DNA of 64,000 nt from Candidatus Spongiisociaceae bacterium (lineage in GTDB: Bacteria; Actinomycetota; Acidimicrobiia; Spongiisociales; Spongiisociaceae): positions 512,001 to 576,000 of the forward strand of contig CBDCOH010000002.1 in assembly GCA_965219685.1 (NCBI GenBank), read 5' to 3'. The position numbers were made by a program, and so were the translations under genes. The notes under the pieces were generated by a model. That model was not told where the DNA came from. It made no database searches and was given only the letters and a program-made list of their open reading frames with translations. Numbering within the stretch: position 1 is the first letter of the stretch; each line of letters starts with the position of its first letter. Of the stretch, positions 1-64,000 are shown one piece after another.

Positions 1-269
1 CGCAGCATGTGCCGCACCCAGCCGAGTTGGTCACCGCGGGCCCGGCTGACCTTGGCTTGCGCGCGGACGAGGGCGGCTTCTGCTTTGGCGTCCTCCACAT
101 CGGCGTGGGTGTAGCCACCATCGGCTGCCATGTGCCGGGCCCGGTCGTAGACCCGCTGCCGTTCCCGCTGGTAGGGGCTCGCGAACAGGTCTGCGTCCGG
201 TCCTCCACTGTTGGCAGTGGTGGGCTGGACGGTTTCTTGGTCCGGATAGTCGAGTAGGTAATCGAACAT
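1..269 (-). CDS. Partial DUF222/HNH (13E12-repeat-like) protein, N-terminus; runs off window edge
   Basis: Own translation from ATG at 269: MFDYLLDYPDQETV...AEAALVRAQAKVSRARGDQLGWVRHML, open to base 1. An MFD start overlapping an SOS box is typical of actinobacterial DUF222 genes. Confidence 0.55.
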   Translation of the reverse strand, partial: MFDYLLDYPDQETVQPTTANSGGPDADLFASPYQRERQRVYDRARHMAADGGYTHADVEDAKAEAALVRAQAKVSRARGDQLGWVRHML

Positions 270-277
270 ATGTTCTT
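262..277. promoter_or_regulatory. LexA (SOS/Cheo) box
   Basis: TCGAAC-ATAT-GTTCTT matches the actinobacterial CGAAC-N4-GTTC consensus and overlaps the ATG at 269-267. Confidence 0.8.
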
Positions 278-299
278 ATCATACGATACCGGTGTGACA
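278..299 (-). promoter_or_regulatory. PafBC/RecA-NDp-like DNA-damage promoter
   Basis: Minus strand reads TGTCAC-N10-TATGAT, 8 nt before the ATG; resembles the TGTCGG-N10-TA-N3-T motif. Confidence 0.55.
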
Positions 300-829
300 T
301 AAACACCCGGGAACCATCCCAAACAGGTGCACACTCAAGGAAACGTTCCGCCTTCTCAGACCACACAGACCCAACGACCGGGGAGTGTCCAGCCGCGGCA
401 CATCCGAGAGAGACCGCCCGCGGAACACCGCCAACCCACCCAAGACCGCGAAAAACCGCCGACAACCACCACCCCTCCGGGCCCACCCCCACCCTGCCAA
501 GGACCCGAACACACCTCTCCTCACCCCTTCGGGCATGGGGGCCGGTGCCGGCGATCTGACCCTCGGGCGACCGAATGACGTCCCGTCCGGAACCACCCAG
601 GCGATTGATACCCCAATCATGCAGAACAGGTATGACACCTTCAACCCCCATGTGACCCGCCAGGCCCAGAGTGGCAAGAATCTCACAGCCACGCAGGTCC
701 TAGCCGATGTCAGCGCGGAAGGGCGATCGAGTACACCGGCGTACCGGGCAGAGAACGCCTCCGCGACGACGGTGTGGGAGCTAGTGCCTCCACCGGTATA
801 AGATCACGATCCAGAATCGTCTCGAACCG

Positions 830-1372
830 GTGGTCGATCCCATGGTCCTGCTCTTCTCGCTGCTCAGCCTGCTGGCGCTGGCGGCTGCCGTCGGCTTGGG
901 CGTATCGCTGGTCGGTCGCCGCTCTCGAGCGACCGCCTCCCTGGAACTGGGTCCGTATGCGTTGCCGGTGGCGGCGACGGTTGCCGCGGTCGCCACTCTC
1001 GGGTCGCTCTACCTGTCCGAAGTGGAGGGCTTCGTACCGTGCCTGCTGTGCTGGGTTCAGAGGGGCTTCATGTATCCGCTCGCCATCCTGCTCATAGCGG
1101 CCGCGTGGAGGCCCTTCCGCTGGGCGGCGCAGATCGCCCTGGCGCTGTCGACACTGGGTGGCCTGGTAGCTGTCTATCACTACGCGGAGCAGAGGGGATG
1201 GGTCGGCGGCTCCGAGCAGTTCTGCGACGCGGCGGCGCCCTGCACCTACGTGTGGGTTGAGCAATTCGGGTTCATGTCGATACCCTTCATGGCGTTCACC
1301 GGGTTCCTGCTCATCGCCCTGCTCGCGGGGCTCAAGATGCTCGGGCGCCCAGCACACGCAGATGGAACATAG
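830..1372 (+). CDS. dsbB: Disulfide bond formation protein B family (DsbB/BdbC)
   Basis: Multiple TM helices, PCLLCWVQR motif, second Cys pair (FCDAAAPC), FGFMSIPFMA. Confidence 0.9.
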   Translation: MVDPMVLLFSLLSLLALAAAVGLGVSLVGRRSRATASLELGPYALPVAATVAAVATLGSLYLSEVEGFVPCLLCWVQRGFMYPLAILLIAAAWRPFRWAAQIALALSTLGGLVAVYHYAEQRGWVGGSEQFCDAAAPCTYVWVEQFGFMSIPFMAFTGFLLIALLAGLKMLGRPAHADGT

Positions 1373-1382
1373 GAGCTAGTTC

Positions 1383-2105
1383 ATGGCAAGGACCGGCGGC
1401 AAACGTACCCAACCGCGGGCCCGCCCGTCGGCCCAACCCGCGCCCCAGAGGCCAACCCTCCCTACCGTGACGGAGGAGCCCTCCGGTCTCGGGAAGAGGA
1501 TCCTCCTGGTCGGCGCCGGATTGATCGCCTTGGCGGTGGTGGCGGTGGTCGGATTCACACTGGCGACCGAGGATCAGACCGCCACCGAGGAGGAGGCGTT
1601 CCTGCTCCCCGACGTCACGGTGAGCGGATCCATCCTCCCGCCCTACACCGGCACGGCCGAGGACGCGGGCGTCGGACTCACCATGCCGGAGATCCTCTCC
1701 ACCGACTTCTCGGGACTGCCTGCTTCCATAGAGAGGGACGGGATCCCGAAGATGATCCTTTTCCTTGCCCACTGGTGTCCGGCCTGTCAGCGAGAGGTAC
1801 CGGAGGTGCAAGCGTGGATCGACCAGAATGGCGTGCCCGCAGGCGTCGACTTCGTATCCGTCGCGACTTCCATCGACGAGATCCGGTCCAACTACCCGCC
1901 GGACGCTTGGCTCCGCCGGGAGGGGTGGACACCGCGGGTCGTCGTCGACAGTGCCACGAGCAGGATCGCCAACGCATACGGACTGAATGCTTTCCCGTAC
2001 TATGTCCTGGTAGACGGCTCCGGTACGGTGGTGCGGAGGATCGCCGGGGGGGTCGCCCCCGCGGTGGTCGGCTCCATGCTCGATGCCTTGGCCGCGGGCG
2101 GTTAG
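1383..2105 (+). CDS. Membrane-anchored TlpA/redoxin thiol-disulfide oxidoreductase
   Basis: N-terminal TM segment, FLAHWCPACQRE, cis-Pro AFPYYVLVD; follows dsbB. Confidence 0.88.
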   Translation: MARTGGKRTQPRARPSAQPAPQRPTLPTVTEEPSGLGKRILLVGAGLIALAVVAVVGFTLATEDQTATEEEAFLLPDVTVSGSILPPYTGTAEDAGVGLTMPEILSTDFSGLPASIERDGIPKMILFLAHWCPACQREVPEVQAWIDQNGVPAGVDFVSVATSIDEIRSNYPPDAWLRREGWTPRVVVDSATSRIANAYGLNAFPYYVLVDGSGTVVRRIAGGVAPAVVGSMLDALAAGG

Positions 2106-2107
2106 AG

Positions 2108-4081
2108 GTGCCCTCCCTGCCTCGCATCGATCAGGACGGGCACCGCCTGGCTGCCCACACCATCAGCGCTTTGGCGATGGATGCGGTCCAGAGGGCCAAC
2201 TCGGGCCATCCCGGAATGCCGATGGGTATGGCCGATCTGGCCACCGTTCTCTGGACCCGCCACCTGGTCGTGGATCCCGACCACCCCACCTGGCCGGACC
2301 GGGACCGTTTCGTCCTGTCCAACGGGCACGGCTCCATGCTCCTGTACGCGGTGCTGCATCTGTGCGGTTTCCCGATCACGATGGAGGATCTGATCAACTT
2401 CCGGCAGTGGGGGTCGCCGACCGCCGGCCATCCTGAGTACGAGCCCCACCTGGGCATCGAGATGACCACCGGACCGCTCGGGCAGGGGTTCGGAACCGCG
2501 GTCGGGATGGCGGTCGCCGAGGCCCATCTCAACTCGGTGTTCGGCGACGACCTGGTGAACCACCGGACCTGGGCCTTCGTCTCCGACGGAGACGTGATGG
2601 AGGGTATCTCGGCGGAGGCGGCGTCGCTGGCCGGCCATCTCGGTCTCGGAAAGCTCAACTACGTATACGACGACAACCGGATCTCGATCGACGGCCCGAC
2701 CGACCTCACCTTCAGCGAGAACGTGGCGGCCCGCTTCGAAGCGGTCGGCTGGCACACGGTCGCGATCGACGGGCACGATCCCGAGGCCATCGACGAGGCG
2801 TTCGACGAGGCGTGCACGGAGACAGAACGACCGTCCCTGATCATCGCCCGCACCCACATCGGCAAGGGTGCTCCCAGCAAGCAGGACACCTCCGCCGCGC
2901 ATGGCGCACCCCTAGGGACCGAGGAGATCGCCGGATGGCGACGGGGTGTCGGATGGCCCGGCGACGACTTCCACGTTCCCGACGGCGTCCGGGAGTTCTT
3001 CGCGAACGGGATGGAACGGGGGCGCCGCGCACACTCCGCCTGGAAGGAGAGATTCGGGTCTGCGACCGCGGAGAATCCTGAGACAGCCGGGCGCTGGTCT
3101 GCCTACCACGACCCCGGCCCGGTCGAGTTGGAGGGTCCCGGATTCGAGGTCGGTGCGGGGCTGGCCACCCGGCGGGCGATGGGCGCCATCTTCGACGAGA
3201 TCGGCCGGAAGGTGCCCGGCTTGATCGGCGGTTCGGCGGACCTCGTCGGGTCGACCAAGACGATCCTCTCGACGGGTGGGAGCTTCTCCAGGGAGAACCC
3301 TGCCGGGCGTAACATGTACTTCGGCGTGCGCGAGCACGCAATGGGGACGCTTGTCAACGGTATGGCCCTTCATGGGGGACTCCGCCCTTACGGGGCATCG
3401 TTCTTCGTCTTCAGTGACTACATGCGGCCCGCGATACGCCTCTCTGCGCTGATGGATATTCCCGCGATATGGGTCTTCACCCACGAGTCGGTCTTCCTCG
3501 GGGAGGACGGTCCCACGCACCAGCCCATCGAGCACCTGGCCTCGATGCGCGCGATGCCCAACATGTCCGTGTTCAGACCCGCAGATGCGGGTGAGATGGT
3601 CGAGGCGTGGCAGACGGTGCTGAACCAACGTTCGCCGGCCATCATCCTGGGTACCCGCCAGGGAATCCCCGTACTCGATCGATCAGGACGGGAGGGTGGT
3701 GTCGCTCGCGGCGCCTACGTTCTGCGGGACGGAACGGATGCGGTGGTGATAGCGACCGGGTCGGAGGTCTCCGTTGCCCTGGCGGCTGCCGCGGCGCTGG
3801 TGGACACCTATTCCGTCCGGGTGGTGAGCATGCCCTGCGTGGAGTTGTTCCTGGAGCAACCGGAGGACTACCGCCGGGAGGTCTTGGGAGAAGGCCTGCC
3901 GACCGCCACAGTCGAGGCCGCCGCAACCTACGGATGGTCACGTTTCGCCGGCCCCGACGGCCTCACCATCGGCATCGACCGCTTCGGGGCCTCGGCCCCG
4001 GCCGGCCGGATCGCCGAGGAGTTGGGTTTCACCGGTCCGGCGGTGGCCGAGCGCCTCGCCAACTGGCTCGAAGGCCCCTAG
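2108..4081 (+). CDS. tkt: Transketolase
   Basis: [48 protein letters not shown]. Start placed at GTG 2108, right after the tlpA stop. Confidence 0.97.
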
Positions 4082-4127
4082 GTGTCAGGTAGTTCGTAGT
4101 ACCGGCACCATTCACCATTCACCACCA
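4079..4127. repeat. Short heptamer array pair (GT-rich arm, then CACCATT x3)
   Basis: ggtgtca ggtagtt cgtagt ... caccatt caccatt caccacc directly after the tkt stop. Confidence 0.6.
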
Positions 4128-4215
4128 GTCGGCCGGCACTCGCCGAGACTGTTGAACCTGCCGGGTACCGGTTGAATGCCGCTCAGCAGGCAGGTGCGCC
4201 GTAGAATCGGGCGAA

Positions 4216-5049
4216 GTGTCCACCGTAACCGCCAACCAAGCCCCCAGCCTGTCCGGATGGCGTACCTACCTGCGCAACCTGTGGCGCTGGCGCGAGTTCG
4301 GGTGGTTCCTGGCCATGGGGAACCTGGCAGCCCGCAACGCGTCGACCTCTCTAGGATTGTTCTGGTGGGTTTTGAACCCGTTGATCATGGCCGCCGTCTA
4401 CTTCCTCGTCTTCGGGGTCATCTTCGAAGGCAGGAGAGGCGACACCGACTTCGTCGCGTGGTTGCTGGCCGGCGTGTTCGTGTTCAACTACACGGCAACC
4501 GCCATGACCTCGGGAGCCAACAGCATCCTTGCCAACCGGCGGCTCCTGGTGAACATCCGCTTCCCCCGGCTGGTGCTCCCGATCTCGGCCATAATCGAGA
4601 CGGGCATCGGATTCGGTCTGTCGATGGTCGTCTATTACGTCATAGTCTGGCCCGCCAACGGGATCCTGCCGGGAGTCACGATCATCTGGCTGCCCTTCGC
4701 CATCGCGCTCCACACCGTCTTCAACCTCGGGCTGGCCGGCTGGACCGCCCGGCTGGCCATCCCCTTCAGGGACATCAACAACCTGATACCGCACCTGAAC
4801 AGGCTCTGGCTGTACCTGTCGCCGATCATCTGGCCGCTGAGCTTTCTGGATGACCAGGGGGAGTTGATCGGGCAACTTGCCCGGCTCAACCCGATGTTCG
4901 GGATACTCTCCTTCTACCGCTTGGCGTTGATGGGTCGGGAACTCGACGTGTTCGCGTTCGTCGTGGCCCTGGCGTGGGTGCTGCTGATCGGGGGAGGAGG
5001 GATCGTCAGCTTCGTGCGCCACGAGGGCAACATGGTGCGGCATCTATGA
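4216..5049 (+). CDS. Polysaccharide/teichoic acid ABC-2 exporter permease (Wzm/TagG)
   Basis: SLGLFWWVLNPL, FRDINNLIPHL, YLSPIIWPL, RLNPMF; about 6 TM helices. Confidence 0.9.
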   Translation: MSTVTANQAPSLSGWRTYLRNLWRWREFGWFLAMGNLAARNASTSLGLFWWVLNPLIMAAVYFLVFGVIFEGRRGDTDFVAWLLAGVFVFNYTATAMTSGANSILANRRLLVNIRFPRLVLPISAIIETGIGFGLSMVVYYVIVWPANGILPGVTIIWLPFAIALHTVFNLGLAGWTARLAIPFRDINNLIPHLNRLWLYLSPIIWPLSFLDDQGELIGQLARLNPMFGILSFYRLALMGRELDVFAFVVALAWVLLIGGGGIVSFVRHEGNMVRHL

Positions 5050-5789
5050 GTTCCTCGGCGGTCTCGGTCAGGGGAGTCGGCGTCATCTACCGGGCCTACG
5101 TGGACCGGGACTCGACCCTGCGCAGGGTGGTCGCCCGCCGGAGGCTGCGACACGTCACCGAGGTCGTCGCGCTCGACGATGTCTCGTTCGAGGTGCAGAG
5201 AGGCGAGACACTCGGGCTGGTGGGCGACAACGGAGCGGGCAAGAGCACATTGCTGCGGGTGGTGGCCCGCACCATGCGGCCGGACACGGGCACCGTCGAG
5301 ATCCGGGGGAAGACCTCCACCCTCCTTCAGCTCGGCGCCGGATTCAACAAGGAACTGTCGGGGCGGCGCAACGTATACCTGAGCGGCCTGGCGCACGGTC
5401 TGAGAAGGGCGGAGATCGAGCGGCTCTTCGCCGACATCGTCGACTACGCGGACCTGGGCGAGGCTATCGGCCGGCCGCTCAAGTCCTACTCATCGGGGAT
5501 GGTCTCCCGGTTGGCGTTCTCGATATCCATGCACCTGCTGCCGGACATCCTGCTTCTCGACGAGGTACTGGCGGTGGGGGACGCAGGCTTCAGGCAGAAA
5601 AGTCGGGAAGCGATGCGGGAGATGCTCGGCAGGGGAGGCACGGTCCTGGTCGCCAGCCACATCCTCGGCATGATGACCGAGACCTGCGACCGTGTGTTGT
5701 GGCTCGAGAAGGGGCGGGTCAGGGACCTGGGACCGGCAGGACCGGTAATCGAGACCTACAAGCGGGCTCTCCCGTCCCGGGCCGGCTGA
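5046..5789 (+). CDS. Polysaccharide ABC exporter ATPase (Wzt/TagH)
   Basis: Walker A GDNGAGKST, YSSGMVSRLAFS, LLLDEVLAVGD; ATGA overlap with the permease. Confidence 0.93.
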   Translation: MSSSAVSVRGVGVIYRAYVDRDSTLRRVVARRRLRHVTEVVALDDVSFEVQRGETLGLVGDNGAGKSTLLRVVARTMRPDTGTVEIRGKTSTLLQLGAGFNKELSGRRNVYLSGLAHGLRRAEIERLFADIVDYADLGEAIGRPLKSYSSGMVSRLAFSISMHLLPDILLLDEVLAVGDAGFRQKSREAMREMLGRGGTVLVASHILGMMTETCDRVLWLEKGRVRDLGPAGPVIETYKRALPSRAG

Positions 5790-5862
5790 GTGTCGACCGG
5801 CCGGACGGGCTCGGTGAGAACGTGGTCCTCAGCTGCTACGACCGGTCGACCATCCGCGACCG

Positions 5863-6837
5863 TCAGCGATCCGGACCGCTCCCGGCAGCCGGTCCGGGTT
5901 CCTGATGTGTCTCCTTCCGGGCGGATCCTCGAAGCGCTTTGCGGGTGGCGATGACCTCGGCTGTTGAGGTGGCGATCAGGTCCCTGGCGAGCAGCACCAG
6001 CCGGTAGCCGCCCAGCACCACCGCAGTACCCACCACCCCTTCCGCCTGGAGCACGGTGGCCATGCTGACCTCGAACACGCCGATCCCCTGGGGGGCGAAC
6101 GGGGCCAGGAAGCCGATTCCCCAGGTGAGCAGGAACCCACCGAGGACCAGGATCGTCCGGTAGGAGTCCGTGGCCGGGAACGCCCTGAGGTAGAGCAGGA
6201 AGGTCACGGCCGACCAACCCCAGAAGACCACGTTGACACCGAGAAGCCTCAGGTATCCCCTCCAGGTCAGGGAGAACTCGACGCCGCGGCGAGCCGCCAG
6301 CCAGGCCACCACCCTGCCTCCGATGGTGGGGGAGGTGGCCGCGATCAGTCCCACGGCCAGCAGGACCATCCAGGTCGCCCCTCCGGGTACTCCTCCGGAG
6401 AGGCCGAGGACGACGAGGCCGCAGATGAGCACGACGGTGAGGCTGGTGGCCATCTCGAGCACGGCTGTGGCGCTGAGCGGGCCGAGGGGCACCCCGGCTG
6501 AACGCAGCAAGCCCACCCGGCCCACCGCGAACCACACCGAACCCGGGACGTATCTGGCCAGCAGGGAACGGGACGTGGCGAGGGTGGCCTTCGCGAACAC
6601 CTGCGGGCGGGGAGCGCAGTATCCCTGCGTGCGGAGACCGACGACCCAGAACCAGCCGCCCACGAGGATCAGTCCGAAGCTGGCCACCAGCGCGGCGACT
6701 ATGAGGAGCGGTCGGGCGCCGTTCACGAGTTCGACCACCTCGGGCCATTCGGATCGGGCCACCCATGCGATCAGGATCACCAGCCCGACCAGGTAACCGA
6801 TCCGTATCACCTTCAGAAGTGGTTTGAGCCGCGTCAT
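5863..6837 (-). CDS. Lysylphosphatidylglycerol-synthase TM domain / flippase-like membrane protein (UPF0104)
   Basis: LARYVPGSVW, APQGIGVFE, GYRLVLLARD; start MTRLKP at 6837. Confidence 0.8.
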   Translation of the reverse strand: MTRLKPLLKVIRIGYLVGLVILIAWVARSEWPEVVELVNGARPLLIVAALVASFGLILVGGWFWVVGLRTQGYCAPRPQVFAKATLATSRSLLARYVPGSVWFAVGRVGLLRSAGVPLGPLSATAVLEMATSLTVVLICGLVVLGLSGGVPGGATWMVLLAVGLIAATSPTIGGRVVAWLAARRGVEFSLTWRGYLRLLGVNVVFWGWSAVTFLLYLRAFPATDSYRTILVLGGFLLTWGIGFLAPFAPQGIGVFEVSMATVLQAEGVVGTAVVLGGYRLVLLARDLIATSTAEVIATRKALRGSARKETHQEPGPAAGSGPDR

Positions 6838-7907
6838 GGACCGGCTCCGGCGATGGCGTCCAAAACCCGGTCGTTCTCGGCCAGGCGATCGCGGAGCGAG
6901 CCCCGCACCTCGGTGGCTCGCGACGTCACCCCGAGGGCGGCCTCGGCGGCCCTCACCATGCGGTCCGGTTCGGGTTCGAGCGGGTTCAGCAGCGGCGCCC
7001 AGCGGCCTCCCTCCGCGGCCAGCGAAGCCATCTTGGGGGAGTAGTCGAGCAGCACGGCCGGTCGCCCGTGCAGGAGGGCGGCGATGGCGCCGTGGTAACG
7101 CATGGTGATCACCAGCCGGCTCCGACCCACCTCCTCGATCACACTGTCGAGACCGGGCCTCACCAGTTCCACCTCGCAGCCGAGACGATCCGCAATCGAC
7201 CGGTGAACCGGCATGTCGCGGCTTGCCTGGAAGGTCACCATCCGTATGGACAACCCGGTCGCGTCCGCGACTGCCTCGAGCCCGCCCGCGAGGGCGGACG
7301 ACGTGGCCGGCGATGGCCGAGCGGCCTTGGACGCGGCGGTTCCGATCCCGCGGCGGTCGGGCGGCCTGAGGATCACGCACATCGTGTCCTCCGGAGCGAG
7401 GCCGTCCACCCGATCACCGATCACCGGGTCACTCCCGACGCCGACGTTCTCCAGGCCCCAGCCTCGAAGCCGGTCGGCCGAGTCGTGGTCACGCACCACG
7501 ATGAACCGCAAGCGGCGGAGGCTTCCCCGGGCGGTCGGGACCGCGAGCGGACCGCCGACCCTGCCCACCCCCAGACCGACCGCACATCCGGCCAGGTGGC
7601 GGGCCGAATGCAGCCTGGAAGCGTGGAAGGGTAGGTTCCATACCGATGTCTCGGTCTGGATCAACCCGCCGGTCACCACCACCCCGTGGGTCTCCCGCAG
7701 GGCGCGCCGTAGCTTCAGGTAGTCCAGGAGGGAGCGATGCGGAACCGCATCGACACCGTGGAGACGGGTGGTCTCGTCCGGATCGATCGAGATGGCGACC
7801 GGCTCAGCGCCCCGAGAGCGCAGGGAGCCAACCAGTGACCGGAGGATCAACTCGTCACCTAGGTTGTCCGAGCCGAACCAGCCGGCGATGGCTATGCGAG
7901 AGGCCAT
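6834..7907 (-). CDS. Polysaccharide pyruvyl transferase (CsaB-like)
   Basis: GWFGSDNLGDELIL, VVRDHDS, ITMRYHGAIAA, LDYSPK. Confidence 0.9.
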   Translation of the reverse strand: MASRIAIAGWFGSDNLGDELILRSLVGSLRSRGAEPVAISIDPDETTRLHGVDAVPHRSLLDYLKLRRALRETHGVVVTGGLIQTETSVWNLPFHASRLHSARHLAGCAVGLGVGRVGGPLAVPTARGSLRRLRFIVVRDHDSADRLRGWGLENVGVGSDPVIGDRVDGLAPEDTMCVILRPPDRRGIGTAASKAARPSPATSSALAGGLEAVADATGLSIRMVTFQASRDMPVHRSIADRLGCEVELVRPGLDSVIEEVGRSRLVITMRYHGAIAALLHGRPAVLLDYSPKMASLAAEGGRWAPLLNPLEPEPDRMVRAAEAALGVTSRATEVRGSLRDRLAENDRVLDAIAGAGP

Positions 7908-7915
7908 CGGGACGG

Positions 7916-8056
7916 CTACGTACTTTTCGGACGGGCTCGAAGCGATGATGCGGGGTGGAGCGCGGACGTCAACCGATCTCCCGGGAGTCCGAATCGAGCG
8001 CCTGCCAGGTGCCCAGCCTCGATGAACACGGGCAGGACGATGCTCACGTCTACCGC
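7916..8056 (-). pseudogene. Remnant of a GT2 glycosyltransferase N-terminus
   Basis: DVSIVLPVFIEAGHL resembles the GT2 start (SIVLPVYNE), but the frame ends within about 45 codons, just upstream of the pyruvyl transferase. Confidence 0.4.
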
Positions 8057-8171
8057 TGCGTTATGTGCCACGCCTGCGAGTTTGACCGCCCGAACGCTTC
8101 GCGGCAAGCCCGGAGCCGCGACAATGGGTAAGACTCGGTGATCATGGGTCGGGGGTCTCAGGGGAGATGTC

Positions 8172-8202
8172 TTGACCTTCGACCGGATCGAAGGGGTAAC
8201 TT
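8172..8202 (+). promoter_or_regulatory. MerR-type promoter/operator
   Basis: -35 TTGACC, 19-bp spacer, -10 TAACTT, with dyad CCTTCGA-N5-TCGAAGG between them. Confidence 0.85.
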
Positions 8203-8230
8203 CCGGGTGACGACTGTTGGGAGGCGGAAC

Positions 8231-8977
8231 GTGCTGATCGGCGAAGTTGCCCGCTCGACAGGCCTGACGGCGTCTGCGATCCGTTTCTACGAGCAGCACG
8301 GGATCGTCCCTCGAGCCCAGCGCAACGCGGAGGGATACCGGCGCTATCGCGAGAAGGATGTCGAGTTGCTGCGGTTCGTCCGCCGGCTGCGTGCCCTGAA
8401 CATTCCACTGGACGACGTTCGCGAGGTTGTAACGTTGCGCTCAGGCGGTCTTTCGCCCTGTCGCCCGATGAGGGACGCGATCACCAGGGAGGTCTCCCGT
8501 CTAAACCGGGAGATTCAGGAACTGGCACGTGTTCGAGACCAGCTCACGAACCTGCAGATCGCCGCCGACGGGATGGAGGACCACTGGCCCGATCACTGTG
8601 TATGCAGCCTCGTCGACTCCGACAGCCCGGAACATGCCACCGGATCCGCGGTCAGGATCACGCTCCAGTATTTCGAGGGTTGCCCCAACTGGGAGGTGAC
8701 CGATCGTCGACTGGCCGCCCTCGGAGTACCCGTCACGTACCAGCGGATCAAGACGCCCTCCGAGGCGTTGCAGCACGGCTTCCGGGGCTCGCCGACGGTC
8801 CTCGTGAACGGATCGGACCCCTTCGAAGCGCCCGGCGCGCCCATCGGTCTGACATGCCGCGTCTACCGGGGTCCATCCGGACCATCCGGAGCACCTTCGA
8901 TCGAGGACTTGGCAGAGGCGATCGACACGGCCAGGAAGGAGGCCCTGCGCAGGCCAACCGCCTCGCAATTCCGGTAG
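8231..8977 (+). CDS. MerR-family metal regulator fused to a thioredoxin-like (DUF2703-like) domain
   Basis: IGEVARSTGLTASAIRFYE..GYRRY HTH; Cys in LSPC and CVC; C-terminal YFEGCPNW..FRGSPTVLVNG..CRVY. Confidence 0.85.
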   Translation: MLIGEVARSTGLTASAIRFYEQHGIVPRAQRNAEGYRRYREKDVELLRFVRRLRALNIPLDDVREVVTLRSGGLSPCRPMRDAITREVSRLNREIQELARVRDQLTNLQIAADGMEDHWPDHCVCSLVDSDSPEHATGSAVRITLQYFEGCPNWEVTDRRLAALGVPVTYQRIKTPSEALQHGFRGSPTVLVNGSDPFEAPGAPIGLTCRVYRGPSGPSGAPSIEDLAEAIDTARKEALRRPTASQFR

Positions 8978-8993
8978 CGATAGGCTCCGGCCG

Positions 8994-10403
8994 GTGAGGG
9001 AAGGCGGTATTCGAGGCCGACTTCGACAGGACATGCCGGTCCGGGTCGCCGGAGGCGCGGCGGTCGCGGCTCTTCTGGCCGGCTCGTGGTGGGAACTGCT
9101 GTTCCTCCCCTTGGGCGCCAGTCACGATGGTCGGATCAACGCACGGTTCGGTCTGCACGTCCGGAACTTCCTGGAGCACGGGTTGGCGAACTCCGACTAC
9201 CTGGCGTCCATGGAGCCGTTCGCGACGACTCCGTACACCCATCACCCTCCCCTTCTCAACGTGCTCCACGCGGTGGTCGGATCGACGCTCGGGCAGGGCG
9301 AATGGCAATTGCACACCATCGGCTACCTGGCCGGCCTGGGAACCGTGGGCGGGCTCTTCTGGCTGGCTCGCGAACTCGACCTGGGGCCGTGGTCCTCGGT
9401 GGCGGCCGTGGCATTCGTGGCGTCGACTCCGATGTTCTGGATCTACGGGCGTCTGGGGCTCGGCATATCGATCGTGCTGCCGCTCCTGGCCCTCTGGCAG
9501 CGGTATCACAGGCTGGGTCGGGGATACCGGGCGCTTCTGATCGCCTCGGGTCTGGCAGCCTTCTCATCCTGGGTCGGGGCCGCCCTCGCTGTCCTCCTCT
9601 CCGGTATGAGCATGAGGGAAGGCGGGCGCCGGAAGGCAGGTGCGGCGGTGGGTGCGGTAGGTGTCTCCACCGCCCTGGCTGTTCTGGTCTGGGTGGCGTG
9701 GGCGGGCGATGTGACCGAGGTGGCGCAGCACACCCTGTCCCGGCTCCGATGGCCCTCGCTGTCGGCCCTATCGGACAACTATCTGTGGTTCTACCGGACG
9801 CTGTTTCCCTGGTGGTTCCGCTGGCTGATTCTCCCGGCGATCGCGATGGCCCTCATCGATCGCCGGACCCGGCCAGCCGCCGGCTCGATCACCGCGGCTC
9901 TCACGGTGTGGACGCTTATCACCCCCGACGCCGCCTATATTCACGACTTCTGGACGTATCCGCTCCTCCTTCCCGTATTCCTCGGCCTGGCGGTGATAGC
10001 GGATCACATGGAACGAAGGTTGGAGGGCAGGCGGATCGCGGTCGGGGCGGGCGTCGCCCTGGTGTTGCTGGTTGCGGTGGGCTTCGCCCGTCTTCCGCCT
10101 TACCGCGACGCCTACTTCCGGGCGCCGTCGGATGCCGGTGCTCTCGTCCGGGAGACGGGTCCGCCGCCCTGGCAGAGAACCGCCTGGTTGGCGGAGGGAG
10201 TGGACCCGATTCCGTACTGGGTGAGCTACTACTGGAATCTCCCCACCACCGAGGTAACCGTGGCTGACCTGGGCGTCATGGGAGAACACGACCTGGTCAT
10301 GGTCCGTCTCGACCGGTTGCCGTCCTGGGTGGGGTCGGTCCCGGATCCGGTGGCATCGAGGGGACGCTATGGCCTGGTGAGGGTCGCCGCACTGCCGCCG
10401 TAG
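8994..10403 (+). CDS. GT-C fold (ArnT/PMT-like) membrane glycosyltransferase
   Basis: LGASHDGRIN, YTHHPPLL, many TM helices; paralog of 40780..42396. Confidence 0.75.
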   Translation: MREGGIRGRLRQDMPVRVAGGAAVAALLAGSWWELLFLPLGASHDGRINARFGLHVRNFLEHGLANSDYLASMEPFATTPYTHHPPLLNVLHAVVGSTLGQGEWQLHTIGYLAGLGTVGGLFWLARELDLGPWSSVAAVAFVASTPMFWIYGRLGLGISIVLPLLALWQRYHRLGRGYRALLIASGLAAFSSWVGAALAVLLSGMSMREGGRRKAGAAVGAVGVSTALAVLVWVAWAGDVTEVAQHTLSRLRWPSLSALSDNYLWFYRTLFPWWFRWLILPAIAMALIDRRTRPAAGSITAALTVWTLITPDAAYIHDFWTYPLLLPVFLGLAVIADHMERRLEGRRIAVGAGVALVLLVAVGFARLPPYRDAYFRAPSDAGALVRETGPPPWQRTAWLAEGVDPIPYWVSYYWNLPTTEVTVADLGVMGEHDLVMVRLDRLPSWVGSVPDPVASRGRYGLVRVAALPP

Positions 10404-10479
10404 GAGTGAGGCTTATATGAAGATACTGTTATCATTCGGCGGATAGTGTAACGTATTGCATACAATGCTAGTGACTTCC

Positions 10480-13400
10480 CGGTGACGAGCCCCGCCGCCG
10501 TACGAACCGCGACGGCCCTGCGGCCCCATCGGTCCGCCCCCGATCTGCGCCACGGGCACGGTAGGTCGGAGCGTCCCCCGGTGAGACGCCGTCCTACCGC
10601 TGGGAACTGGGCGCCAACGACACCTGGGTGGCCTTCGGGACCGATCCCACCTTCTCCTACCTCCCGCAGCAGCCTGAGACGACATCATTCCGAGTGACGG
10701 TGAGCTACCCGTCTGGGTCGTCCACCTCCGCCCCGCTGACCATCACATGGAAGCCGTTCGTCCCGCGGCCGGTGCCCGACTCCGACCCGACCCCCGACTC
10801 GGAAGAGAACTCCGAGCGTGCTCCCCTCACGGTGGAGGAGAAGGCGTCCCCGGGATGGCGGGTGGCGATCTCGACCGGCAGCAGCGAGCCCGAGGTCGGG
10901 GAATGGGTCACCCTGACGGCCGAGGTGACGAACGCGCCTGAAGGCCGCGACCCCGGCTACCGCTGGGAGATGCGGGGGGTCGGCCCCTGGCGGGCGGTCG
11001 GCACGGCCCGCAGTTTTCGCTATGCCGCCGATGCGCCCTCTTCGGCAACCTTCCGCGTCTCGGTCAGCTACGCGACGCCGGCTACGTCACCTCGGACCCG
11101 CTCACCCTGAGCTGGGACGAGGGTTCCGGAGCGCGGGCCGCGCAGTCGACGCTCACGGCGGACGCCGGGCCGGACCAGTCGGTCGTGTGGGCGCAAGGGG
11201 TGAGGCTGGACGGCACCGGCTCGACAGGAGCGGTGAGCTACGCCTGGATCCAGACCAGCGGCCCGAACGTGACGCTGACCGGAGCGGACACGGCGACTCC
11301 CAGCTTCACTGCGCCCTCGGCGCGCGGTGTAATCTGTATCGCTGCTGGACCAATGGGCAGGTACAGGACCACGGCGCCCGCGGCAACAGAGGAACGTTGA
11401 CCGTCGGCGACATGGACAGCGCCACCCGCTACTGGGTCGTCGGTTGGGTGGTGGGTAGTGCGGGTACTTGGTCGTGGTGGATCCCGGCCACGACCACCGG
11501 CTCGGCGACGATCCGGCACGTCACGCTGACATCCTCGCCCGCCTCCGGGGACACCTACCGGACCGGCGAGAAGATCCGAGCCGAGCTGACCTGGAGCCAG
11601 GTGGTGACGGTCGACAACGGCGGCTCGGACGATAACGTGGCCGTGCGCCTCGACCTGGGCTCGGACGACGGCGCCTATTCCAACAGCCGCCGGGCGATGA
11701 GCTACGTCTCGGGTACGGGATCGGACACCCTGACCTTCGAGTACACGGTCCAACGCGACGACATCGACGCAGACGGGGTCTGGGTCCAGCACAAATCTGC
11801 CACCGAGAACGAGGTGGTGTTCCTGGCGAACGGGGCGACGCTGGAGGGCGGCAATCCGGACACGAACAACGCCGGCCTGACAAGGCGCCACCGCCTGGGT
11901 ACGACCGGCGACCCGAGTCAGAAGGTGGACGGGACGACCACGGCGACGGCGGATGCGGGCGCGGACCGGACCGTGTTGTTCGGGACGGAGGTGACGCTGA
12001 ACGGGGGCGGCTCGTCGTCGGAAAACGAGGGAGCTTCGCTGACCTACGCCTGGAACCAACTCAGCGGCGAGCCTGTGACGCTGAGCGGCGCGAACACGGC
12101 CAAGCCCAGTTTCACCGCGCCCACGGTGCGGACCGACCTGGTCTTCCAGTTGGTGGTCAACGACGGAGCCTACGACAGCGGGCCCGACACGGTGACCATC
12201 GTGGTGCGCGCGCCGCTCAACCCGAGCTCACCGCCCTGCGCCCATCCCGCAGGCGGCGGGAAGGCTCAATACAACGTGAGTCTCCTAGTCGATGAGAAGG
12301 GCGATACCTCCATCAAGGTCTACTTCACCACGGCCAATGAAACCACGTTTTCGCTCTGCCGACCGGACGGGAGTCGGATCAGTCTCTTAGGGGCCGCTAA
12401 CGAGGGGCGGGTGACCTTCAGCGATCTGTCCAGCGGCACCCGCTACTGGATCGCCAGCGGCACCCGGCACAACGCTGAAGTGTTTTCGCAGTGGGTCCCG
12501 GTCACGGTCGTTCTTGCCGAGGATGGCTCGAACCGCGATGTGGGCGATGTGGCTCGACCTGGGCCCTGACGACGCCGACCGCGCCAACAGCCGCAAGCTG
12601 ATGAGTCATGTCTCGGGCACGGACAAGACCTCCGGGTTGAACGACAAGATCAGCGTCCGGCTCACCTTCAACGAAGCGGTGAACGTCGATACGGCGGGCG
12701 GCACGCCCTCGCTGAAGATCAAGATCGGCCCCTCGCTCAACGAGTTGGCGACGGCCTATGCCACCGGCAACGGCACGAAGTCGCTCGTGTTCCGCTACAC
12801 CGTGGTCTCGCCGAACAAGTCCACCACCGGCGTCGCGGTGATCGAGAACACGCTCGCTCTGAACAGCGGAACGATCAGATCGGTGGAGACCGGCGAGGAC
12901 GCGAAGCTTGGCCACACCGGTGTGGTACACGACTCGAACCACCTGGTCGACAGCAGCCCGCCGGCGCCGACCGGTCTGAGCGCGGAGGTCGGCAACACCC
13001 GGATCACGCTGCGCTGGACCGATCCCGGCGACGCGTCGATCACCAAGTACCAGGACCGAGCGCGGGCAAGCGGAGGGCAATGGTCACCGGACTGGACGGA
13101 CATCACCGGCAGCGGCGCCGCAACGACCTCCTACACCGTGCCCGGCCTGACCAACGACACGACCTACACGGTCCAGCTGCGCGCCGTGCGCGGCGAGGAC
13201 AAACCTGGGCCGGTCGTCCAGCCAGACCGCCACGCCCAAGCCGGCCAAGCCTCCGGCGCCGTCTGGCGGCGGCTATGGCCGGCAGCGGGCAGATCGCTCT
13301 CAGTTGGACCGATCCGGGCGATGCGACGATCAGCAAGTACCAGTTCCGCCGCCGGGCCGGTAGCGGGAACTTCACGGGCTGGATGGACATCCCGGACAGC

Positions 13401-14231
13401 GGCGCGGCCACCTTCACCTATACGGTGACCGGCCTGAGCAACGGCACGACCTACACGTTCGAGTTGCGGGCGATCCGGGGCGTGGACACCGAGGGTCTGG
13501 CCGCCGGCATCGAGCCCACACCCACCGCTACCGGCCCTGCCGCCCCGGCCGGCCTCACCGCGACCCCGGGAGTCGGACGGATCACGCAGCGCTGGACCGA
13601 TCCGGAAAACGATCAGATCAGCAGGTACCAGTACCGCCAGCGCGAGTCCGGCGGGACCTGGTCGGACTGGGCTGACATCGAGGGCAGCGGAGCGAATACC
13701 ACGACGTACACGGTGACCGGGTTGACCTACGGGATCGATCTGCGCTGTGACAAGCGCTCTCGCCACGCCGACGAGACCCCGGACATCCGGCCGCCCCTCC
13801 TCCGGCGGTGGGAGCGGGGGAGTTCCGCCTCCGCCGGAAGCCGCTCCCCCCGACGAGGACTTCGTATGGAATGCGACCCGTGACGTCCCGGCGCTGGCCG
13901 CCGGCAACCCCAATCCCACGGGCCTCTGGTCGGACGGCCAGACTCTTCTGGTCATCGAGAACTCCCGATCGGGTCCTGACATTCTCTACGCCTACTCGCT
14001 CGCCGGGGGCGCGGAACTGACCCAGCACCGGATCGAGCTGGACCGGCGCAACGCTTCGCGCACGGCATCTGGTCAGACGGTACGACCATGCTGGTGCTCG
14101 GTTCGCTCTACGCGTACGACCTGGAAACCGGCGAGTTGGTGGCCGGATACCGTTTGGACGCCTCGAACCGGAGCCCCCGCGGGATCTGGTCGGACGGCGT
14201 CACGATCTGGGTCTCCTCGTCGGAGCCCTAG
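10480..14231 (+). pseudogene. Fragmented large surface protein (PKD/K319-like, Ig-like, fibronectin type III and GxWSDG repeats)
   Basis: Domain fragments in shifting frames: ADAGADRTV..LTYAWNQLSG, PPAPTGLSA..ITLRWTDPGDASITKYQ, YTVTGLSNGTTYTFELRA, PTGLWSDGQT. At least 6 frame breaks and no signal-peptide start. Confidence 0.8.
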
Positions 14232-14253
14232 ACCTCCCCGCCCCCTGAACCAT

Positions 14254-14316
14254 ATTCACCATTCACCATTCACCATTCACCATTCACCAATCCCCATTCA
14301 CCAATCACCAATCCCC
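14254..14316. repeat. Heptamer array (ATTCACC/AATCMCC, about 9 units)
   Basis: Tandem 7-mers overlapping the last codons and stop of the GT2 at 14298 (GIGDW*). Confidence 0.9.
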
Positions 14317-17228
14317 GCGAAGGCGAGATCACATCCGGGGCGCCTGTCCTGTGCCTGGCTCAGGAAGTAGGAGTCCGGCGCGTTCCACGTATGCCCTTCT
14401 CCGTGGCGGACGAGAACGTAGCCGTGGCCGTGGGTCCGGTACACGCGGCCCCCGATGCGAGCCACGTCTCGCGCCAGGGCCTGGTCCACCGCGGTGTCGA
14501 CGCGCCTCCATCCGCCCGCCTCCTCCAGGTCGTACCGGGCGATGAGCATGGCTCCGCCGGCGATCGTGAAGGCACTGGCGAAGGTCTCCCCACCACCGGC
14601 GTAGCGGTGGATGGTCGTGTCGGAGTTGACCAGATGGACGAACTCGGCGCCCTTGGCCACGAGGTTCGCCTTCGAGAACTGGCGGGCCAGTACCAGGTCC
14701 CAGACGTGTTCGGCGCCGTAATGGTCGTCGTCGTCCATCTTGGTCAATAGCCTCCCCCCGGCCACCTCCGTGGCCCGGTTCAGCACCGTCCCGAATGGGG
14801 CTTCGGCGGGCGCCCTCACCACCTCGACGTTGAAGGGGAGTGCGGAGAGGTCGATCGTGTCCTGGAAACCGGACCCGTGCAGGGCCAGCACCAGTTCGAG
14901 TCGCGGGTATGTCTGGGATGCCGCCGTCTCCAGCGTGCGGTCCAGCACCTGCGGGCGCTTGGTGGGGAGGATGATCGAGACTTCGGGAAGGCCCGGATGG
15001 CTTTCGAGACCGGCTGCGTATGCCACCTGGCGGGCCCTGGCCACCAGCGAGTGGCCGAGGAGGGCGGTCCGGCGCATCGCGATGCTCGCCCGCTCCCGTT
15101 GCGCCGCATCGGCGCCGGGAATCTGCTCGTTTCGCATCTGCCGGTAGAGGTCCGTTCCGAGGTGGGCCTCCAGGTTGGCGTCGGTGTCGGCCAGATGTAC
15201 GACGACTCCGGTGGCGGCCAGCGCGGCGAGCGTCGCCGCTCTCAGCGTCGCGTCTGCGTGGAAACCGCCTACGTCCTCCACGTGGTGGAGCTTGGACAGC
15301 GCCTCGCGGTCGGAACTCTCCACCACCCTGTCGACCCTGGTCGCCGGCGGGAGCAAGTCTTCCCGACCCAGCGCTCCGATGTCGCTGCCGGTGTGCCTCA
15401 CCCAGTTCACGGGGTTGACCTGTTCGGGGTCGAAGGCCGGCACGGCGATCCGGGATGCACGATCCGCTAGGACAACCACAGGAATGCCATGCGCCCGACC
15501 CGTATCCGGTATCGGATCACTCGTATCCGCCAGTACGAGATCGCTGTGTTCGCCGGTGGTGGAGTAGTGAACGCGATCCGTTGCCGCGAATACCGACCGT
15601 GCCTGGGCTCCCACGACGGCGATGTCGATACCGAGCGGGTACTGGGCCCGTTGGACCGATCGGGCCCTCCGTCCGCTCCTGAAGGGCGGTCGCCCCGCCG
15701 ATGCCGACCGGCCGCGGCGCCGCATGGCCGGCATCCGGAGCCGGACCGCCGAAGTGATCCAGCGCAGGAGGGCCCAGGCTTTTCGAGGGCTACGGACTCC
15801 GGCCACTTCGCGAAGCACTCGGGCCGCCTTGGAACGATGCAGTGACCGGGCTACGAGCGGATCGGTCACTCCCGTGCCGCCGCGAACCGTGAACTCCCGG
15901 GTGTCGGCCGCTACCACATCGCCTACCTCTTCCACCGGGCGGCCGGTTCGCATCGATCTGTGCAACGCCCAAGCCCGAACGATGGAGAGTTGCGAACCAT
16001 CGGAGAGCCGGCCGACCGCGGCGGCAGAGGACCCGATCTGGTCCCTGAGCCGGTTGACCGTCCCGGTTCCGCATTCCATCCCGGCCGGCACCGTTACGTG
16101 GAAGGGGGAGTGGGGGAATCGCTCGAGCGCGCCGTCGAGCGGGCCGAAGAACACCCTGGGATCCGGGCCGAGGCTGCGACGCAGCCACTCGGATGCGGGG
16201 TCGCCGGAGCGGTCGCCCACCCAGACGACGAGATCGTGAACCGTCCCGCCGAGGAGTTCCTCGGTGGTCAGGTGAATCACCTCCGGAGAGCGGTCGAGCG
16301 GGTCGACGGCCACGACGAACTTCGGGACGGAGAAGCTCCGTCCGGGACTTTCGATACGGAAGTCCGGATGGGCGATGAGATGGGAGACCTTGGCTCGCTG
16401 GAAGTTGAGACTCTCCTTCCTGGCCGGGTCGGGCGTCGCGCTCCCGCCCTGGTGCCAGCAGAAAGCGTCCCTGACGGGCACGAGAAGCCCGCCGCGTGTG
16501 TGGGCGCGGTATCCGAACTCGGTGTCCTCCATTCCCCACCGGTCGAACGACTCGTCGAATCCGCCGGTGTCCTCGAAGAACCGGCGGCTGACCCCCAGGT
16601 TGCCACTGGTCACCACGCGAAATATGTCGTCGGCCGCGGAGGTCAGTTCCCTGGTCCGGACCATGTAGAACTCGATCCACTCCGGGCGGTCGATGACCCT
16701 GCCCTCGAGCAGCTCATCGAGAGATCCGATGCGGTCGCGGACAGCCGCCGGCGTCAATCCCTCCACGTCGACATGTGCGCGGAATCCCAGGGTGAGAACG
16801 TCGGAGGCCGTGTGATGCCAACGTGCGTGAGAGGCCAACCACGAGGTCTCCGGCAGCATGTCGGAGTCGAGGAAGACAAGTATGGGATGGTTCGCCGCGC
16901 GTGCTCCGCAGTTACGCGCGCGAGCCGCTCCGAACCCCCGGTCCTCCTGGCGGAAGATCCGGACCTGCAGCGGGCTGGAGGGCGCCGCCCGGAGGGGCGC
17001 AGCGGACCCGTCGTCGACGATCACCACCTCGAAGAGGCTGCGCGGGTAGGTCTGGTTCTCGAGCGCCGCCAGCGTCAGGCGGAGTGCCTCCGGTGTCTCG
17101 TAGTACGGGATCACCACCGTGACCGGAATCGTGGGATGGAAGTCGTCGGGCGGCGGTGGATCCAGCGACCGCCAGTCGTTGCCCCGGACGGCTACGGGGG
17201 GCACCGGAGCGGCCATCCCGGGTTTCAC
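14298..17228 (-). CDS. Large multi-domain GT2 glycosyltransferase
   Basis: VTVVIPYY, VIVDDGS, ARNCGA, FLDSDM, GGFDESFDRWGMEDTEF; second GT domain SIILPTKRP..KMDDDDHYG. Confidence 0.9.
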   Translation of the reverse strand: MKPGMAAPVPPVAVRGNDWRSLDPPPPDDFHPTIPVTVVIPYYETPEALRLTLAALENQTYPRSLFEVVIVDDGSAAPLRAAPSSPLQVRIFRQEDRGFGAARARNCGARAANHPILVFLDSDMLPETSWLASHARWHHTASDVLTLGFRAHVDVEGLTPAAVRDRIGSLDELLEGRVIDRPEWIEFYMVRTRELTSAADDIFRVVTSGNLGVSRRFFEDTGGFDESFDRWGMEDTEFGYRAHTRGGLLVPVRDAFCWHQGGSATPDPARKESLNFQRAKVSHLIAHPDFRIESPGRSFSVPKFVVAVDPLDRSPEVIHLTTEELLGGTVHDLVVWVGDRSGDPASEWLRRSLGPDPRVFFGPLDGALERFPHSPFHVTVPAGMECGTGTVNRLRDQIGSSAAAVGRLSDGSQLSIVRAWALHRSMRTGRPVEEVGDVVAADTREFTVRGGTGVTDPLVARSLHRSKAARVLREVAGVRSPRKAWALLRWITSAVRLRMPAMRRRGRSASAGRPPFRSGRRARSVQRAQYPLGIDIAVVGAQARSVFAATDRVHYSTTGEHSDLVLADTSDPIPDTGRAHGIPVVVLADRASRIAVPAFDPEQVNPVNWVRHTGSDIGALGREDLLPPATRVDRVVESSDREALSKLHHVEDVGGFHADATLRAATLAALAATGVVVHLADTDANLEAHLGTDLYRQMRNEQIPGADAAQRERASIAMRRTALLGHSLVARARQVAYAAGLESHPGLPEVSIILPTKRPQVLDRTLETAASQTYPRLELVLALHGSGFQDTIDLSALPFNVEVVRAPAEAPFGTVLNRATEVAGGRLLTKMDDDDHYGAEHVWDLVLARQFSKANLVAKGAEFVHLVNSDTTIHRYAGGGETFASAFTIAGGAMLIARYDLEEAGGWRRVDTAVDQALARDVARIGGRVYRTHGHGYVLVRHGEGHTWNAPDSYFLSQAQDRRPGCDLAFAGIGDW

Positions 17229-20200
17229 GGGAGGGGGCGGTCGTCGACGCCGGGATCATCCTCCACGGACGGCACGGGGGTGCGCCTCCCCGTCTCGGGC
17301 TCATGGACTCCGGCGAACTCCGGGTCGAAACCGTCTCGTGAGTCGGCGGCTCGCTGGAGGAAGAACGAGTCATCCATCTTCCAGGTGTGCTGGCCGCCGT
17401 GGCGGATCCGGGCGTAGCCCGAGCCGTGGGTCCAGTAGATCCTGCCACCCGCCTGCAAGACATCCTCGGCGAGGGCCAGGTCAACCTGCCGGGGTAGGCG
17501 CCGCCAGCCTCCCGCGTAGTCGAGGTCGTGACGGGAGATCATGAGGACGCCGCCCGACACGGACCGTTTCTCGACGTACCGCTCGCCCTGGCGGCCTTTG
17601 AGGCGGACGGTCCTGTCGCTGCCGGAGAGGTAGACGTACTCGGAGGCCTTGGCGACGAGTTCGGCGCGGGAGAACTCGTGCGCCAGGACAAGGTCCCAGA
17701 TGTGCTCGTCCCCGTAGGCGTCGTCATCGTCCATCTTGGCGAGCAGGGTGCCGCTGGACGCTTCCGCGGCTGCCTTGAGAACCCCTCCGAGCGGCTGGTC
17801 CGCGGAGACCCGCACGGTCACCACCGGACGGTCGAGTCCTTCCATTGCCGTCTCCAGGGATCGCCGGTCGAAACCCTCACCGTGAAGCCCGAGCACCAGT
17901 TCTAGTCGGGGATAGGTCTGGCGGCCGATCATCCGCACCGTGGCGGAGAGCCGGTCAGGGCGCCGGGTCGGTACCAGGATCGAGACCTGGGGAAGGCGGG
18001 CCCCGTCCACCCCACCCTCCGACAGGGTCTGGCGTGCCCGGCTGCGCAGGGAGTGGGTACGCAATGCCGCTCGCCGCATCGCGATGCTGACCCCCTCGCG
18101 CGTGTGGCTGTCGTCCAAGGGCGACACATCGCCCGCCATCAGAGCGTGCAGCTCTCCTCCCAGGAACCGTTCCAACTCCGGGTCCTGGTCGGCGATGTGC
18201 ACCAGCACCCCGGAGGCGGCGAGTTCAGCCAGGGTTCCGGCCCGCTGGGCGAGGCTCTCGTGGTACCCGGCGATGTCCTCGACATGATGGAAGTAGCGAA
18301 GGGTCTCCGGATCCCGGCTGCCGGCCGCTCGCTTGACCGAGACGCCCTCCGGGAGGTCGGCGACCGGGCCCAGCGACACCGCCTCGGGGACATGGTGAGG
18401 GCTCCAGCCGATGGGGTTCACCTGCTCCGGGTCGAACGCAGGCACCGAGAGGATGGATGGTCCGCCGGACAGTTCCACCACCCGGACCGATTGGGGTATG
18501 TCGCCTGTGATGTCATCCGTGAGGAGAAGCGACGAGTCGACCACCAGCAGGTCCACGTGGCGTCCACCGAGGAACGGGAAGCTCGGGTTGCCCATGTCGC
18601 CGATGATGGAGTTGCGGACGCGTGTGGAGGCTGCGAAAACGCTCCCGGCGCGCGGGCCGATGGCCACTATGTCTGCTCCGAATGGGTACGAGGCTCGGCT
18701 CCGGTGGGCGGGTGTGAGTTCGGGCGCCGGGGTCGGCTCGGGCGCCGGGAGCGGTTCGGGTCTGCTCACACGCCTGCGGGCGGCATCGAGGAACCAGCCC
18801 GCGAACTGCCTGGCGTCGGAAGGGCTCCGGACCGAGGACGCCTCTGAGAGAACCTTGCGAAGGATGCCCCGCAGCCTGCGGTAACGCTGCAGGATCCGGT
18901 AGCCCAGCCTGTCCTTGATCAGCCTCTCCACGCTGTTGAACCGGCGGTTCACCTTGTTGAAACGCCGGTCGATCCTGTTCTCCAGCCGGACGAAACGACC
19001 CTTGACCTGGTTGAACCGCCCGTTGACCTGGTTGAGGCGACCGTGCACCTGGTTGAAGCGGGACTCGTTGGCGCGATCCGACCTGGCCATGCGGGACTCG
19101 ACCCTGCCCTCGAGGTCTCCGAGTGCGGCGAGGACGACTTCCTCCAGCCTGTCGAACTCCTCGGGTACGTGGTTGCTCATGGCGAACTCGACCGTGTCCC
19201 CCACCGTGGAGATCTCGACGGCGGCGCGCAGTGCCCTGTGCAGGGCCCAGGAGCGGGCGATCGTCACGGGGGAGCCCTCGTCGAACAGAGCTGTCCCGCA
19301 TGCGGCCTCGCCGAGAGCGGTACGCAGCCGGCCGATCATCCAGGGGTCGTAGCTAGCCCCGCAGTCCATGGTGATGTGGAATGCCGCGACCGGGAACCGC
19401 TCGATCGCGCCTCCGGGCGGGCCGAAGAACACTCGCGGGTCCGGCTCGGTGAGACGCCTCAACCACTCGAAGGAGTCGTCGGTGCGACGTTGCTCGACCC
19501 ACACGACGAGGTCGCTGGTCTTGCCGGCCAGGAGTTCCTCCACATTGGCGAGGATTGCTTCGGCGGGCGCGTCGGCAGTCCGGAGGGTTACGACGAATTG
19601 TGGGACCGTAAAGCTCTTACCGCTGCCTTCCCGCCGGTAGACCCGATGGGGAACCAGCTGCGACATCTTTGCGAACTGGAGCCCGAGGCTGCGCCGCTCG
19701 TCGTCGGAGAGGGTTGCTCCCGCACCCTGATGCCAGCAGAGGGCATCGCGCTCGGGTACCAGCAATGATCCACGTGCATAAGCACGGTAGGCAAACTCCC
19801 TGTCCTCGGCGCCCCACTGGGTGAAGGTCTCGTCGAAGCCGCCCACGGTCTCGAAGAAGCTCCGAGAGATGCCGAAGTTCCCCCCGGTTATCACCCTGAA
19901 GATGTCGTCGTCGCCGGAGGTGAGCTCGCGGGTGCGGGCCAGGTGAACCTCGATCCATTCGGGACGGGTGACCTCGCGGCCTTCGAACAACTCGGAGAGG
20001 CTGCCGCGCCTCTCACGCACGTCCGACGCGCTGAATCCGTCAACGTCCACGTGGAAGCGGAAGCCCATTGTCACGGCATCGCTGGCGGCGTGGTGCCACC
20101 GGGTATGGGCGGCAAGCCAGTTCTCCTCGGGGATCATGTCGCAGTCGAGGAAGAGGACGATGTCGCCGTCGGCGGCGCGAGCTCCCGTGTTGCGTGCCCG

Positions 20201-20539
20201 CGCCAGGCCGAATCCCAGGTCCTCCTGGTATTCGACCCGCAGGTCCAGCGGCGTCTCGGGCTTGACCAGGGGAGGATCGGAGCCGTCGTCCACCACCACC
20301 ACCTCGAACAGGTCCCTCGGGTAGGTCTGGCGTTCCAATCCCGCGAGGGTCAACTCCAGAGCATCGGGTCTCTCGTAGTAGGGGATCACCACGGTGACGA
20401 AGTGGGCAGGCGAGAACGAGTCGAGGTCGGCGACATCCAGAGACTGCCAGTCGTTGCTGCGCACCCCGGCAGGGGACACCCGGTATGCTCGCCCGCCCGA
20501 GCCGGTCCCGTTCTCCATGCCGGTCCCTTCGTTCCTCAT
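17225..20539 (-). CDS. Large multi-domain GT2 glycosyltransferase with coiled-coil insert (tandem paralog)
   Basis: Same two-GT architecture as the neighbour, plus a heptad insert RFNQVHGRLNQVNGRFNQVKG and PEPxPA repeats. Confidence 0.9.
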   Translation of the reverse strand: MRNEGTGMENGTGSGGRAYRVSPAGVRSNDWQSLDVADLDSFSPAHFVTVVIPYYERPDALELTLAGLERQTYPRDLFEVVVVDDGSDPPLVKPETPLDLRVEYQEDLGFGLARARNTGARAADGDIVLFLDCDMIPEENWLAAHTRWHHAASDAVTMGFRFHVDVDGFSASDVRERRGSLSELFEGREVTRPEWIEVHLARTRELTSGDDDIFRVITGGNFGISRSFFETVGGFDETFTQWGAEDREFAYRAYARGSLLVPERDALCWHQGAGATLSDDERRSLGLQFAKMSQLVPHRVYRREGSGKSFTVPQFVVTLRTADAPAEAILANVEELLAGKTSDLVVWVEQRRTDDSFEWLRRLTEPDPRVFFGPPGGAIERFPVAAFHITMDCGASYDPWMIGRLRTALGEAACGTALFDEGSPVTIARSWALHRALRAAVEISTVGDTVEFAMSNHVPEEFDRLEEVVLAALGDLEGRVESRMARSDRANESRFNQVHGRLNQVNGRFNQVKGRFVRLENRIDRRFNKVNRRFNSVERLIKDRLGYRILQRYRRLRGILRKVLSEASSVRSPSDARQFAGWFLDAARRRVSRPEPLPAPEPTPAPELTPAHRSRASYPFGADIVAIGPRAGSVFAASTRVRNSIIGDMGNPSFPFLGGRHVDLLVVDSSLLLTDDITGDIPQSVRVVELSGGPSILSVPAFDPEQVNPIGWSPHHVPEAVSLGPVADLPEGVSVKRAAGSRDPETLRYFHHVEDIAGYHESLAQRAGTLAELAASGVLVHIADQDPELERFLGGELHALMAGDVSPLDDSHTREGVSIAMRRAALRTHSLRSRARQTLSEGGVDGARLPQVSILVPTRRPDRLSATVRMIGRQTYPRLELVLGLHGEGFDRRSLETAMEGLDRPVVTVRVSADQPLGGVLKAAAEASSGTLLAKMDDDDAYGDEHIWDLVLAHEFSRAELVAKASEYVYLSGSDRTVRLKGRQGERYVEKRSVSGGVLMISRHDLDYAGGWRRLPRQVDLALAEDVLQAGGRIYWTHGSGYARIRHGGQHTWKMDDSFFLQRAADSRDGFDPEFAGVHEPETGRRTPVPSVEDDPGVDDRPLP

Positions 20540-20751
20540 CGACGCCGGATCCCCGAGCCGGCGGGCAGCCGGTAGCGGTCGTCCTCGAGCATCCGGGCGT
20601 CATCGCTGTTGCCCGGCGGGAGATCGAGGTCGGTCAGCCGGAGTGCGAGAACCGTCAAAGTGATCGCAAACACGATCATCAAAGCGGCCCGGCTACGAGC
20701 ATCCTGGGTAGCGGGGTCGGTGGCCCGCGAGGCGGTGTTGCGGCCCGTCAT
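20536..20751 (-). pseudogene. N-terminal fragment of a third GT-C paralog
   Basis: LDLPPGNSDDARML matches LGLPLGNSDDGRIL of 40780..42396; truncated after about 60 aa. Confidence 0.6.
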
Positions 20752-20867
20752 GCGTCCGTCACGATAATCGGTTACCGCCTGCCGGTTGCGGTTGCGCCCG
20801 CGGGTCGCGGTCCACGGGAGTCGACAGGTCCGCAGTTTACGGACAGATCGTTCCTACACTTCTCCGG

Positions 20868-22931
20868 GTGCTCCGAAGATCGCTGCTCGTAGTGCTGCTG
20901 GTGGGGCTGATTCCCGCGATAGTTGCCGATGCCCACCATACCCCCGGGTTCGTTTTCGAGGGCGCGGGATGGGGTCACGGCGTCGGAATGAGCCAGTGGG
21001 GCGCCTACGGGCAGGCGGTCGCCGACCCGGCCAAGCCGGGTGAGGACATCGCCGCCTATTACTACCCGGGCTCCGAACCGGCGACGATGGGCGATCTCTC
21101 CCTTCCCAACGGCCTGCTGTACACGCTGGACAACCCGCTGTGGGTGAATCTGGGTTCTCAGATCACCCTCTTGGAGTTCACCGCCGTAGGAGGCCCGCTG
21201 GACCTGTGCCTGGAGGGTGACGGCGAGGGCCCCTGCCCGAAGCCGGAGCATCCGGGGGCGGGTGAGCGGTGGGAGTTCCGCCGCGTCGCCCGGGGCGAGT
21301 GCGGCTTCTTCCGGGACGGTGAACTCCAGGGTACCTCCGGGAATTGTCGAGCTGCCATCTCGTGGCCTGATGCCGACGGGGTGCGGTTACGTCACGGCGA
21401 GGACAGAAGCAAGCTGTGCGCATCTCGTACCAGCGAGGATTGCGAGTACCGGCACGGGGAACTGAAGATACGGGACGACCCCGTGGAGTTGGGCTTCCAC
21501 GTGGTCCTGGCGGTCGGGCTAGAGGACTACCTCCGAGGCATTGCCGAGGTCCTGGATCACTGGGAGGCGCCAGGGGTGAACGAGGCCCAAGCGATTACCG
21601 CCCGCTCGTATGCCGCTTTCAAGTTCTTCCAGCGGGAAACCGAAACCCGTCCGGCGAATCCCGACGTCGATCCTGGAATCAGCGCCTCCCGCAAGGACAG
21701 GTGCTGGTGCCATCTCTACGACGACACCAGGGACATGAACTACATCGGTTGGGCGAAGGAGACCCGATCTGACGGACAGCCCTGGATCGATGGGGTGGAG
21801 GCGACCAGGGATCGGGTTCTCACCTACTTCGGCGACGGATGGGAGAGGTTCACGAAGGGGGGGATCGTGCAGGCCTTCTTCTCCGCTTCGTCCGGTGGGA
21901 TCACCCAGAGCAACGTGTACGGCTTCTTCACGGAGTGGAACGGCAAAGCGCCCGCGGCACACGAGTGGCCTTACCTGACGCCTGTCGAGGACCCGTGGGA
22001 CGTCGACCCGGTGGTGGGCAACCCGCACCGCTCCTGGGAACGACGGGTGAGTGCCTCCGACATCGCACGCTGGTTGGGCTGGGAGGAGGTCACCGAGGCG
22101 AGCCTGGTGGCGGGGTCGACCGTCGCCGGACCTGCCCACGTGCGGTTCAGCGGTGTCCTCGACTCCGAACCCCGGTCGGTGACTGTCGCCGGCGCACGAT
22201 TGCGGACGGCGCTGGGTCTGAGATCCTCCAACATCACGGCGATCGACGGGGCCCTCCCGGCTCCCGCCGATACCGTCGATCACGAGCAGGCTCCCCCCGT
22301 CCCCGATGATGAGGATCCCACGCTGGACGTCGGCAATGACGGTGAGAACCTCGGAATAGCCTTCGACATACTCCCGAACTTCCCGGATGCCGTGGGCTCG
22401 GTACATGCCGACGCCATCCAGGCCATCCGCCAGCACAGCATCACCGAGGGCTGCGGGGACGGTTTCTACTTCTGCCCCGAGGATGTGGTGACGAGAGCCG
22501 CGACGGCGACCTTCCTGCGGAGGGCCCTGGAACTCGAGGAGGTGGAGGGCAGCCGGTTCTCGGACGTCCCCCCCGGGCATACCCATCGCGGATCCATCTA
22601 TGCCATTGCGGAGTTGGGAATCACTTCCGGCTGCGGTGATGGAAGCCGTTACTGCCCCGACGATCCCACCTCGAGGGGGGCGATGGCCGTCTTCCTGGCC
22701 CGTGCCCTGGAGCTCGAGGCGGATGACGTTGAGACCGGGAGGTTCGCCGATGTTCCCGAGACGCATCCGTTCAGGTCTGAAATACACGCGATTGCGGAGC
22801 GGGGGATCACGGTCGGATGCAGGGAAGGGTTCTTCTGCCCGGAGGCCCCCGTCACGAGGGGGGCGATGGCAACGTTCCTCGCCCGCGCCTTCATCTGGAA
22901 TGGGACTTCAACCCCGGGTTCGAACCAGTAG
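20868..22931 (+). CDS. SpoIID/LytB domain protein with C-terminal SLH domains
   Basis: Signal peptide, GAGWGHGVGMSQWGA, LEDYLRGIAE, AQAITARSYA, LGLRSS; three FxDV..H..GIT.GC..P...TR..MA.FL.RA repeats. Confidence 0.9.
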   Translation: MLRRSLLVVLLVGLIPAIVADAHHTPGFVFEGAGWGHGVGMSQWGAYGQAVADPAKPGEDIAAYYYPGSEPATMGDLSLPNGLLYTLDNPLWVNLGSQITLLEFTAVGGPLDLCLEGDGEGPCPKPEHPGAGERWEFRRVARGECGFFRDGELQGTSGNCRAAISWPDADGVRLRHGEDRSKLCASRTSEDCEYRHGELKIRDDPVELGFHVVLAVGLEDYLRGIAEVLDHWEAPGVNEAQAITARSYAAFKFFQRETETRPANPDVDPGISASRKDRCWCHLYDDTRDMNYIGWAKETRSDGQPWIDGVEATRDRVLTYFGDGWERFTKGGIVQAFFSASSGGITQSNVYGFFTEWNGKAPAAHEWPYLTPVEDPWDVDPVVGNPHRSWERRVSASDIARWLGWEEVTEASLVAGSTVAGPAHVRFSGVLDSEPRSVTVAGARLRTALGLRSSNITAIDGALPAPADTVDHEQAPPVPDDEDPTLDVGNDGENLGIAFDILPNFPDAVGSVHADAIQAIRQHSITEGCGDGFYFCPEDVVTRAATATFLRRALELEEVEGSRFSDVPPGHTHRGSIYAIAELGITSGCGDGSRYCPDDPTSRGAMAVFLARALELEADDVETGRFADVPETHPFRSEIHAIAERGITVGCREGFFCPEAPVTRGAMATFLARAFIWNGTSTPGSNQ

Positions 22932-23873
22932 GAACCCGGTCCCCCACGCCAGGTGCATGGTCGGCATCACCACCGGCAGCAGCGCCGCAGCCCGGTCACC
23001 ACGACGTATCGATTCGGTGATGGCGGCCACCGCGAGAAATGCCGCGTAGACGGCTGGAACCAGCCACCACAGGGGGACTCCGATCAAGCCCAGTAGCGCC
23101 GACAGCAACAAGCCGACAACCAGGAGGGGAGGAGCCGTCTGGCGGACCGCCAGCGAGCCCGGATTCCGCACCAGCATCACCCGTTTCCACCTGCCGTAGT
23201 CGAGGTACTGTCGCCACAGCGTGCCTAGCGACGAGCGGGGTCGGTAGGTGACCCGGAGCCGGGGGTCGAACCAGACGAGCTTCCCGGCGCGCCGGATGCG
23301 GTAGTTGAGCTCGTAGTCCTGGTTCCGCTTCAGACTCGGATCGAATCTCCCTATCTCCTCCAGTACCTCCCGGGGGAAGGCACCCAGGTACACGGTATCG
23401 GTCGGTCCCGCTGCCTTCGAATACCGGAATCGGGCGTTGCCCACCGCGAAGGGGGAGGTCATCGCAATAGCAACGGCGCGCTGAAGGAATGTGGCGCCCA
23501 CGGCCCTCTGGTGGCCGCCCACGGTGGCCGCGCCGGTTTGATCCAGCAGTTCGACGGCCAGACGCACGTAGTCGGGCGCCGGCTCGGCGTGTCCGTCGCA
23601 TCGCACCAGGATCTCTCCCCGGGAGGCTTCGATGGCGCGGTTCAGACCCGAAGCGACCCACGAATCGGGATTGTCGACCAACCGGAGCCGGGGTTCGGAG
23701 GCAGCCCGGCCGGCGAGGATGGCCGGGGTCTCGTCGGTGCTTCCACCGTCGGCGACCACGACCTCGAGAGGGCCGGGATAGTCCTGGCCGAGGACCGCGT
23801 CCAGAGTCGCCCCGATGTGGGCGGCTTCGTTCCGGACTGCCATTACCACAGACACGAGAGGGAGTTCGGGCAT
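22908..23873 (-). CDS. GT2 glycosyltransferase (ExoA-like)
   Basis: VSVVMAVRNE, ADGGSTD, RCDGH, NQDYELNYR, QYLDYGRWK. Confidence 0.9.
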   Translation of the reverse strand: MPELPLVSVVMAVRNEAAHIGATLDAVLGQDYPGPLEVVVADGGSTDETPAILAGRAASEPRLRLVDNPDSWVASGLNRAIEASRGEILVRCDGHAEPAPDYVRLAVELLDQTGAATVGGHQRAVGATFLQRAVAIAMTSPFAVGNARFRYSKAAGPTDTVYLGAFPREVLEEIGRFDPSLKRNQDYELNYRIRRAGKLVWFDPRLRVTYRPRSSLGTLWRQYLDYGRWKRVMLVRNPGSLAVRQTAPPLLVVGLLLSALLGLIGVPLWWLVPAVYAAFLAVAAITESIRRGDRAAALLPVVMPTMHLAWGTGFLLVRTRG

Positions 23874-23880
23874 GGGCTTC

Positions 23881-24019
23881 AGTTTATGGTTCGTAGTCTA
23901 TAGTCTGTAGTCTTTAGTTTGTAGTATGTTATGCTTTTTCTTTGATTGATAGTGGTATTCCATTTAAGAGACCGGCTACCGGCTACCGGCTACCGGCTAC
24001 CGGCTACCGGCTACCGACT
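23881..24019. repeat. Heptamer array pair: degenerate AGTYTRT x7, AT-rich core, ACCGGCT x6-7
   Basis: agtttat ggttcgt agtctat agtctgt agtcttt agtttgt agtatgt ... accggct x6 accgact, between divergent genes. Confidence 0.9.
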
Positions 24020-24033
24020 AGTGTCTAGCGACC

Positions 24034-24726
24034 ATGCTCGGGCCCGAAGCGGTGTTCAATCCCGGATCGTTGCTGGCGATGTGGGCCGCGGGGATCGCCG
24101 GATCGGCGGCGGTGGTGGCCCGATGGAGGATCGTGGGACCGGGCTACATCTGGCTGTCCGTTGGTGTGGCGGGTCTCGTAGGGGGAGGCGCCTGGTTCTT
24201 CGAGCCCGGCCCGGTTGTGGCCGCGGCTTGGTTGGCGGGGTTCGGGGCCGGGCTCGCCGCGAGACGCAACACCACGGGAGTCGTCCTCCTGGCGCTCTCC
24301 GCCGTGCTGTACCTGGTCTCGGCCTCCTCGTCGGGTCTTCCGGCGCCGGCGTTGACCGGGAGCGTTGCACTGGGGGGAATAACGGGCGAGATGCTGCTCG
24401 GGCACTGGTACCTGGTGGACCCGCGCATACCCCGCCGCCCGCTCCGGAGACTGGCGGCAGCGGGTGCTTTGGGGGTGGTGATCGACGCGGCGGTCGTCCT
24501 CATGCGGGCTCTTCCACTGGCCGGCTCGACGACCGGGCTGGTCATCTCGATCGGGCTCGCCGCTATGAGCTTCCTGTTGATGGTGGCGGTCTGGTTTGCC
24601 CTGCGGTACCCCTCGTATCCCGGAGTGATGGCAGCCACCGGCCTCAGCTACCTTGCGGTGCTCACGTCGCTCGGGGCGGTCAGCGCCCTGAGGGTCCTGG
24701 TCGTGGGGGAGGTGACGCTTCGGTAG
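24034..24726 (+). CDS. Conserved hypothetical integral membrane protein
   Basis: About 7 TM segments, MLLGHWYLV and ATGLSYLA motifs; coherent codon usage. Confidence 0.7.
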   Translation: MLGPEAVFNPGSLLAMWAAGIAGSAAVVARWRIVGPGYIWLSVGVAGLVGGGAWFFEPGPVVAAAWLAGFGAGLAARRNTTGVVLLALSAVLYLVSASSSGLPAPALTGSVALGGITGEMLLGHWYLVDPRIPRRPLRRLAAAGALGVVIDAAVVLMRALPLAGSTTGLVISIGLAAMSFLLMVAVWFALRYPSYPGVMAATGLSYLAVLTSLGAVSALRVLVVGEVTLR

Positions 24727-24731
24727 GATCA

Positions 24732-24759
24732 ACCGGGGCGGTCCGCCGGCCGCCCCGGT
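24732..24759. terminator. GC-rich stem-loop
   Basis: ACCGGGGCGG-8nt-CCGCCCCGGT just after the stop; no U-tract. Confidence 0.45.
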
Positions 24760-24787
24760 CCCAGCCGTCGAACAGGGAGCAATGCAC

Positions 24788-26233
24788 GTGGATATCAAGT
24801 TCGTTCCGGGCTTGGCCGATGCCCGGGCCGAAGCCGGAGTGTTGGGGCTCTCGGCCCGTCCCGGACCCGTATGGTCGGGAGAGGTGGATGACTACGTGGA
24901 CTCCCTGGGAGCGGGATTCCACCAGGCCCTCGAAAGCGGCCGGTTCGAAGCCAAGGCCGGCCAGAGCGCAGTGTTCCACACGGGTTCGGACCGCCCCCAC
25001 ACCGTCGTGGCACTCGGTCTGGGGGATGACCCGGATGCCGACACGGTGAGGAGGGCGGCGGGAGTCCTGGGTCGCAGGTCATCAAGGGATTCGGTGGTCG
25101 CCACCACGCTCGTGGACGCCGGTCCGACCCGAGCGGTGATCGAGGGCTTCATCATGTCCCAGTACTCGTACGACCGGTACCTGAGCTCACCGGATCCGGC
25201 GGTCACCGAGTCGCTCGTGCTCGTAGGTGACGGAGACCGGACGGAGAGCCGGGCGGGCATCGCCGTGGCCGAAGCGGTGTGCTGGGCACGGGATCTGGTG
25301 AACGCCCCGCCCCAGGACAAGGCGCCCACCGCCATCGAGGGCCAGGTCGCGGAGTTGGCCGATGATCTCGATCTGAGGTTGGAGGTCTACGACGAGGCTG
25401 CGCTGGCCGAAGGTGGTTTCGGGGGAGTGCTCGGTGTGGCAGCCGGCTCGGATCGCCCGCCCCGCCTGCTGGAGTTGTGGTACGAGCCGGACGACGCCGC
25501 TGCCTTCGTCGCCTTCGTGGGCAAGGGCATCACCTTCGATTCCGGCGGCTTGAGCCTCAAGCCGGCCAAGGCGATGGAGACCATGAAGACCGACATGTCG
25601 GGGGCGGCGGCCGTGATCGGCGCCATCCAGGCGATCGCCCGGTTGGGTCTACCGGTGAGAGTGCTCGGCCTGACCCCGTTCACCGACAACATGCCCGGCC
25701 CGCTGGCCACCAAGCCGGGCGACGTACTGACCACCCGTAACGGCAAGACCATCGAGGTGCTCAACACCGATGCCGAGGGCAGGTTGGTGCTGGCCGACGC
25801 TCTGGCTCTGGGCGTCGAGTACGGACCCGATCTCATGGTCGACCTCGCCACCCTGACCGGTGCCTGCAAGGTGGCGCTGGGAGAGAAGATTGCGGGGTTG
25901 ATGGGCAACGACGAGAGACTGGTGCGCATGGTCGCACAGGCGGGGAAGGATGCCGGTGAACGCCTCTGGCACCTGCCGCTGCCCGGCGACTATCGCTCAC
26001 AGATAGATACGCCGATGGCCGACATGAAGAACATCGGCGGGAGGTGGGGAGGCGCCCTGACCGCGGCCCTGCTGCTGCAGGAGTTCGTCGGCGACGTTCC
26101 CTGGGTACATCTGGACATCGCCGGCCCGGCGCGCTGGCCGAAGAACGAGGCGTACCAGACACAGGGCGGATCCGGCTTCGGCGTGAGGACTCTGGTGTCG
26201 TTGGCCGCACACGTAGCCGAGAATGAGTGGTGA
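24788..26233 (+). CDS. pepA: Leucyl aminopeptidase (M17)
   Basis: VGKGITFDSGG, MKTDMSGAA, NTDAEGRLVLAD, DLATLTGA, WVHLDIAG. Confidence 0.96.
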   Translation: MDIKFVPGLADARAEAGVLGLSARPGPVWSGEVDDYVDSLGAGFHQALESGRFEAKAGQSAVFHTGSDRPHTVVALGLGDDPDADTVRRAAGVLGRRSSRDSVVATTLVDAGPTRAVIEGFIMSQYSYDRYLSSPDPAVTESLVLVGDGDRTESRAGIAVAEAVCWARDLVNAPPQDKAPTAIEGQVAELADDLDLRLEVYDEAALAEGGFGGVLGVAAGSDRPPRLLELWYEPDDAAAFVAFVGKGITFDSGGLSLKPAKAMETMKTDMSGAAAVIGAIQAIARLGLPVRVLGLTPFTDNMPGPLATKPGDVLTTRNGKTIEVLNTDAEGRLVLADALALGVEYGPDLMVDLATLTGACKVALGEKIAGLMGNDERLVRMVAQAGKDAGERLWHLPLPGDYRSQIDTPMADMKNIGGRWGGALTAALLLQEFVGDVPWVHLDIAGPARWPKNEAYQTQGGSGFGVRTLVSLAAHVAENEW

Positions 26234-26353
26234 GTGGTGAGTGGTGAGTGGTGAGTGGTGAGTGGTGAGTGTTGTGAAGTGATATACAATAGCAGTTCTC
26301 AGCATGCGTGGTATGCCCTCCACAGGCCACCAGCCACCAGCCACCAGCCACGC
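26224..26353. repeat. Heptamer array pair: TGAGTGG x6-7, core, GCCACCA x3-4
   Basis: Left array supplies the pepA terminal codons (NEW*); right array precedes the sugar transferase. Confidence 0.92.
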
Positions 26354-26389
26354 TAATCTCATCTTCGGTACCCGGCCGGCTGCGACGGG

Positions 26390-27670
26390 GTGATTGTGCG
26401 GCTCAGATTCTTGAGGACCCAGGTGTTGCTGGATGGAGTGACGCTGGCCCTGTCGATCCTGCTGGGGTCGCTGATCACCCTCGGTACCCCGTTTCCCTGG
26501 CTGTTCGAGCCGCAGGTGGTTTCCCTTCTCGCCATCATGTTCGGCGGCCTGGGCCTCGCCGAGTGGGGTGTCTCGAGGGTGCTGGTGGGGAGCGCCCCCC
26601 GTCCTTCGTACGGTCGGGCGTTCGCGGTGACGCTCATTGTTCTGGGGACGACCTCCCTGGCTCTCGTCGCCACCCGGGTCTACTTCTCGAGATCCCTGAT
26701 TGGCTGGTCGATGGCGTTGTTCCTGCTGGGGGCGGTGGGTCACCGCGCATTGCACCGTCGCCGGCCCTGGACGGAGTCGATGGTCCTCGTCACCGATGAG
26801 AAGGGGCTGGTCGACGACCTCCGTAATGCCCCGCACGCGAATGTGACCTCTGTCCTGGACCCGTCGACCACCGGGCAGATCGAGCCCCTATCGCCTGGGG
26901 TGGTGCTCGGGATAGACCTCAAGTCGGTGCTGTCCGACCGGATGGCTCAGTATGTGTCGTCGTGCACCCTGGCCGGGTTCGACGTACGTCCGCTCACCCA
27001 GGTGTACGAGATGCACACCGGCCGGATGCCGGTGGTTTCCCTGGCGGAGGGTTGGGAGCTCTCCGCACCGGTACTACGCACCGCTCCTTACCTGCCTGGC
27101 AAGCGCCTCTTCGACTTGCTGGCTGTACTGGTCACGGCTCCGCTCTCCCTCCTTCTAGCCGGGTGGGTAGCGGCCTCCATCCGTCTCAGTTCACCGGGGG
27201 CCGTGATCTTCCGCCAGACCCGGGTAGGCCGCAACGGAGTCCCGTTCGTGCAGTACAAGTTCCGCTCGATGTGGGAGGGCTCCGAACGTGCCGGGCCCTC
27301 GTTCACGCTGGAGAAGGACGACCGGGTAGTTCCCGTCGGGCGCTGGCTACGCCGTTTCCGGCTCGATGAACTCCCGCAGTTGTGGAACGTATTGAAGGGT
27401 GATCTGAGCTTGGTCGGTCCTCGCCCCGAGCAGGTGGAGTTCGTCGAGCGGTTCTCGCGCACCATCCCCTTCTACGAGCACCGCCACCTTGTCCGGCCCG
27501 GCCTCACCGGATGGGCACAGGTGAACTACGGATATGCCGACAGCGACGCCGACACGATAGACAAGCTCACCTACGATCTCTTCTACCTGAAGCACATGAG
27601 CCCATGGCTCGACCTGGAGATCCTCGGCCGCACCTGCTGGACCATCCTGAGCGGCTTCGGAGCGAGGTAG
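26390..27670 (+). CDS. Priming polyprenyl-phosphate glycosyl-1-phosphate transferase (bacterial sugar transferase)
   Basis: KRLFDL, FRQTRVG, YKFRSM, RLDELPQLWNVLKGDLSLVGPRPE, RPGLTGWAQV. Confidence 0.95.
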   Translation: MIVRLRFLRTQVLLDGVTLALSILLGSLITLGTPFPWLFEPQVVSLLAIMFGGLGLAEWGVSRVLVGSAPRPSYGRAFAVTLIVLGTTSLALVATRVYFSRSLIGWSMALFLLGAVGHRALHRRRPWTESMVLVTDEKGLVDDLRNAPHANVTSVLDPSTTGQIEPLSPGVVLGIDLKSVLSDRMAQYVSSCTLAGFDVRPLTQVYEMHTGRMPVVSLAEGWELSAPVLRTAPYLPGKRLFDLLAVLVTAPLSLLLAGWVAASIRLSSPGAVIFRQTRVGRNGVPFVQYKFRSMWEGSERAGPSFTLEKDDRVVPVGRWLRRFRLDELPQLWNVLKGDLSLVGPRPEQVEFVERFSRTIPFYEHRHLVRPGLTGWAQVNYGYADSDADTIDKLTYDLFYLKHMSPWLDLEILGRTCWTILSGFGAR

Positions 27671-27800
27671 TGGCTGGTGGCTTGTGGTCGGTGATTAGTG
27701 ATGGTCGGCAACGTCAGTAGGTGCTTCACCATTCACGATTCACCACTCACGACTCACGATTCACCACTCACGATTCACCATTCACCATTCACCATTCACC
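27668..27800. repeat. Heptamer array pair: degenerate TGGTGGC arm and AYTCACS x11
   Basis: Lies between convergent stops; the right arm encodes the moeB end (AGEW*). Confidence 0.92.
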
Positions 27801-28964
27801 AGCCCGGCAGGTCTGGTCGTAGTCGACCAGGGCCGGAGGTGTCTGCGGGTCGCCGCATGCGGGGCACCCGGGCGTCTTCCCGAACGTGAGGGTGCGGAAC
27901 TCCTGCGAGAGAGCGTCGTAGAGGAGTAGGCGTCCCACCAGCGACTCCCCGATGCCGAGTAGCCACTTGAGGGCCTCTGTCGCCTGGAGCAGCCCGATGA
28001 CTCCCGGCAGCACCCCGAGGACGCCGGCCTCTGCGCAGTTCGGCGCCAGTTCGGGGGGAGGAGGCTCCGGAAACAGACACCGGTAGCAAGGACCCGAACC
28101 CGGGTCGAACATGCTCACCTGGCCCTCGAACCGGAAGACCGACCCGTGGACGACCGGGATCCCGAGATGAATGGAGGCATCGTTGAGCAGGTAACGGGTG
28201 GGGAAGTTGTCGGTCCCGTCAACTACCAGGTCGTATCCGGCCAGGAGTTCCAGGACCCCGGCAGCATCGAGCCGCGAGTCGTACGTCTCCACCGAGACGT
28301 CGGGGTTGAGCCCTCTGATTGTGTCACGGGCGGACAGGACCTTCCGATCGCCGACCGACCGGACCGTGTGGAGAACCTGCCGCTGGAGGTTGGTGATGTC
28401 CACCCGATCATGGTCCACCATCCCGAGGGTTCCCACGCCGGCTGCCGCAAGGTAGAGGGCGACGGGTGAGCCCAACCCGCCGGCGCCGACGATCAGCACG
28501 CGGGAATCCAGCAGCTTACCCTGGCCGCTCTGGCCCACCTCGGGGAGCCGGATATGGCGGTCGTACCGTTGCTGCTGGGTCACCGAGAGCCCATCGGGGA
28601 GGTCCCATGCCCCTCCGCTCAGCTTCCAGGCCTGGAAGCCACCCGCCAGAGAGTGGATCCCGTCGTATCCCATCGTCTCGAGAGTCTGAGCAGCGAGCGC
28701 GGAGCGCGCGCCCGAGCCGCAGTAGAGAACGACCGCCAGGCCGCCGGGCAGGCCGGGCGGACCGACCAACTGGCCCACGGTCCCCTCCAGCACGCCGCGT
28801 GGGATGTGGAAGGCTCCCGGGATCTTTCCCTGCTCCCACTCGACGCCTTCCCGGACATCGACGAGTGCTACCTCCCTCGGGTCCATTTCGGCGAGTTCGG
28901 ATACAGAAATCTCGCGTATCCGGCGCCGTGCCTCCAGGACCAGTTCCAGGTACGAGGTTGCCAT
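27789..28964 (-). CDS. moeB: Rhodanese-ThiF fusion, molybdopterin-synthase adenylyltransferase MoeB/MoeZ
   Basis: N-terminal rhodanese (DVRE..EW, YCGSGARS), RYDRHI, GAGGLGSP, NLQRQ, CYRC..CPAC; start MATSY at 28964. Confidence 0.92.
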   Translation of the reverse strand: MATSYLELVLEARRRIREISVSELAEMDPREVALVDVREGVEWEQGKIPGAFHIPRGVLEGTVGQLVGPPGLPGGLAVVLYCGSGARSALAAQTLETMGYDGIHSLAGGFQAWKLSGGAWDLPDGLSVTQQQRYDRHIRLPEVGQSGQGKLLDSRVLIVGAGGLGSPVALYLAAAGVGTLGMVDHDRVDITNLQRQVLHTVRSVGDRKVLSARDTIRGLNPDVSVETYDSRLDAAGVLELLAGYDLVVDGTDNFPTRYLLNDASIHLGIPVVHGSVFRFEGQVSMFDPGSGPCYRCLFPEPPPPELAPNCAEAGVLGVLPGVIGLLQATEALKWLLGIGESLVGRLLLYDALSQEFRTLTFGKTPGCPACGDPQTPPALVDYDQTCRAGEW

Positions 28965-29050
28965 GGGCCTAGCGTAACCAGAGCGACGCGGAACCGAAGG
29001 ACCGTCCGATGGCTCCGGCCCGGACCGGCGACGCACGGCCCGGGAACCTC

Positions 29051-29809
29051 TCATGAATCCGCGAGCAGGGCGACGAGCCTGGTCAGGGCTTCTCCGGCCG
29101 CGTGTTCCACCTTGACATCGGCGCGGTCGTCGAAGTCGGTCGGGCCCATATTCACGATCACGAACGGGATGCCGCGGCTCGCGGCCACCAGCGGGATCTC
29201 GGCAGCCGGCCAGACGGAGAGCGTGGTGCCGACGGCCATCACCGCGTCCGCTCGGCGCGCCATGGTGTGAGCTCGGCTCATCTCCCCGGCGGGCATGGCT
29301 TGACCGAACGAGATCACGGTCAGCTTGATTATCCCCCTGCAGCGCGGGCAGTGAGGATCCTCGTCGCCATCCTCGACCCAGCCGAACACCTCCTGGGTGG
29401 GCCATTCGGCGGAGCACATCAGGCACCGGACCTTCCAGACGTTTCCGTGCACCTCGACGACCAGCCGGCGCGGTAGGCCGGCCGCTTGGTGGAGGCCGTC
29501 GATATTCTGGGTCACGCACCCTTCCAAGCGGCCCATCCGCGCCAGTTCCGCAACCGCCAAATGCGCCGCATTGGGCCGGGCGTCCCTGATCGGAGAGTTC
29601 GACCACCTGTCCCAGCTTCGCTTTCGGGCGGCGGACGAGGCCAGGTAACGGGTGATGGTGAAGTCGTCCGGGTCCACCTTGGTCCACAGACCGTCGGGAC
29701 CGCGGAAGTCAGGGATTCCCGACTCGGTGGAGACGCCGGCTCCCGTAAAGACCAGCACACGTTGGGAGCCGGAGAGCAGCGAACCGGCGCGTTCGATCGT
29801 ATCGGGCAT
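29051..29809 (-). CDS. cobB: NAD-dependent protein deacylase (sirtuin)
   Basis: TGAGVSTESGIPDFRGPDG, TQNIDGLH, HG, CxxC..CxxC, GTTLSVWPA. Confidence 0.93.
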   Translation of the reverse strand: MPDTIERAGSLLSGSQRVLVFTGAGVSTESGIPDFRGPDGLWTKVDPDDFTITRYLASSAARKRSWDRWSNSPIRDARPNAAHLAVAELARMGRLEGCVTQNIDGLHQAAGLPRRLVVEVHGNVWKVRCLMCSAEWPTQEVFGWVEDGDEDPHCPRCRGIIKLTVISFGQAMPAGEMSRAHTMARRADAVMAVGTTLSVWPAAEIPLVAASRGIPFVIVNMGPTDFDDRADVKVEHAAGEALTRLVALLADS

Positions 29810-29916
29810 GGTGGTCCCGATGGTAGGGGACCGTCGGTAGGGAAACCGGAGCGTATCGTCGCGGTTACGTATGCGTCACGCGCAAGTCGTAGTGCGCAAC
29901 TCGTCCAGCCCCCCGA

Positions 29917-30363
29917 TCAGAGCGAGGAGGGCAGGCCGGCAGCCTCGAGGTCCTGGGTGTGGCGTCGTCTGAGGTCCGGCGACAGCCGCGCCACATGGTG
30001 GCGACCGAGAGGGGGGATCCTGTCGCTGACCCAGACCGCCCGCTGTGCGTGGTGGACCAATCCTTCGCGGCACAGGACCGGCAGGTACAGAGGATGGGGG
30101 ATGGTCCGTTGGCGCTTGGCGGCGCATATCACCCGCAGCAACTCTTCCACCGCGCCGGGGCCGAGGATCGCGGTCCAGTACGTGCGGACGTACGGGTGGG
30201 ACGGCTCGAAGCCGGCGCCGGATCGACGCTGCCAGAGCCGGGGAGCAATCCGGTACCGTTTCTGGCCGGGGATGCGGACCGCGGCGCCCGGTGACGGCGC
30301 GATGTCCGTGGCGACGGGAGGACGATCGTCCAGACGGACTGTACCGGGCGCTGCGAACCGCAT
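29917..30363 (-). CDS. Hypothetical protein (YVRTYWTAILGP motif; possible truncated winged-helix)
   Basis: Standalone ORF between cobB and ponA with an AT-rich upstream region. Confidence 0.55.
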   Translation of the reverse strand: MRFAAPGTVRLDDRPPVATDIAPSPGAAVRIPGQKRYRIAPRLWQRRSGAGFEPSHPYVRTYWTAILGPGAVEELLRVICAAKRQRTIPHPLYLPVLCREGLVHHAQRAVWVSDRIPPLGRHHVARLSPDLRRRHTQDLEAAGLPSSL

Positions 30364-30449
30364 GTCCAGTACATTACCCTATTAACGATAGTTAACAAGA
30401 GTGTATTCTAAACAATATTTCGCGGTCGTCGCCTCTATGTGTGCGGTCG

Positions 30450-32948
30450 CTAGGCCTCGGTATCGTCCGGATCGGCCGGCGCTCCGACCACGAGAGTGAG
30501 GGTTCCGCCGGACGGGATGGTGGCGGCTGCCTCCGGTTCGGTACGCAATACCCGGTCCACCATCTCGGCGTCCGCCACCGGCTCGTAGGTCACCTCTACC
30601 GCCAGGTCGGCTCCGGTTCCCTCTCGAGCGGCCTCTATCCGGTCGAGGGCGTCCTCGACGCTCGATCCCGTCACGTCGGGCACCACGAGACCGGTCATAC
30701 CGGCGGACACCCTGACCAGCACCGTGGCGCCCTCATCGGCCTCCTCTCCTACCGGGGGTTCGGTACCGAGCACGGTGCCCTCCGCTTCCGACGACTCCAC
30801 CTCCTCCACTTCGGGAACCAGGTGTGCGTCGAAGACAGCATCCCGGGCATCTTCGAGAGGCAGGCCGACGACCTCCGGGATCCTGGTGAACGGCACCTGG
30901 TTGTAGAGGCCGATTCCCAGGCTGCTCGGGAATTCTCCCGCCGGGTACTTATCGAGCACGATCTCCATGAACTCCTTCCAGATCGGCGCCGGAACGGAAC
31001 CGCCGAAGACACGGGTGTAGTTCTCACCGTTGATCATCACATCCCGCAGGGCTACCTGCTCGTCGGGATAACCCACCCAGACCGCGGTCGTGAAGTTGGG
31101 GACGTAACCCACGAACCAGGCATCGCGGTAGGCCTGGTGCGTACCGGTTTTCCCGGCCTGCGGCACATCTTCGATGACTGCCCGGCGTGCAGTGCCGCAG
31201 CACACCACCCTCTCCATCGGTCGGCGGATGGCGGCGGCCAGAACAGGATCGACCGCCTGGAACGGACTCACGCGCTTCTCGTATACCACCGTCCCGTCGG
31301 CCGTCGTTATCCGGGAGACCAGGTATGGCACGGCGTGGATTCCGTTGGTGGCGAAGGTGCTGTAGGCGGAAGCCATCTCGAGCGGGCTCACGGCGCCTGC
31401 GCCGAGCGCGAGGGAGTACACCTCCTCCAACTCCGACGTTATGCCCATCGCGTTCGCGGTACGGATGATGGCCTGCGGTCCCACCAGCACCGCGAGCTGG
31501 GCGTAGACGGTGTTGACCGAAGACTCCGTCGCCTTGGCGACCGTGATCATCTCGTCCACCCGTCCGGCGTTGCGCACGGTCCATACGTATCCGCCGTCCG
31601 GACCGCACGGATCCTCGCACTCGATCTCGATGGGGCTCCGGGCATCCCAGTGGGACTGGAGGCTTCCCCCGCTCTCGAGATAGGCGGCCAGGACGAACGG
31701 TTTGAACGCCGAACCGGGATTCCGCCGCCCCTGGATGGCAAGGTCGAACTGCTCCTGCTCGAAGGGGAGGCCCGAGGACATGGCGAGGACCGCCCCGGTG
31801 TGGTTCTCCACCATGGCGATGGCCCCGGTGGGAGCCCCCCGGGGATCGTTGAACGAACCGTCTGGAACCGGCAGCCATGACTGGAGAATCCGGTTGGCGG
31901 CCTCCTGCATGTCCAGGTCCACAGTGACGAATATCTGCAGACCGCCCCCTCCCACACAGTCCACCTCGTGGGCCGGGCAACCGAAGATGGCCTGCCGGCG
32001 TTCCTCCTTGGTGGAGCCCAGATCAAAGAACTCGGGGTCGTTGAGGAGTTGGCGGCGGACCTCGGCCACCACATGCTCGGCCGGGCTCTGGAACTGGGTC
32101 GGCGGCTGGATCACGAACGGCTCGTTCTTGGCCGCCGCCGCCTCTTCGAAGGAGATGTCACCGGCCGTCGCCATCGCGTCGATCACGTCGTCGCGCCGGT
32201 CATGGGCACGCTCTTCCTGCCGTCGCGGGTCGTACAGGGATGGGTTCCGGATGATGACCGCGAGGGTCGCGGCTTCGGCGACCGTCAGGTCGGCGAGGTC
32301 CTTGCGGAAGTACTCCTCGGCCGCGGCCTTGACCCCGTAGGCCGACCACCCGAAGTAGACCGAGTTCAGATAGAACTCGAGGATGTCCTGCTTCGAGTTG
32401 TGCCGTTCCAGCTCGATGGCGTAGAGCGCCTCGAGGATCTTGCGCTGTACGGTCAGTTCGTCGCCCACGATGTTCTGCTTGACGATCTGCTGGGTGATCG
32501 TCGAGCCTCCCCGCCGGGACACGCCGGTGACGTAGTCACGCACCGCGCTGACGATGGCCTGGAAGTCGATTCCCTCGTGGTCGAAGTAGTCGCCGTCCTC
32601 AGCGGCCAGGACCGCCCAGATGAGGGCCTCGGGCATCTCCCAGAATCGGGCCAGCTCCGAAACCCTCCCGGCGTGCAACTCGGCCAGCAGCTCGCCGTCC
32701 TCCGTGTAGATCCGCGAGACCCTGGAGAGGTTCCGGACGTCGGGCAAGGTGGCGCCGGCTTCGATCTCCGGTATCCACCGATCCACGAAACGGTTGAACA
32801 TGGCGTACCCGGCGTTGGCGCCGAGGAATCCGAACAGGCCGATCCACGTGGCCAGGACCAGGGTGATGGCGATGACGAGGACCAGCGCGAGGGACCACCT
32901 CCGGCTCTTGGCCATCCTCTCGATGTTGTGGATGGTCGGTTCGTTCAT
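30450..32948 (-). CDS. ponA: Class A penicillin-binding protein (transglycosylase-transpeptidase) with PASTA domains
   Basis: AAEDGDYFDH, GGSTITQQ, YLNSVYFG, SAFK (SxxK), SVN, KTG, C-terminal PASTA repeats. Confidence 0.95.
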   Translation of the reverse strand: MNEPTIHNIERMAKSRRWSLALVLVIAITLVLATWIGLFGFLGANAGYAMFNRFVDRWIPEIEAGATLPDVRNLSRVSRIYTEDGELLAELHAGRVSELARFWEMPEALIWAVLAAEDGDYFDHEGIDFQAIVSAVRDYVTGVSRRGGSTITQQIVKQNIVGDELTVQRKILEALYAIELERHNSKQDILEFYLNSVYFGWSAYGVKAAAEEYFRKDLADLTVAEAATLAVIIRNPSLYDPRRQEERAHDRRDDVIDAMATAGDISFEEAAAAKNEPFVIQPPTQFQSPAEHVVAEVRRQLLNDPEFFDLGSTKEERRQAIFGCPAHEVDCVGGGGLQIFVTVDLDMQEAANRILQSWLPVPDGSFNDPRGAPTGAIAMVENHTGAVLAMSSGLPFEQEQFDLAIQGRRNPGSAFKPFVLAAYLESGGSLQSHWDARSPIEIECEDPCGPDGGYVWTVRNAGRVDEMITVAKATESSVNTVYAQLAVLVGPQAIIRTANAMGITSELEEVYSLALGAGAVSPLEMASAYSTFATNGIHAVPYLVSRITTADGTVVYEKRVSPFQAVDPVLAAAIRRPMERVVCCGTARRAVIEDVPQAGKTGTHQAYRDAWFVGYVPNFTTAVWVGYPDEQVALRDVMINGENYTRVFGGSVPAPIWKEFMEIVLDKYPAGEFPSSLGIGLYNQVPFTRIPEVVGLPLEDARDAVFDAHLVPEVEEVESSEAEGTVLGTEPPVGEEADEGATVLVRVSAGMTGLVVPDVTGSSVEDALDRIEAAREGTGADLAVEVTYEPVADAEMVDRVLRTEPEAAATIPSGGTLTLVVGAPADPDDTEA

Positions 32949-33202
32949 GTGCTCACCGCGCCGCGGGCGAAGCTCGGCCGCCTACCTCCGGTTAGGAGGA
33001 GGTGGACTGCCTGCGAGGTGACTGGCCCTGTCCAGGTGGTCGGCGACCCTTGCCGCGCTCCGCTTCCTCGATGTTCCGCTGCGGGAACGCCTTCGTCGGC
33101 GCGCCTGGCAGGCAACGCCGCTTCCGGTGGATGCCGCAGCCGCCGTCTCACGGACGGGCCACTACGATGCCGAGTCATCGACTAGTCAGGATACCCAGAC
33201 CT

Positions 33203-34777
33203 GTGTCCAATCCTTCGCAAGCCCCGGTCCGCACGACGTCGAGCGGCATCGAGGTCGAGGTTGTCTACGGTCCCGGCTCGCATGGGACGCTCGGCGAACC
33301 CGGCGCCTACCCCTTCACCCGCGGTCCCTATCCGACCATGTATCGGGGGCGCACCTGGACGATGCGGCAGTATGCCGGATTCGGGACGGCGAGGGAGACC
33401 AACCAACGGTTCAAGGCCCTCCTCGCAGCGGGCCAGACCGGCCTGTCCGTAGCCTTCGATCTGCCGACCCAGATGGGTCTCGACTCCGACTCCCCTCTGG
33501 CGGCGGGCGAGGTCGGCAAGGTCGGCGTGGCGATCGACAACCTGGATGACATGCGGACCCTCCTCGACGGTCTCCCCATGGGCGAGGTGACCACGTCCAT
33601 GACCATCAACGCCACCGCGCCCGTCCTGCTACTCCTGTACCAGCTGGTGGCGGAGGAGCAGGGTGTCCGGCCGGAGAGAATCCGCGGGACCGTCCAGAAC
33701 GACATCCTCAAGGAGTACATAGCGCGCGGCACCTACATCTACCCTCCGGCTGCCTCGATGCGCCTGGTGACAGACCTGTTCGCCTACTGCAGCAAGGAGC
33801 TCCGCAACTGGAACACCATTTCGATAAGCGGGTATCACATCCGGGAGGCGGGCGCCACCGCCGCGCAGGAACTAGCCTTCACGCTGGCCAACGGGATCGC
33901 CTACGTGAAGGCGGCGGTCGATGCCGGGATGGACGTGAACAGCTTCGGTCCGAGGCTGTCGTTCTTCTGGAACTCCCACAACCACCTGTTCGAGGAAGCC
34001 GCCAAGTTCCGGGCGGCGCGGCGCCTGTGGGCCACCATCATGAAGGAGCGGTTCGGTGCCACCGACCGGGCCGCCCAGCGGATGCGTTTCCATACCCAGA
34101 CCGCCGGTTCCACCCTTACCGCTCAGCAACCCGAGAACAACATCGTCCGGACGGCTGTACAGGCCGTGGCGGCCACCCTGGGGGGAACGCAGTCGCTCCA
34201 CACCAACGCCTTCGACGAGGCGCTCGGTCTTCCGACGCAGAGATCGGCGACCATCGCGCTCAGGACCCAGCAGATTCTGGCGGCCGAGTCGGGGGTCACG
34301 GACACGGTCGATCCCCTGGCGGGGTCCTACTACGTGGAGAGCCTGACCGACTCTCTGGAGGAGGCCGCCATCCGGCTCATCGAGGAGACGGACCGCCTCG
34401 GCGGAGCGGTGGCGGCCATCGAGCAGGGATTCCCTCAGGCTGAGATCGAGGAGGCTTCCTACCGCGCCTCCCTCCGGATCGAATCGGGCGAGGACACCGT
34501 TGTCGGGGTCAACCGTTACGCCGACGACGTAGGTGCCGGCGTGGAGCCGCTCGCGGTGGATCCCGAGGTCGAGCGCCAGCAGAGAGATCGGGTGATCCGG
34601 TTCCGGGCCGGGCGCGATCCGCTGGCGGTGGGCGGAGCCCTGGGAGAGTTGGAAGCAGCCGCTCGAGGTGGCGGCAATCTGATGTACCCGATGAAGGCGG
34701 CGCTGGTAGCGAACGCAACCCTCGGAGAGGTGTCGGACGCCCTGCGCCGGGTGTTCGGCGTGCACCGGGCGCGATGA
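33203..34777 (+). CDS. Methylmalonyl-CoA mutase substrate-binding (large) subunit, split type lacking the B12 domain
   Basis: [16 protein letters not shown] (Tyr), [30 protein letters not shown]. Start uncertain (33167 or 33203). Confidence 0.92.
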
Positions 34778-34814
34778 TCGGCAGGGTTCCCGCCGCGGGC
34801 AGGGAGGCAAGCGG

Positions 34815-36179
34815 ATGATGAGGGAGGATCCGCCTCTCCGGTTCCTGATCATCGGCGGAGGTCCTGCCGGTACGGCTGCGGCCAGCACCGCCGCGGCCTA
34901 TGGCGCCGACGTGATCCTCGTAGAGGATTCGGTGGTGGGCGGCGCTGCCCACCTCCGGGACTGCATCCCGTCGAAGACGATGGCGGCGATGTCGATCCGT
35001 ATGCAGGCCATCCGAAATGCCGAGGATCTGGGCATTGCCGACCATGGCGCGGGAGTCGATCTCGGACGCCTTGCCGACCGGATACAGAAGGTCACTTCGA
35101 TGATCTCAGCGCGCTCCACCGAGTTGCTGGCGAGCCAGGGCATCGAGATCGTTAGGGGCCGCGGCCGGTTTCTGGGTCCCCGCCACGCTGTGACGATGGT
35201 CGACGGAATCGAGAGGAAGATCCGTTTCGATGCGGCCCTGGTCTCCACGGGATCCCGTCCGCGCATTCCTGACTGGGCAAGGGTGGACGGAGACCGGATT
35301 CTCACCACCCGTCACGTCTATGACCTACCCGCCCCTCCCGAGCATGTGGTGGTGATCGGATCGGGTGTGACCGGGGTGGAGATGGTCCACATCTTCGAGA
35401 GCCTCGGATCGAGGATCACGCTGCTGGTGAGCAGGCATCACGTCCTGCCGCATCGCGACGCCGAGGTAGCGGCCGCATTGGAGACGGACTTTCTCGAGCG
35501 TGGTGTCGCCCTCCTCAAGGGCGCACGCGCGGTGGACATAGATCGCTCCGGGGACGGCGTGGTCGTCCACGTCAAAGACGGTCGCCGCGTTCAGGGAAGC
35601 CACGCGCTGCTGGCTGTAGGCGCGGTTCCGATGAGCGACGGCCTGGGCTTGGAGCAGGCGGGGGTGGAGACCGAAGGAGGCTTCATCGTGGTCGACCAGT
35701 ACCAGCGCACGTCGGTTCCCCACATCTACGCCGCCGGCGACGTCACCGGTCAGATGCTCCTGTCCTCTGTGGCGAACCAGCAGGGCCGCAACCTGGCTCG
35801 ACACGTCACGGGCCATCCGGGTAAGGCCATCGATTACTCGAAGGTGGCGCAGGCGATATTCACGGAGCCAGAGATAGCTTCCGTCGGTTTGGAGGAAGCG
35901 GACGCGGCGGCCGAGGGCCGTAAGGTCCGGATCACGAAGGTCCCGTTCACGGCGAACCCGCGCAGCCTCATCCACGGGAGCACCAGGGGTTTCGCCAAGG
36001 TGGTCTCCGACCCCGCGACCAGGGTCGTGCTCGGCGGCACGGTCGTCGGGCACAGGGCGTCGGAACTGATCGGAATTCTCGCCCTAGCCACCCGGGGGAA
36101 GATCAAGGTCCAGACCCTGCGCGAGACCCTGATGGTACATCCCACCCTGTCCGAGTCGATCTCCGATGCGGGGGACTGA
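34815..36179 (+). CDS. NAD(P)H-quinone dehydrogenase, LpdA (Rv3303c)-like flavoprotein
   Basis: GGGPAG; AAHLRDCIPSK with only one Cys; GSGVTG; HPTLSESI. Confidence 0.85.
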   Translation: MMREDPPLRFLIIGGGPAGTAAASTAAAYGADVILVEDSVVGGAAHLRDCIPSKTMAAMSIRMQAIRNAEDLGIADHGAGVDLGRLADRIQKVTSMISARSTELLASQGIEIVRGRGRFLGPRHAVTMVDGIERKIRFDAALVSTGSRPRIPDWARVDGDRILTTRHVYDLPAPPEHVVVIGSGVTGVEMVHIFESLGSRITLLVSRHHVLPHRDAEVAAALETDFLERGVALLKGARAVDIDRSGDGVVVHVKDGRRVQGSHALLAVGAVPMSDGLGLEQAGVETEGGFIVVDQYQRTSVPHIYAAGDVTGQMLLSSVANQQGRNLARHVTGHPGKAIDYSKVAQAIFTEPEIASVGLEEADAAAEGRKVRITKVPFTANPRSLIHGSTRGFAKVVSDPATRVVLGGTVVGHRASELIGILALATRGKIKVQTLRETLMVHPTLSESISDAGD

Positions 36180-36399
36180 GCGATAGTCGGCACTCGGTAC
36201 CCGCGGCTCCATCCAACATTCGAGCTTGGTAGTCGGCCCTAGGATGAACCGTATGATCGGACATCAAGGCCCAAAACGAATCGGAGGACAACAACTGCCA
36301 TCACCCGGCCGCATAGACCGAGTGTCCAGCCGACAGGGGTAACTCCAGACCTTGAGCCTGGACGGAACCAACATCCGGGTCGGGATCACTGCCATAGTT

Positions 36400-36460
36400 A
36401 TCGAGCACCCCGACGGCTGGTACCTCGTCCGCACCAAGGAGAGAGCCATATCGCGCTAGT
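36400..36460 (+). pseudogene. Possible HicA toxin remnant
   Basis: IEHPDGWYLVRTK..(SH) resembles HicA DGWYLVRTKGSH; no intact ORF. Confidence 0.4.
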
Positions 36461-36520
36461 ACATCAGCCTCGACTCCACCGACAAGCCGCTTCGGCAGCG
36501 ATCACACCGGCACGCCTGCT

Positions 36521-37714
36521 ATGGCACTGAGGATCGCCCTTGCCGGTTGGTACGGGTCGGACAACCTGGGAGATGAGATGATCCTGAGTTGCATGGCTGC
36601 CGCCCTACGTGCCCGGGGGGTGGAGCCGGTAGCGGTGTCAATCGAACCCGAGCGGACTGTCGCCGTCCATGGCGTTGAGGCAGTGCCTCATCGCTCGCCC
36701 CTGGGCAGCGCTGCGCTGCGCCGGTCGCTGCGCCGCTCGCACGCCATGGTCCTCTCCGGAGGCGTGGTGCAGTCGGAGACGTCGCCGTGGAACATGTGGT
36801 TTCACATGTCACGCCTTCGCGCCTACAGGCGGTCGGCGTCTGCCACCCACAGACGAGAGCGGGCTGTGGTCGCGGCCATCGGCCTGGGAGTGGGACACGT
36901 CCGCGGCGCCGGTGGCCGGCGGACAGCGGTCTCAGAGATGCGTCGGGCCTGTCACGTCGTGACGAGAGACGCCGCCTCGGCGCGACGCCTGCGCGACTGG
37001 GGCGTGCCCGACGTGGCGATCGGCGCCGACCCGGTGCTGGCCGGAGACGCCGCGCTCGTTTCGAGCCGGCCGGCTATGGCCCGACCGCCGGACCCGCGCC
37101 CCCCGAAGCCGATGGGCTCGACGCGCTCTCGCAGCGACTCCGGGGACACGATCTGCGTGATCCTGCGCCCCCCGAATCGCCGAGGCATCCGAACGGCTGC
37201 GGCGAAGGCCCGCACGTCCTGGCAGCCATGGACGGATCAACTGGCGCGATCTCTGGACGCGCTGGCCGAGCGCAGCGGCATGACTCTGCGCCTGTTGCCC
37301 TTCCAGCCGAGCCAGGACACCCCCATGCTCGTGGCGTTGCGACAGAGGATGAGAACGGACGCAGAGTTGGTCACGCTCGACATCGACAATGTGCTCGCCG
37401 AGGTCGCCCGAAGTCGCTTCGTGGTCACCATGCGCTATCACGGCGCCATCGCAGCTCTGCTCAACGATCAGGCGGCTGTGCTGCTGGACTACTCTCCGAA
37501 AATGAGATCGCTCGCCGGCGAAGGCGGCGGCTGGGCTTCGCTCGTCGATCTGGCTCCGCTCGACGCCGGCCGCTTAGAGCCCCGCACGCTTGTCGAGGCG
37601 GCGAGCGAGGCGCAGGACAAGTCGCACCGGACAGCCGAGGCACGCGGCTTGCTGCAGGCGCGCCTGAAGGTCAACGACGCGGCGCTCGACGATCTGGTTG
37701 AGCTGATCCAGTGA
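36521..37714 (+). CDS. Polysaccharide pyruvyl transferase (second copy)
   Basis: GWYGSDNLGDEMIL, QSETSPWN, TMRYHGAIAA, LDYSPK; paralog of 6834..7907. Confidence 0.9.
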   Translation: MALRIALAGWYGSDNLGDEMILSCMAAALRARGVEPVAVSIEPERTVAVHGVEAVPHRSPLGSAALRRSLRRSHAMVLSGGVVQSETSPWNMWFHMSRLRAYRRSASATHRRERAVVAAIGLGVGHVRGAGGRRTAVSEMRRACHVVTRDAASARRLRDWGVPDVAIGADPVLAGDAALVSSRPAMARPPDPRPPKPMGSTRSRSDSGDTICVILRPPNRRGIRTAAAKARTSWQPWTDQLARSLDALAERSGMTLRLLPFQPSQDTPMLVALRQRMRTDAELVTLDIDNVLAEVARSRFVVTMRYHGAIAALLNDQAAVLLDYSPKMRSLAGEGGGWASLVDLAPLDAGRLEPRTLVEAASEAQDKSHRTAEARGLLQARLKVNDAALDDLVELIQ

Positions 37715-37865
37715 CCTGCTGACGGAGCGTCGAGCCAAGTTGAGCCAGTCGCGGCCGCCCCTCCGACTCGTCGCCCTCGCCGCTTGAATGAGACGCGTCA
37801 AACCGTCGGCTACTGTCTCGGCCACGCGTCGTGCAACTCCCGGCGGGCCTCTTGTTGCTAGTCCG

Positions 37866-38840
37866 ATGACAGGCCGCCCGTGGCAGCGACGCCTTCTGAA
37901 GTGGCTGAGGACCGCATACCTCGCCCTGCTCGCCGTCGCGGTGCCAGTGGTCGTGTGGGTGCGCCGGGACGAAGTGGCCGACCTTCTCGGAGACCTTGCG
38001 GGTGCAAGGCATCTGCTCGTGGCGGCGTCGTTCGCGACGGGGTTCGTGCTGATAGCGCTAAGTGCGTACATCTGGCTCGTGAGCCTGCGCTTGCTCGGAC
38101 AGCGGCCGCTCCTCCGCGATCTGACCGCCACCGCGGCTCGTTCGCTGCCGGCCCGGTACGTGCCGCTGATGGTCACGTTCGCGGTTAGTCGCGTGGCTCT
38201 GATGCAGCGCCGCGGCCTTCCGGCGGCGCCTCTCGCCCTCACCGCCGCGCTCGAGATGGCGGTGAGCCTCGCCGTCTCGGTGGCCTATGGCCTGGTACTG
38301 CTCGGCTGGGCCGGCGGGCTGCCCGGAGGCCTCGTAATCCCGATCGTCTCCGCGGTCGGGGTGATCGTCGCCGCTTCGCCCTCGGTGGCGGGACGTGTCG
38401 TCGCGGCGGTGGCGCGGCGGCGCGGCCTGGAGAGCCTGGCCCCGGTCAGCGGATTCACGTGGCCGGGCTATCTGCACATGATCGCGGCATCGGCCTGCTA
38501 CTGGACCTGGGCAGCCGCAGTGTTCTGCCTGTACATGCGCGCGTTCGAGGCCGCCGACGGTTTCGGGACGGCGCGCCTCGCCGGTGCTTTCGTGCTCACT
38601 TGGGGAGGCCTACGATTCCTCTCTGTGATCGCGCCGCAGGGAATCGGCGTGGTGGAGGTAACCGTTCCGTCACTGCTCGGCGCAGCCGATCCCCTGGCTC
38701 TCGGCATATTGATATTCGGCTTCAGGCTGGTGTTGCTGCTGCGCGACCTGCTGGCCGCCGCCGTCTCGGAGCTGCTCGCGTCGAGGCGCACGACGGTCGA
38801 AGCGGATCCGGTGCAGCGTTCGGATGGTACGGAGCCTTGA
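37866..38840 (+). CDS. Lysylphosphatidylglycerol-synthase TM domain / flippase-like protein (second copy)
   Basis: PARYVP, APQGIGVVE, GFRLVLLLRDL; paralog of 5863..6837. Start uncertain. Confidence 0.78.
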   Translation: MTGRPWQRRLLKWLRTAYLALLAVAVPVVVWVRRDEVADLLGDLAGARHLLVAASFATGFVLIALSAYIWLVSLRLLGQRPLLRDLTATAARSLPARYVPLMVTFAVSRVALMQRRGLPAAPLALTAALEMAVSLAVSVAYGLVLLGWAGGLPGGLVIPIVSAVGVIVAASPSVAGRVVAAVARRRGLESLAPVSGFTWPGYLHMIAASACYWTWAAAVFCLYMRAFEAADGFGTARLAGAFVLTWGGLRFLSVIAPQGIGVVEVTVPSLLGAADPLALGILIFGFRLVLLLRDLLAAAVSELLASRRTTVEADPVQRSDGTEP

Positions 38841-39967
38841 TCCACGTCTTCGTCGGCACGCGAGCCGAGTACATCAAGATGGCGCCCCTGCTGTGGCGCA
38901 TGGAGTCGGCCGGCCTCCCCTACCGTCTGATCGACTCTGGACAGCACGCTGACCGGTCGGAATCGTTCCGCGACGAGTTGGGCTTGCGGGCGCCCGACCA
39001 CGCGATGGGGGGCACGCGCAGCGTCGACTCGGTGCCTGCCGCTCTGTGGTGGGCGGCGGGACTCGGCCGCAAGCTGGCGCTGCCCCGGCGGCTCGACCGA
39101 ATCGTCTTCGGCGGGCGCCCGGGGATCTGCGTGGTTCACGGCGACACGCCGACGACGCTGATCGGCGCGCTCATCGCGAAGCGCGCCGGGCTGGCATTGG
39201 CCCATGTCGAGGCGGGCCTTCGCACCCACCGGTGGCTGCACCCCTTTCCGGAGGAGATCGTCCGGGTCGCCGTCGACCGGCTCGCCGACCTGCTCTTCGC
39301 GCCCGACGGCGCGGCAGCCGAGGAACTGCGCAAGCGCCGTGTGAGAGGGCGGATCATCACTGGATCGTCCAACACGATCAGCGATGCTCTCCGCGCCGCC
39401 CTGGAGGCGGGCGCTGCAGGCATGCCGACCACGCTCGACATGTCGGGAAGCGCTCGCTCGCACAGCTCGCCGCGCCGGCCACCGCCCGTGGTTGTGACCA
39501 TGCACCGGGTGGAGAACCTGCACCGGCGACGGCGGAGACAGGCGCTGGTGCATACGATCACGCGGCTGGTGCAGACGACCCCGGTGCGCTGGTACGTGCA
39601 CGAGCCCACACGGCGGGCGCTCAGGCCCGCAGGTCTAGCGGGCCTAGAAGCCTCTGGCGTGGAGCTTGTGCCGATGGTCCCTTATGCCGAGTTCGTGAGG
39701 GCGCTCGCACGGGCGCCGTTCGCGATCACCGACGGGGGCTCCATCCAGGAGGAGTGCGCGCTTCTGGGTGTGCCTGTGCTGCTGTGGCGAAACCGGACCG
39801 ACCGGCCCGACGGACTCGGTGAGAATGCCATGCTGAGCCACTATGACCCCGCAGTGGTAGAGAGGTTCCTGGCAGACCCCGAACGCTGGCGTCGCGCTCC
39901 CTCGCTGCCGCAGTCAAGCCCGTCTCAGGAGATTCTCGAAGTCCTCGCCGAATGGGTGGATGGCTGA
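38837..39967 (+). CDS. wecB: UDP-N-acetylglucosamine 2-epimerase (non-hydrolysing, WecB/MnaA)
   Basis: GTRAEYIKMAP, SGQH, VHGDT, HVEAGLR, PFPEE, TMHRVEN, TDGGSIQEE; TTG start overlapping the upstream stop. Confidence 0.88.
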   Translation: MIHVFVGTRAEYIKMAPLLWRMESAGLPYRLIDSGQHADRSESFRDELGLRAPDHAMGGTRSVDSVPAALWWAAGLGRKLALPRRLDRIVFGGRPGICVVHGDTPTTLIGALIAKRAGLALAHVEAGLRTHRWLHPFPEEIVRVAVDRLADLLFAPDGAAAEELRKRRVRGRIITGSSNTISDALRAALEAGAAGMPTTLDMSGSARSHSSPRRPPPVVVTMHRVENLHRRRRRQALVHTITRLVQTTPVRWYVHEPTRRALRPAGLAGLEASGVELVPMVPYAEFVRALARAPFAITDGGSIQEECALLGVPVLLWRNRTDRPDGLGENAMLSHYDPAVVERFLADPERWRRAPSLPQSSPSQEILEVLAEWVDG

Positions 39968-39997
39968 AGCGACTGCGTGGGCGACCGAGCGGCCCGG

Positions 39998-40723
39998 TCA
40001 GGCGCGCTTCCCGAGTTTGCGAACACGTACGGAAATCCCGTAGCGAAAGACGCACACGAAGATCGCGATGCCGTCCTTCCAGGTGATCTTCTTGCCTTCA
40101 GCATAGTTTCTGCTGGTGTAGGAGATGCCGGTCTCCCAGATGCGCCAACCTCCTGCGGCCACCTTGGCGGTGATCTCCGCGTCAATCCCGAAGCGGTTCT
40201 CGCGCAGGTCGAGGGATCGCACGACCTCAAGGCGGAACGCTTTGTAGCAGGTCGCCACATCGGACAGCCACACACCGGTAAGCATGTTCGACAGCCGTGT
40301 CAGCATCCGGTTGTAGATCATGGCCCAGTAGTACGGCACCCTTTGCGACGGGCCTTCCTGCATGCGGGTTCCGTATACGACGTCGGCGTCCCCGCGCGCC
40401 AGAGGCGCCAGCAGCGCGTCCCAGTCACCGGGGTCGTACTCAAGGTCGGCGTCCTGGATCACCACGAATTCGCAGCTTGCCTCGCCGAAGCCCCGCCGCA
40501 CCGCGGCGCCTTTTCCGCGGTTCTCGGGCTCTAGAAAGACCCTCACACGAGGGTCGTCATACTGGGACAGCCGATCGCGGGTTCCGTCGGTCGAACCGTC
40601 GTCCACCACTATCAACTCGCCGGTGAAGGGACTGGCAAGCACCCTGGAGACCATCTCGTCGACGGTAGCGACCTCGTTATAGCAGGGCATGACCACTGAT
40701 AGGCACCCGTTTGAGGCACTCAC
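39998..40723 (-). CDS. Polyprenol-phosphate glycosyltransferase (GT2, DPM1-like)
   Basis: SVVMPCYNE, DDGSTDGT, GKGAA, QDADLEYDP, EGKKITWKDG. Confidence 0.92.
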   Translation of the reverse strand: MSASNGCLSVVMPCYNEVATVDEMVSRVLASPFTGELIVVDDGSTDGTRDRLSQYDDPRVRVFLEPENRGKGAAVRRGFGEASCEFVVIQDADLEYDPGDWDALLAPLARGDADVVYGTRMQEGPSQRVPYYWAMIYNRMLTRLSNMLTGVWLSDVATCYKAFRLEVVRSLDLRENRFGIDAEITAKVAAGGWRIWETGISYTSRNYAEGKKITWKDGIAIFVCVFRYGISVRVRKLGKRA

Positions 40724-40779
40724 GCGGCGCAGCCTAGCACTTCGCGGCCTGTTAGCCTCGCCCGGCTGACCGACGGGGA

Positions 40780-42396
40780 GTGCCCGAGTTGAGAGCGGCC
40801 ATCAGATTCCTGGCGACACGCCTCTCGTCTGGATGGACTGTTGTGGCGCTGATTGCGGCTGCCCTCGTGGCTGTCTGGCTGCCCGACCTCGGCCTGCCTC
40901 TCGGCAACAGTGACGACGGCCGCATACTGGGCCTGTTCGGCCTTCAAGCACGCAACTTCTGGGACCTGGGCGCCGTGGACTCGTACTTCGGCGCGGTGGT
41001 CGAGCCATACGTCAACCCGGTGTACGACGTAGCCCCCAGAGCCGACCCACCTCCCGTCGCCGTCAGATACGCCCATCATCCGCCTCTCCAGGTGTTCATG
41101 GCGGTGGTGTCGACGGGCATTCTCGGAGACAGCACCATGGCGCTGCGGGTGCCTGGCCTGCTGGTGGGCGCGGCGACGGTGGCGTTCATGGCGTCGCTGC
41201 TTCGCAGCCGGGACCTGGCCTGGGGACCGACCCTGCTGGCTGTGGCGGCAATGGCGAGCACGGGCTTCTACTACGTATACGGGCGGATCAGCATCAGCTT
41301 CTCGCTGCTGCTGGCCGTCATCGCGGCGGTGTCGTGGGCGTTGCGCAGGGCCAACCCGCGAGGTCGAGACACGCTCGTCGTGGCCGGATTCGCGGCGCTG
41401 GCCGCGATGCAATCCTGGATCGGGATTGCCGCCATGGTGCTGGTGATGCTGTGGCTGCTTGTCGCCGGCCGGGGCGACGATGGTGAAATACCTCTGGGCG
41501 ACTCCCGGCGAAGCGTCGAGGCGGCTGTCACACCACCGCAGCGGAGGCTGCCCGTGTCGTGGTTGTCGGGGCGCCGCCAGCGGTTGCTCGCGGCGGTCGC
41601 CGCGGGCGCGGCGCTCGGCGCCGGCGTCACGGCGCTGTGGATGCTCAACGGCGCCGGAGTCGACGATCTCGCCAACCAGGTGGTCATCCGCACCGGCAAC
41701 GAGGTGCGAGGAGCCAGCGGGTCGTTCACCTTCACCTTCCGCGAGTTCCTGGCCCGACAATGGCGCTTCGCCACCGAGGAGATGCTCGTGCCTGAGTGGC
41801 TACGCGTTCTTCTGGTGCCGTGCCTCCTGGCCGGACTGATCGACCGACGCACAAGGGTACCCACCGCCATAACGCTCGCGGTCGCTGCTGCGATGACGTT
41901 CGGGGTTCAGCAGGGCGCCTGGGTGCACAGGCTGTGGAACTTCCCGTGGCTGGCACCGGTAACCATAGGCTTCGCGGCTCTCGCCGACTGGATCCGCCGG
42001 CTCTTCCCCCGCCATTGGCGACCTATGCCGGCTGTGCTCGCGGCCGTGGTTATCGCGGTCACTCTGGTCGCGGTGGTCGGCGGCTCTACACGGCAGCGCT
42101 ACATCACCGATCCCGCCGACGGGGGAACCGTGCTGGAGCAAGTGGGGAGCCTACCCGGCTCGGAACTGGCATGGTCTGTACCCCCGGTGACCAGCGCTAT
42201 TTGGATCTCCTACTACCTGCCCGTGCGGGTGATGCGCCTCAACGAGGACAATCTCGGCGACTTGGACGAGTCCGACGTGGTGGTTCTTCGATCGGATCGG
42301 GTGCCCGACTTCTTCCCGGAAGGGGCCTTGAGGGACCCGCTTGCCGCTCACAACGATTTCGTGGTTATCTCCGCCTCGAGGCTGCTACCGCAGTGA
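40780..42396 (+). CDS. GT-C fold (ArnT/PMT-like) membrane glycosyltransferase
   Basis: LGNSDDGRI, YAHHPPL, many TM helices; divergent from the DPM1-like donor synthase. Confidence 0.78.
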   Translation: MPELRAAIRFLATRLSSGWTVVALIAAALVAVWLPDLGLPLGNSDDGRILGLFGLQARNFWDLGAVDSYFGAVVEPYVNPVYDVAPRADPPPVAVRYAHHPPLQVFMAVVSTGILGDSTMALRVPGLLVGAATVAFMASLLRSRDLAWGPTLLAVAAMASTGFYYVYGRISISFSLLLAVIAAVSWALRRANPRGRDTLVVAGFAALAAMQSWIGIAAMVLVMLWLLVAGRGDDGEIPLGDSRRSVEAAVTPPQRRLPVSWLSGRRQRLLAAVAAGAALGAGVTALWMLNGAGVDDLANQVVIRTGNEVRGASGSFTFTFREFLARQWRFATEEMLVPEWLRVLLVPCLLAGLIDRRTRVPTAITLAVAAAMTFGVQQGAWVHRLWNFPWLAPVTIGFAALADWIRRLFPRHWRPMPAVLAAVVIAVTLVAVVGGSTRQRYITDPADGGTVLEQVGSLPGSELAWSVPPVTSAIWISYYLPVRVMRLNEDNLGDLDESDVVVLRSDRVPDFFPEGALRDPLAAHNDFVVISASRLLPQ

Positions 42397-42530
42397 CGCC
42401 AAATCCAGGTCATCGGGATCTGGCAATCGGGCTCGTATCTCTCGCGCCGTGACGATCGGAACCGCGAACTCAGGGGCAAGGGCGAGCAGATCCCGGTCGC
42501 CCGTCACCAGGGCGTCGGCCTCGCCGGCGC
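42385..42530 (-). pseudogene. C-terminal remnant of a PIN-domain toxin
   Basis: AGEADALVTGDRDLLAL..IVT is a typical PIN C-terminus; the N-terminal VLDTN part is missing. Confidence 0.7.
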
Positions 42531-42739
42531 GCCCAGGCCACTGCGTCGGTGACATCGATCTCGGACAGGCCCAGTTCGGCAAGGCGTTTCCGTATGGCGT
42601 CGGCTCGGGTCAGGCGCACGGGTGTAAGCACGATACGGCCACGTTCCCTGGTGACATCGAAGTAATCCACCTCCGGGAAGGCCGAAATGACGGCCTTGGG
42701 CAGCGTCAGTTGATTCTTGGAAGTCAGTTTGGCGAGCAT
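42470..42739 (-). CDS. AbrB/MazE/SpoVT-family antitoxin (C-terminus altered by deletion)
   Basis: MLAKLTSKNQLTLPKAV..YFDV..GRIVLTPV..AVAWARR, then reads into the PIN remnant. Confidence 0.8.
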   Translation of the reverse strand: MLAKLTSKNQLTLPKAVISAFPEVDYFDVTRERGRIVLTPVRLTRADAIRKRLAELGLSEIDVTDAVAWARRRGRRPGDGRPGSARPCP

Positions 42740-42793
42740 CTGGGAACTCCGATAGAAAAGGATACAGGGATAACCGAATCCATCCATCACCCA

Positions 42794-44536
42794 CTACCTC
42801 ACAATTGCGAGGACCTCGTCGTTGCGGACGGTGTCGCCAGGTTGGACCCGGAGTTCGATCAGTTCGCCGTCGATCGGGCTGGTGATCTCGTTCTCCATCT
42901 TCATGGCCTCGAGCACGCAGATCTGCTGGTCGGCGTTCACCCGGTCGCCGGCCTTGACGGAGACCTTCACGATGGTGCCCTGCATCGGGGAAACCACTAT
43001 TCCAGGCTCGCTGGACAGCGGCGCGGCCCCCGTACGCCGGGTGGGCGGCTTGCGCGACGGGCGGTCCCCGCCTGCGGGCGTGGATACCTCGGGCACCCAG
43101 TAGGTCACGTCGAAGCGCCGCCCTCCCACCTCCACGGTCATCGCCTTCCTGGCCCTGGCCTGCTCGCTCGGCACCGCATCGCCGCGATCGAATGGTTCGG
43201 GGGTCAGGTTCATCTCGTCCTCGACGAACCGGGTATGAGCCTCTCCGGCTACGAACGTGGGGTGGGAGAGCACGGCCCGATGGGCTGGGATGGTGGTGGC
43301 GACACCTGCCACCCGGTACTCGTCCAGGGCCCGTCTGGCTCGGGCTATGGCCTCGGCCCTCGTCCGGCCCCACACGACTAGCTTGGCCATGAGGTTGTCG
43401 TAGTACTGGCTCACGGTGGTTCCGGGCACGATCCACGAGTCCACCCTCACACCGGGCCCGCCCGGTTCCCTGTACTCGGTCACCGTCCCCGGGGTCGGGC
43501 GGAAGTCGTTGCCGGGATCCTCGGCGTTGATGCGCAACTCGATGGCGTGTCCGTTGACGGGTAGATCGCCGAATGAGACCGGCTCACCCGAGGCGACCGA
43601 CAACTGCTCGGCGACCAGGTCGACTCCTGTCACCATCTCCGTCACGGTGTGCTCCACCTGGAGCCGGGTGTTCATCTCGAGGAAGTAGAAGCTGCCGTCG
43701 GGATTCAGCAGGAACTCCACCGTCCCCGCGTTGAGATAGCCGCACGCCTCGGCAACCGCCAGCGCAGCCTCACCAAGCGAACGGCGTCCCTCCGGGGAGA
43801 GCACCACGGACGGCGCCTCCTCGATCAGCTTCTGGTGCCGTCGTTGCACCGAGCAGTCCCGCTCACCCAGGAACCGGTAGTTGCCGTGGAGGTCGACCAT
43901 GATCTGGGCCTCGATATGCCGGGGGCCGGCCATGTAGGCCTCGAGGTACACGACCGGGTTCCCGAAGTAGGCGGCAGCCTCCCGCTGGGCGCCTTCGATG
44001 GCCTCTGCCAGCTCCCTTCGATTCTCGGCAACCCGTAGACCTTTACCACCGCCGCCGTGGGCGGCCTTGACGGCCACCGGGTAACCGATCCCGTCGGCTA
44101 CGTGCAGGGCGTCGTCGAAGCTCTCGACCGCATCCGTGGTTCCGGGTACCGGCGCCACTCCGGCACGCTCGGCCGTCCTGCGCGAGATGATCTTGTCGCC
44201 CATAGACTCGATTGCGGACGCCGGTGGCCCCACCCATGTGATGCCGGCCTCGGTTACCCGGCGGGCGAACGACGCGTTCTCGGCCAGGAAGCCGTATCCG
44301 GGATGGATGGCCTCGGCGCCTGCCTCCCTCGCAACCTCGACGATCCGCCGGGCGTTGAGGTACGACTCGGAGGCGGGCGCCCCGCCGATGTTCCAAGCCT
44401 CGTCGGCCAACTGTACGTGGAGCGCATCACGGTCCAGTTCCGAATAGACCGCGATCGTGCGCATGCCCAGTTCGCGGGCCGTGCGGATCACCCGGACCGC
44501 GATCTCGCCGCGGTTGGCGACGAGCAGGGAGTTCAC
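42794..44536 (-). CDS. bccA: Acetyl/propionyl-CoA carboxylase alpha subunit (biotin carboxylase plus BCCP)
   Basis: LVANRGEIA, HPGYGFLAEN, GGGGKG, QRRHQK, EMNTRLQVEH, EAMKM. Confidence 0.95.
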   Translation of the reverse strand: MNSLLVANRGEIAVRVIRTARELGMRTIAVYSELDRDALHVQLADEAWNIGGAPASESYLNARRIVEVAREAGAEAIHPGYGFLAENASFARRVTEAGITWVGPPASAIESMGDKIISRRTAERAGVAPVPGTTDAVESFDDALHVADGIGYPVAVKAAHGGGGKGLRVAENRRELAEAIEGAQREAAAYFGNPVVYLEAYMAGPRHIEAQIMVDLHGNYRFLGERDCSVQRRHQKLIEEAPSVVLSPEGRRSLGEAALAVAEACGYLNAGTVEFLLNPDGSFYFLEMNTRLQVEHTVTEMVTGVDLVAEQLSVASGEPVSFGDLPVNGHAIELRINAEDPGNDFRPTPGTVTEYREPGGPGVRVDSWIVPGTTVSQYYDNLMAKLVVWGRTRAEAIARARRALDEYRVAGVATTIPAHRAVLSHPTFVAGEAHTRFVEDEMNLTPEPFDRGDAVPSEQARARKAMTVEVGGRRFDVTYWVPEVSTPAGGDRPSRKPPTRRTGAAPLSSEPGIVVSPMQGTIVKVSVKAGDRVNADQQICVLEAMKMENEITSPIDGELIELRVQPGDTVRNDEVLAIVR

Positions 44537-44660
44537 GAGGTTTCCGTGCGCAGTGGCGAGGAGAGAGAGCATTTCATGGCGGGCGGTCGAGACAGGGGGC
44601 CGCCGGATGGCGGTGCTGGGAAGGGTCGTGGTCTCGCAGGCATGTCTTGTCGTGGCGGTC

Positions 44661-46211
44661 TCAGAGGGGGATGTTTCCGTGCTTCTTGGGCGGGAGGGTG
44701 TCCCGCTTGTTCCGCAACATCTCGAACGCCTTTATCAGCCGGGGACGGGTCTCACGCGGTTCGATCACGTTGTCGACCAACCCCAGTTCCGAGGCGACGT
44801 AGGGGTTGGCGAACCGGCGCTCGTACTCATCGACCAGCGAACTGCGGCGTTCCTCGGGATCGGCGGCGGTGGTTATCTCCCTGCGGTGGATGATATTGAC
44901 GGCTCCTTGCGCACCCATGACCGCGATCTCGGCCGACGGCCACGCGTACACGAGGTCGGCTCCGACTCCGCGGGCGTTCATAACCAGGTAGGCGCCGCCG
45001 TACGACTTGCGGGTGATGACCGTGACCCGGGGTACCGAGGCCTCGCAATAGGCGTAGAGGAGCTTGGCGCCGTGCCGGATGATGCCGCCGTGTTCCTGCT
45101 CCACTCCGGGCAGGAAGCCGGGAACGTCCACAAACGTGCAGATCGGTACGTTGAAGGCGTCGCACACCCTGACGAACCGGGCGGCCTTCTCCGATGCCCT
45201 GATGTCGAGAGTCCCCGCCAGGTGGGACGGTTGGTTGGCGACGATGCCCGTCGAGTAGCCGTTCAGCCGGGCGAAGCCGACGACGATGTTCTTCGCCCAG
45301 TGTTCGTGAACCTCGTAGAACTCCCCGTCGTCCACGACCGCCTCGATGATGTCCACCATGTCGTAGGGTTGGTTGGGAGAGTCGGGGATCATGGAGTCGA
45401 GCCCGTTGTCCACGCGGTCAGGCGAGTCGACCGGGGCGAAGTAGGGGGCCGGCTCCATGTTGTTCTGGGGTAGGAACGACAGCAGGTAACGCACTTCACC
45501 GAGGGCCGCTTCGCCTGAGGTGCACACGAAGTGGGTCACGCCCGACGTGGTGGCGTGGGTGGCGGCGCCCCCCAGCGCCTCGAAGGTCACGTCCTCCCCG
45601 GTGACCGCCTTGATCACGTCGGGCCCGGTGATGAACATGTGGCTGGTGCCGTCCACCTGGTAGACGAAGTCCGTGATGGCGGGGGAGTAGACCGCTCCGC
45701 CGGCGCAGGGGCCCATGATCACCGAGATCTGGGGGATCACGCCCGAGGCGCGTACGTTGCGGTAGAAGATCCTCCCGTAGCCGTCGAGGGCTTGAACACC
45801 TTCCTGGATGCGAGCCCCGCCCGAGTCCTTGAGCCCGATGACGGGAGCCCCGACCTTCATGGCCATGTCCATAACTTTGGTGATCTTGTCGGCGACCGCT
45901 TTGCCGAGACTGCCACCGAACACGGTGAAGTCCTCCGCGAAGAGGAAGACGGTGCGCCCATCGATGGTCCCGTATCCGGTGACCACCGCGTCTCCCAGGG
46001 GTCGCCGATCCTCGATGCCGAAGCCACGCGACTGGTGGCGTACGAAAGTGTCGGTCTCCTGGAAACTGTCCTTGTCGAGCAACAGGCCTATACGCTCGCG
46101 GGCCGTCATCTTCCCCCGCTCGTGCTGGCGGTCGAAGGCGCGCCGGCTCCCGGGCGCTTCGGCCTGCCGGCGGAGTTCGCGGAGTTGTTCTATCCGTTGT
46201 TCGGTGCCCAC
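44661..46211 (-). CDS. pccB: Acyl (propionyl)-CoA carboxylase beta subunit
   Basis: TVFGGSLG, DSGGARIQEG, GPCAGGAVYSPA, DVPGFLPG, PKKHGNIPL. Confidence 0.95.
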   Translation of the reverse strand: MGTEQRIEQLRELRRQAEAPGSRRAFDRQHERGKMTARERIGLLLDKDSFQETDTFVRHQSRGFGIEDRRPLGDAVVTGYGTIDGRTVFLFAEDFTVFGGSLGKAVADKITKVMDMAMKVGAPVIGLKDSGGARIQEGVQALDGYGRIFYRNVRASGVIPQISVIMGPCAGGAVYSPAITDFVYQVDGTSHMFITGPDVIKAVTGEDVTFEALGGAATHATTSGVTHFVCTSGEAALGEVRYLLSFLPQNNMEPAPYFAPVDSPDRVDNGLDSMIPDSPNQPYDMVDIIEAVVDDGEFYEVHEHWAKNIVVGFARLNGYSTGIVANQPSHLAGTLDIRASEKAARFVRVCDAFNVPICTFVDVPGFLPGVEQEHGGIIRHGAKLLYAYCEASVPRVTVITRKSYGGAYLVMNARGVGADLVYAWPSAEIAVMGAQGAVNIIHRREITTAADPEERRSSLVDEYERRFANPYVASELGLVDNVIEPRETRPRLIKAFEMLRNKRDTLPPKKHGNIPL

Positions 46212-46472
46212 ATACTCACCTTTGCTGCTAAGGCTGGCGTCGGACGATCGAGAGGGTGCAAGCAAACGCACCGGCACGGTCCACGATAGGCGCGAGAATC
46301 GCCAGAGACGATTTCCCGATCTAGGCGGCCCGACACGTGCTTCATCCCCATTCCCGCCGTCCCTTAGACCCCCGGGGCCGAACGATGGCTACACCCACGG
46401 GGGTTTCTCCGGTCAAATGGGGATGGATAACATCCGAGGAGCCCCGACCACCGACCACCTGGCACCTGACCA

Positions 46473-47168
46473 ATGTCCAAGCCTTACGAGACGCTGGTTC
46501 TCGAACAGACCACTTCCACCCAGGACGAGGTGCGAAGGCGAATCGACTCCCTTCCGGTGTTGGTGGTCGCCGGTTACCAGACCAAGGGAAGGGGGAGAAC
46601 CGGTGCCGATTGGGTCAACGCGCCGAGGGCTCTGGCCGCCTCGATCGGGTTGCGGCCTGCCTGGCCGTCACCGTCGTGGCCGCTGATCACGCTCGTAGCA
46701 GGCGTAGCAGCCCTTCGATCACTCGGTCGAGCCGCGGCAGGGCTGTCGCTCAAATGGCCCAACGATCTCATGAAGGGCGACGACAAGCTCGGCGGCATCC
46801 TCACCGAGGCTTCGGGCGGGTCGGTGATCGTAGGGTGGGGCGCCAACCTCCACTGGCCTGACCCTCCCGCCGGTAGAGGTGCTGTCTATGCGAGCGATCC
46901 CGGTCCTGACGTGGCGCAAGGCATAGCGGGCCGGTGGGCTGACGGTCTCCTCGGCCTCATGGCGAGTGGTCCGGATGGCTGGCCCTACCACGACTACCGC
47001 CGTCGGTGCTCGACCCTGGGTCGGGAGGTCACATGGAGGCCGAACGGCGTGGGTCGGGCTGTGGACATCTCGCCGGCGGGAGGCTTGGTGGTAGCCACCC
47101 CGGCAGGACGGACAACCCTCGTCTCGGGGTCGGTCTCGGAGGTCCGGCACCGTGGTAGTGAGTGGTGA
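46473..47168 (+). CDS. birA: Biotin-[acetyl-CoA carboxylase] ligase
   Basis: TTSTQD, QTKGRGR, LKWPND, KLGGIL; divergent from pccB. Confidence 0.9.
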   Translation: MSKPYETLVLEQTTSTQDEVRRRIDSLPVLVVAGYQTKGRGRTGADWVNAPRALAASIGLRPAWPSPSWPLITLVAGVAALRSLGRAAAGLSLKWPNDLMKGDDKLGGILTEASGGSVIVGWGANLHWPDPPAGRGAVYASDPGPDVAQGIAGRWADGLLGLMASGPDGWPYHDYRRRCSTLGREVTWRPNGVGRAVDISPAGGLVVATPAGRTTLVSGSVSEVRHRGSEW

Positions 47169-47347
47169 GTAGTGAGTAGTGATGGGTTAGAGCATCCACC
47201 ATTCACGATTCACGATTCACGATTCACGATTCACGATTCACGATTCACGATTCACGATTCACGATTCACGATTCACGATTTACCATTCACGATTCACGAT
47301 TCACGATTCACGATTCACGATTCACCATTCACCATTCACCATTCACC
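47155..47347. repeat. Heptamer array pair: TRGTGAG x4 and ATTCACG/ATTCACC x22
   Basis: Largest array in the window (47194-47347, 22 units); left arm encodes the birA end (GSEW*). Confidence 0.95.
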
Positions 47348-47415
47348 ATCTACAATGATCGAGGTTCGACAATAGGAAGGTCGGACCTCAGGCAACCGCA
47401 GGCTCGGGAGGTGGT

Positions 47416-48156
47416 GTGGCGGTTCTCCAGCATGAGGGGACCATCGAGATCCTCTACCGCGAATTCGCGATGCCCACCGGCGCCCGGTTCACCGAGGGGT
47501 ATTTGGCTCGCCCGGACCGGATCGGGTCCTACCCGTTGGTTGTCCTGCTTCCACCGCTGCGAGGGATCACCCCCTTTGTCAAGGATCTGGCCCGCCGGTT
47601 GGCCAGAAACCGCTACGCGGTGCTGGTCCCCGACCTCACCCGTGGCGCCCACCCCGGGGATGAGGCATCCTTCGACGAGTTGGTCGCCGCCTACCGTCGA
47701 GTACGCGGCCGCCGTGCTCTGGCCGACATAGACGACGCGGTCGCCTTCGCTTTCAACGATCCGGCCGGTTGGGCGAGGGAGGACAAGATCGGTGTGGTCG
47801 GCATCGACGTCGGGGGCCGGTTCGCGATCACCTATGCAGCCCACCGTCGGCGTCTGGTCGGGGCACTCTGCGTCGCCTACGCCCCGCTCGCGGGGGACGA
47901 GGACCGCGATTTGCAGGTGGCCGACGCGTTGGGGATGTTGCCGATGGCGGTCCTAGGCCTCTACGGCGCCGAGGATGAGTTGGTCCCTGCCGAAGGAGTG
48001 GACGAGGCGCAGCGACGCAATCGGCACGGCAAGTGGATCCTCTACGAGGGGGTCGGGCATGACTTTCTCGACGACGACTCTGCTTCGTACCATCACGGCG
48101 CGGCAGGCGACATGATCTCCCGTCTCCTGGCGCTGCTCGCGGCGACCCTCGGATAG
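47416..48156 (+). CDS. Dienelactone hydrolase family alpha/beta hydrolase with atypical nucleophile
   Basis: GYLARP, ARRLARNRYAVLVPDL, IGVVGIDVGG, LGLYGAED, YEGVGHDF. Confidence 0.82.
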   Translation: MAVLQHEGTIEILYREFAMPTGARFTEGYLARPDRIGSYPLVVLLPPLRGITPFVKDLARRLARNRYAVLVPDLTRGAHPGDEASFDELVAAYRRVRGRRALADIDDAVAFAFNDPAGWAREDKIGVVGIDVGGRFAITYAAHRRRLVGALCVAYAPLAGDEDRDLQVADALGMLPMAVLGLYGAEDELVPAEGVDEAQRRNRHGKWILYEGVGHDFLDDDSASYHHGAAGDMISRLLALLAATLG

Positions 48157-48167
48157 GAGCTTCTCCC

Positions 48168-49088
48168 ATGCGCATATCGATCATGTTCGGTTCTGACGCC
48201 CTGGGAATCCTTCGGCCCCCCGACCAAGTGGCAGAGGACGCAGTCGCAGCCGAGAAGGAAGGCTTCGCCTCGGCTTGGTGCACGCACATCACCCGCGGGA
48301 TCGACTCCCTCACCACGCTGGCGGTCGCCGCCCGGGCCACGTCGCGGATCGAACTCGGGGTCGGCGTGGTGCCCAGCTACCCGCGCCATCCGATGGCTCT
48401 GGCCCAGTCCGCCGCCACGCTCCAGGCGCTGGCAGGAGGACGGTTCGTCCTGGGAGTGGGGGTGTCCCACCGCCCGGTGATCGAGGGGATGCACGGGCTC
48501 GACTACTCCAGCCAGATAGGTCACCTGCGCGAGTACCTGACGGTCCTGAACGGCTTGCTGACCGACGGCTCTGTCAGCTTCGAGGGGGAGCACTACCGGG
48601 TACATGGTGAGTTCACGGTTCCGGGAACCTCCGCGGTGCCGGTGATAGTGGGCGCTCTCGCAGAGCGGATGTGCCGGCTGGGGGGCGAGATGGCCGACGG
48701 TGTGACCACCTGGCTGGCAGGTCCGAAGTCGCTCGAGGAGGTGGTGGTCCCCGCGGTCACCGATGGGGCCGAGGAAGCCGGGAAGCCCCCACCTAGGGTG
48801 CTGGCCGGGATTCCGGTGGCGGTCGATCCGGACCCCGACCGGGCACACGAGGCGACCGCCCGGGTGTTCGGTCGCTACGGCATGCTCGTCAACTACCGCC
48901 GACTCTTCGAGCGGGAGGGTGTAGACGGACCGGTTGGCCTGGCGATCACCGGGAACGCGAGCACCGTTACGGCCCGCATACAGGATCTCTTCGATGCCGG
49001 CGCCACCGACGTGTGGGCCGTGCCCTTCGACACGGGATGTGGTACCGGCGCAACCAGGGAGCTCCTACTCGACCTAGCAAGGTCGTGA
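48168..49088 (+). CDS. LLM-class F420-dependent oxidoreductase
   Basis: ATSRIELGVGVVPSYPRHP, GRFVLGVGVSH, LREYLTVL, ADG. Confidence 0.88.
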   Translation: MRISIMFGSDALGILRPPDQVAEDAVAAEKEGFASAWCTHITRGIDSLTTLAVAARATSRIELGVGVVPSYPRHPMALAQSAATLQALAGGRFVLGVGVSHRPVIEGMHGLDYSSQIGHLREYLTVLNGLLTDGSVSFEGEHYRVHGEFTVPGTSAVPVIVGALAERMCRLGGEMADGVTTWLAGPKSLEEVVVPAVTDGAEEAGKPPPRVLAGIPVAVDPDPDRAHEATARVFGRYGMLVNYRRLFEREGVDGPVGLAITGNASTVTARIQDLFDAGATDVWAVPFDTGCGTGATRELLLDLARS

Positions 49089-49213
49089 GTGGTGAGTGGT
49101 GAGTGGTGAGTGGTGAGTTGTGAATGGTGAGTGGCGAGTAGTGACTTAGACTACCACAACCAACAACTAACAACTAACAACTAACAACTAACAACTAACA
49201 ACTAACAACTAAC
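49085..49213. repeat. Heptamer array pair: GTGAGTG x~9 and CAACTAA x8
   Basis: Lies between convergent stops (LLM ARS*, comA EEWC*); each arm starts at a stop codon. Confidence 0.95.
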
Positions 49214-50042
49214 ACCATTCCTCCGGCTCGGGCCGATCGATCTCCAGGACCTTCTGCTCCTCCAAACGGGCCGTGACGGATCTCAGCGTCTCGTAACGCA
49301 GCCCGGAACGCAACGCTTCCAGCGCCAGGACCCGTTCCGGGGCGATGTTCCCGAGGCTCACGTTCATGCCGAAGCGGTCGATCAGCGTGGTCTGCTGTTC
49401 CTTGAGCGGCGCCTCCCAGACCAGCCGGTGGTTGGCCTCGCCGATACGGGCCGCGACGGTCTCCACCGCCTCGAGGTCGACGTGGCCGGCGGTGTCGTAC
49501 ACGCCGACTCCCGTTCCCGACTCGCGTCCTTCCATTACCACCCACGATGAGCCCCACTCGAGATCGCTCAGCACCTGGGAGGCCAGGTCGTCGGGATCGG
49601 GCTGGGTCTCCGGGTCCTTCTTGCCCACCTCGCTGATCACGATCAGGTCGGCGCTGAGACCGCATTCGATAGCCCGCCTCCGCCGTTCGGGGGGTAGGTC
49701 GAAGGTGCCCTCCGAAATCTCGACGGCGGTGAAGCCCATGCGGCGGGCGGCGCGCATGTAGTGCCGGCAGTGCCGGTGGGCGGTGGCGGCCTCGAATAGG
49801 GTTCCACCGGGGAAGGTGAGGGTTCCGGTTGAGTTGATCAGTTCCAGCTTCTTCCGCAGGACGGGCTCTGGTACCAGTGCCGAAGTGCCGAAGCTGAGCT
49901 TCCAGTGGTCGATCCACTGGCCGGCCATGTCCAGGAGTTCCGCGGTCTGCGACAAGCCGAGACCGGTGTCGATCACCATGGTGATGCCACGGGCGCGTGG
50001 CTTCCCGGTCCGGCCGGTGCGTACCTCCTCGGCGACGGCCAA
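49209..50042 (-). CDS. comA: Phosphosulfolactate synthase (CoM biosynthesis, ComA/XcbB)
   Basis: KPRARGITMVIDTG, KLSFGTS, GGTLFE, VEISEG, SEVGKK, EGRESG, WEAP, NVSLGNI, LEALRSGLR. Confidence 0.93.
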   Translation of the reverse strand: MAVAEEVRTGRTGKPRARGITMVIDTGLGLSQTAELLDMAGQWIDHWKLSFGTSALVPEPVLRKKLELINSTGTLTFPGGTLFEAATAHRHCRHYMRAARRMGFTAVEISEGTFDLPPERRRRAIECGLSADLIVISEVGKKDPETQPDPDDLASQVLSDLEWGSSWVVMEGRESGTGVGVYDTAGHVDLEAVETVAARIGEANHRLVWEAPLKEQQTTLIDRFGMNVSLGNIAPERVLALEALRSGLRYETLRSVTARLEEQKVLEIDRPEPEEWC

Positions 50043-50071
50043 GTCGTACCAGCCGGGCCGGTCCCCGGGGT

Positions 50072-51753
<1,682 letters not shown>

Positions 51754-51953
51754 TTATCGACCGAGAACTCCCGACGGTCGTCTCAGGGTGGGCGCCGTAC
51801 GAGCCTCATCCCACACCGGCGTGCCTCTGGTATCTGTCAGCCATGGATTGTACCCGAACGACCGGTGAGGACTGCCCGCTCCCGGCCCTTAGGCCCGTGC
51901 TGTCGGTTCCACTCCCTTCCTCGCCGGTTGTCTGACAAGTAAGGTAGGTAGGG

Positions 51954-52358
51954 ATGTATATGAACCTCACCACGCTGGCGATCGCCCTCTCACCGACCAC
52001 GATCATGGTCGCGTTTATCATTTTCGGGTTGCGAAGCCTTCGCAACGACCTGAATATGGGGTTGGCGCGGTTGGACAGCAGGATGGACCGGTTGGACAGC
52101 AGGATGGACCGGTTCGACAAGAGGATGGGCCGGTTCGACGGGCGGATGGACCGGTTCGAGAACAGACTGAACGGGTTCGACGACAAGATCGACGAGGACC
52201 GGGAGGGAAACCGCAGATCTTTCGAGAAACTGTTCGGGATGGTAGGCGAACTCTCAGAGCGGGTCGCCAGGATCGAGGGCTACCTGAGCGCCCTGCCGTT
52301 CGTCTCCGGCGCCGAGATCGCCTCCAACGTGCCTCAAGAGCCGACCCCGATCAGGTGA
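51954..52358 (+). CDS. Small TM-anchored coiled-coil repeat protein
   Basis: N-terminal TM segment, 21-bp repeats encoding RLDSRMD/RFDKRMG, C-terminal ERVARIEG. Confidence 0.7.
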   Translation: MYMNLTTLAIALSPTTIMVAFIIFGLRSLRNDLNMGLARLDSRMDRLDSRMDRFDKRMGRFDGRMDRFENRLNGFDDKIDEDREGNRRSFEKLFGMVGELSERVARIEGYLSALPFVSGAEIASNVPQEPTPIR

Positions 52359-52438
52359 TCAGGCCCTCTCGGCAGAGGGGCTATCCACCCGGACCCGCCG
52401 CCTCGGGGCAGCTTCGTAGGCGCTAGGGCGAAGCCCGT

Positions 52439-52484
52439 AACCATTCACGATTCACCATTCACGATTCACCACTCACCACTCACC
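52439..52484. repeat. Heptamer array (AYTCACS x6)
   Basis: Begins at the stop codon of the acyl-CoA ligase (GG-TGA GTGGTGA GTGGTGA ATCGTGA... on the minus strand). Confidence 0.9.
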
Positions 52485-54519
52485 CGCCTACGTACACCTT
52501 CCAGTCCACGGCCACTGCTTCGGACTCCGTGACCATCACCGGGTTCAGGTCGATCTCGCCGATATCCGGGCAGGTTGCCATCAGGCGGCCGACCGCGGTG
52601 ATGGCATCGGCCAACCCCTCGATGCTGGCGCGCGGCGCTCCCCGGTAACCGCACAGCAGCGGGAACCCCTGCAGCCGCTCTATCATCCCCACCGCTTCTT
52701 CGATGGTCACGGGCGCCAGGGCGAAGGTCACGTCCTCGAGCAGTTCCACCACGGTCCCGCCCAGCCCGGTCATAACTACCGGTCCGAATGCCGGATCCCT
52801 CAGCCCGCCGACCACCATCTCGACGCCGGTCAGTTGCGGCTGCACCAGTACCGCAGTTCCCAGACGGGAGAGGTCTCGGTACGCGTCGGCGACCTCCTCG
52901 AGGGTGGCGAGGCCGACGTGGACTCCGCCGACGTCGGCTCGATGCTCGATGGAGGGCTCGGCGGTCTTCACCACCACCGCTCCGCCGGCCTCCGCCGCCG
53001 CAGATAGTGCTTCGTTCTCGTCGTGGCAGATCCGGCTCTCCACGGTGCTGATCCCGAATTCCGAGAGGAGAGCAGCAGCCTGCGCAGGCGGGACCGGCCC
53101 GGCGGGAAGTTCCAGCCGCCTGCGAGGGGGCAGCTCCGGGCGGGGGATGATCCGGTGCCGGTTGGTGGCGTATCGCACCGCGTGGCCGACTGACCGGGCG
53201 GTCGGTTCCGGCCACTCGAGGCACGGGATCCCGGCTGCCTGAAGAACGTCGGCTTTGAACCTCTCCGCGCGCGGGGCGACCCAGCAGCAGTAGACCGGTA
53301 CCGCATTCCCGTCGTCCCGCAGGTCGGCGACGGTGTTGCGGACACCGGTCACCGTGGCTTCGTCCATCGCTGCTCTCTGCAGGAGTACCGGGATGACCAG
53401 GTCCACCTCGCCGGACCGTGCGAGGGTGTCGACCAGCCACGGGTAGAGCTCCGCGAACCGCGGCCAGATCGGGGTGATGTCGACCGGATTGCGGGGACTT
53501 GCGAATGGGGGGATCCGGTCCGCTATCCGCGCCTGCAGGCGGGCCGACAGTTCCGGCACCTCAACCCCTTCGGCTGCCAGGATGTCCACGAGTTCCACAC
53601 CGGTCCCGCCCGAGTTGGTGATGATCGCAGCCCGGTTACCTCCCGGCAGGGGCTGGCCGGCCAGCAGGCGGGCCACGTCGAGCATCTCCAGGCCGGTACG
53701 AACGGTTACGGCGCCCGCCTGGCGCATGGCGGCCCGGAAGATCGCATCGTCGGTCCCGAGCGAGCCCGTGTGGGACCGGGCCGCCCGGGCTCCCGCCTCC
53801 GAGCGACCGGTCTTGGCGACGATGACCGGCGTGGTGGGGGCCGCTTCGCGGATCGCAGCCGCAAGCTCGGCGCCGTCGGTCACCGACTCGGCGAGCAGGC
53901 AGATGATGTTCGTGTCAGGGTCGGTATGGAGGTATCTGATCGCCTCGTGGTCCCCGATGTCGGCCTTGTTCCCCGACGAGTACACCTTGCCGAAACGCAG
54001 GTGCTCGTCCGGGGCCATAGCGTGGATAGCCATCCCGTACGCACCCGACTGGGTGATCAGGGCGATCCCTCCCGGTTCGTGGGAACCGGCGGCCGTCATC
54101 GAGGCGTTGAGACCCACGGCCATGTTCTGGACTCCGAAGCAGTTGGGGCCGACGATCCGCACCGGGCCTGCCGCCTCCACCAACTCGGCCTGGAGAGCGG
54201 TCCCCTCCTCGCCGATCTCGGCGAACCCGCCGGCCAGAACCACTATTGCCCCGACCCCCTTCACCGCGGCCTGGCGGGCGACTGTCGGCGTCGCGCGTGC
54301 AGGTACGACCAGCACCGCCAGGTCGACATCTCCATCGACCTCGGTCAGGGACCGCGCCGCCGGAACACCACCCACCGAAGGTGACGAGGAGGTGACCGGG
54401 ACGACCTCGCCGTCGAAGTCCGCGAGGTTGCGCCACACGACGGTACCCACCTTTCCGGGGCGATCCGAGGCGCCTACGACCGCCACACGGGCCGGATTGA
54501 ACACCGCGTCGAGGGTCAA
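52480..54519 (-). CDS. Acetate/acyl-CoA ligase (ADP-forming), fused alpha-beta
   Basis: VAVVGASDRPGKVG, VGPNCFG, TQSGA, AARSHTGSL, NSGGTG, NPVD, ATP-grasp DPAFGPVVMTGLGG, EIDLNP. Confidence 0.9.
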   Translation of the reverse strand: MTLDAVFNPARVAVVGASDRPGKVGTVVWRNLADFDGEVVPVTSSSPSVGGVPAARSLTEVDGDVDLAVLVVPARATPTVARQAAVKGVGAIVVLAGGFAEIGEEGTALQAELVEAAGPVRIVGPNCFGVQNMAVGLNASMTAAGSHEPGGIALITQSGAYGMAIHAMAPDEHLRFGKVYSSGNKADIGDHEAIRYLHTDPDTNIICLLAESVTDGAELAAAIREAAPTTPVIVAKTGRSEAGARAARSHTGSLGTDDAIFRAAMRQAGAVTVRTGLEMLDVARLLAGQPLPGGNRAAIITNSGGTGVELVDILAAEGVEVPELSARLQARIADRIPPFASPRNPVDITPIWPRFAELYPWLVDTLARSGEVDLVIPVLLQRAAMDEATVTGVRNTVADLRDDGNAVPVYCCWVAPRAERFKADVLQAAGIPCLEWPEPTARSVGHAVRYATNRHRIIPRPELPPRRRLELPAGPVPPAQAAALLSEFGISTVESRICHDENEALSAAAEAGGAVVVKTAEPSIEHRADVGGVHVGLATLEEVADAYRDLSRLGTAVLVQPQLTGVEMVVGGLRDPAFGPVVMTGLGGTVVELLEDVTFALAPVTIEEAVGMIERLQGFPLLCGYRGAPRASIEGLADAITAVGRLMATCPDIGEIDLNPVMVTESEAVAVDWKVYVGG

Positions 54520-55343
54520 GTAGTGAAGGTCCGTTCCAACTCGGAGGGCCGGAACTCCCCTCTGCGTACCCCGAGAGGGTCGATGGTTCGCACCAGGTCG
54601 ATCTGCTCCCGGCTCGGTGTGGCCACCGTCTCGAGGTCCGTAGCCACCTCGAAGCCGAAGCCGGTGGCCGCCGAGACGTCGTCGAGCGTGACGTCGGGGA
54701 ACAGCTTCCGGAGCCGGGCACGGCCGCCGGGGAAGTCGAACACCCCCAATTCGGTCACCAGGGTCTCGGGTCCACCTCCCGTGTAGCCCAGGTCGGCCCT
54801 CGTTCCCTCGGGTGTCCGGTGGCCGATGTCGGTGATGAAGTCACACGCCTCGACCAGGCAGCGGCCCGGTCGGTGGTTGGTGCTCCACAGGGTGAGTCGG
54901 CCGATGGTCGCCGATATGTTGCAGCCTCCGCCTCCGCCCCCCAGCTTCACCTTGGGGGTCGGCATCGAGCCGATCGAGGTGACGTTGGTGTTCCCGTAGG
55001 GGTCGATCTGGATGCCGGACAGGAACATGTGGTCGACCTCGCCCCGCACCGACATGTCGAACGCCTCAGCGAACCTCATCGAGTACACGGCGCCCTGCCT
55101 GAGGGAGTGGTCGTTGCTGGTGGGCGGGATGAAGGCCGGGGAGGGATTCACCGCGTACATGGCGCCCTCGATCAGCAGTGCCGAGGGGGCGTGGGTTCGC
55201 TTGGCCAGGTGCATGGCGACCGTGGCGCAAGGGCTCCCGAAGCCGTGGAAAGTGACCTCCCCGTCCCGGACAGTCCGGGCGAGTTCCACCACGAAGAACT
55301 CGTCGAAGCTGAACCGTTGGCTCACCCGAACAGGTCCATCCAT
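54516..55343 (-). CDS. Family I CoA-transferase beta subunit (GctB-like)
   Basis: QIDPYGNTN, GGGGG, DFITDIG, GGPETLVTELGVFDF. Confidence 0.88.
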   Translation of the reverse strand: MDGPVRVSQRFSFDEFFVVELARTVRDGEVTFHGFGSPCATVAMHLAKRTHAPSALLIEGAMYAVNPSPAFIPPTSNDHSLRQGAVYSMRFAEAFDMSVRGEVDHMFLSGIQIDPYGNTNVTSIGSMPTPKVKLGGGGGGCNISATIGRLTLWSTNHRPGRCLVEACDFITDIGHRTPEGTRADLGYTGGGPETLVTELGVFDFPGGRARLRKLFPDVTLDDVSAATGFGFEVATDLETVATPSREQIDLVRTIDPLGVRRGEFRPSELERTFTT

Positions 55344-56236
55344 TCCGCGGTGGAGGAGGAATACCGGGCGAGCCGGTCGAGGCGGTCGTACCCGACCCGG
55401 TCCCGGTAGGCGTCTTCATCGATCTCGGTAACGAAGGTCCGCAGGTACTCGTCGGCGCCCGAAGGGGTCTTGGCGGCGGCCACCCAGGCGGAGATGTGTT
55501 CGCGGTCGTACGCATACCCCGGGTAGCAGGAACTCGGATGGGCACCATACGGAACCTCCGCCACGGCCGCGACCCGGTAGAACGGGATCACGATGCCGGC
55601 CTCGGCGACCTCCCCGGTTGACGCTATCCGATCGACTGTCGCCACCACCATCTTCGAGGCCTTGGCGAAGTGCTCGTCGAGGACGTAGGGCTGTTCCAGG
55701 GCCAGGTTGCCTTCCCGGTCGCCCAGGGGCGCGTGGATGAGGGCCACGTCCGGCGCCATCGGCGGCACGGCTACGAAGGTGTTGCCGGTGAACGGGCAGG
55801 TGACCCTGCCGTACTCGGGATGGAGCGCCTCGATATCGGTCCCTTTCACTCCGTGGACCGGTAGGAAAGGTAGGGCCATCTCGGCGGCCCGGAGTTGGGT
55901 GAGGATGGTGTCGCAGCAACTCTCCCGGGCCTCGAGGGATCCCTCCTGAGCGGCTCTCCGGAAGGCGGGTGCCAATCCGTGGTCCTGCTCGTACCCGACG
56001 TAGCTCTCCTCGCAGACGGAGATCGATCCCGCCGCGGCCAGCAGGTCCACATCGATGGAATGGGCCGAACCCACCACATGGAGATCGCCGATCCCCATCC
56101 TGATCAACTGCCGCACGAGAGCCATGGGGAGCCGGGCGGAGAGTCCCCCTCCGAGCGCAACCATCGATCCCGGCTGGACCAACCGGGCGGCTTCCTCCAA
56201 TCCCGTGTACTTGTCCGGTGCGAGGTGTATGCCCAT
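55322..56236 (-). CDS. Family I CoA-transferase alpha subunit (GctA-like)
   Basis: VALGG..RLPMALVRQLIR, LPFLP, CPFTG, PDVALIH, PYGAHPSSC. Confidence 0.88.
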   Translation of the reverse strand: MGIHLAPDKYTGLEEAARLVQPGSMVALGGGLSARLPMALVRQLIRMGIGDLHVVGSAHSIDVDLLAAAGSISVCEESYVGYEQDHGLAPAFRRAAQEGSLEARESCCDTILTQLRAAEMALPFLPVHGVKGTDIEALHPEYGRVTCPFTGNTFVAVPPMAPDVALIHAPLGDREGNLALEQPYVLDEHFAKASKMVVATVDRIASTGEVAEAGIVIPFYRVAAVAEVPYGAHPSSCYPGYAYDREHISAWVAAAKTPSGADEYLRTFVTEIDEDAYRDRVGYDRLDRLARYSSSTAEWMDLFG

Positions 56237-56240
56237 CCGA

Positions 56241-57008
56241 CTACTGGGCGGTCATGCCGCCGTCGACGGTGAAGATGGAACCGGTGACGAAGCTCGCCTC
56301 GTCGGACGCGAGGAAGAGGGCGGCCCGGGCGATCTCGGACGGTTCGCCGATCCGTCCGATCGGGTACTTGGTGGCGGTCATGGCCAGCCCGCGTTCGAGA
56401 TCTCCCTGGCCCCGTTCCAGCATGAGGGGCTCCATCAGGGGGGTGTAGACGGTTCCGGGGCAGAGGGCGTTCACCCGTATCCCCAGCGGTGCCAGGTCGA
56501 CTGCCATGGATCGGGTCAGCGACACCACGGCGCCCTTGGCCGCGCAGTAGGCGGCGAACCCCTGGACTCCGACCAGCGCCGCCACCGACGCCTGGTTCAC
56601 GATCGAGCCTCCGCCGGCGGCCTCCAGATGGGGTATCGCGGCCCGGGAAACCAGGAAGGTTCCCTTCACGTTCACGTCGAAGCACCGGTCCCAGTTCTCC
56701 TCGGTGGCGCTCGCCACCGACCCCGAGGAGCCGACCCCGGCGTTGTTATAGACGATGTCCAGCCGACCCAGAGCGCGGGCTGCCGAGTCGACGGCTTGCG
56801 ATACCTGGGCATCCGACGACACGTCGGCGACGAAAGCCCGAGCGGTCCCGCCGGCGACGCGGATGGCGGAGGCGGTGGCCTCGGCAGCGTCGTGGTCGAT
56901 GTCCACGACGGCGACAACTGCTCCCTCACCGGCGAATACCTCGGCCGTCGCCCTCCCTATTCCGGAGCCGGCCCCGGTGATCAACGCGCTGCGCCCTGCA
57001 AGCCTCAT
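56241..57008 (-). CDS. SDR dehydrogenase, probable 2-(S)-hydroxypropyl-CoM dehydrogenase-like (XecE-like)
   Basis: TGAGSGIG, AAYCAAKGA, CPGTV, KYPIGR, DGGMTA, shared with S-HPCDH; CoM cluster context. Confidence 0.7.
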   Translation of the reverse strand: MRLAGRSALITGAGSGIGRATAEVFAGEGAVVAVVDIDHDAAEATASAIRVAGGTARAFVADVSSDAQVSQAVDSAARALGRLDIVYNNAGVGSSGSVASATEENWDRCFDVNVKGTFLVSRAAIPHLEAAGGGSIVNQASVAALVGVQGFAAYCAAKGAVVSLTRSMAVDLAPLGIRVNALCPGTVYTPLMEPLMLERGQGDLERGLAMTATKYPIGRIGEPSEIARAALFLASDEASFVTGSIFTVDGGMTAQ

Positions 57009-57076
57009 CTCCGTCCGATCCTAGGCATTCCAGGCCGGCAGGCATATTCTGGGGCCGGTTGTCGATGGAGGTGAGC

Positions 57077-57817
57077 ATGTCCGATGGTTCCGGAACGGTG
57101 GCGGTGGTGACCGGAGGCGGGTCCGGGATAGGTCGAGCGACCTGCGCCCGCCTTCGCCAGGAAGGATTCAGGCTAGGCGTGCTCGATCTCGATGCCGAGA
57201 GCGCCGCCGATTCGGCCGGGCGAGGCATCGGTCTCGGGGTCGACGTTTCGGATCCGGGGGCGGTGTCGGAGGCGTTCGCCACCATCGGGAAGGAACTGGG
57301 TCCGGTCGAGGTGCTGGTCAACAACGCCGGCATCACCGGCTCCGCAGCCGCGGGCCGGCTCCATGACACTCCGCTGGAGGAGTGGGACCGGGTGATGGCG
57401 GTCAACGTGAGGGGCGTCTACCTGTGTTCGCGGGCCGCCCTCGATTCGATGGTCCCGCGCCGGTCGGGGCATATCATCACGATCGCCTCGGTAGCGGGGA
57501 TGGTTCCATTCCCCGCCCGCTCGGTGTACTCGGTGTCCAAGGCCGCTGCTCTCCTGCTGGCCCGCTCCATCGCGGCCGACTACGCGGCCGACGGGATACG
57601 GTCGAATGCGATCTGTCCGGGCATGGCGGAGACTCCGATGACCAAGTGGCGGCTCGACCAGCCGGAGCTTCGAGCAGCGATCGAAGCCCGGATTCCCATA
57701 GGCAGGGTGGCCCAGCCGGAGGACATTGCCGATGCGGTAGTTCTCCTGGCCTCCGGCCGTCTCTCCTACATGACCGGACACGGCTTGGTCGTCGACGGTG
57801 GATGGACCGTCCGGTAG
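57077..57817 (+). CDS. xecD: 2-(R)-hydroxypropyl-CoM dehydrogenase
   Basis: NNAGITG..LHDTP, FPARSVYSVSK, CPGMAETPMTKWRLDQPELR; both sulfonate-binding Arg positions of R-HPCDH are retained. Confidence 0.85.
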   Translation: MSDGSGTVAVVTGGGSGIGRATCARLRQEGFRLGVLDLDAESAADSAGRGIGLGVDVSDPGAVSEAFATIGKELGPVEVLVNNAGITGSAAAGRLHDTPLEEWDRVMAVNVRGVYLCSRAALDSMVPRRSGHIITIASVAGMVPFPARSVYSVSKAAALLLARSIAADYAADGIRSNAICPGMAETPMTKWRLDQPELRAAIEARIPIGRVAQPEDIADAVVLLASGRLSYMTGHGLVVDGGWTVR

Positions 57818-58171
57818 GGAGGTCCGCGAACACCAACTGCCGGGGAGGAGTCGCGACGGGCAATCCCCGTTAACGGATCAAGCCCTCCAACCGATCCCAC
57901 AGCCTCAATGTCTGCTTGCCCGAACAGACCTTTTGCGCATCTCTAACCCGCCTGTGAAAAGCCATATGGCGCGGACGGCAGCATTGGCCGGGATGACGGC
58001 GGTTGTCCAGCTTCGGAGGACGATTCCGGCCAGGGCACATCTCCGGTTTGGTAGCCTGAAGCCGCCGACAGCGTCGCGGGCCACGTAAGACGAGCCGCCG
58101 TGAGGAGGTATGGAGGAAACCAAAGCCCGGCCGCTGTCTACCCGATGCTTGCTTCGAGAGATGGAGGAGAC

Positions 58172-59278
58172 ATGCAGATCAAGGGTGAAGAGGTACTGAT
58201 CCCGACCTCGATGGTGGGGAACTATCCCAACCCGCGCTGGTGGGATGCCCAATGCGTACGCGAGTGGACCGGAGACCAGGAGCCGCCCGACGCCTTTATC
58301 CGGGAGGCCTTGGAGGACGCAGCGGCTGCGCTGGCCAAGGACCAGGAGAACGCCGGTCTCGACATCATCACCGACGGTCGTCTCCACGGTGACAACTACG
58401 CGGACCAGGCCCTCTACTACTACTACAAACGTCTCGGCTACGACCTCAAGGGTGGCTTCCTTGGGTTCCCGATCTACAGCCGGCTCCATGCCGGGACTCT
58501 CACCCAGGAGGTGAAGCGGCGGGGCGCCATCATGGTGGAGCAGGCCAGGGCGCTGAAGCGGGCCACCAACAAGGCCACCAAGGTCCAGTACACCGGGATC
58601 CAGGTGTTGGCCCAGGCCACCAACGACCTCCACTACGAGGCCGCCGAGGACCGGGCAATGGCGATCGCCGACGCCGTCAACGAGGACATCCTCGAAGTGG
58701 ACGCCATGGGGATCGACTTCATCCAGTTGGACGAGTTCACCTGGCCGTACTTCTACGAGCCCTGGGCCATCGAGGCCTTCAACCGGGCTGTGGCGGGCGT
58801 CCAGAACGCCAAGATCATCGTCCACATCTGCTGGGGGAACTGGGGCGGAACTCCCGCCTACTTCCCCGACGACACGGCGGGGGCGGGAGAGATCTTCGAC
58901 CTGACCATCCGTGAAGGCGATGAGCCATCGGCGACCGCCTCGGTGATCCCGGCCTCTTACGACGCCAACATCGACGTTCTCAACCTGGAGAACTGCGGTA
59001 GGCGCTCGGATGACCTGTCCGGTCTCGAGGTCGTGAGGAACAACCCGGTGCCCGAGAACGTCCAGTTCTGGGCGGGGGTGATCGACGTCAAGTCGACGAT
59101 CACCGAGACCGCCGAACAGGTGGCGGGGCGGATCCGCAGGTTGCTCGAGTACGTGCCCGCCGACCAGTTGGGCGTCACCACCGACTGCGGCCTGATCCTG
59201 CTGCAACGCTACATCGCGCAGGACAAGCTGCACGCGATGGTGTCCGGAGCGGAGCTCGTTCGCAGCGAACTCGGCTGA
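58172..59278 (+). CDS. etnE: Epoxyalkane:coenzyme M transferase (EaCoMT; MetE-like Zn enzyme)
   Basis: PTSMVGNYPNPRWWD, DGRLHGDNYADQ, FPIYSRLHAG, HICWGN, TDCGL; GGAG RBS before ATG 58172. Confidence 0.92.
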   Translation: MQIKGEEVLIPTSMVGNYPNPRWWDAQCVREWTGDQEPPDAFIREALEDAAAALAKDQENAGLDIITDGRLHGDNYADQALYYYYKRLGYDLKGGFLGFPIYSRLHAGTLTQEVKRRGAIMVEQARALKRATNKATKVQYTGIQVLAQATNDLHYEAAEDRAMAIADAVNEDILEVDAMGIDFIQLDEFTWPYFYEPWAIEAFNRAVAGVQNAKIIVHICWGNWGGTPAYFPDDTAGAGEIFDLTIREGDEPSATASVIPASYDANIDVLNLENCGRRSDDLSGLEVVRNNPVPENVQFWAGVIDVKSTITETAEQVAGRIRRLLEYVPADQLGVTTDCGLILLQRYIAQDKLHAMVSGAELVRSELG

Positions 59279-59375
59279 CATCTCTTGAACGCGCAGGACC
59301 GTCCCTTAGCCGGGACGGTCCTGCCGTTTGCAGGTACAATCGCCATATGGACACGGCATCACGGATCGCATTGCC

Positions 59376-60287
59376 ATGGTTGTAGCCGAAACGCCGACCC
59401 CGAACGCCCGCGCCCACCCATACCGGGGGCTCTCGGTCCAGCATGTGGACCAGGTACCGGAGCCTGCGTTCATGGTCGATTACCTGATGGGCCGGGAGGT
59501 GTACCGCCGCACCGACTACCTGGCGCTCGTCCACGAGGGGTCGGTGGGGTTGGCGGCCGTGGCACGCCAGGAGAACGACGAACTGTTCCAGACCGTCGTG
59601 GACGTCGAGGTGTGGTCGGGCCCCGACCGGACGATGCTGATCGAGGATCCGGCGGTGGACGTAGGGAACGCCACCGCGCTCGCCGGGGCCGCGGCTGGCC
59701 GGGGACGTCCCGGTATGTCGGGATTCGTGGTGAAGGGGATGTTCGAGCACATCAACTTCATCTGGGAACCCGACCCCGTCCGGATCCGGGTCACGGAGGT
59801 CACGCCCCCCGAGCCGCCCAAGTTGCTGCGCCAGGCCCAGCAGGTCGTCGACTTCGACGAGGATCTCCCCCCGGTGGAGTTGGTGCTCGACTCGGTCAAC
59901 TTCCCCGATCTCGCGGCCACGGTTCCCGCCGATTCCTACCTGCTTCCCTGCCGGGGAGCCGGGACGGAGCTTGACGGTGACATGTCGTACCTGGACACCC
60001 GGCCGGCGACACGCGAGGAGTGGGTGATGATCGGATGCGAGCGATCCATGCAGTTCCACCGCCACTTCTACGGCGACGAGCCTCGCCAGGTCGACATATG
60101 TCCCCGCAAGCGGGTGGAGAAGGAAGCCTCCGGAGATCGATGGCTGGTCAAATGCTGCATGCTGGAGCGAGGCATGGAGTTCGCCGACAACCGCGCAATA
60201 GTGCCCTGGGGAGCGAATCTTGATGAGGTACGGCACGCGCTCCGTCTTCTGACCGGAGTGGAGGCCGTGGCTCCCGTTCCGGGATGA
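59376..60287 (+). CDS. Cys-rich hypothetical protein, candidate XcbA (CoM biosynthesis)
   Basis: LLPC, IGCERS, DICP, KCCMLE, VPWGA; lies between EaCoMT and the xcbD/E/C-like genes with an ATGA overlap. Confidence 0.6.
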   Translation: MVVAETPTPNARAHPYRGLSVQHVDQVPEPAFMVDYLMGREVYRRTDYLALVHEGSVGLAAVARQENDELFQTVVDVEVWSGPDRTMLIEDPAVDVGNATALAGAAAGRGRPGMSGFVVKGMFEHINFIWEPDPVRIRVTEVTPPEPPKLLRQAQQVVDFDEDLPPVELVLDSVNFPDLAATVPADSYLLPCRGAGTELDGDMSYLDTRPATREEWVMIGCERSMQFHRHFYGDEPRQVDICPRKRVEKEASGDRWLVKCCMLERGMEFADNRAIVPWGANLDEVRHALRLLTGVEAVAPVPG

Positions 60288-61630
60288 GCATCCACCTAGC
60301 CGACTCGGTCGTATACGGCCATCTGTGGGCCACCGACGAGGTGAGGGCGATCCTGGGAGATGAGGCCCGGTTCCGAGCCTGGTTGGACATCCTGGCCACG
60401 CTCGCCGAAGCCCAGGCCGAGGTCGGACTGGTCCCCGAGTCCGCCGCGGCGCTCATAAGGGAACATGCTCGGACCGCCGAGATCGACCTCGAACGGATAG
60501 GGGCGGAGACCAGGGCCACCGGCCACTCAACCCTGGGGCTGATCCGGGTCCTGCGCGCCACGCTGCCCGAGCCGGCCCGCGAGTGGGTCTACTACGGCGC
60601 CACCGTCCAGGACCTTACGGATACGTGGACCTCCACCGTCATGCGATCGGTGGGCGACCTGCTGGAGCGGGACCTGGCTCGCATCGAAGCGGCTGCCGTG
60701 GCTCTCGCCCGGGACCACCGGAACACCCCGATGATGGGCCGCACCCATGCCCAGCCGGCCATCCCGATCCCGTTCGGATTCAAGGCCGCGGTCTGGGCCT
60801 CGGAGATCGCTCGTCACCGCCGCCGGCTCGAGGCAGGGCGGGAGCGCTGGGAAGTGGTGCAGTTGGGCGGGGCGCTGGGAACGATGGAGTTCTGGGGCGA
60901 CCGTGCGCTGCCGTTGCTCGACGAGTTCGCACGCCGCATGGGCCTCGGCGTTCCATCGATACCTTGGATAACCAGCCGGGACGGCCCCGCCGAGTTCACC
61001 CATCTGCTCGCCATGACGGCAACCACCATCGCCAAGGTCGGCAACGAGATCATGGAGCTGCAGAGGCTCGAGTTGGGCGAGGTACGGGAACCGTTCATCG
61101 AGGGAACGGTCGGGAGCATCACCATGCCCCAGAAGCGCAACCCGGAACTGTCGGAGCACCTGGACACCCTCGCCCGACTCGTACGGGCGGACGCCGGGGT
61201 GGTTACGGAGGCGATGATCCAACTACACGAGCGGGACGGGCGGAGCTGGAAGGCCGAGTGGATCGCGATCCCGGAAGCCTGCGCCATGACCCTTTCCGCC
61301 ACCCGCTACGCAGCGGTCCTGGTGGAGGGCCTGGAGGTGGAAGCCGGCCGGATGATGGCCAACATCGAGGCGCGGAAGGGGTACGTGTTCGCGGAGCCGG
61401 TGATGCGATATCTCGCCGATCGGGTCGGCAAGCACACGGCGCATGACATCGTGTACGACGCCGCCATGCGGGGATTCGAGCAGGGTCTTACCTTCGCCGA
61501 GGCGATCCTGGGCGATCCGCGGGTCCCCGCCTACCTGGACCGGCGACGGATCGACGAGTTGGCCGACATCGATCGGGTGATGGGCGCCGGGCCGGAGTTC
61601 GTCGACCGGGTCGTTCGGGAAGCGGATTGA
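60284..61630 (+). CDS. Adenylosuccinate-lyase-like aspartase/fumarase-superfamily enzyme (XcbD-like)
   Basis: YGATVQD, GRTHAQPA, QLGGALG, GSITMPQKRNPE, HERDG. Confidence 0.82.
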   Translation: MSIHLADSVVYGHLWATDEVRAILGDEARFRAWLDILATLAEAQAEVGLVPESAAALIREHARTAEIDLERIGAETRATGHSTLGLIRVLRATLPEPAREWVYYGATVQDLTDTWTSTVMRSVGDLLERDLARIEAAAVALARDHRNTPMMGRTHAQPAIPIPFGFKAAVWASEIARHRRRLEAGRERWEVVQLGGALGTMEFWGDRALPLLDEFARRMGLGVPSIPWITSRDGPAEFTHLLAMTATTIAKVGNEIMELQRLELGEVREPFIEGTVGSITMPQKRNPELSEHLDTLARLVRADAGVVTEAMIQLHERDGRSWKAEWIAIPEACAMTLSATRYAAVLVEGLEVEAGRMMANIEARKGYVFAEPVMRYLADRVGKHTAHDIVYDAAMRGFEQGLTFAEAILGDPRVPAYLDRRRIDELADIDRVMGAGPEFVDRVVREAD

Positions 61631-62574
61631 AGCTTCCTTACAGAGCGCCGCTGGCCAACCTGCCCACGCCCCTGGTGGCTGCCCCGCGCCTGTCCGAGGA
61701 GATCGGCGTCGAGGTCCTACTGAAGCGGGATGACCTGACCGGCGTAGGTCTCGGAGGCAACAAGGCGCGGGCGGTCGAGTTCCACGTCGGAGCCGCGGAA
61801 GTTGCAGCAACCGATGTTTTCCTGACCGGAGGTGGACCCAGATCCAATTGGGTACTGACCGCCGCATCGGGCGCCGTCCAGCGGGGCTTGGCGGTTGAAC
61901 TGGTGATGTTCGGGGATCGGCCCCCGCCGGGCCGGGGGAGCCTCGACCTGCTGGATCGGTTGGAAGGAGTGAGGGTGACCTTCACGGGCAATCCGGCTCG
62001 TCTATCGGTCGATCCCGTCCTGGAGTCCCTGTTCGAACGGCTAGGGGATGCGGGGCGCCGGCCGTATGCGGTGGGCCGGGGCGGAGCGGACCCGGTCGGC
62101 GCCCTCGGCTACCTGGCGGCGGTGGATGAACTCGAGATGCAGCTGGAACGGATGGGGATGGCCGCGGGTACCGTCTGGCTGGCAACCGGGTCGTGCGGTA
62201 CCCAGGCCGGACTGGTAGCGGGCTACCGGAGGCGTTCCATGGCACCCCGCATTGTCGGGGTGTCCGTGCATCGCCCCGTCGACGAATGCAGGCGGCGGAT
62301 CCGGAGGATCTCCGATTCGACCCTGGACATGCTTGCTGTCCAGGAGCGGAACGAGGTCGCTTGGGAGGTGCTCGACGAGCGTGAACCCGATCCCGCGGAG
62401 GTCGAGAAGGCCGCATCGCTCATGGCCAGGACCGAAGGAGTGTTCCTGGATCCCGAGTACGGGTCTCCGGCTCTCGCGGCGCTCGTCAGGGAGAAGTCCG
62501 GCCTGGCTCATCCGATCGTGTTCCTGGTGACCGGTGGAACCCTCAACCTGTTCCTAGGGAGTTCGGCGGCGTGA
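61627..62574 (+). CDS. PLP-dependent D-cysteine desulfhydrase/ACC-deaminase family enzyme (XcbE-like)
   Basis: LPTPL, KRDDLTGVGLGGNKAR, GSCGTQAGL, TEGVFLDPEY, TGG. Confidence 0.85.
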   Translation: MKLPYRAPLANLPTPLVAAPRLSEEIGVEVLLKRDDLTGVGLGGNKARAVEFHVGAAEVAATDVFLTGGGPRSNWVLTAASGAVQRGLAVELVMFGDRPPPGRGSLDLLDRLEGVRVTFTGNPARLSVDPVLESLFERLGDAGRRPYAVGRGGADPVGALGYLAAVDELEMQLERMGMAAGTVWLATGSCGTQAGLVAGYRRRSMAPRIVGVSVHRPVDECRRRIRRISDSTLDMLAVQERNEVAWEVLDEREPDPAEVEKAASLMARTEGVFLDPEYGSPALAALVREKSGLAHPIVFLVTGGTLNLFLGSSAA

Positions 62575-64000
62575 GCGCGCGGCCGGAGGAGGAACTAGGG
62601 GCGGAGGTAGACCGCCTCCTGGCGGTGATCGAGGGCGGCGTGTTCGGGGGCGCCGATCCGGCGACCGCGGCCGCCATCGAGGCTCCCGAGGGATACCTCG
62701 GGGCGGAGGGGCGATTGGGGTCAGGTCCATCTCCGGCCCTGGTCGACGCCGGCTACCGCTTGGAAGTGGCAGATGCCCGTATCCTTCACGAGGGTTTGTG
62801 TCTGGCCGACCTCGCCCACGTTCTGGAACTGGTGGATGCGGAGGTCGCCCCGAGGAGGGCGGCGGCCCGGTTGTGCCGCGTGCTTCTCGATTTCCTCTCC
62901 ACCCCGGTGGAGTCCTTCCCCTACGACCCCTTGTACGGCGATGCGTACAACAGCCGGGAACGGGAGCTGGAACGCCGGATCGGTGCGGCCGCAGGATGGC
63001 TCCCGACCGGGCGCACCCGTCGCGAGGCAGGACGCCTCGCGATCCGCCTCGCCCTCCGCAGCCGCATCCTTGATCTTCACACGGCGGTCGCGGGCCTTGC
63101 CACCAGGCTCGTGCAGAGGGCGCTGGAATTGGCGTCCGTCCCGTGGAACGACACCACATACCTGCAACCTGCCCAGCCTTCCTCGTTCGGCTACTACCTG
63201 GCCGGCTTCGCCGAACAGGCCATTCGGGACCTCCAACGTGTCCGGAGTTGCCACCGGTGGGCGAACCTCTCGCCGGGCGGTTCCGGTGGCGTGGGTGGGA
63301 CTTCCATCCCCCTGAGCCGGGGGAGGATCTCGGACCGGCTGGGATTCCGCCGGCCGACACGCCACATCCGCGACGGCATGTGGTCGGCCGACGGGATGGT
63401 CGATTGCACGGTCGCCGCGACCCAGGCGGTCATGAACGCCGACCGCCTCGCCGAGGACCTCGAGGTGTTCGCCACGCCCCAGTTCGGTTACGTAGCCCTG
63501 GGAGGTTCCTCGTCGAGGGCCTCGGTGTTGCTTCCCCAGAAGCGCAACCCGTACGCCTTGGCGGTGATCCGGGGAGGCTGCGGGACGCTGATCGGCAGAT
63601 CCACCGGTCTGATGAGCACGCAGCGGACCCCGTCGGCCCGAACCGACAACTGGCTCTACGCCTACGGCGAAGTCACCGGCTCCGTGGAGCTGGCGGGTTG
63701 CCTGTTGCGCTTGGCGGCCGATGTCGTCACGACCATGGAGGTCGACGTCGGGAGGTTGGCGGACTCTGCGGGCGACAACTTCACCACTGCCACCGACCTC
63801 ACCGAACTCCTGGTGCTCGAGCGCGGCCTGGACTACCGGAGCGCGTACCGCATCGTCGGGCGGGCGGTGGCGAACGTGTCCGAACGCGAGGGGACCAGGG
63901 TGGCCGCCGTGGACCTGGAACGGGCGGCGGGGGAGTGCGGGATCGATCTCTCCGGTCTCTCCTCGGCGGTCGAGCGGGCGGGCGATGTCGACGCCCTCAT
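62571..64000 (+). CDS. Argininosuccinate-lyase-like enzyme (XcbC-like), partial; runs off window
   Basis: Own translation from GTG 62571 shows no stop: GLCLADLAH, YGDAYNSRE, GRTRRE, TYLQPAQP, SRASVLLPQKRNPY, RSAYRIVGRAV. Confidence 0.82.
   Translation, partial: MSARPEEELGAEVDRLLAVIEGGVFGGADPATAAAIEAPEGYLGAEGRLGSGPSPALVDAGYRLEVADARILHEGLCLADLAHVLELVDAEVAPRRAAARLCRVLLDFLSTPVESFPYDPLYGDAYNSRERELERRIGAAAGWLPTGRTRREAGRLAIRLALRSRILDLHTAVAGLATRLVQRALELASVPWNDTTYLQPAQPSSFGYYLAGFAEQAIRDLQRVRSCHRWANLSPGGSGGVGGTSIPLSRGRISDRLGFRRPTRHIRDGMWSADGMVDCTVAATQAVMNADRLAEDLEVFATPQFGYVALGGSSSRASVLLPQKRNPYALAVIRGGCGTLIGRSTGLMSTQRTPSARTDNWLYAYGEVTGSVELAGCLLRLAADVVTTMEVDVGRLADSAGDNFTTATDLTELLVLERGLDYRSAYRIVGRAVANVSEREGTRVAAVDLERAAGECGIDLSGLSSAVERAGDVDAL

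Follow-up and report, generated by a model that had tools for sequence, protein, structure and literature searches.

An acidimicrobiian of the Candidatus Spongiisociaceae, a symbiont of sponges, probably possesses an intact, vertically kept module for coenzyme M (CoM) synthesis and short-chain epoxide consumption, with the epoxide most likely supplied by a distant soluble di-iron monooxygenase (SDIMO) of its own; this would amount to a conventional alkene-to-epoxide-to-CoM pathway, apart from being split. The window analysed here is a 64,000 nt stretch of one contig. The cluster it contains is a real gene set for CoM synthesis and conversion of a small epoxide to acetoacetate. Profile, PDB and identity comparisons located all genes listed in the original prediction at about the proposed places, and its guess that the host is an acidimicrobiian was borne out by the same-genus and same-family relatives, which are Acidimicrobiia classified as Candidatus Spongiisociaceae or Ca. 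Spongiisocius. Apart from a frameshift in a single gene, every cluster gene is full length.

The epoxyalkane:CoM transferase (EaCoMT; 58172..59278, + strand; PF01717) is of the XecA type. It is 77.0% identical to 2-hydroxypropyl-CoM lyase (XecA) of Xanthobacter autotrophicus Py2, and 47.4% and 44.7% to the enzymes of Nocardioides JS614 and Mycolicibacterium chubuense NBB4; methionine synthases share about 31%. H218, C220 and C339 are invariant in the alignment. The original prediction had tied this assignment to a grouping with EtnE/XecA; in the tree the protein is inside the EaCoMT clade and MetE-like proteins are separate with 100/100 support. By homology to Py2, EaCoMT would open the epoxide with the CoM thiol, and two SDRs would convert the hydroxyalkyl-CoM to the ketone. 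The first (57059..57817, +) is of the R-hydroxypropyl-CoM dehydrogenase (R-HPCDH) type. Its best PDB match is 2CFC (R-HPCDH) at 227.6 bits, the next one reaching 164 bits; it is 49% identical to Py2 XecD and retains S142, Y155, K159, R152 and R196. The second (56241..57008, -) is S-HPCDH-like (best PDB match 4GH5/4ITU, 207 bits), lacks the R152/R196 pair and is closer to the SDR of the actinobacterial etn clusters (64% identity to the NBB4 protein versus 49-52% to Py2 XecE). The 2-ketopropyl-CoM oxidoreductase/carboxylase (2-KPCC, xecC-like; 50072..51654, -) matched PDB 1MO9 with 614.8 bits, the next different protein with 87 bits. It would cleave and carboxylate 2-ketopropyl-CoM, yielding acetoacetate and free CoM. 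R56, C82, C87, H137, M140, M361, R365, F501 and H506 are retained, which we take to be active-site and CoM-binding positions. The cluster also encodes two CoA-transferase subunits (PF01144), one B-like (54516..55343, -; 62% identical to the NBB4 etn-cluster protein) and one A-like (55322..56236, -; 89 bits, 64% to the NBB4 copy), and an ADP-forming acyl-CoA ligase of the acetate--CoA ligase family (52480..54519, -) with CoA_binding_2, Succ_CoA_lig and ATP-grasp_5 domains. The ligase is under all NCBIfam equivalog cut-offs and 41% identical to the NBB4 etn-cluster ligase. Going by position in actinobacterial etn clusters only, CoA-transferase and/or ligase may activate the acid product.

Judged by family membership, XcbB/ComA, XcbC, XcbD, XcbE and XcbA would make CoM from phosphoenolpyruvate, sulfite and cysteine. 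The gene for phosphosulfolactate synthase, the first step (comA/xcbB; 49209..50075, -; TIGR03849 301.5 bits, cut-off 280; PF02679 265 bits), starts with GTG at 50075, sharing 4 nt with the end of 2-KPCC; an alternative start is TTG at 50042. Identity of the protein is 55% with its Py2 counterpart and 38% with that of NBB4. XcbA, for the last, reductive step (59328..60287, +; DUF7714 277 bits; NF052538 377 bits, cut-off 150), is followed with a 4 nt overlap by XcbD, 3-sulfopropionylcysteine synthase (60284..61630, +; NF052536 668 bits, cut-off 600; 59% identity to NBB4, 45% to Py2). Another 4 nt overlap leads to an XcbE-like PLP enzyme (61627..62574, +; 43% to NBB4, 37% to Py2), whose best NCBIfam match is XcbE at 207.7 bits, under the cut-off of 450, with CuyA at 178 bits. 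The XcbC-like enzyme of the aspartase/fumarase family (62571..64000, +) continues 172 nt beyond the window to a full length of 533 aa; alternative starts exist and the true start may be later than 62571. It scored 395.5 bits with NF052535 (cut-off 575) and 208.6 bits with the ArgH profile, at 53% identity to NBB4 and 38-39% to Py2. That the XcbE-like and XcbC-like proteins are both below their NCBIfam cut-offs counts against our preferred explanation.

The gene at 48168..49088 (+; PF00296) is a conserved neighbour: in G002, G005, G009, G014 and G021, too, it adjoins comA or 2-KPCC. The label 'luciferase-like monooxygenase' was rejected: it encodes an F420-dependent LLM-class oxidoreductase (TIGR03564 288 bits, cut-off 234), not an oxygenase. 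About 1.17 kb separate the ligase gene from 2-KPCC here, versus 67-484 nt in the seven relatives' loci with both genes (about 140 nt in G022). The insertion holds a 134 aa ORF (51954..52358, +), for which profile searches gave no family above cut-off and which is probably outside the pathway.

Within the family EaCoMT was detected in 16 of 24 other genomes (all seven in g1, both in g3 and 7/8 in g7), and the gene order of the CoM cluster is syntenic among the relatives' loci. Among 16 genomes of other families of the same order EaCoMT was absent. The sole g7 genome without EaCoMT, G020, also lacks 2-KPCC and ComA.

Where does the epoxide come from? The original prediction had seen no monooxygenase with the cluster. 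Within the window and across the next 18 kb this stands, as oxygenase families were found neither among 27 other window ORFs scanned nor among 14 ORFs further on, but it fails for the genome. A PF02332 profile search of the genome gave two matches, and a six-gene SDIMO operon is located on the same 4.39-Mb contig, 3.43 Mb from the CoM cluster (G000:C2:4,002,017-4,008,751); a monooxygenase operon elsewhere in the genome is what the prediction itself had named as evidence against it. All six components were identified, in the order alpha, gamma, coupling protein, beta, Rieske ferredoxin and FAD reductase. One DJ-1/PfpI and two SnoaL-like genes precede the operon, always upstream in the copies examined. 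The alpha subunit matched ToMO TouA with 556 bits and T4MO TmoA with 535 bits. In the tree the g1 and g3 alpha subunits, a Rhodococcus koreensis plasmid copy and a copy from the alphaproteobacterial MAG L084 form one clade (96/99 support), separate from XamoA plus IsoA and from the toluene/dioxane types. In L084 the same operon is divergent and about 830 nt from an EaCoMT-2KPCC-SDR-SDR-CoAT-xcb run (identities to G000: alpha 66.7%, DJ-1 55%, SnoaL 47-50%). A contig of a Chloroflexota MAG carries the complete operon together with EaCoMT, at a distance of 12.8 kb. Thus, the same-contig SDIMO and the linkage of its clade to EaCoMT in two other phyla make a split, otherwise ordinary alkene pathway most likely for this genome; the SDIMO, with a predicted alkene role, would be the most likely epoxide source.

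Some data count against this source. The SDIMO is unlinked to the CoM cluster here and in every relative examined. Its alpha subunit is 47.7% identical to XamoA and 47.6% to annotated IsoA versus about 50% to toluene types; by sequence identity, the clade thus appears no nearer to known alkene enzymes than to toluene types. The plasmid of R. koreensis, which carries the closest plasmid-borne SDIMO operon (67%), had no EaCoMT match in a search that covered the plasmid sequence. A comparison of the regions upstream of the SDIMO and CoM loci revealed no shared operator; two shared 11-mers are not kept in relatives. The four-component toluene/alkene monooxygenases (TMO group), which Yang et al. 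2025 (PMC11825192) treat as 'group 1' with ToMO, T4MO, XamoABCDEF and IsoABCDEF, have the same six component types, and plasmid-borne members have alpha subunits 47-50% identical to ours. The order in the TMO group is alpha-gamma-ferredoxin-coupling-beta-reductase, whereas here it is alpha-gamma-coupling-beta-Rieske-reductase; the reductase is Pyr_redox_2 plus Reductase_C (HcaD/AndAa-like, about 300 bits) instead of FNR-type. The enzyme thus differs from Py2 XamoABCDEF in clade, gene order and reductase type.

In a rival reading that builds on the original prediction, the organism would make no epoxide and would use CoM to scavenge or detoxify epoxides that the host, other symbionts, or the chemistry of halohydrins or haloperoxidases provides; the SDIMO would then serve another substrate, e.g. 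aromatics. For this the lack of linkage just described can be cited, and also the sister genus g7, in which SDIMO is absent from all eight genomes (three of them in 1-2 contigs) while EaCoMT is present in seven and G019 keeps 2-KPCC and ComA. Because g7 retains the pathway, it can persist without SDIMO. Outside the family 29 of 50 EaCoMT-bearing genomes gave no SDIMO-alpha match with the query used. A precedent are methanotroph genomes with an epoxide-detoxifying CoM cluster and no alkene monooxygenase, as already published (PMC11507031). The same report describes the CoM epoxyethane cluster of Methylohalobius crimeensis as SDR, CoA-transferase, NDP-forming acyl-CoA synthetase and CoM-synthesis genes together, with no adjoining alkene monooxygenase; EtnE is 77% identical to that of Py2, and lateral spread of the cluster among phyla is proposed. 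Yet the methanotrophs' epoxide is, in this account, still made by the cell's own monooxygenase, by pMMO co-oxidation, whereas this genome has an SDIMO of the TMO group (pMMO-type genes gave no match in a search whose control was silent). For their last CoM step that account names a sulfoacetaldehyde dehydrogenase with no relation to XcbA; XcbA is present here. The SDIMO is found in this genome, in six of seven other g1 and in both g3 genomes, all with EaCoMT, and its clade adjoins or is near EaCoMT in two other phyla. Nor is EaCoMT followed by CoM-synthesis genes without an adjoining monooxygenase a special feature of this lineage, as had been proposed: it was seen in 79 of 80 EaCoMT loci examined and in the second Py2 copy (Xaut_5047-5055: EaCoMT, 2-KPCC, SDR, SDR, xcbA-E). 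An outside source is therefore unlikely for this genome; for g7 it remains a live idea.

We consider it improbable that the module mainly serves C2 epoxides (epoxyethane, chlorinated epoxides) as in actinobacterial etn systems, with CoA-transferase and ligase doing the work and the 2-KPCC homologue acting as a reductase, not a carboxylase. The etn clusters of NBB4 (pMYCCH.02) and JS614 share the CoAT-CoAT-ligase trio, an SDR and a comA/xcbA-D-E-C set in the same xcbA-D-E-C order, at identities of 41% to 64% (XcbD 58-61%). The NBB4 CoA-transferase subunits (62-64%), S-type SDR (64%) and XcbA/D/C (53-59%) favour this reading, and the examined Py2 propylene cluster regions have neither CoA-transferase nor ligase. 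But EaCoMT (77%), 2-KPCC (65% to Py2 over the C-terminal part) and ComA (55%) belong to the propylene type known from Xanthobacter, EtnE being only 45-47% identical to our EaCoMT, and 2-KPCC keeps all nine residues listed above, F501 and H506 included. Further, the R-HPCDH-type SDR is present as a protein of its own and retains both arginines for sulfonate binding, which makes sense only for a chiral substrate, C3 or larger; the annotated NBB4 region is without such a second SDR. In etn clusters a group-4 etnABCD monooxygenase directly follows etnE, whereas none adjoins here; the NBB4 and G000 alpha subunits are 25.5% identical. With Py2 (xecA, xecC, xecD, xecE; xcbABCDE on plasmid pXAUT01) all four catalytic types are common (EaCoMT 77%, 2-KPCC 65%, R-HPCDH 49%, S-HPCDH 49-52%), and the bacterial CoM pathway described in PMC9457059 is the same one as here. 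Differences are the location on an acidimicrobiian chromosome, the order xcbA-D-E-C with comA beside 2-KPCC, the added CoA-transferase and ADP-forming ligase, and Xcb proteins of only 37-45% identity.

The idea that the pathway is decaying and 2-KPCC a pseudogene in this strain, based on a frameshift of one nucleotide near codon 71, is refuted, as in contigs from all four sequencing runs examined the missing base is present, at full depth, and the other cluster genes are full length. In the window one base is missing near 51440, splitting 2-KPCC over two frames which meet at ...YMRAM/GGRQLII..., matching XecC; with the base restored the ORF is about 527 aa. The extra C was present at depths (with C/total) of 38/38, 16.3/16.3, 16.7/16.7 and 2.2/2.2; two of the runs (X1, X2) share one sample, which may be the source sample, and the remaining two (X5, X6) come from two further studies. 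The break in the window is therefore an assembly error. In all seven relatives' loci with the gene 2-KPCC is in a single frame.

The original prediction saw CoM use extended to a new group, and our literature search, which among the papers covered found none joining sponge Acidimicrobiia with CoM, agrees with this. In these symbionts the pathway may support growth on marine alkenes or, alternatively, detoxify epoxides.

Gene identities were assigned from an ORF listing and from scans against Pfam, NCBIfam and PDB sequences; all genes named in the original prediction were present. The minus strand carries, in the order of transcription, an S-type SDR (56241-57008), two CoA-transferase subunits (55322-56236, then 54516-55343), an ADP-forming acyl-CoA ligase (52480-54519) and, after a gap of 1.17 kb, 2-KPCC (50072-51654), followed by comA/xcbB (49209-50075), which has a GTG start and a 4-nt overlap with the 2-KPCC stop codon. 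Diverging from the S-type SDR, the plus strand carries an R-HPCDH-type SDR (57059-57817), EaCoMT (58172-59278), xcbA (59328-60287), xcbD (60284-61630), an xcbE-like gene (61627-62574) and an xcbC-like gene, which starts at 62571, encodes 533 aa and ends 172 nt past the window. The predicted translational coupling of the xcb run agrees with 4-nt overlaps at xcbA/xcbD and xcbD/xcbE. The xcbC start is less certain as three later start codons are available and the proteins from genera g7 and g3 of the family align only from about residue 36.

XcbA (377 bits, cut-off 150), ComA (301.5, cut-off 280) and XcbD (668, cut-off 600) scored above the NCBIfam cut-offs. The XcbE-like (207.7 bits, cut-off 450) and XcbC-like proteins (395.5, cut-off 575) scored below; still, the XcbE and XcbC models were the top matches, and both proteins are full length and in the expected position. 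A putative five-enzyme XcbA-E set for bacterial CoM synthesis is encoded, and the organism is predicted to produce CoM. NCBIfam has no model naming EaCoMT, 2-KPCC or an SDIMO (soluble di-iron monooxygenase) alpha subunit. Two F420 genes, cofE and cofD, are located 5 kb past the xcbC end of the cluster. At the comA end, an F420-dependent LLM oxidoreductase (TIGR03564; 48168-49088 in the window, 4827-6448 in locus L004) is a conserved neighbor in genera g1, g3 and g7, g1 being that of the genome studied here.

2-KPCC has the Pyr_redox_2 and Pyr_redox_dim domains of the disulfide-oxidoreductase fold, and its C-terminal part is 65% identical to XecC. The CXXXXC motif is formed by C82 and C87 within CPHNAC. 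In an alignment with XecC of Xanthobacter autotrophicus Py2, R56, C82, C87, H137, M140, M361, R365, F501 and H506 were all identical. We take R56, R365, M140 and M361 to be the CoM-binding residues, and Phe501/His506 to be the replacement of the usual His-Glu dyad. In the window the gene is split, with residues 1-71 in one frame and the remainder in another. The pieces abut exactly at YMRAM/GGRQLII, as in Xanthobacter XecC. The two parts are spaced by 302 nt; in the loci of seven relatives holding the gene the spacing is 303 or 300 nt, i.e. 2-KPCC is in frame there. Logan contigs of four sequencing runs were then aligned to 50000-52500. X1 and X2 are from one sample, possibly the source of the assembly; X5 (a sponge metagenome) and X6 (a coral metagenome) are from other studies and represent related strains. 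One extra C behind 51440 was present at full depth in all four runs (X1 38/38, X2 16.3/16.3, X5 16.7/16.7, X6 2.2/2.2). Therefore, the break in the window is an assembly error and the reading frame is uninterrupted in the organism. A one-base assembly error can thus give a key gene a dead appearance.

The stretch inserted between 2-KPCC and the ligase gene contains an ORF of 134 aa (51954-52358), which has a hydrophobic N-terminus and for which no family match was found. Directly downstream of the ligase stop codon is a short heptamer-like repeat of ACCATTC/ACGATTC units (52440-52484). Its summed contig depth was 9577 in X1 versus about 38 in the flanks, and its first 20 nt have 11 copies on contig C2. 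It may be a dispersed genomic repeat or a sequence common to other organisms of the sample.

The EaCoMT protein matched PF01717, the cobalamin-independent methionine-synthase-like catalytic domain, with 68 bits (cut-off 21). It is 77.0% identical to Py2 XecA (2-hydroxypropyl-CoM lyase) and 47.4% and 44.7% to the enzymes of Nocardioides JS614 and Mycolicibacterium chubuense NBB4; its identity to methionine synthases is about 31%. As had been proposed, it groups with XecA/EtnE: in the tree it lies inside the EaCoMT clade and two MetE-like outgroups split off at 100/100. H218, C220 and C339 were invariant in all 10 aligned sequences, the Xanthobacter enzyme included, and fit what we take to be the zinc-binding His-X-Cys...Cys motif. 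The gene product is an EaCoMT of the XecA/EtnE-type by these features, and it is predicted to add CoM to epoxyethane or epoxypropane.

In the 57059-57817 SDR the catalytic Ser-Tyr-Lys is kept together with R152 and R196, presumably the sulfonate-binding arginines of R-HPCDH, and the top PDB match was 2CFC (R-HPCDH). Both arginines are missing from the 56241-57008 SDR and from the NBB4 SDR. The 56241-57008 protein had 4GH5, which we take to be S-HPCDH, as its top PDB match and was 64% identical to the SDR of the NBB4 etn cluster versus 49-52% to XecE. The positions expected for the CoM-binding Arg/Lys pair of XecE did not map onto the XecE copy aligned.

The cluster is a mosaic. The Xanthobacter propylene system has the nearest counterparts of EaCoMT, 2-KPCC, ComA and the R-type SDR, and the actinobacterial ethene (etn) clusters have those of the CoA-transferase, the S-type SDR and XcbA/D/E/C. 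The only match of the ligase among the regions compared was in the NBB4 etn cluster (41% identity). The cluster has its accessory genes in common with the etn clusters and its predicted chemistry in common with Xanthobacter Py2 (PMC9457059).

The guess that the organism belongs to the Acidimicrobiia was right; in the NCBI taxonomy Candidatus Spongiisociaceae is placed under Actinomycetota, Acidimicrobiia, Candidatus Spongiisociales. The genome of 4.42 Mb has two contigs, C2 with the cluster (4,390,481 bp, 65.3% GC; the window is C2:512001-576000) and C1 (30,458 bp, 59.2% GC). The contamination estimate is 5.93%; C1 may represent a contaminant from binning, a plasmid or a phage. Some sequencing runs contained about half of the sampled words or somewhat less; of these, the labeled ones outside the likely source sample were one sponge, one coral and one marine metagenome. 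No RNA run turned up among the runs that contain the stretch.

Of the 24 other genomes placed in the family, 16 have EaCoMT: all seven of g1, both of g3 and seven of the eight of g7, the sister genus labeled Ca. Spongiisocius. None was present in the seven genomes of g2, g4, g5 and g6, nor in 16 genomes from other families of the order. Gene order is kept across g1, g3 and g7 with local rearrangements. In G019, 2-KPCC and ComA are located about 0.6 Mb away from the cluster. In both G005 and G006, ComA is about 0.5 Mb from the cluster and an xcbC next to xcbE was not found; in G006, 2-KPCC is about 18 kb upstream of EaCoMT. The sole g7 genome without EaCoMT, G020, is also without 2-KPCC and ComA. 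The CoM-pathway genes behave as a single module which is inherited and kept.

The three g7 loci compared contain a conserved polytopic membrane protein of about 490-510 aa (ORF length 490-630 aa) between the two SDR genes (L024, about 10000-11571, plus strand; L028, 9946-11418, plus; L025, 7791-9329, minus). The copies are 63-85% identical, have a DSDDGR motif after the first helix and match no Pfam or NCBIfam family. The ORF was judged to be an envelope gene and not an oxygenase; in L025 it adjoins a GT2 gene. It may encode a GT-C-like envelope enzyme.

Where would the epoxide come from? ORF family scans of the window and 18 kb beyond revealed no monooxygenase; the 'luciferase-like monooxygenase' beside comA is the F420-dependent oxidoreductase. 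A whole-genome search with PF02332 gave two matches in one operon on the same contig (C2:4,002,017-4,008,751). The original prediction that no alkene monooxygenase is present held for the window and the 18 kb beyond it and, judged by the refutation named with it, failed for the genome as a whole. The operon is 3.43 Mb away from the CoM cluster; on a circular contig the distance would be about 0.95 Mb. The operon encodes, in this order, a DJ-1/PfpI protein, two SnoaL-like proteins, SDIMO alpha (502 aa), gamma (about 89 aa), an MmoB/DmpM coupling protein, beta (341 aa), a Rieske ferredoxin and a FAD-dependent ferredoxin reductase. The domains matched were PF02332 (twice), PF02406, PF00355 and Pyr_redox_2 with Reductase_C; the gamma gene (around 10958-11227, minus strand, of L005, the locus with the operon) encodes a protein 57% identical to a TmoB-family protein. 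The operon is complete, with the alpha/beta/gamma hydroxylase, coupling protein, Rieske ferredoxin and reductase of the TMO group. The order alpha-gamma-coupling-beta-Rieske-reductase differs, however, from the alpha-gamma-ferredoxin-coupling-beta-reductase given as canonical for this group in section 3.1 of PMC11825192. Also, in comparison with xamoABCDEF, the reductase is HcaD/AndAa-like and not FNR-type.

The alpha subunit scored 556 bits with ToMO TouA, 535 with T4MO TmoA, 153 with phenol hydroxylase and about 59 with sMMO. It is 67% identical to the product of a Rhodococcus koreensis plasmid gene, which likewise has a DJ-1/NTF2/NTF2 context. Its identity to toluene-type enzymes is about 50%, to XamoA 47.7% and to an IsoA so annotated 47.6%. 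When 20 alpha subunits were placed in a tree, those of g1, g3, R. koreensis and L084, a locus from an alphaproteobacterial MAG, formed one clade (96/99), apart from XamoA with IsoA (100/100) and from the toluene and dioxane types. The DJ-1/PfpI-type (glyoxalase III-like) gene and two SnoaL/NTF2-like genes precede alpha in five genomes from three phyla (L005, 12746-14751, i.e. C2:4,006,746-4,008,751; loci L006, 9971-11977; L084, 5432-7346; L135, 10673-12616; L136, 3334-5279). Limonene epoxide hydrolase has an NTF2-like fold and, by this analogy, the genes upstream of alpha might process an epoxide or its products.

Next we looked at the linkage of this SDIMO clade to the CoM pathway. The surroundings of 80 EaCoMT loci were inspected, with flanks of at most 10 kb per side; only in L084 did these flanks contain an SDIMO. 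It belongs to the same clade (alpha 66.7%, beta 50%, DJ-1 55% and SnoaL 47-50% identical) and lies divergently about 830 nt from an EaCoMT-2KPCC-SDR-SDR-CoAT-CoAT-xcbA-comA-xcbC-xcbD run. Of the EaCoMT loci, 53 are from outside the family; the genomes of 50 of these (all but L110-L112) were then searched with the alpha subunit as query. Some match was obtained in 21, and in three of those it was of the clade in question: the genome of L084 (G065, 67%), the Chloroflexota MAG G079 (65%, with one TAA inside) and G082 (61-66%, in pieces). In G079 the complete operon from DJ-1 to the reductase is on the EaCoMT contig, 12.8 kb apart; in G082 the two are on different contigs. Within the family, six of the seven other g1 genomes and both g3 genomes have the SDIMO, and all of them carry EaCoMT. 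Chiefly because of the physical linkage to EaCoMT in two unrelated phyla, we consider the SDIMO the probable source of the epoxide, which predicts that it epoxidizes short alkenes. The alpha genes in G079 (C208:9114-10613, the TAA stop), G082 (C10:5362-6858) and G051 (C14:245762-247247), the latter two matching in several pieces, may reflect assembly errors like that of the window, or real decay.

Several findings speak against this link. None of the Spongiisociaceae genomes examined shows the operon linked to the CoM cluster. No EaCoMT match was present on the R. koreensis plasmid which carries the closest plasmid-borne operon copy, and the clade holds no member of known substrate. No SDIMO was found in any of the eight g7 genomes, though seven possess EaCoMT; their completeness is 95-97%, and three of the eight assemblies consist of 1-2 contigs. 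Genus g7 has kept CoM synthesis and epoxide carboxylation, and these symbionts may live on, or defend against, epoxides from the sponge host, neighboring symbionts or halogenating chemistry. A published precedent is the CoM epoxide cluster of methanotrophs whose genomes have no alkene monooxygenase; there, pMMO co-oxidation gives the epoxide and the role is detoxification (PMC11507031). For the copper membrane monooxygenase, a PF02461 search of five genomes gave no match, but the controls were equally silent and the result is uninformative. P450 matches, six in the genome studied here and two in each of four others (three g7, one g3), are possible yet unspecific epoxide sources. Two 11-mers occur both in the short region between the SDR genes and upstream of the DJ-1/SDIMO operon; as neither is kept in the same regions of five to six relatives, they are treated as chance. 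The failure to find a conserved operator common to both loci also speaks against the link.

The clade marked by DJ-1/PfpI, two SnoaL-like genes, the order alpha-gamma-coupling-beta-Rieske and an FAD reductase may be a previously unrecognized type of alkene monooxygenase. If so, it would supply the CoM pathway with epoxides in three phyla or more, represented by Acidimicrobiia, Alphaproteobacteria and Chloroflexota. That this holds and, at the same time, g7 uses epoxides from outside is a combination we regard as rather doubtful. In Py2 a second full xecA-xecC-SDR-SDR-xcbABCDE copy is found on pXAUT01 (266,692-277,080); it is separated from xamoABCDEF by about 190 kb and has no monooxygenase alongside.

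Bacterial CoM use has so far been linked to a small number of isolates that degrade alkenes and, in more recent work, to methanotrophs. A preprint on Desulfobacterota describes archaeal-type CoM genes without epoxide enzymes. In the literature searched no paper connected sponge Acidimicrobiia with CoM. Within this scope three things are new: the lineage that hosts the pathway, the mosaic composition of the cluster and the candidate clade of monooxygenases. The original interpretation is partly supported. It was right about the organism and about a new group being added to CoM biology; its premise of a genome devoid of alkene monooxygenase does not hold.

In this family of uncultured sponge symbionts the full CoM pathway appears as a conserved trait carried on the chromosome. 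This suggests that alkenes and epoxides of marine or host origin, such as ethene, propene and their relatives, are turned over inside sponges. The SDIMO clade is, in addition, a concrete candidate for a new clade of alkene monooxygenases that can be put to the test. Because g7 has the pathway without the oxygenase, it constitutes a natural experiment. If its members do use epoxides made by others, this would be CoM-based cross-feeding or detoxification inside an animal holobiont.
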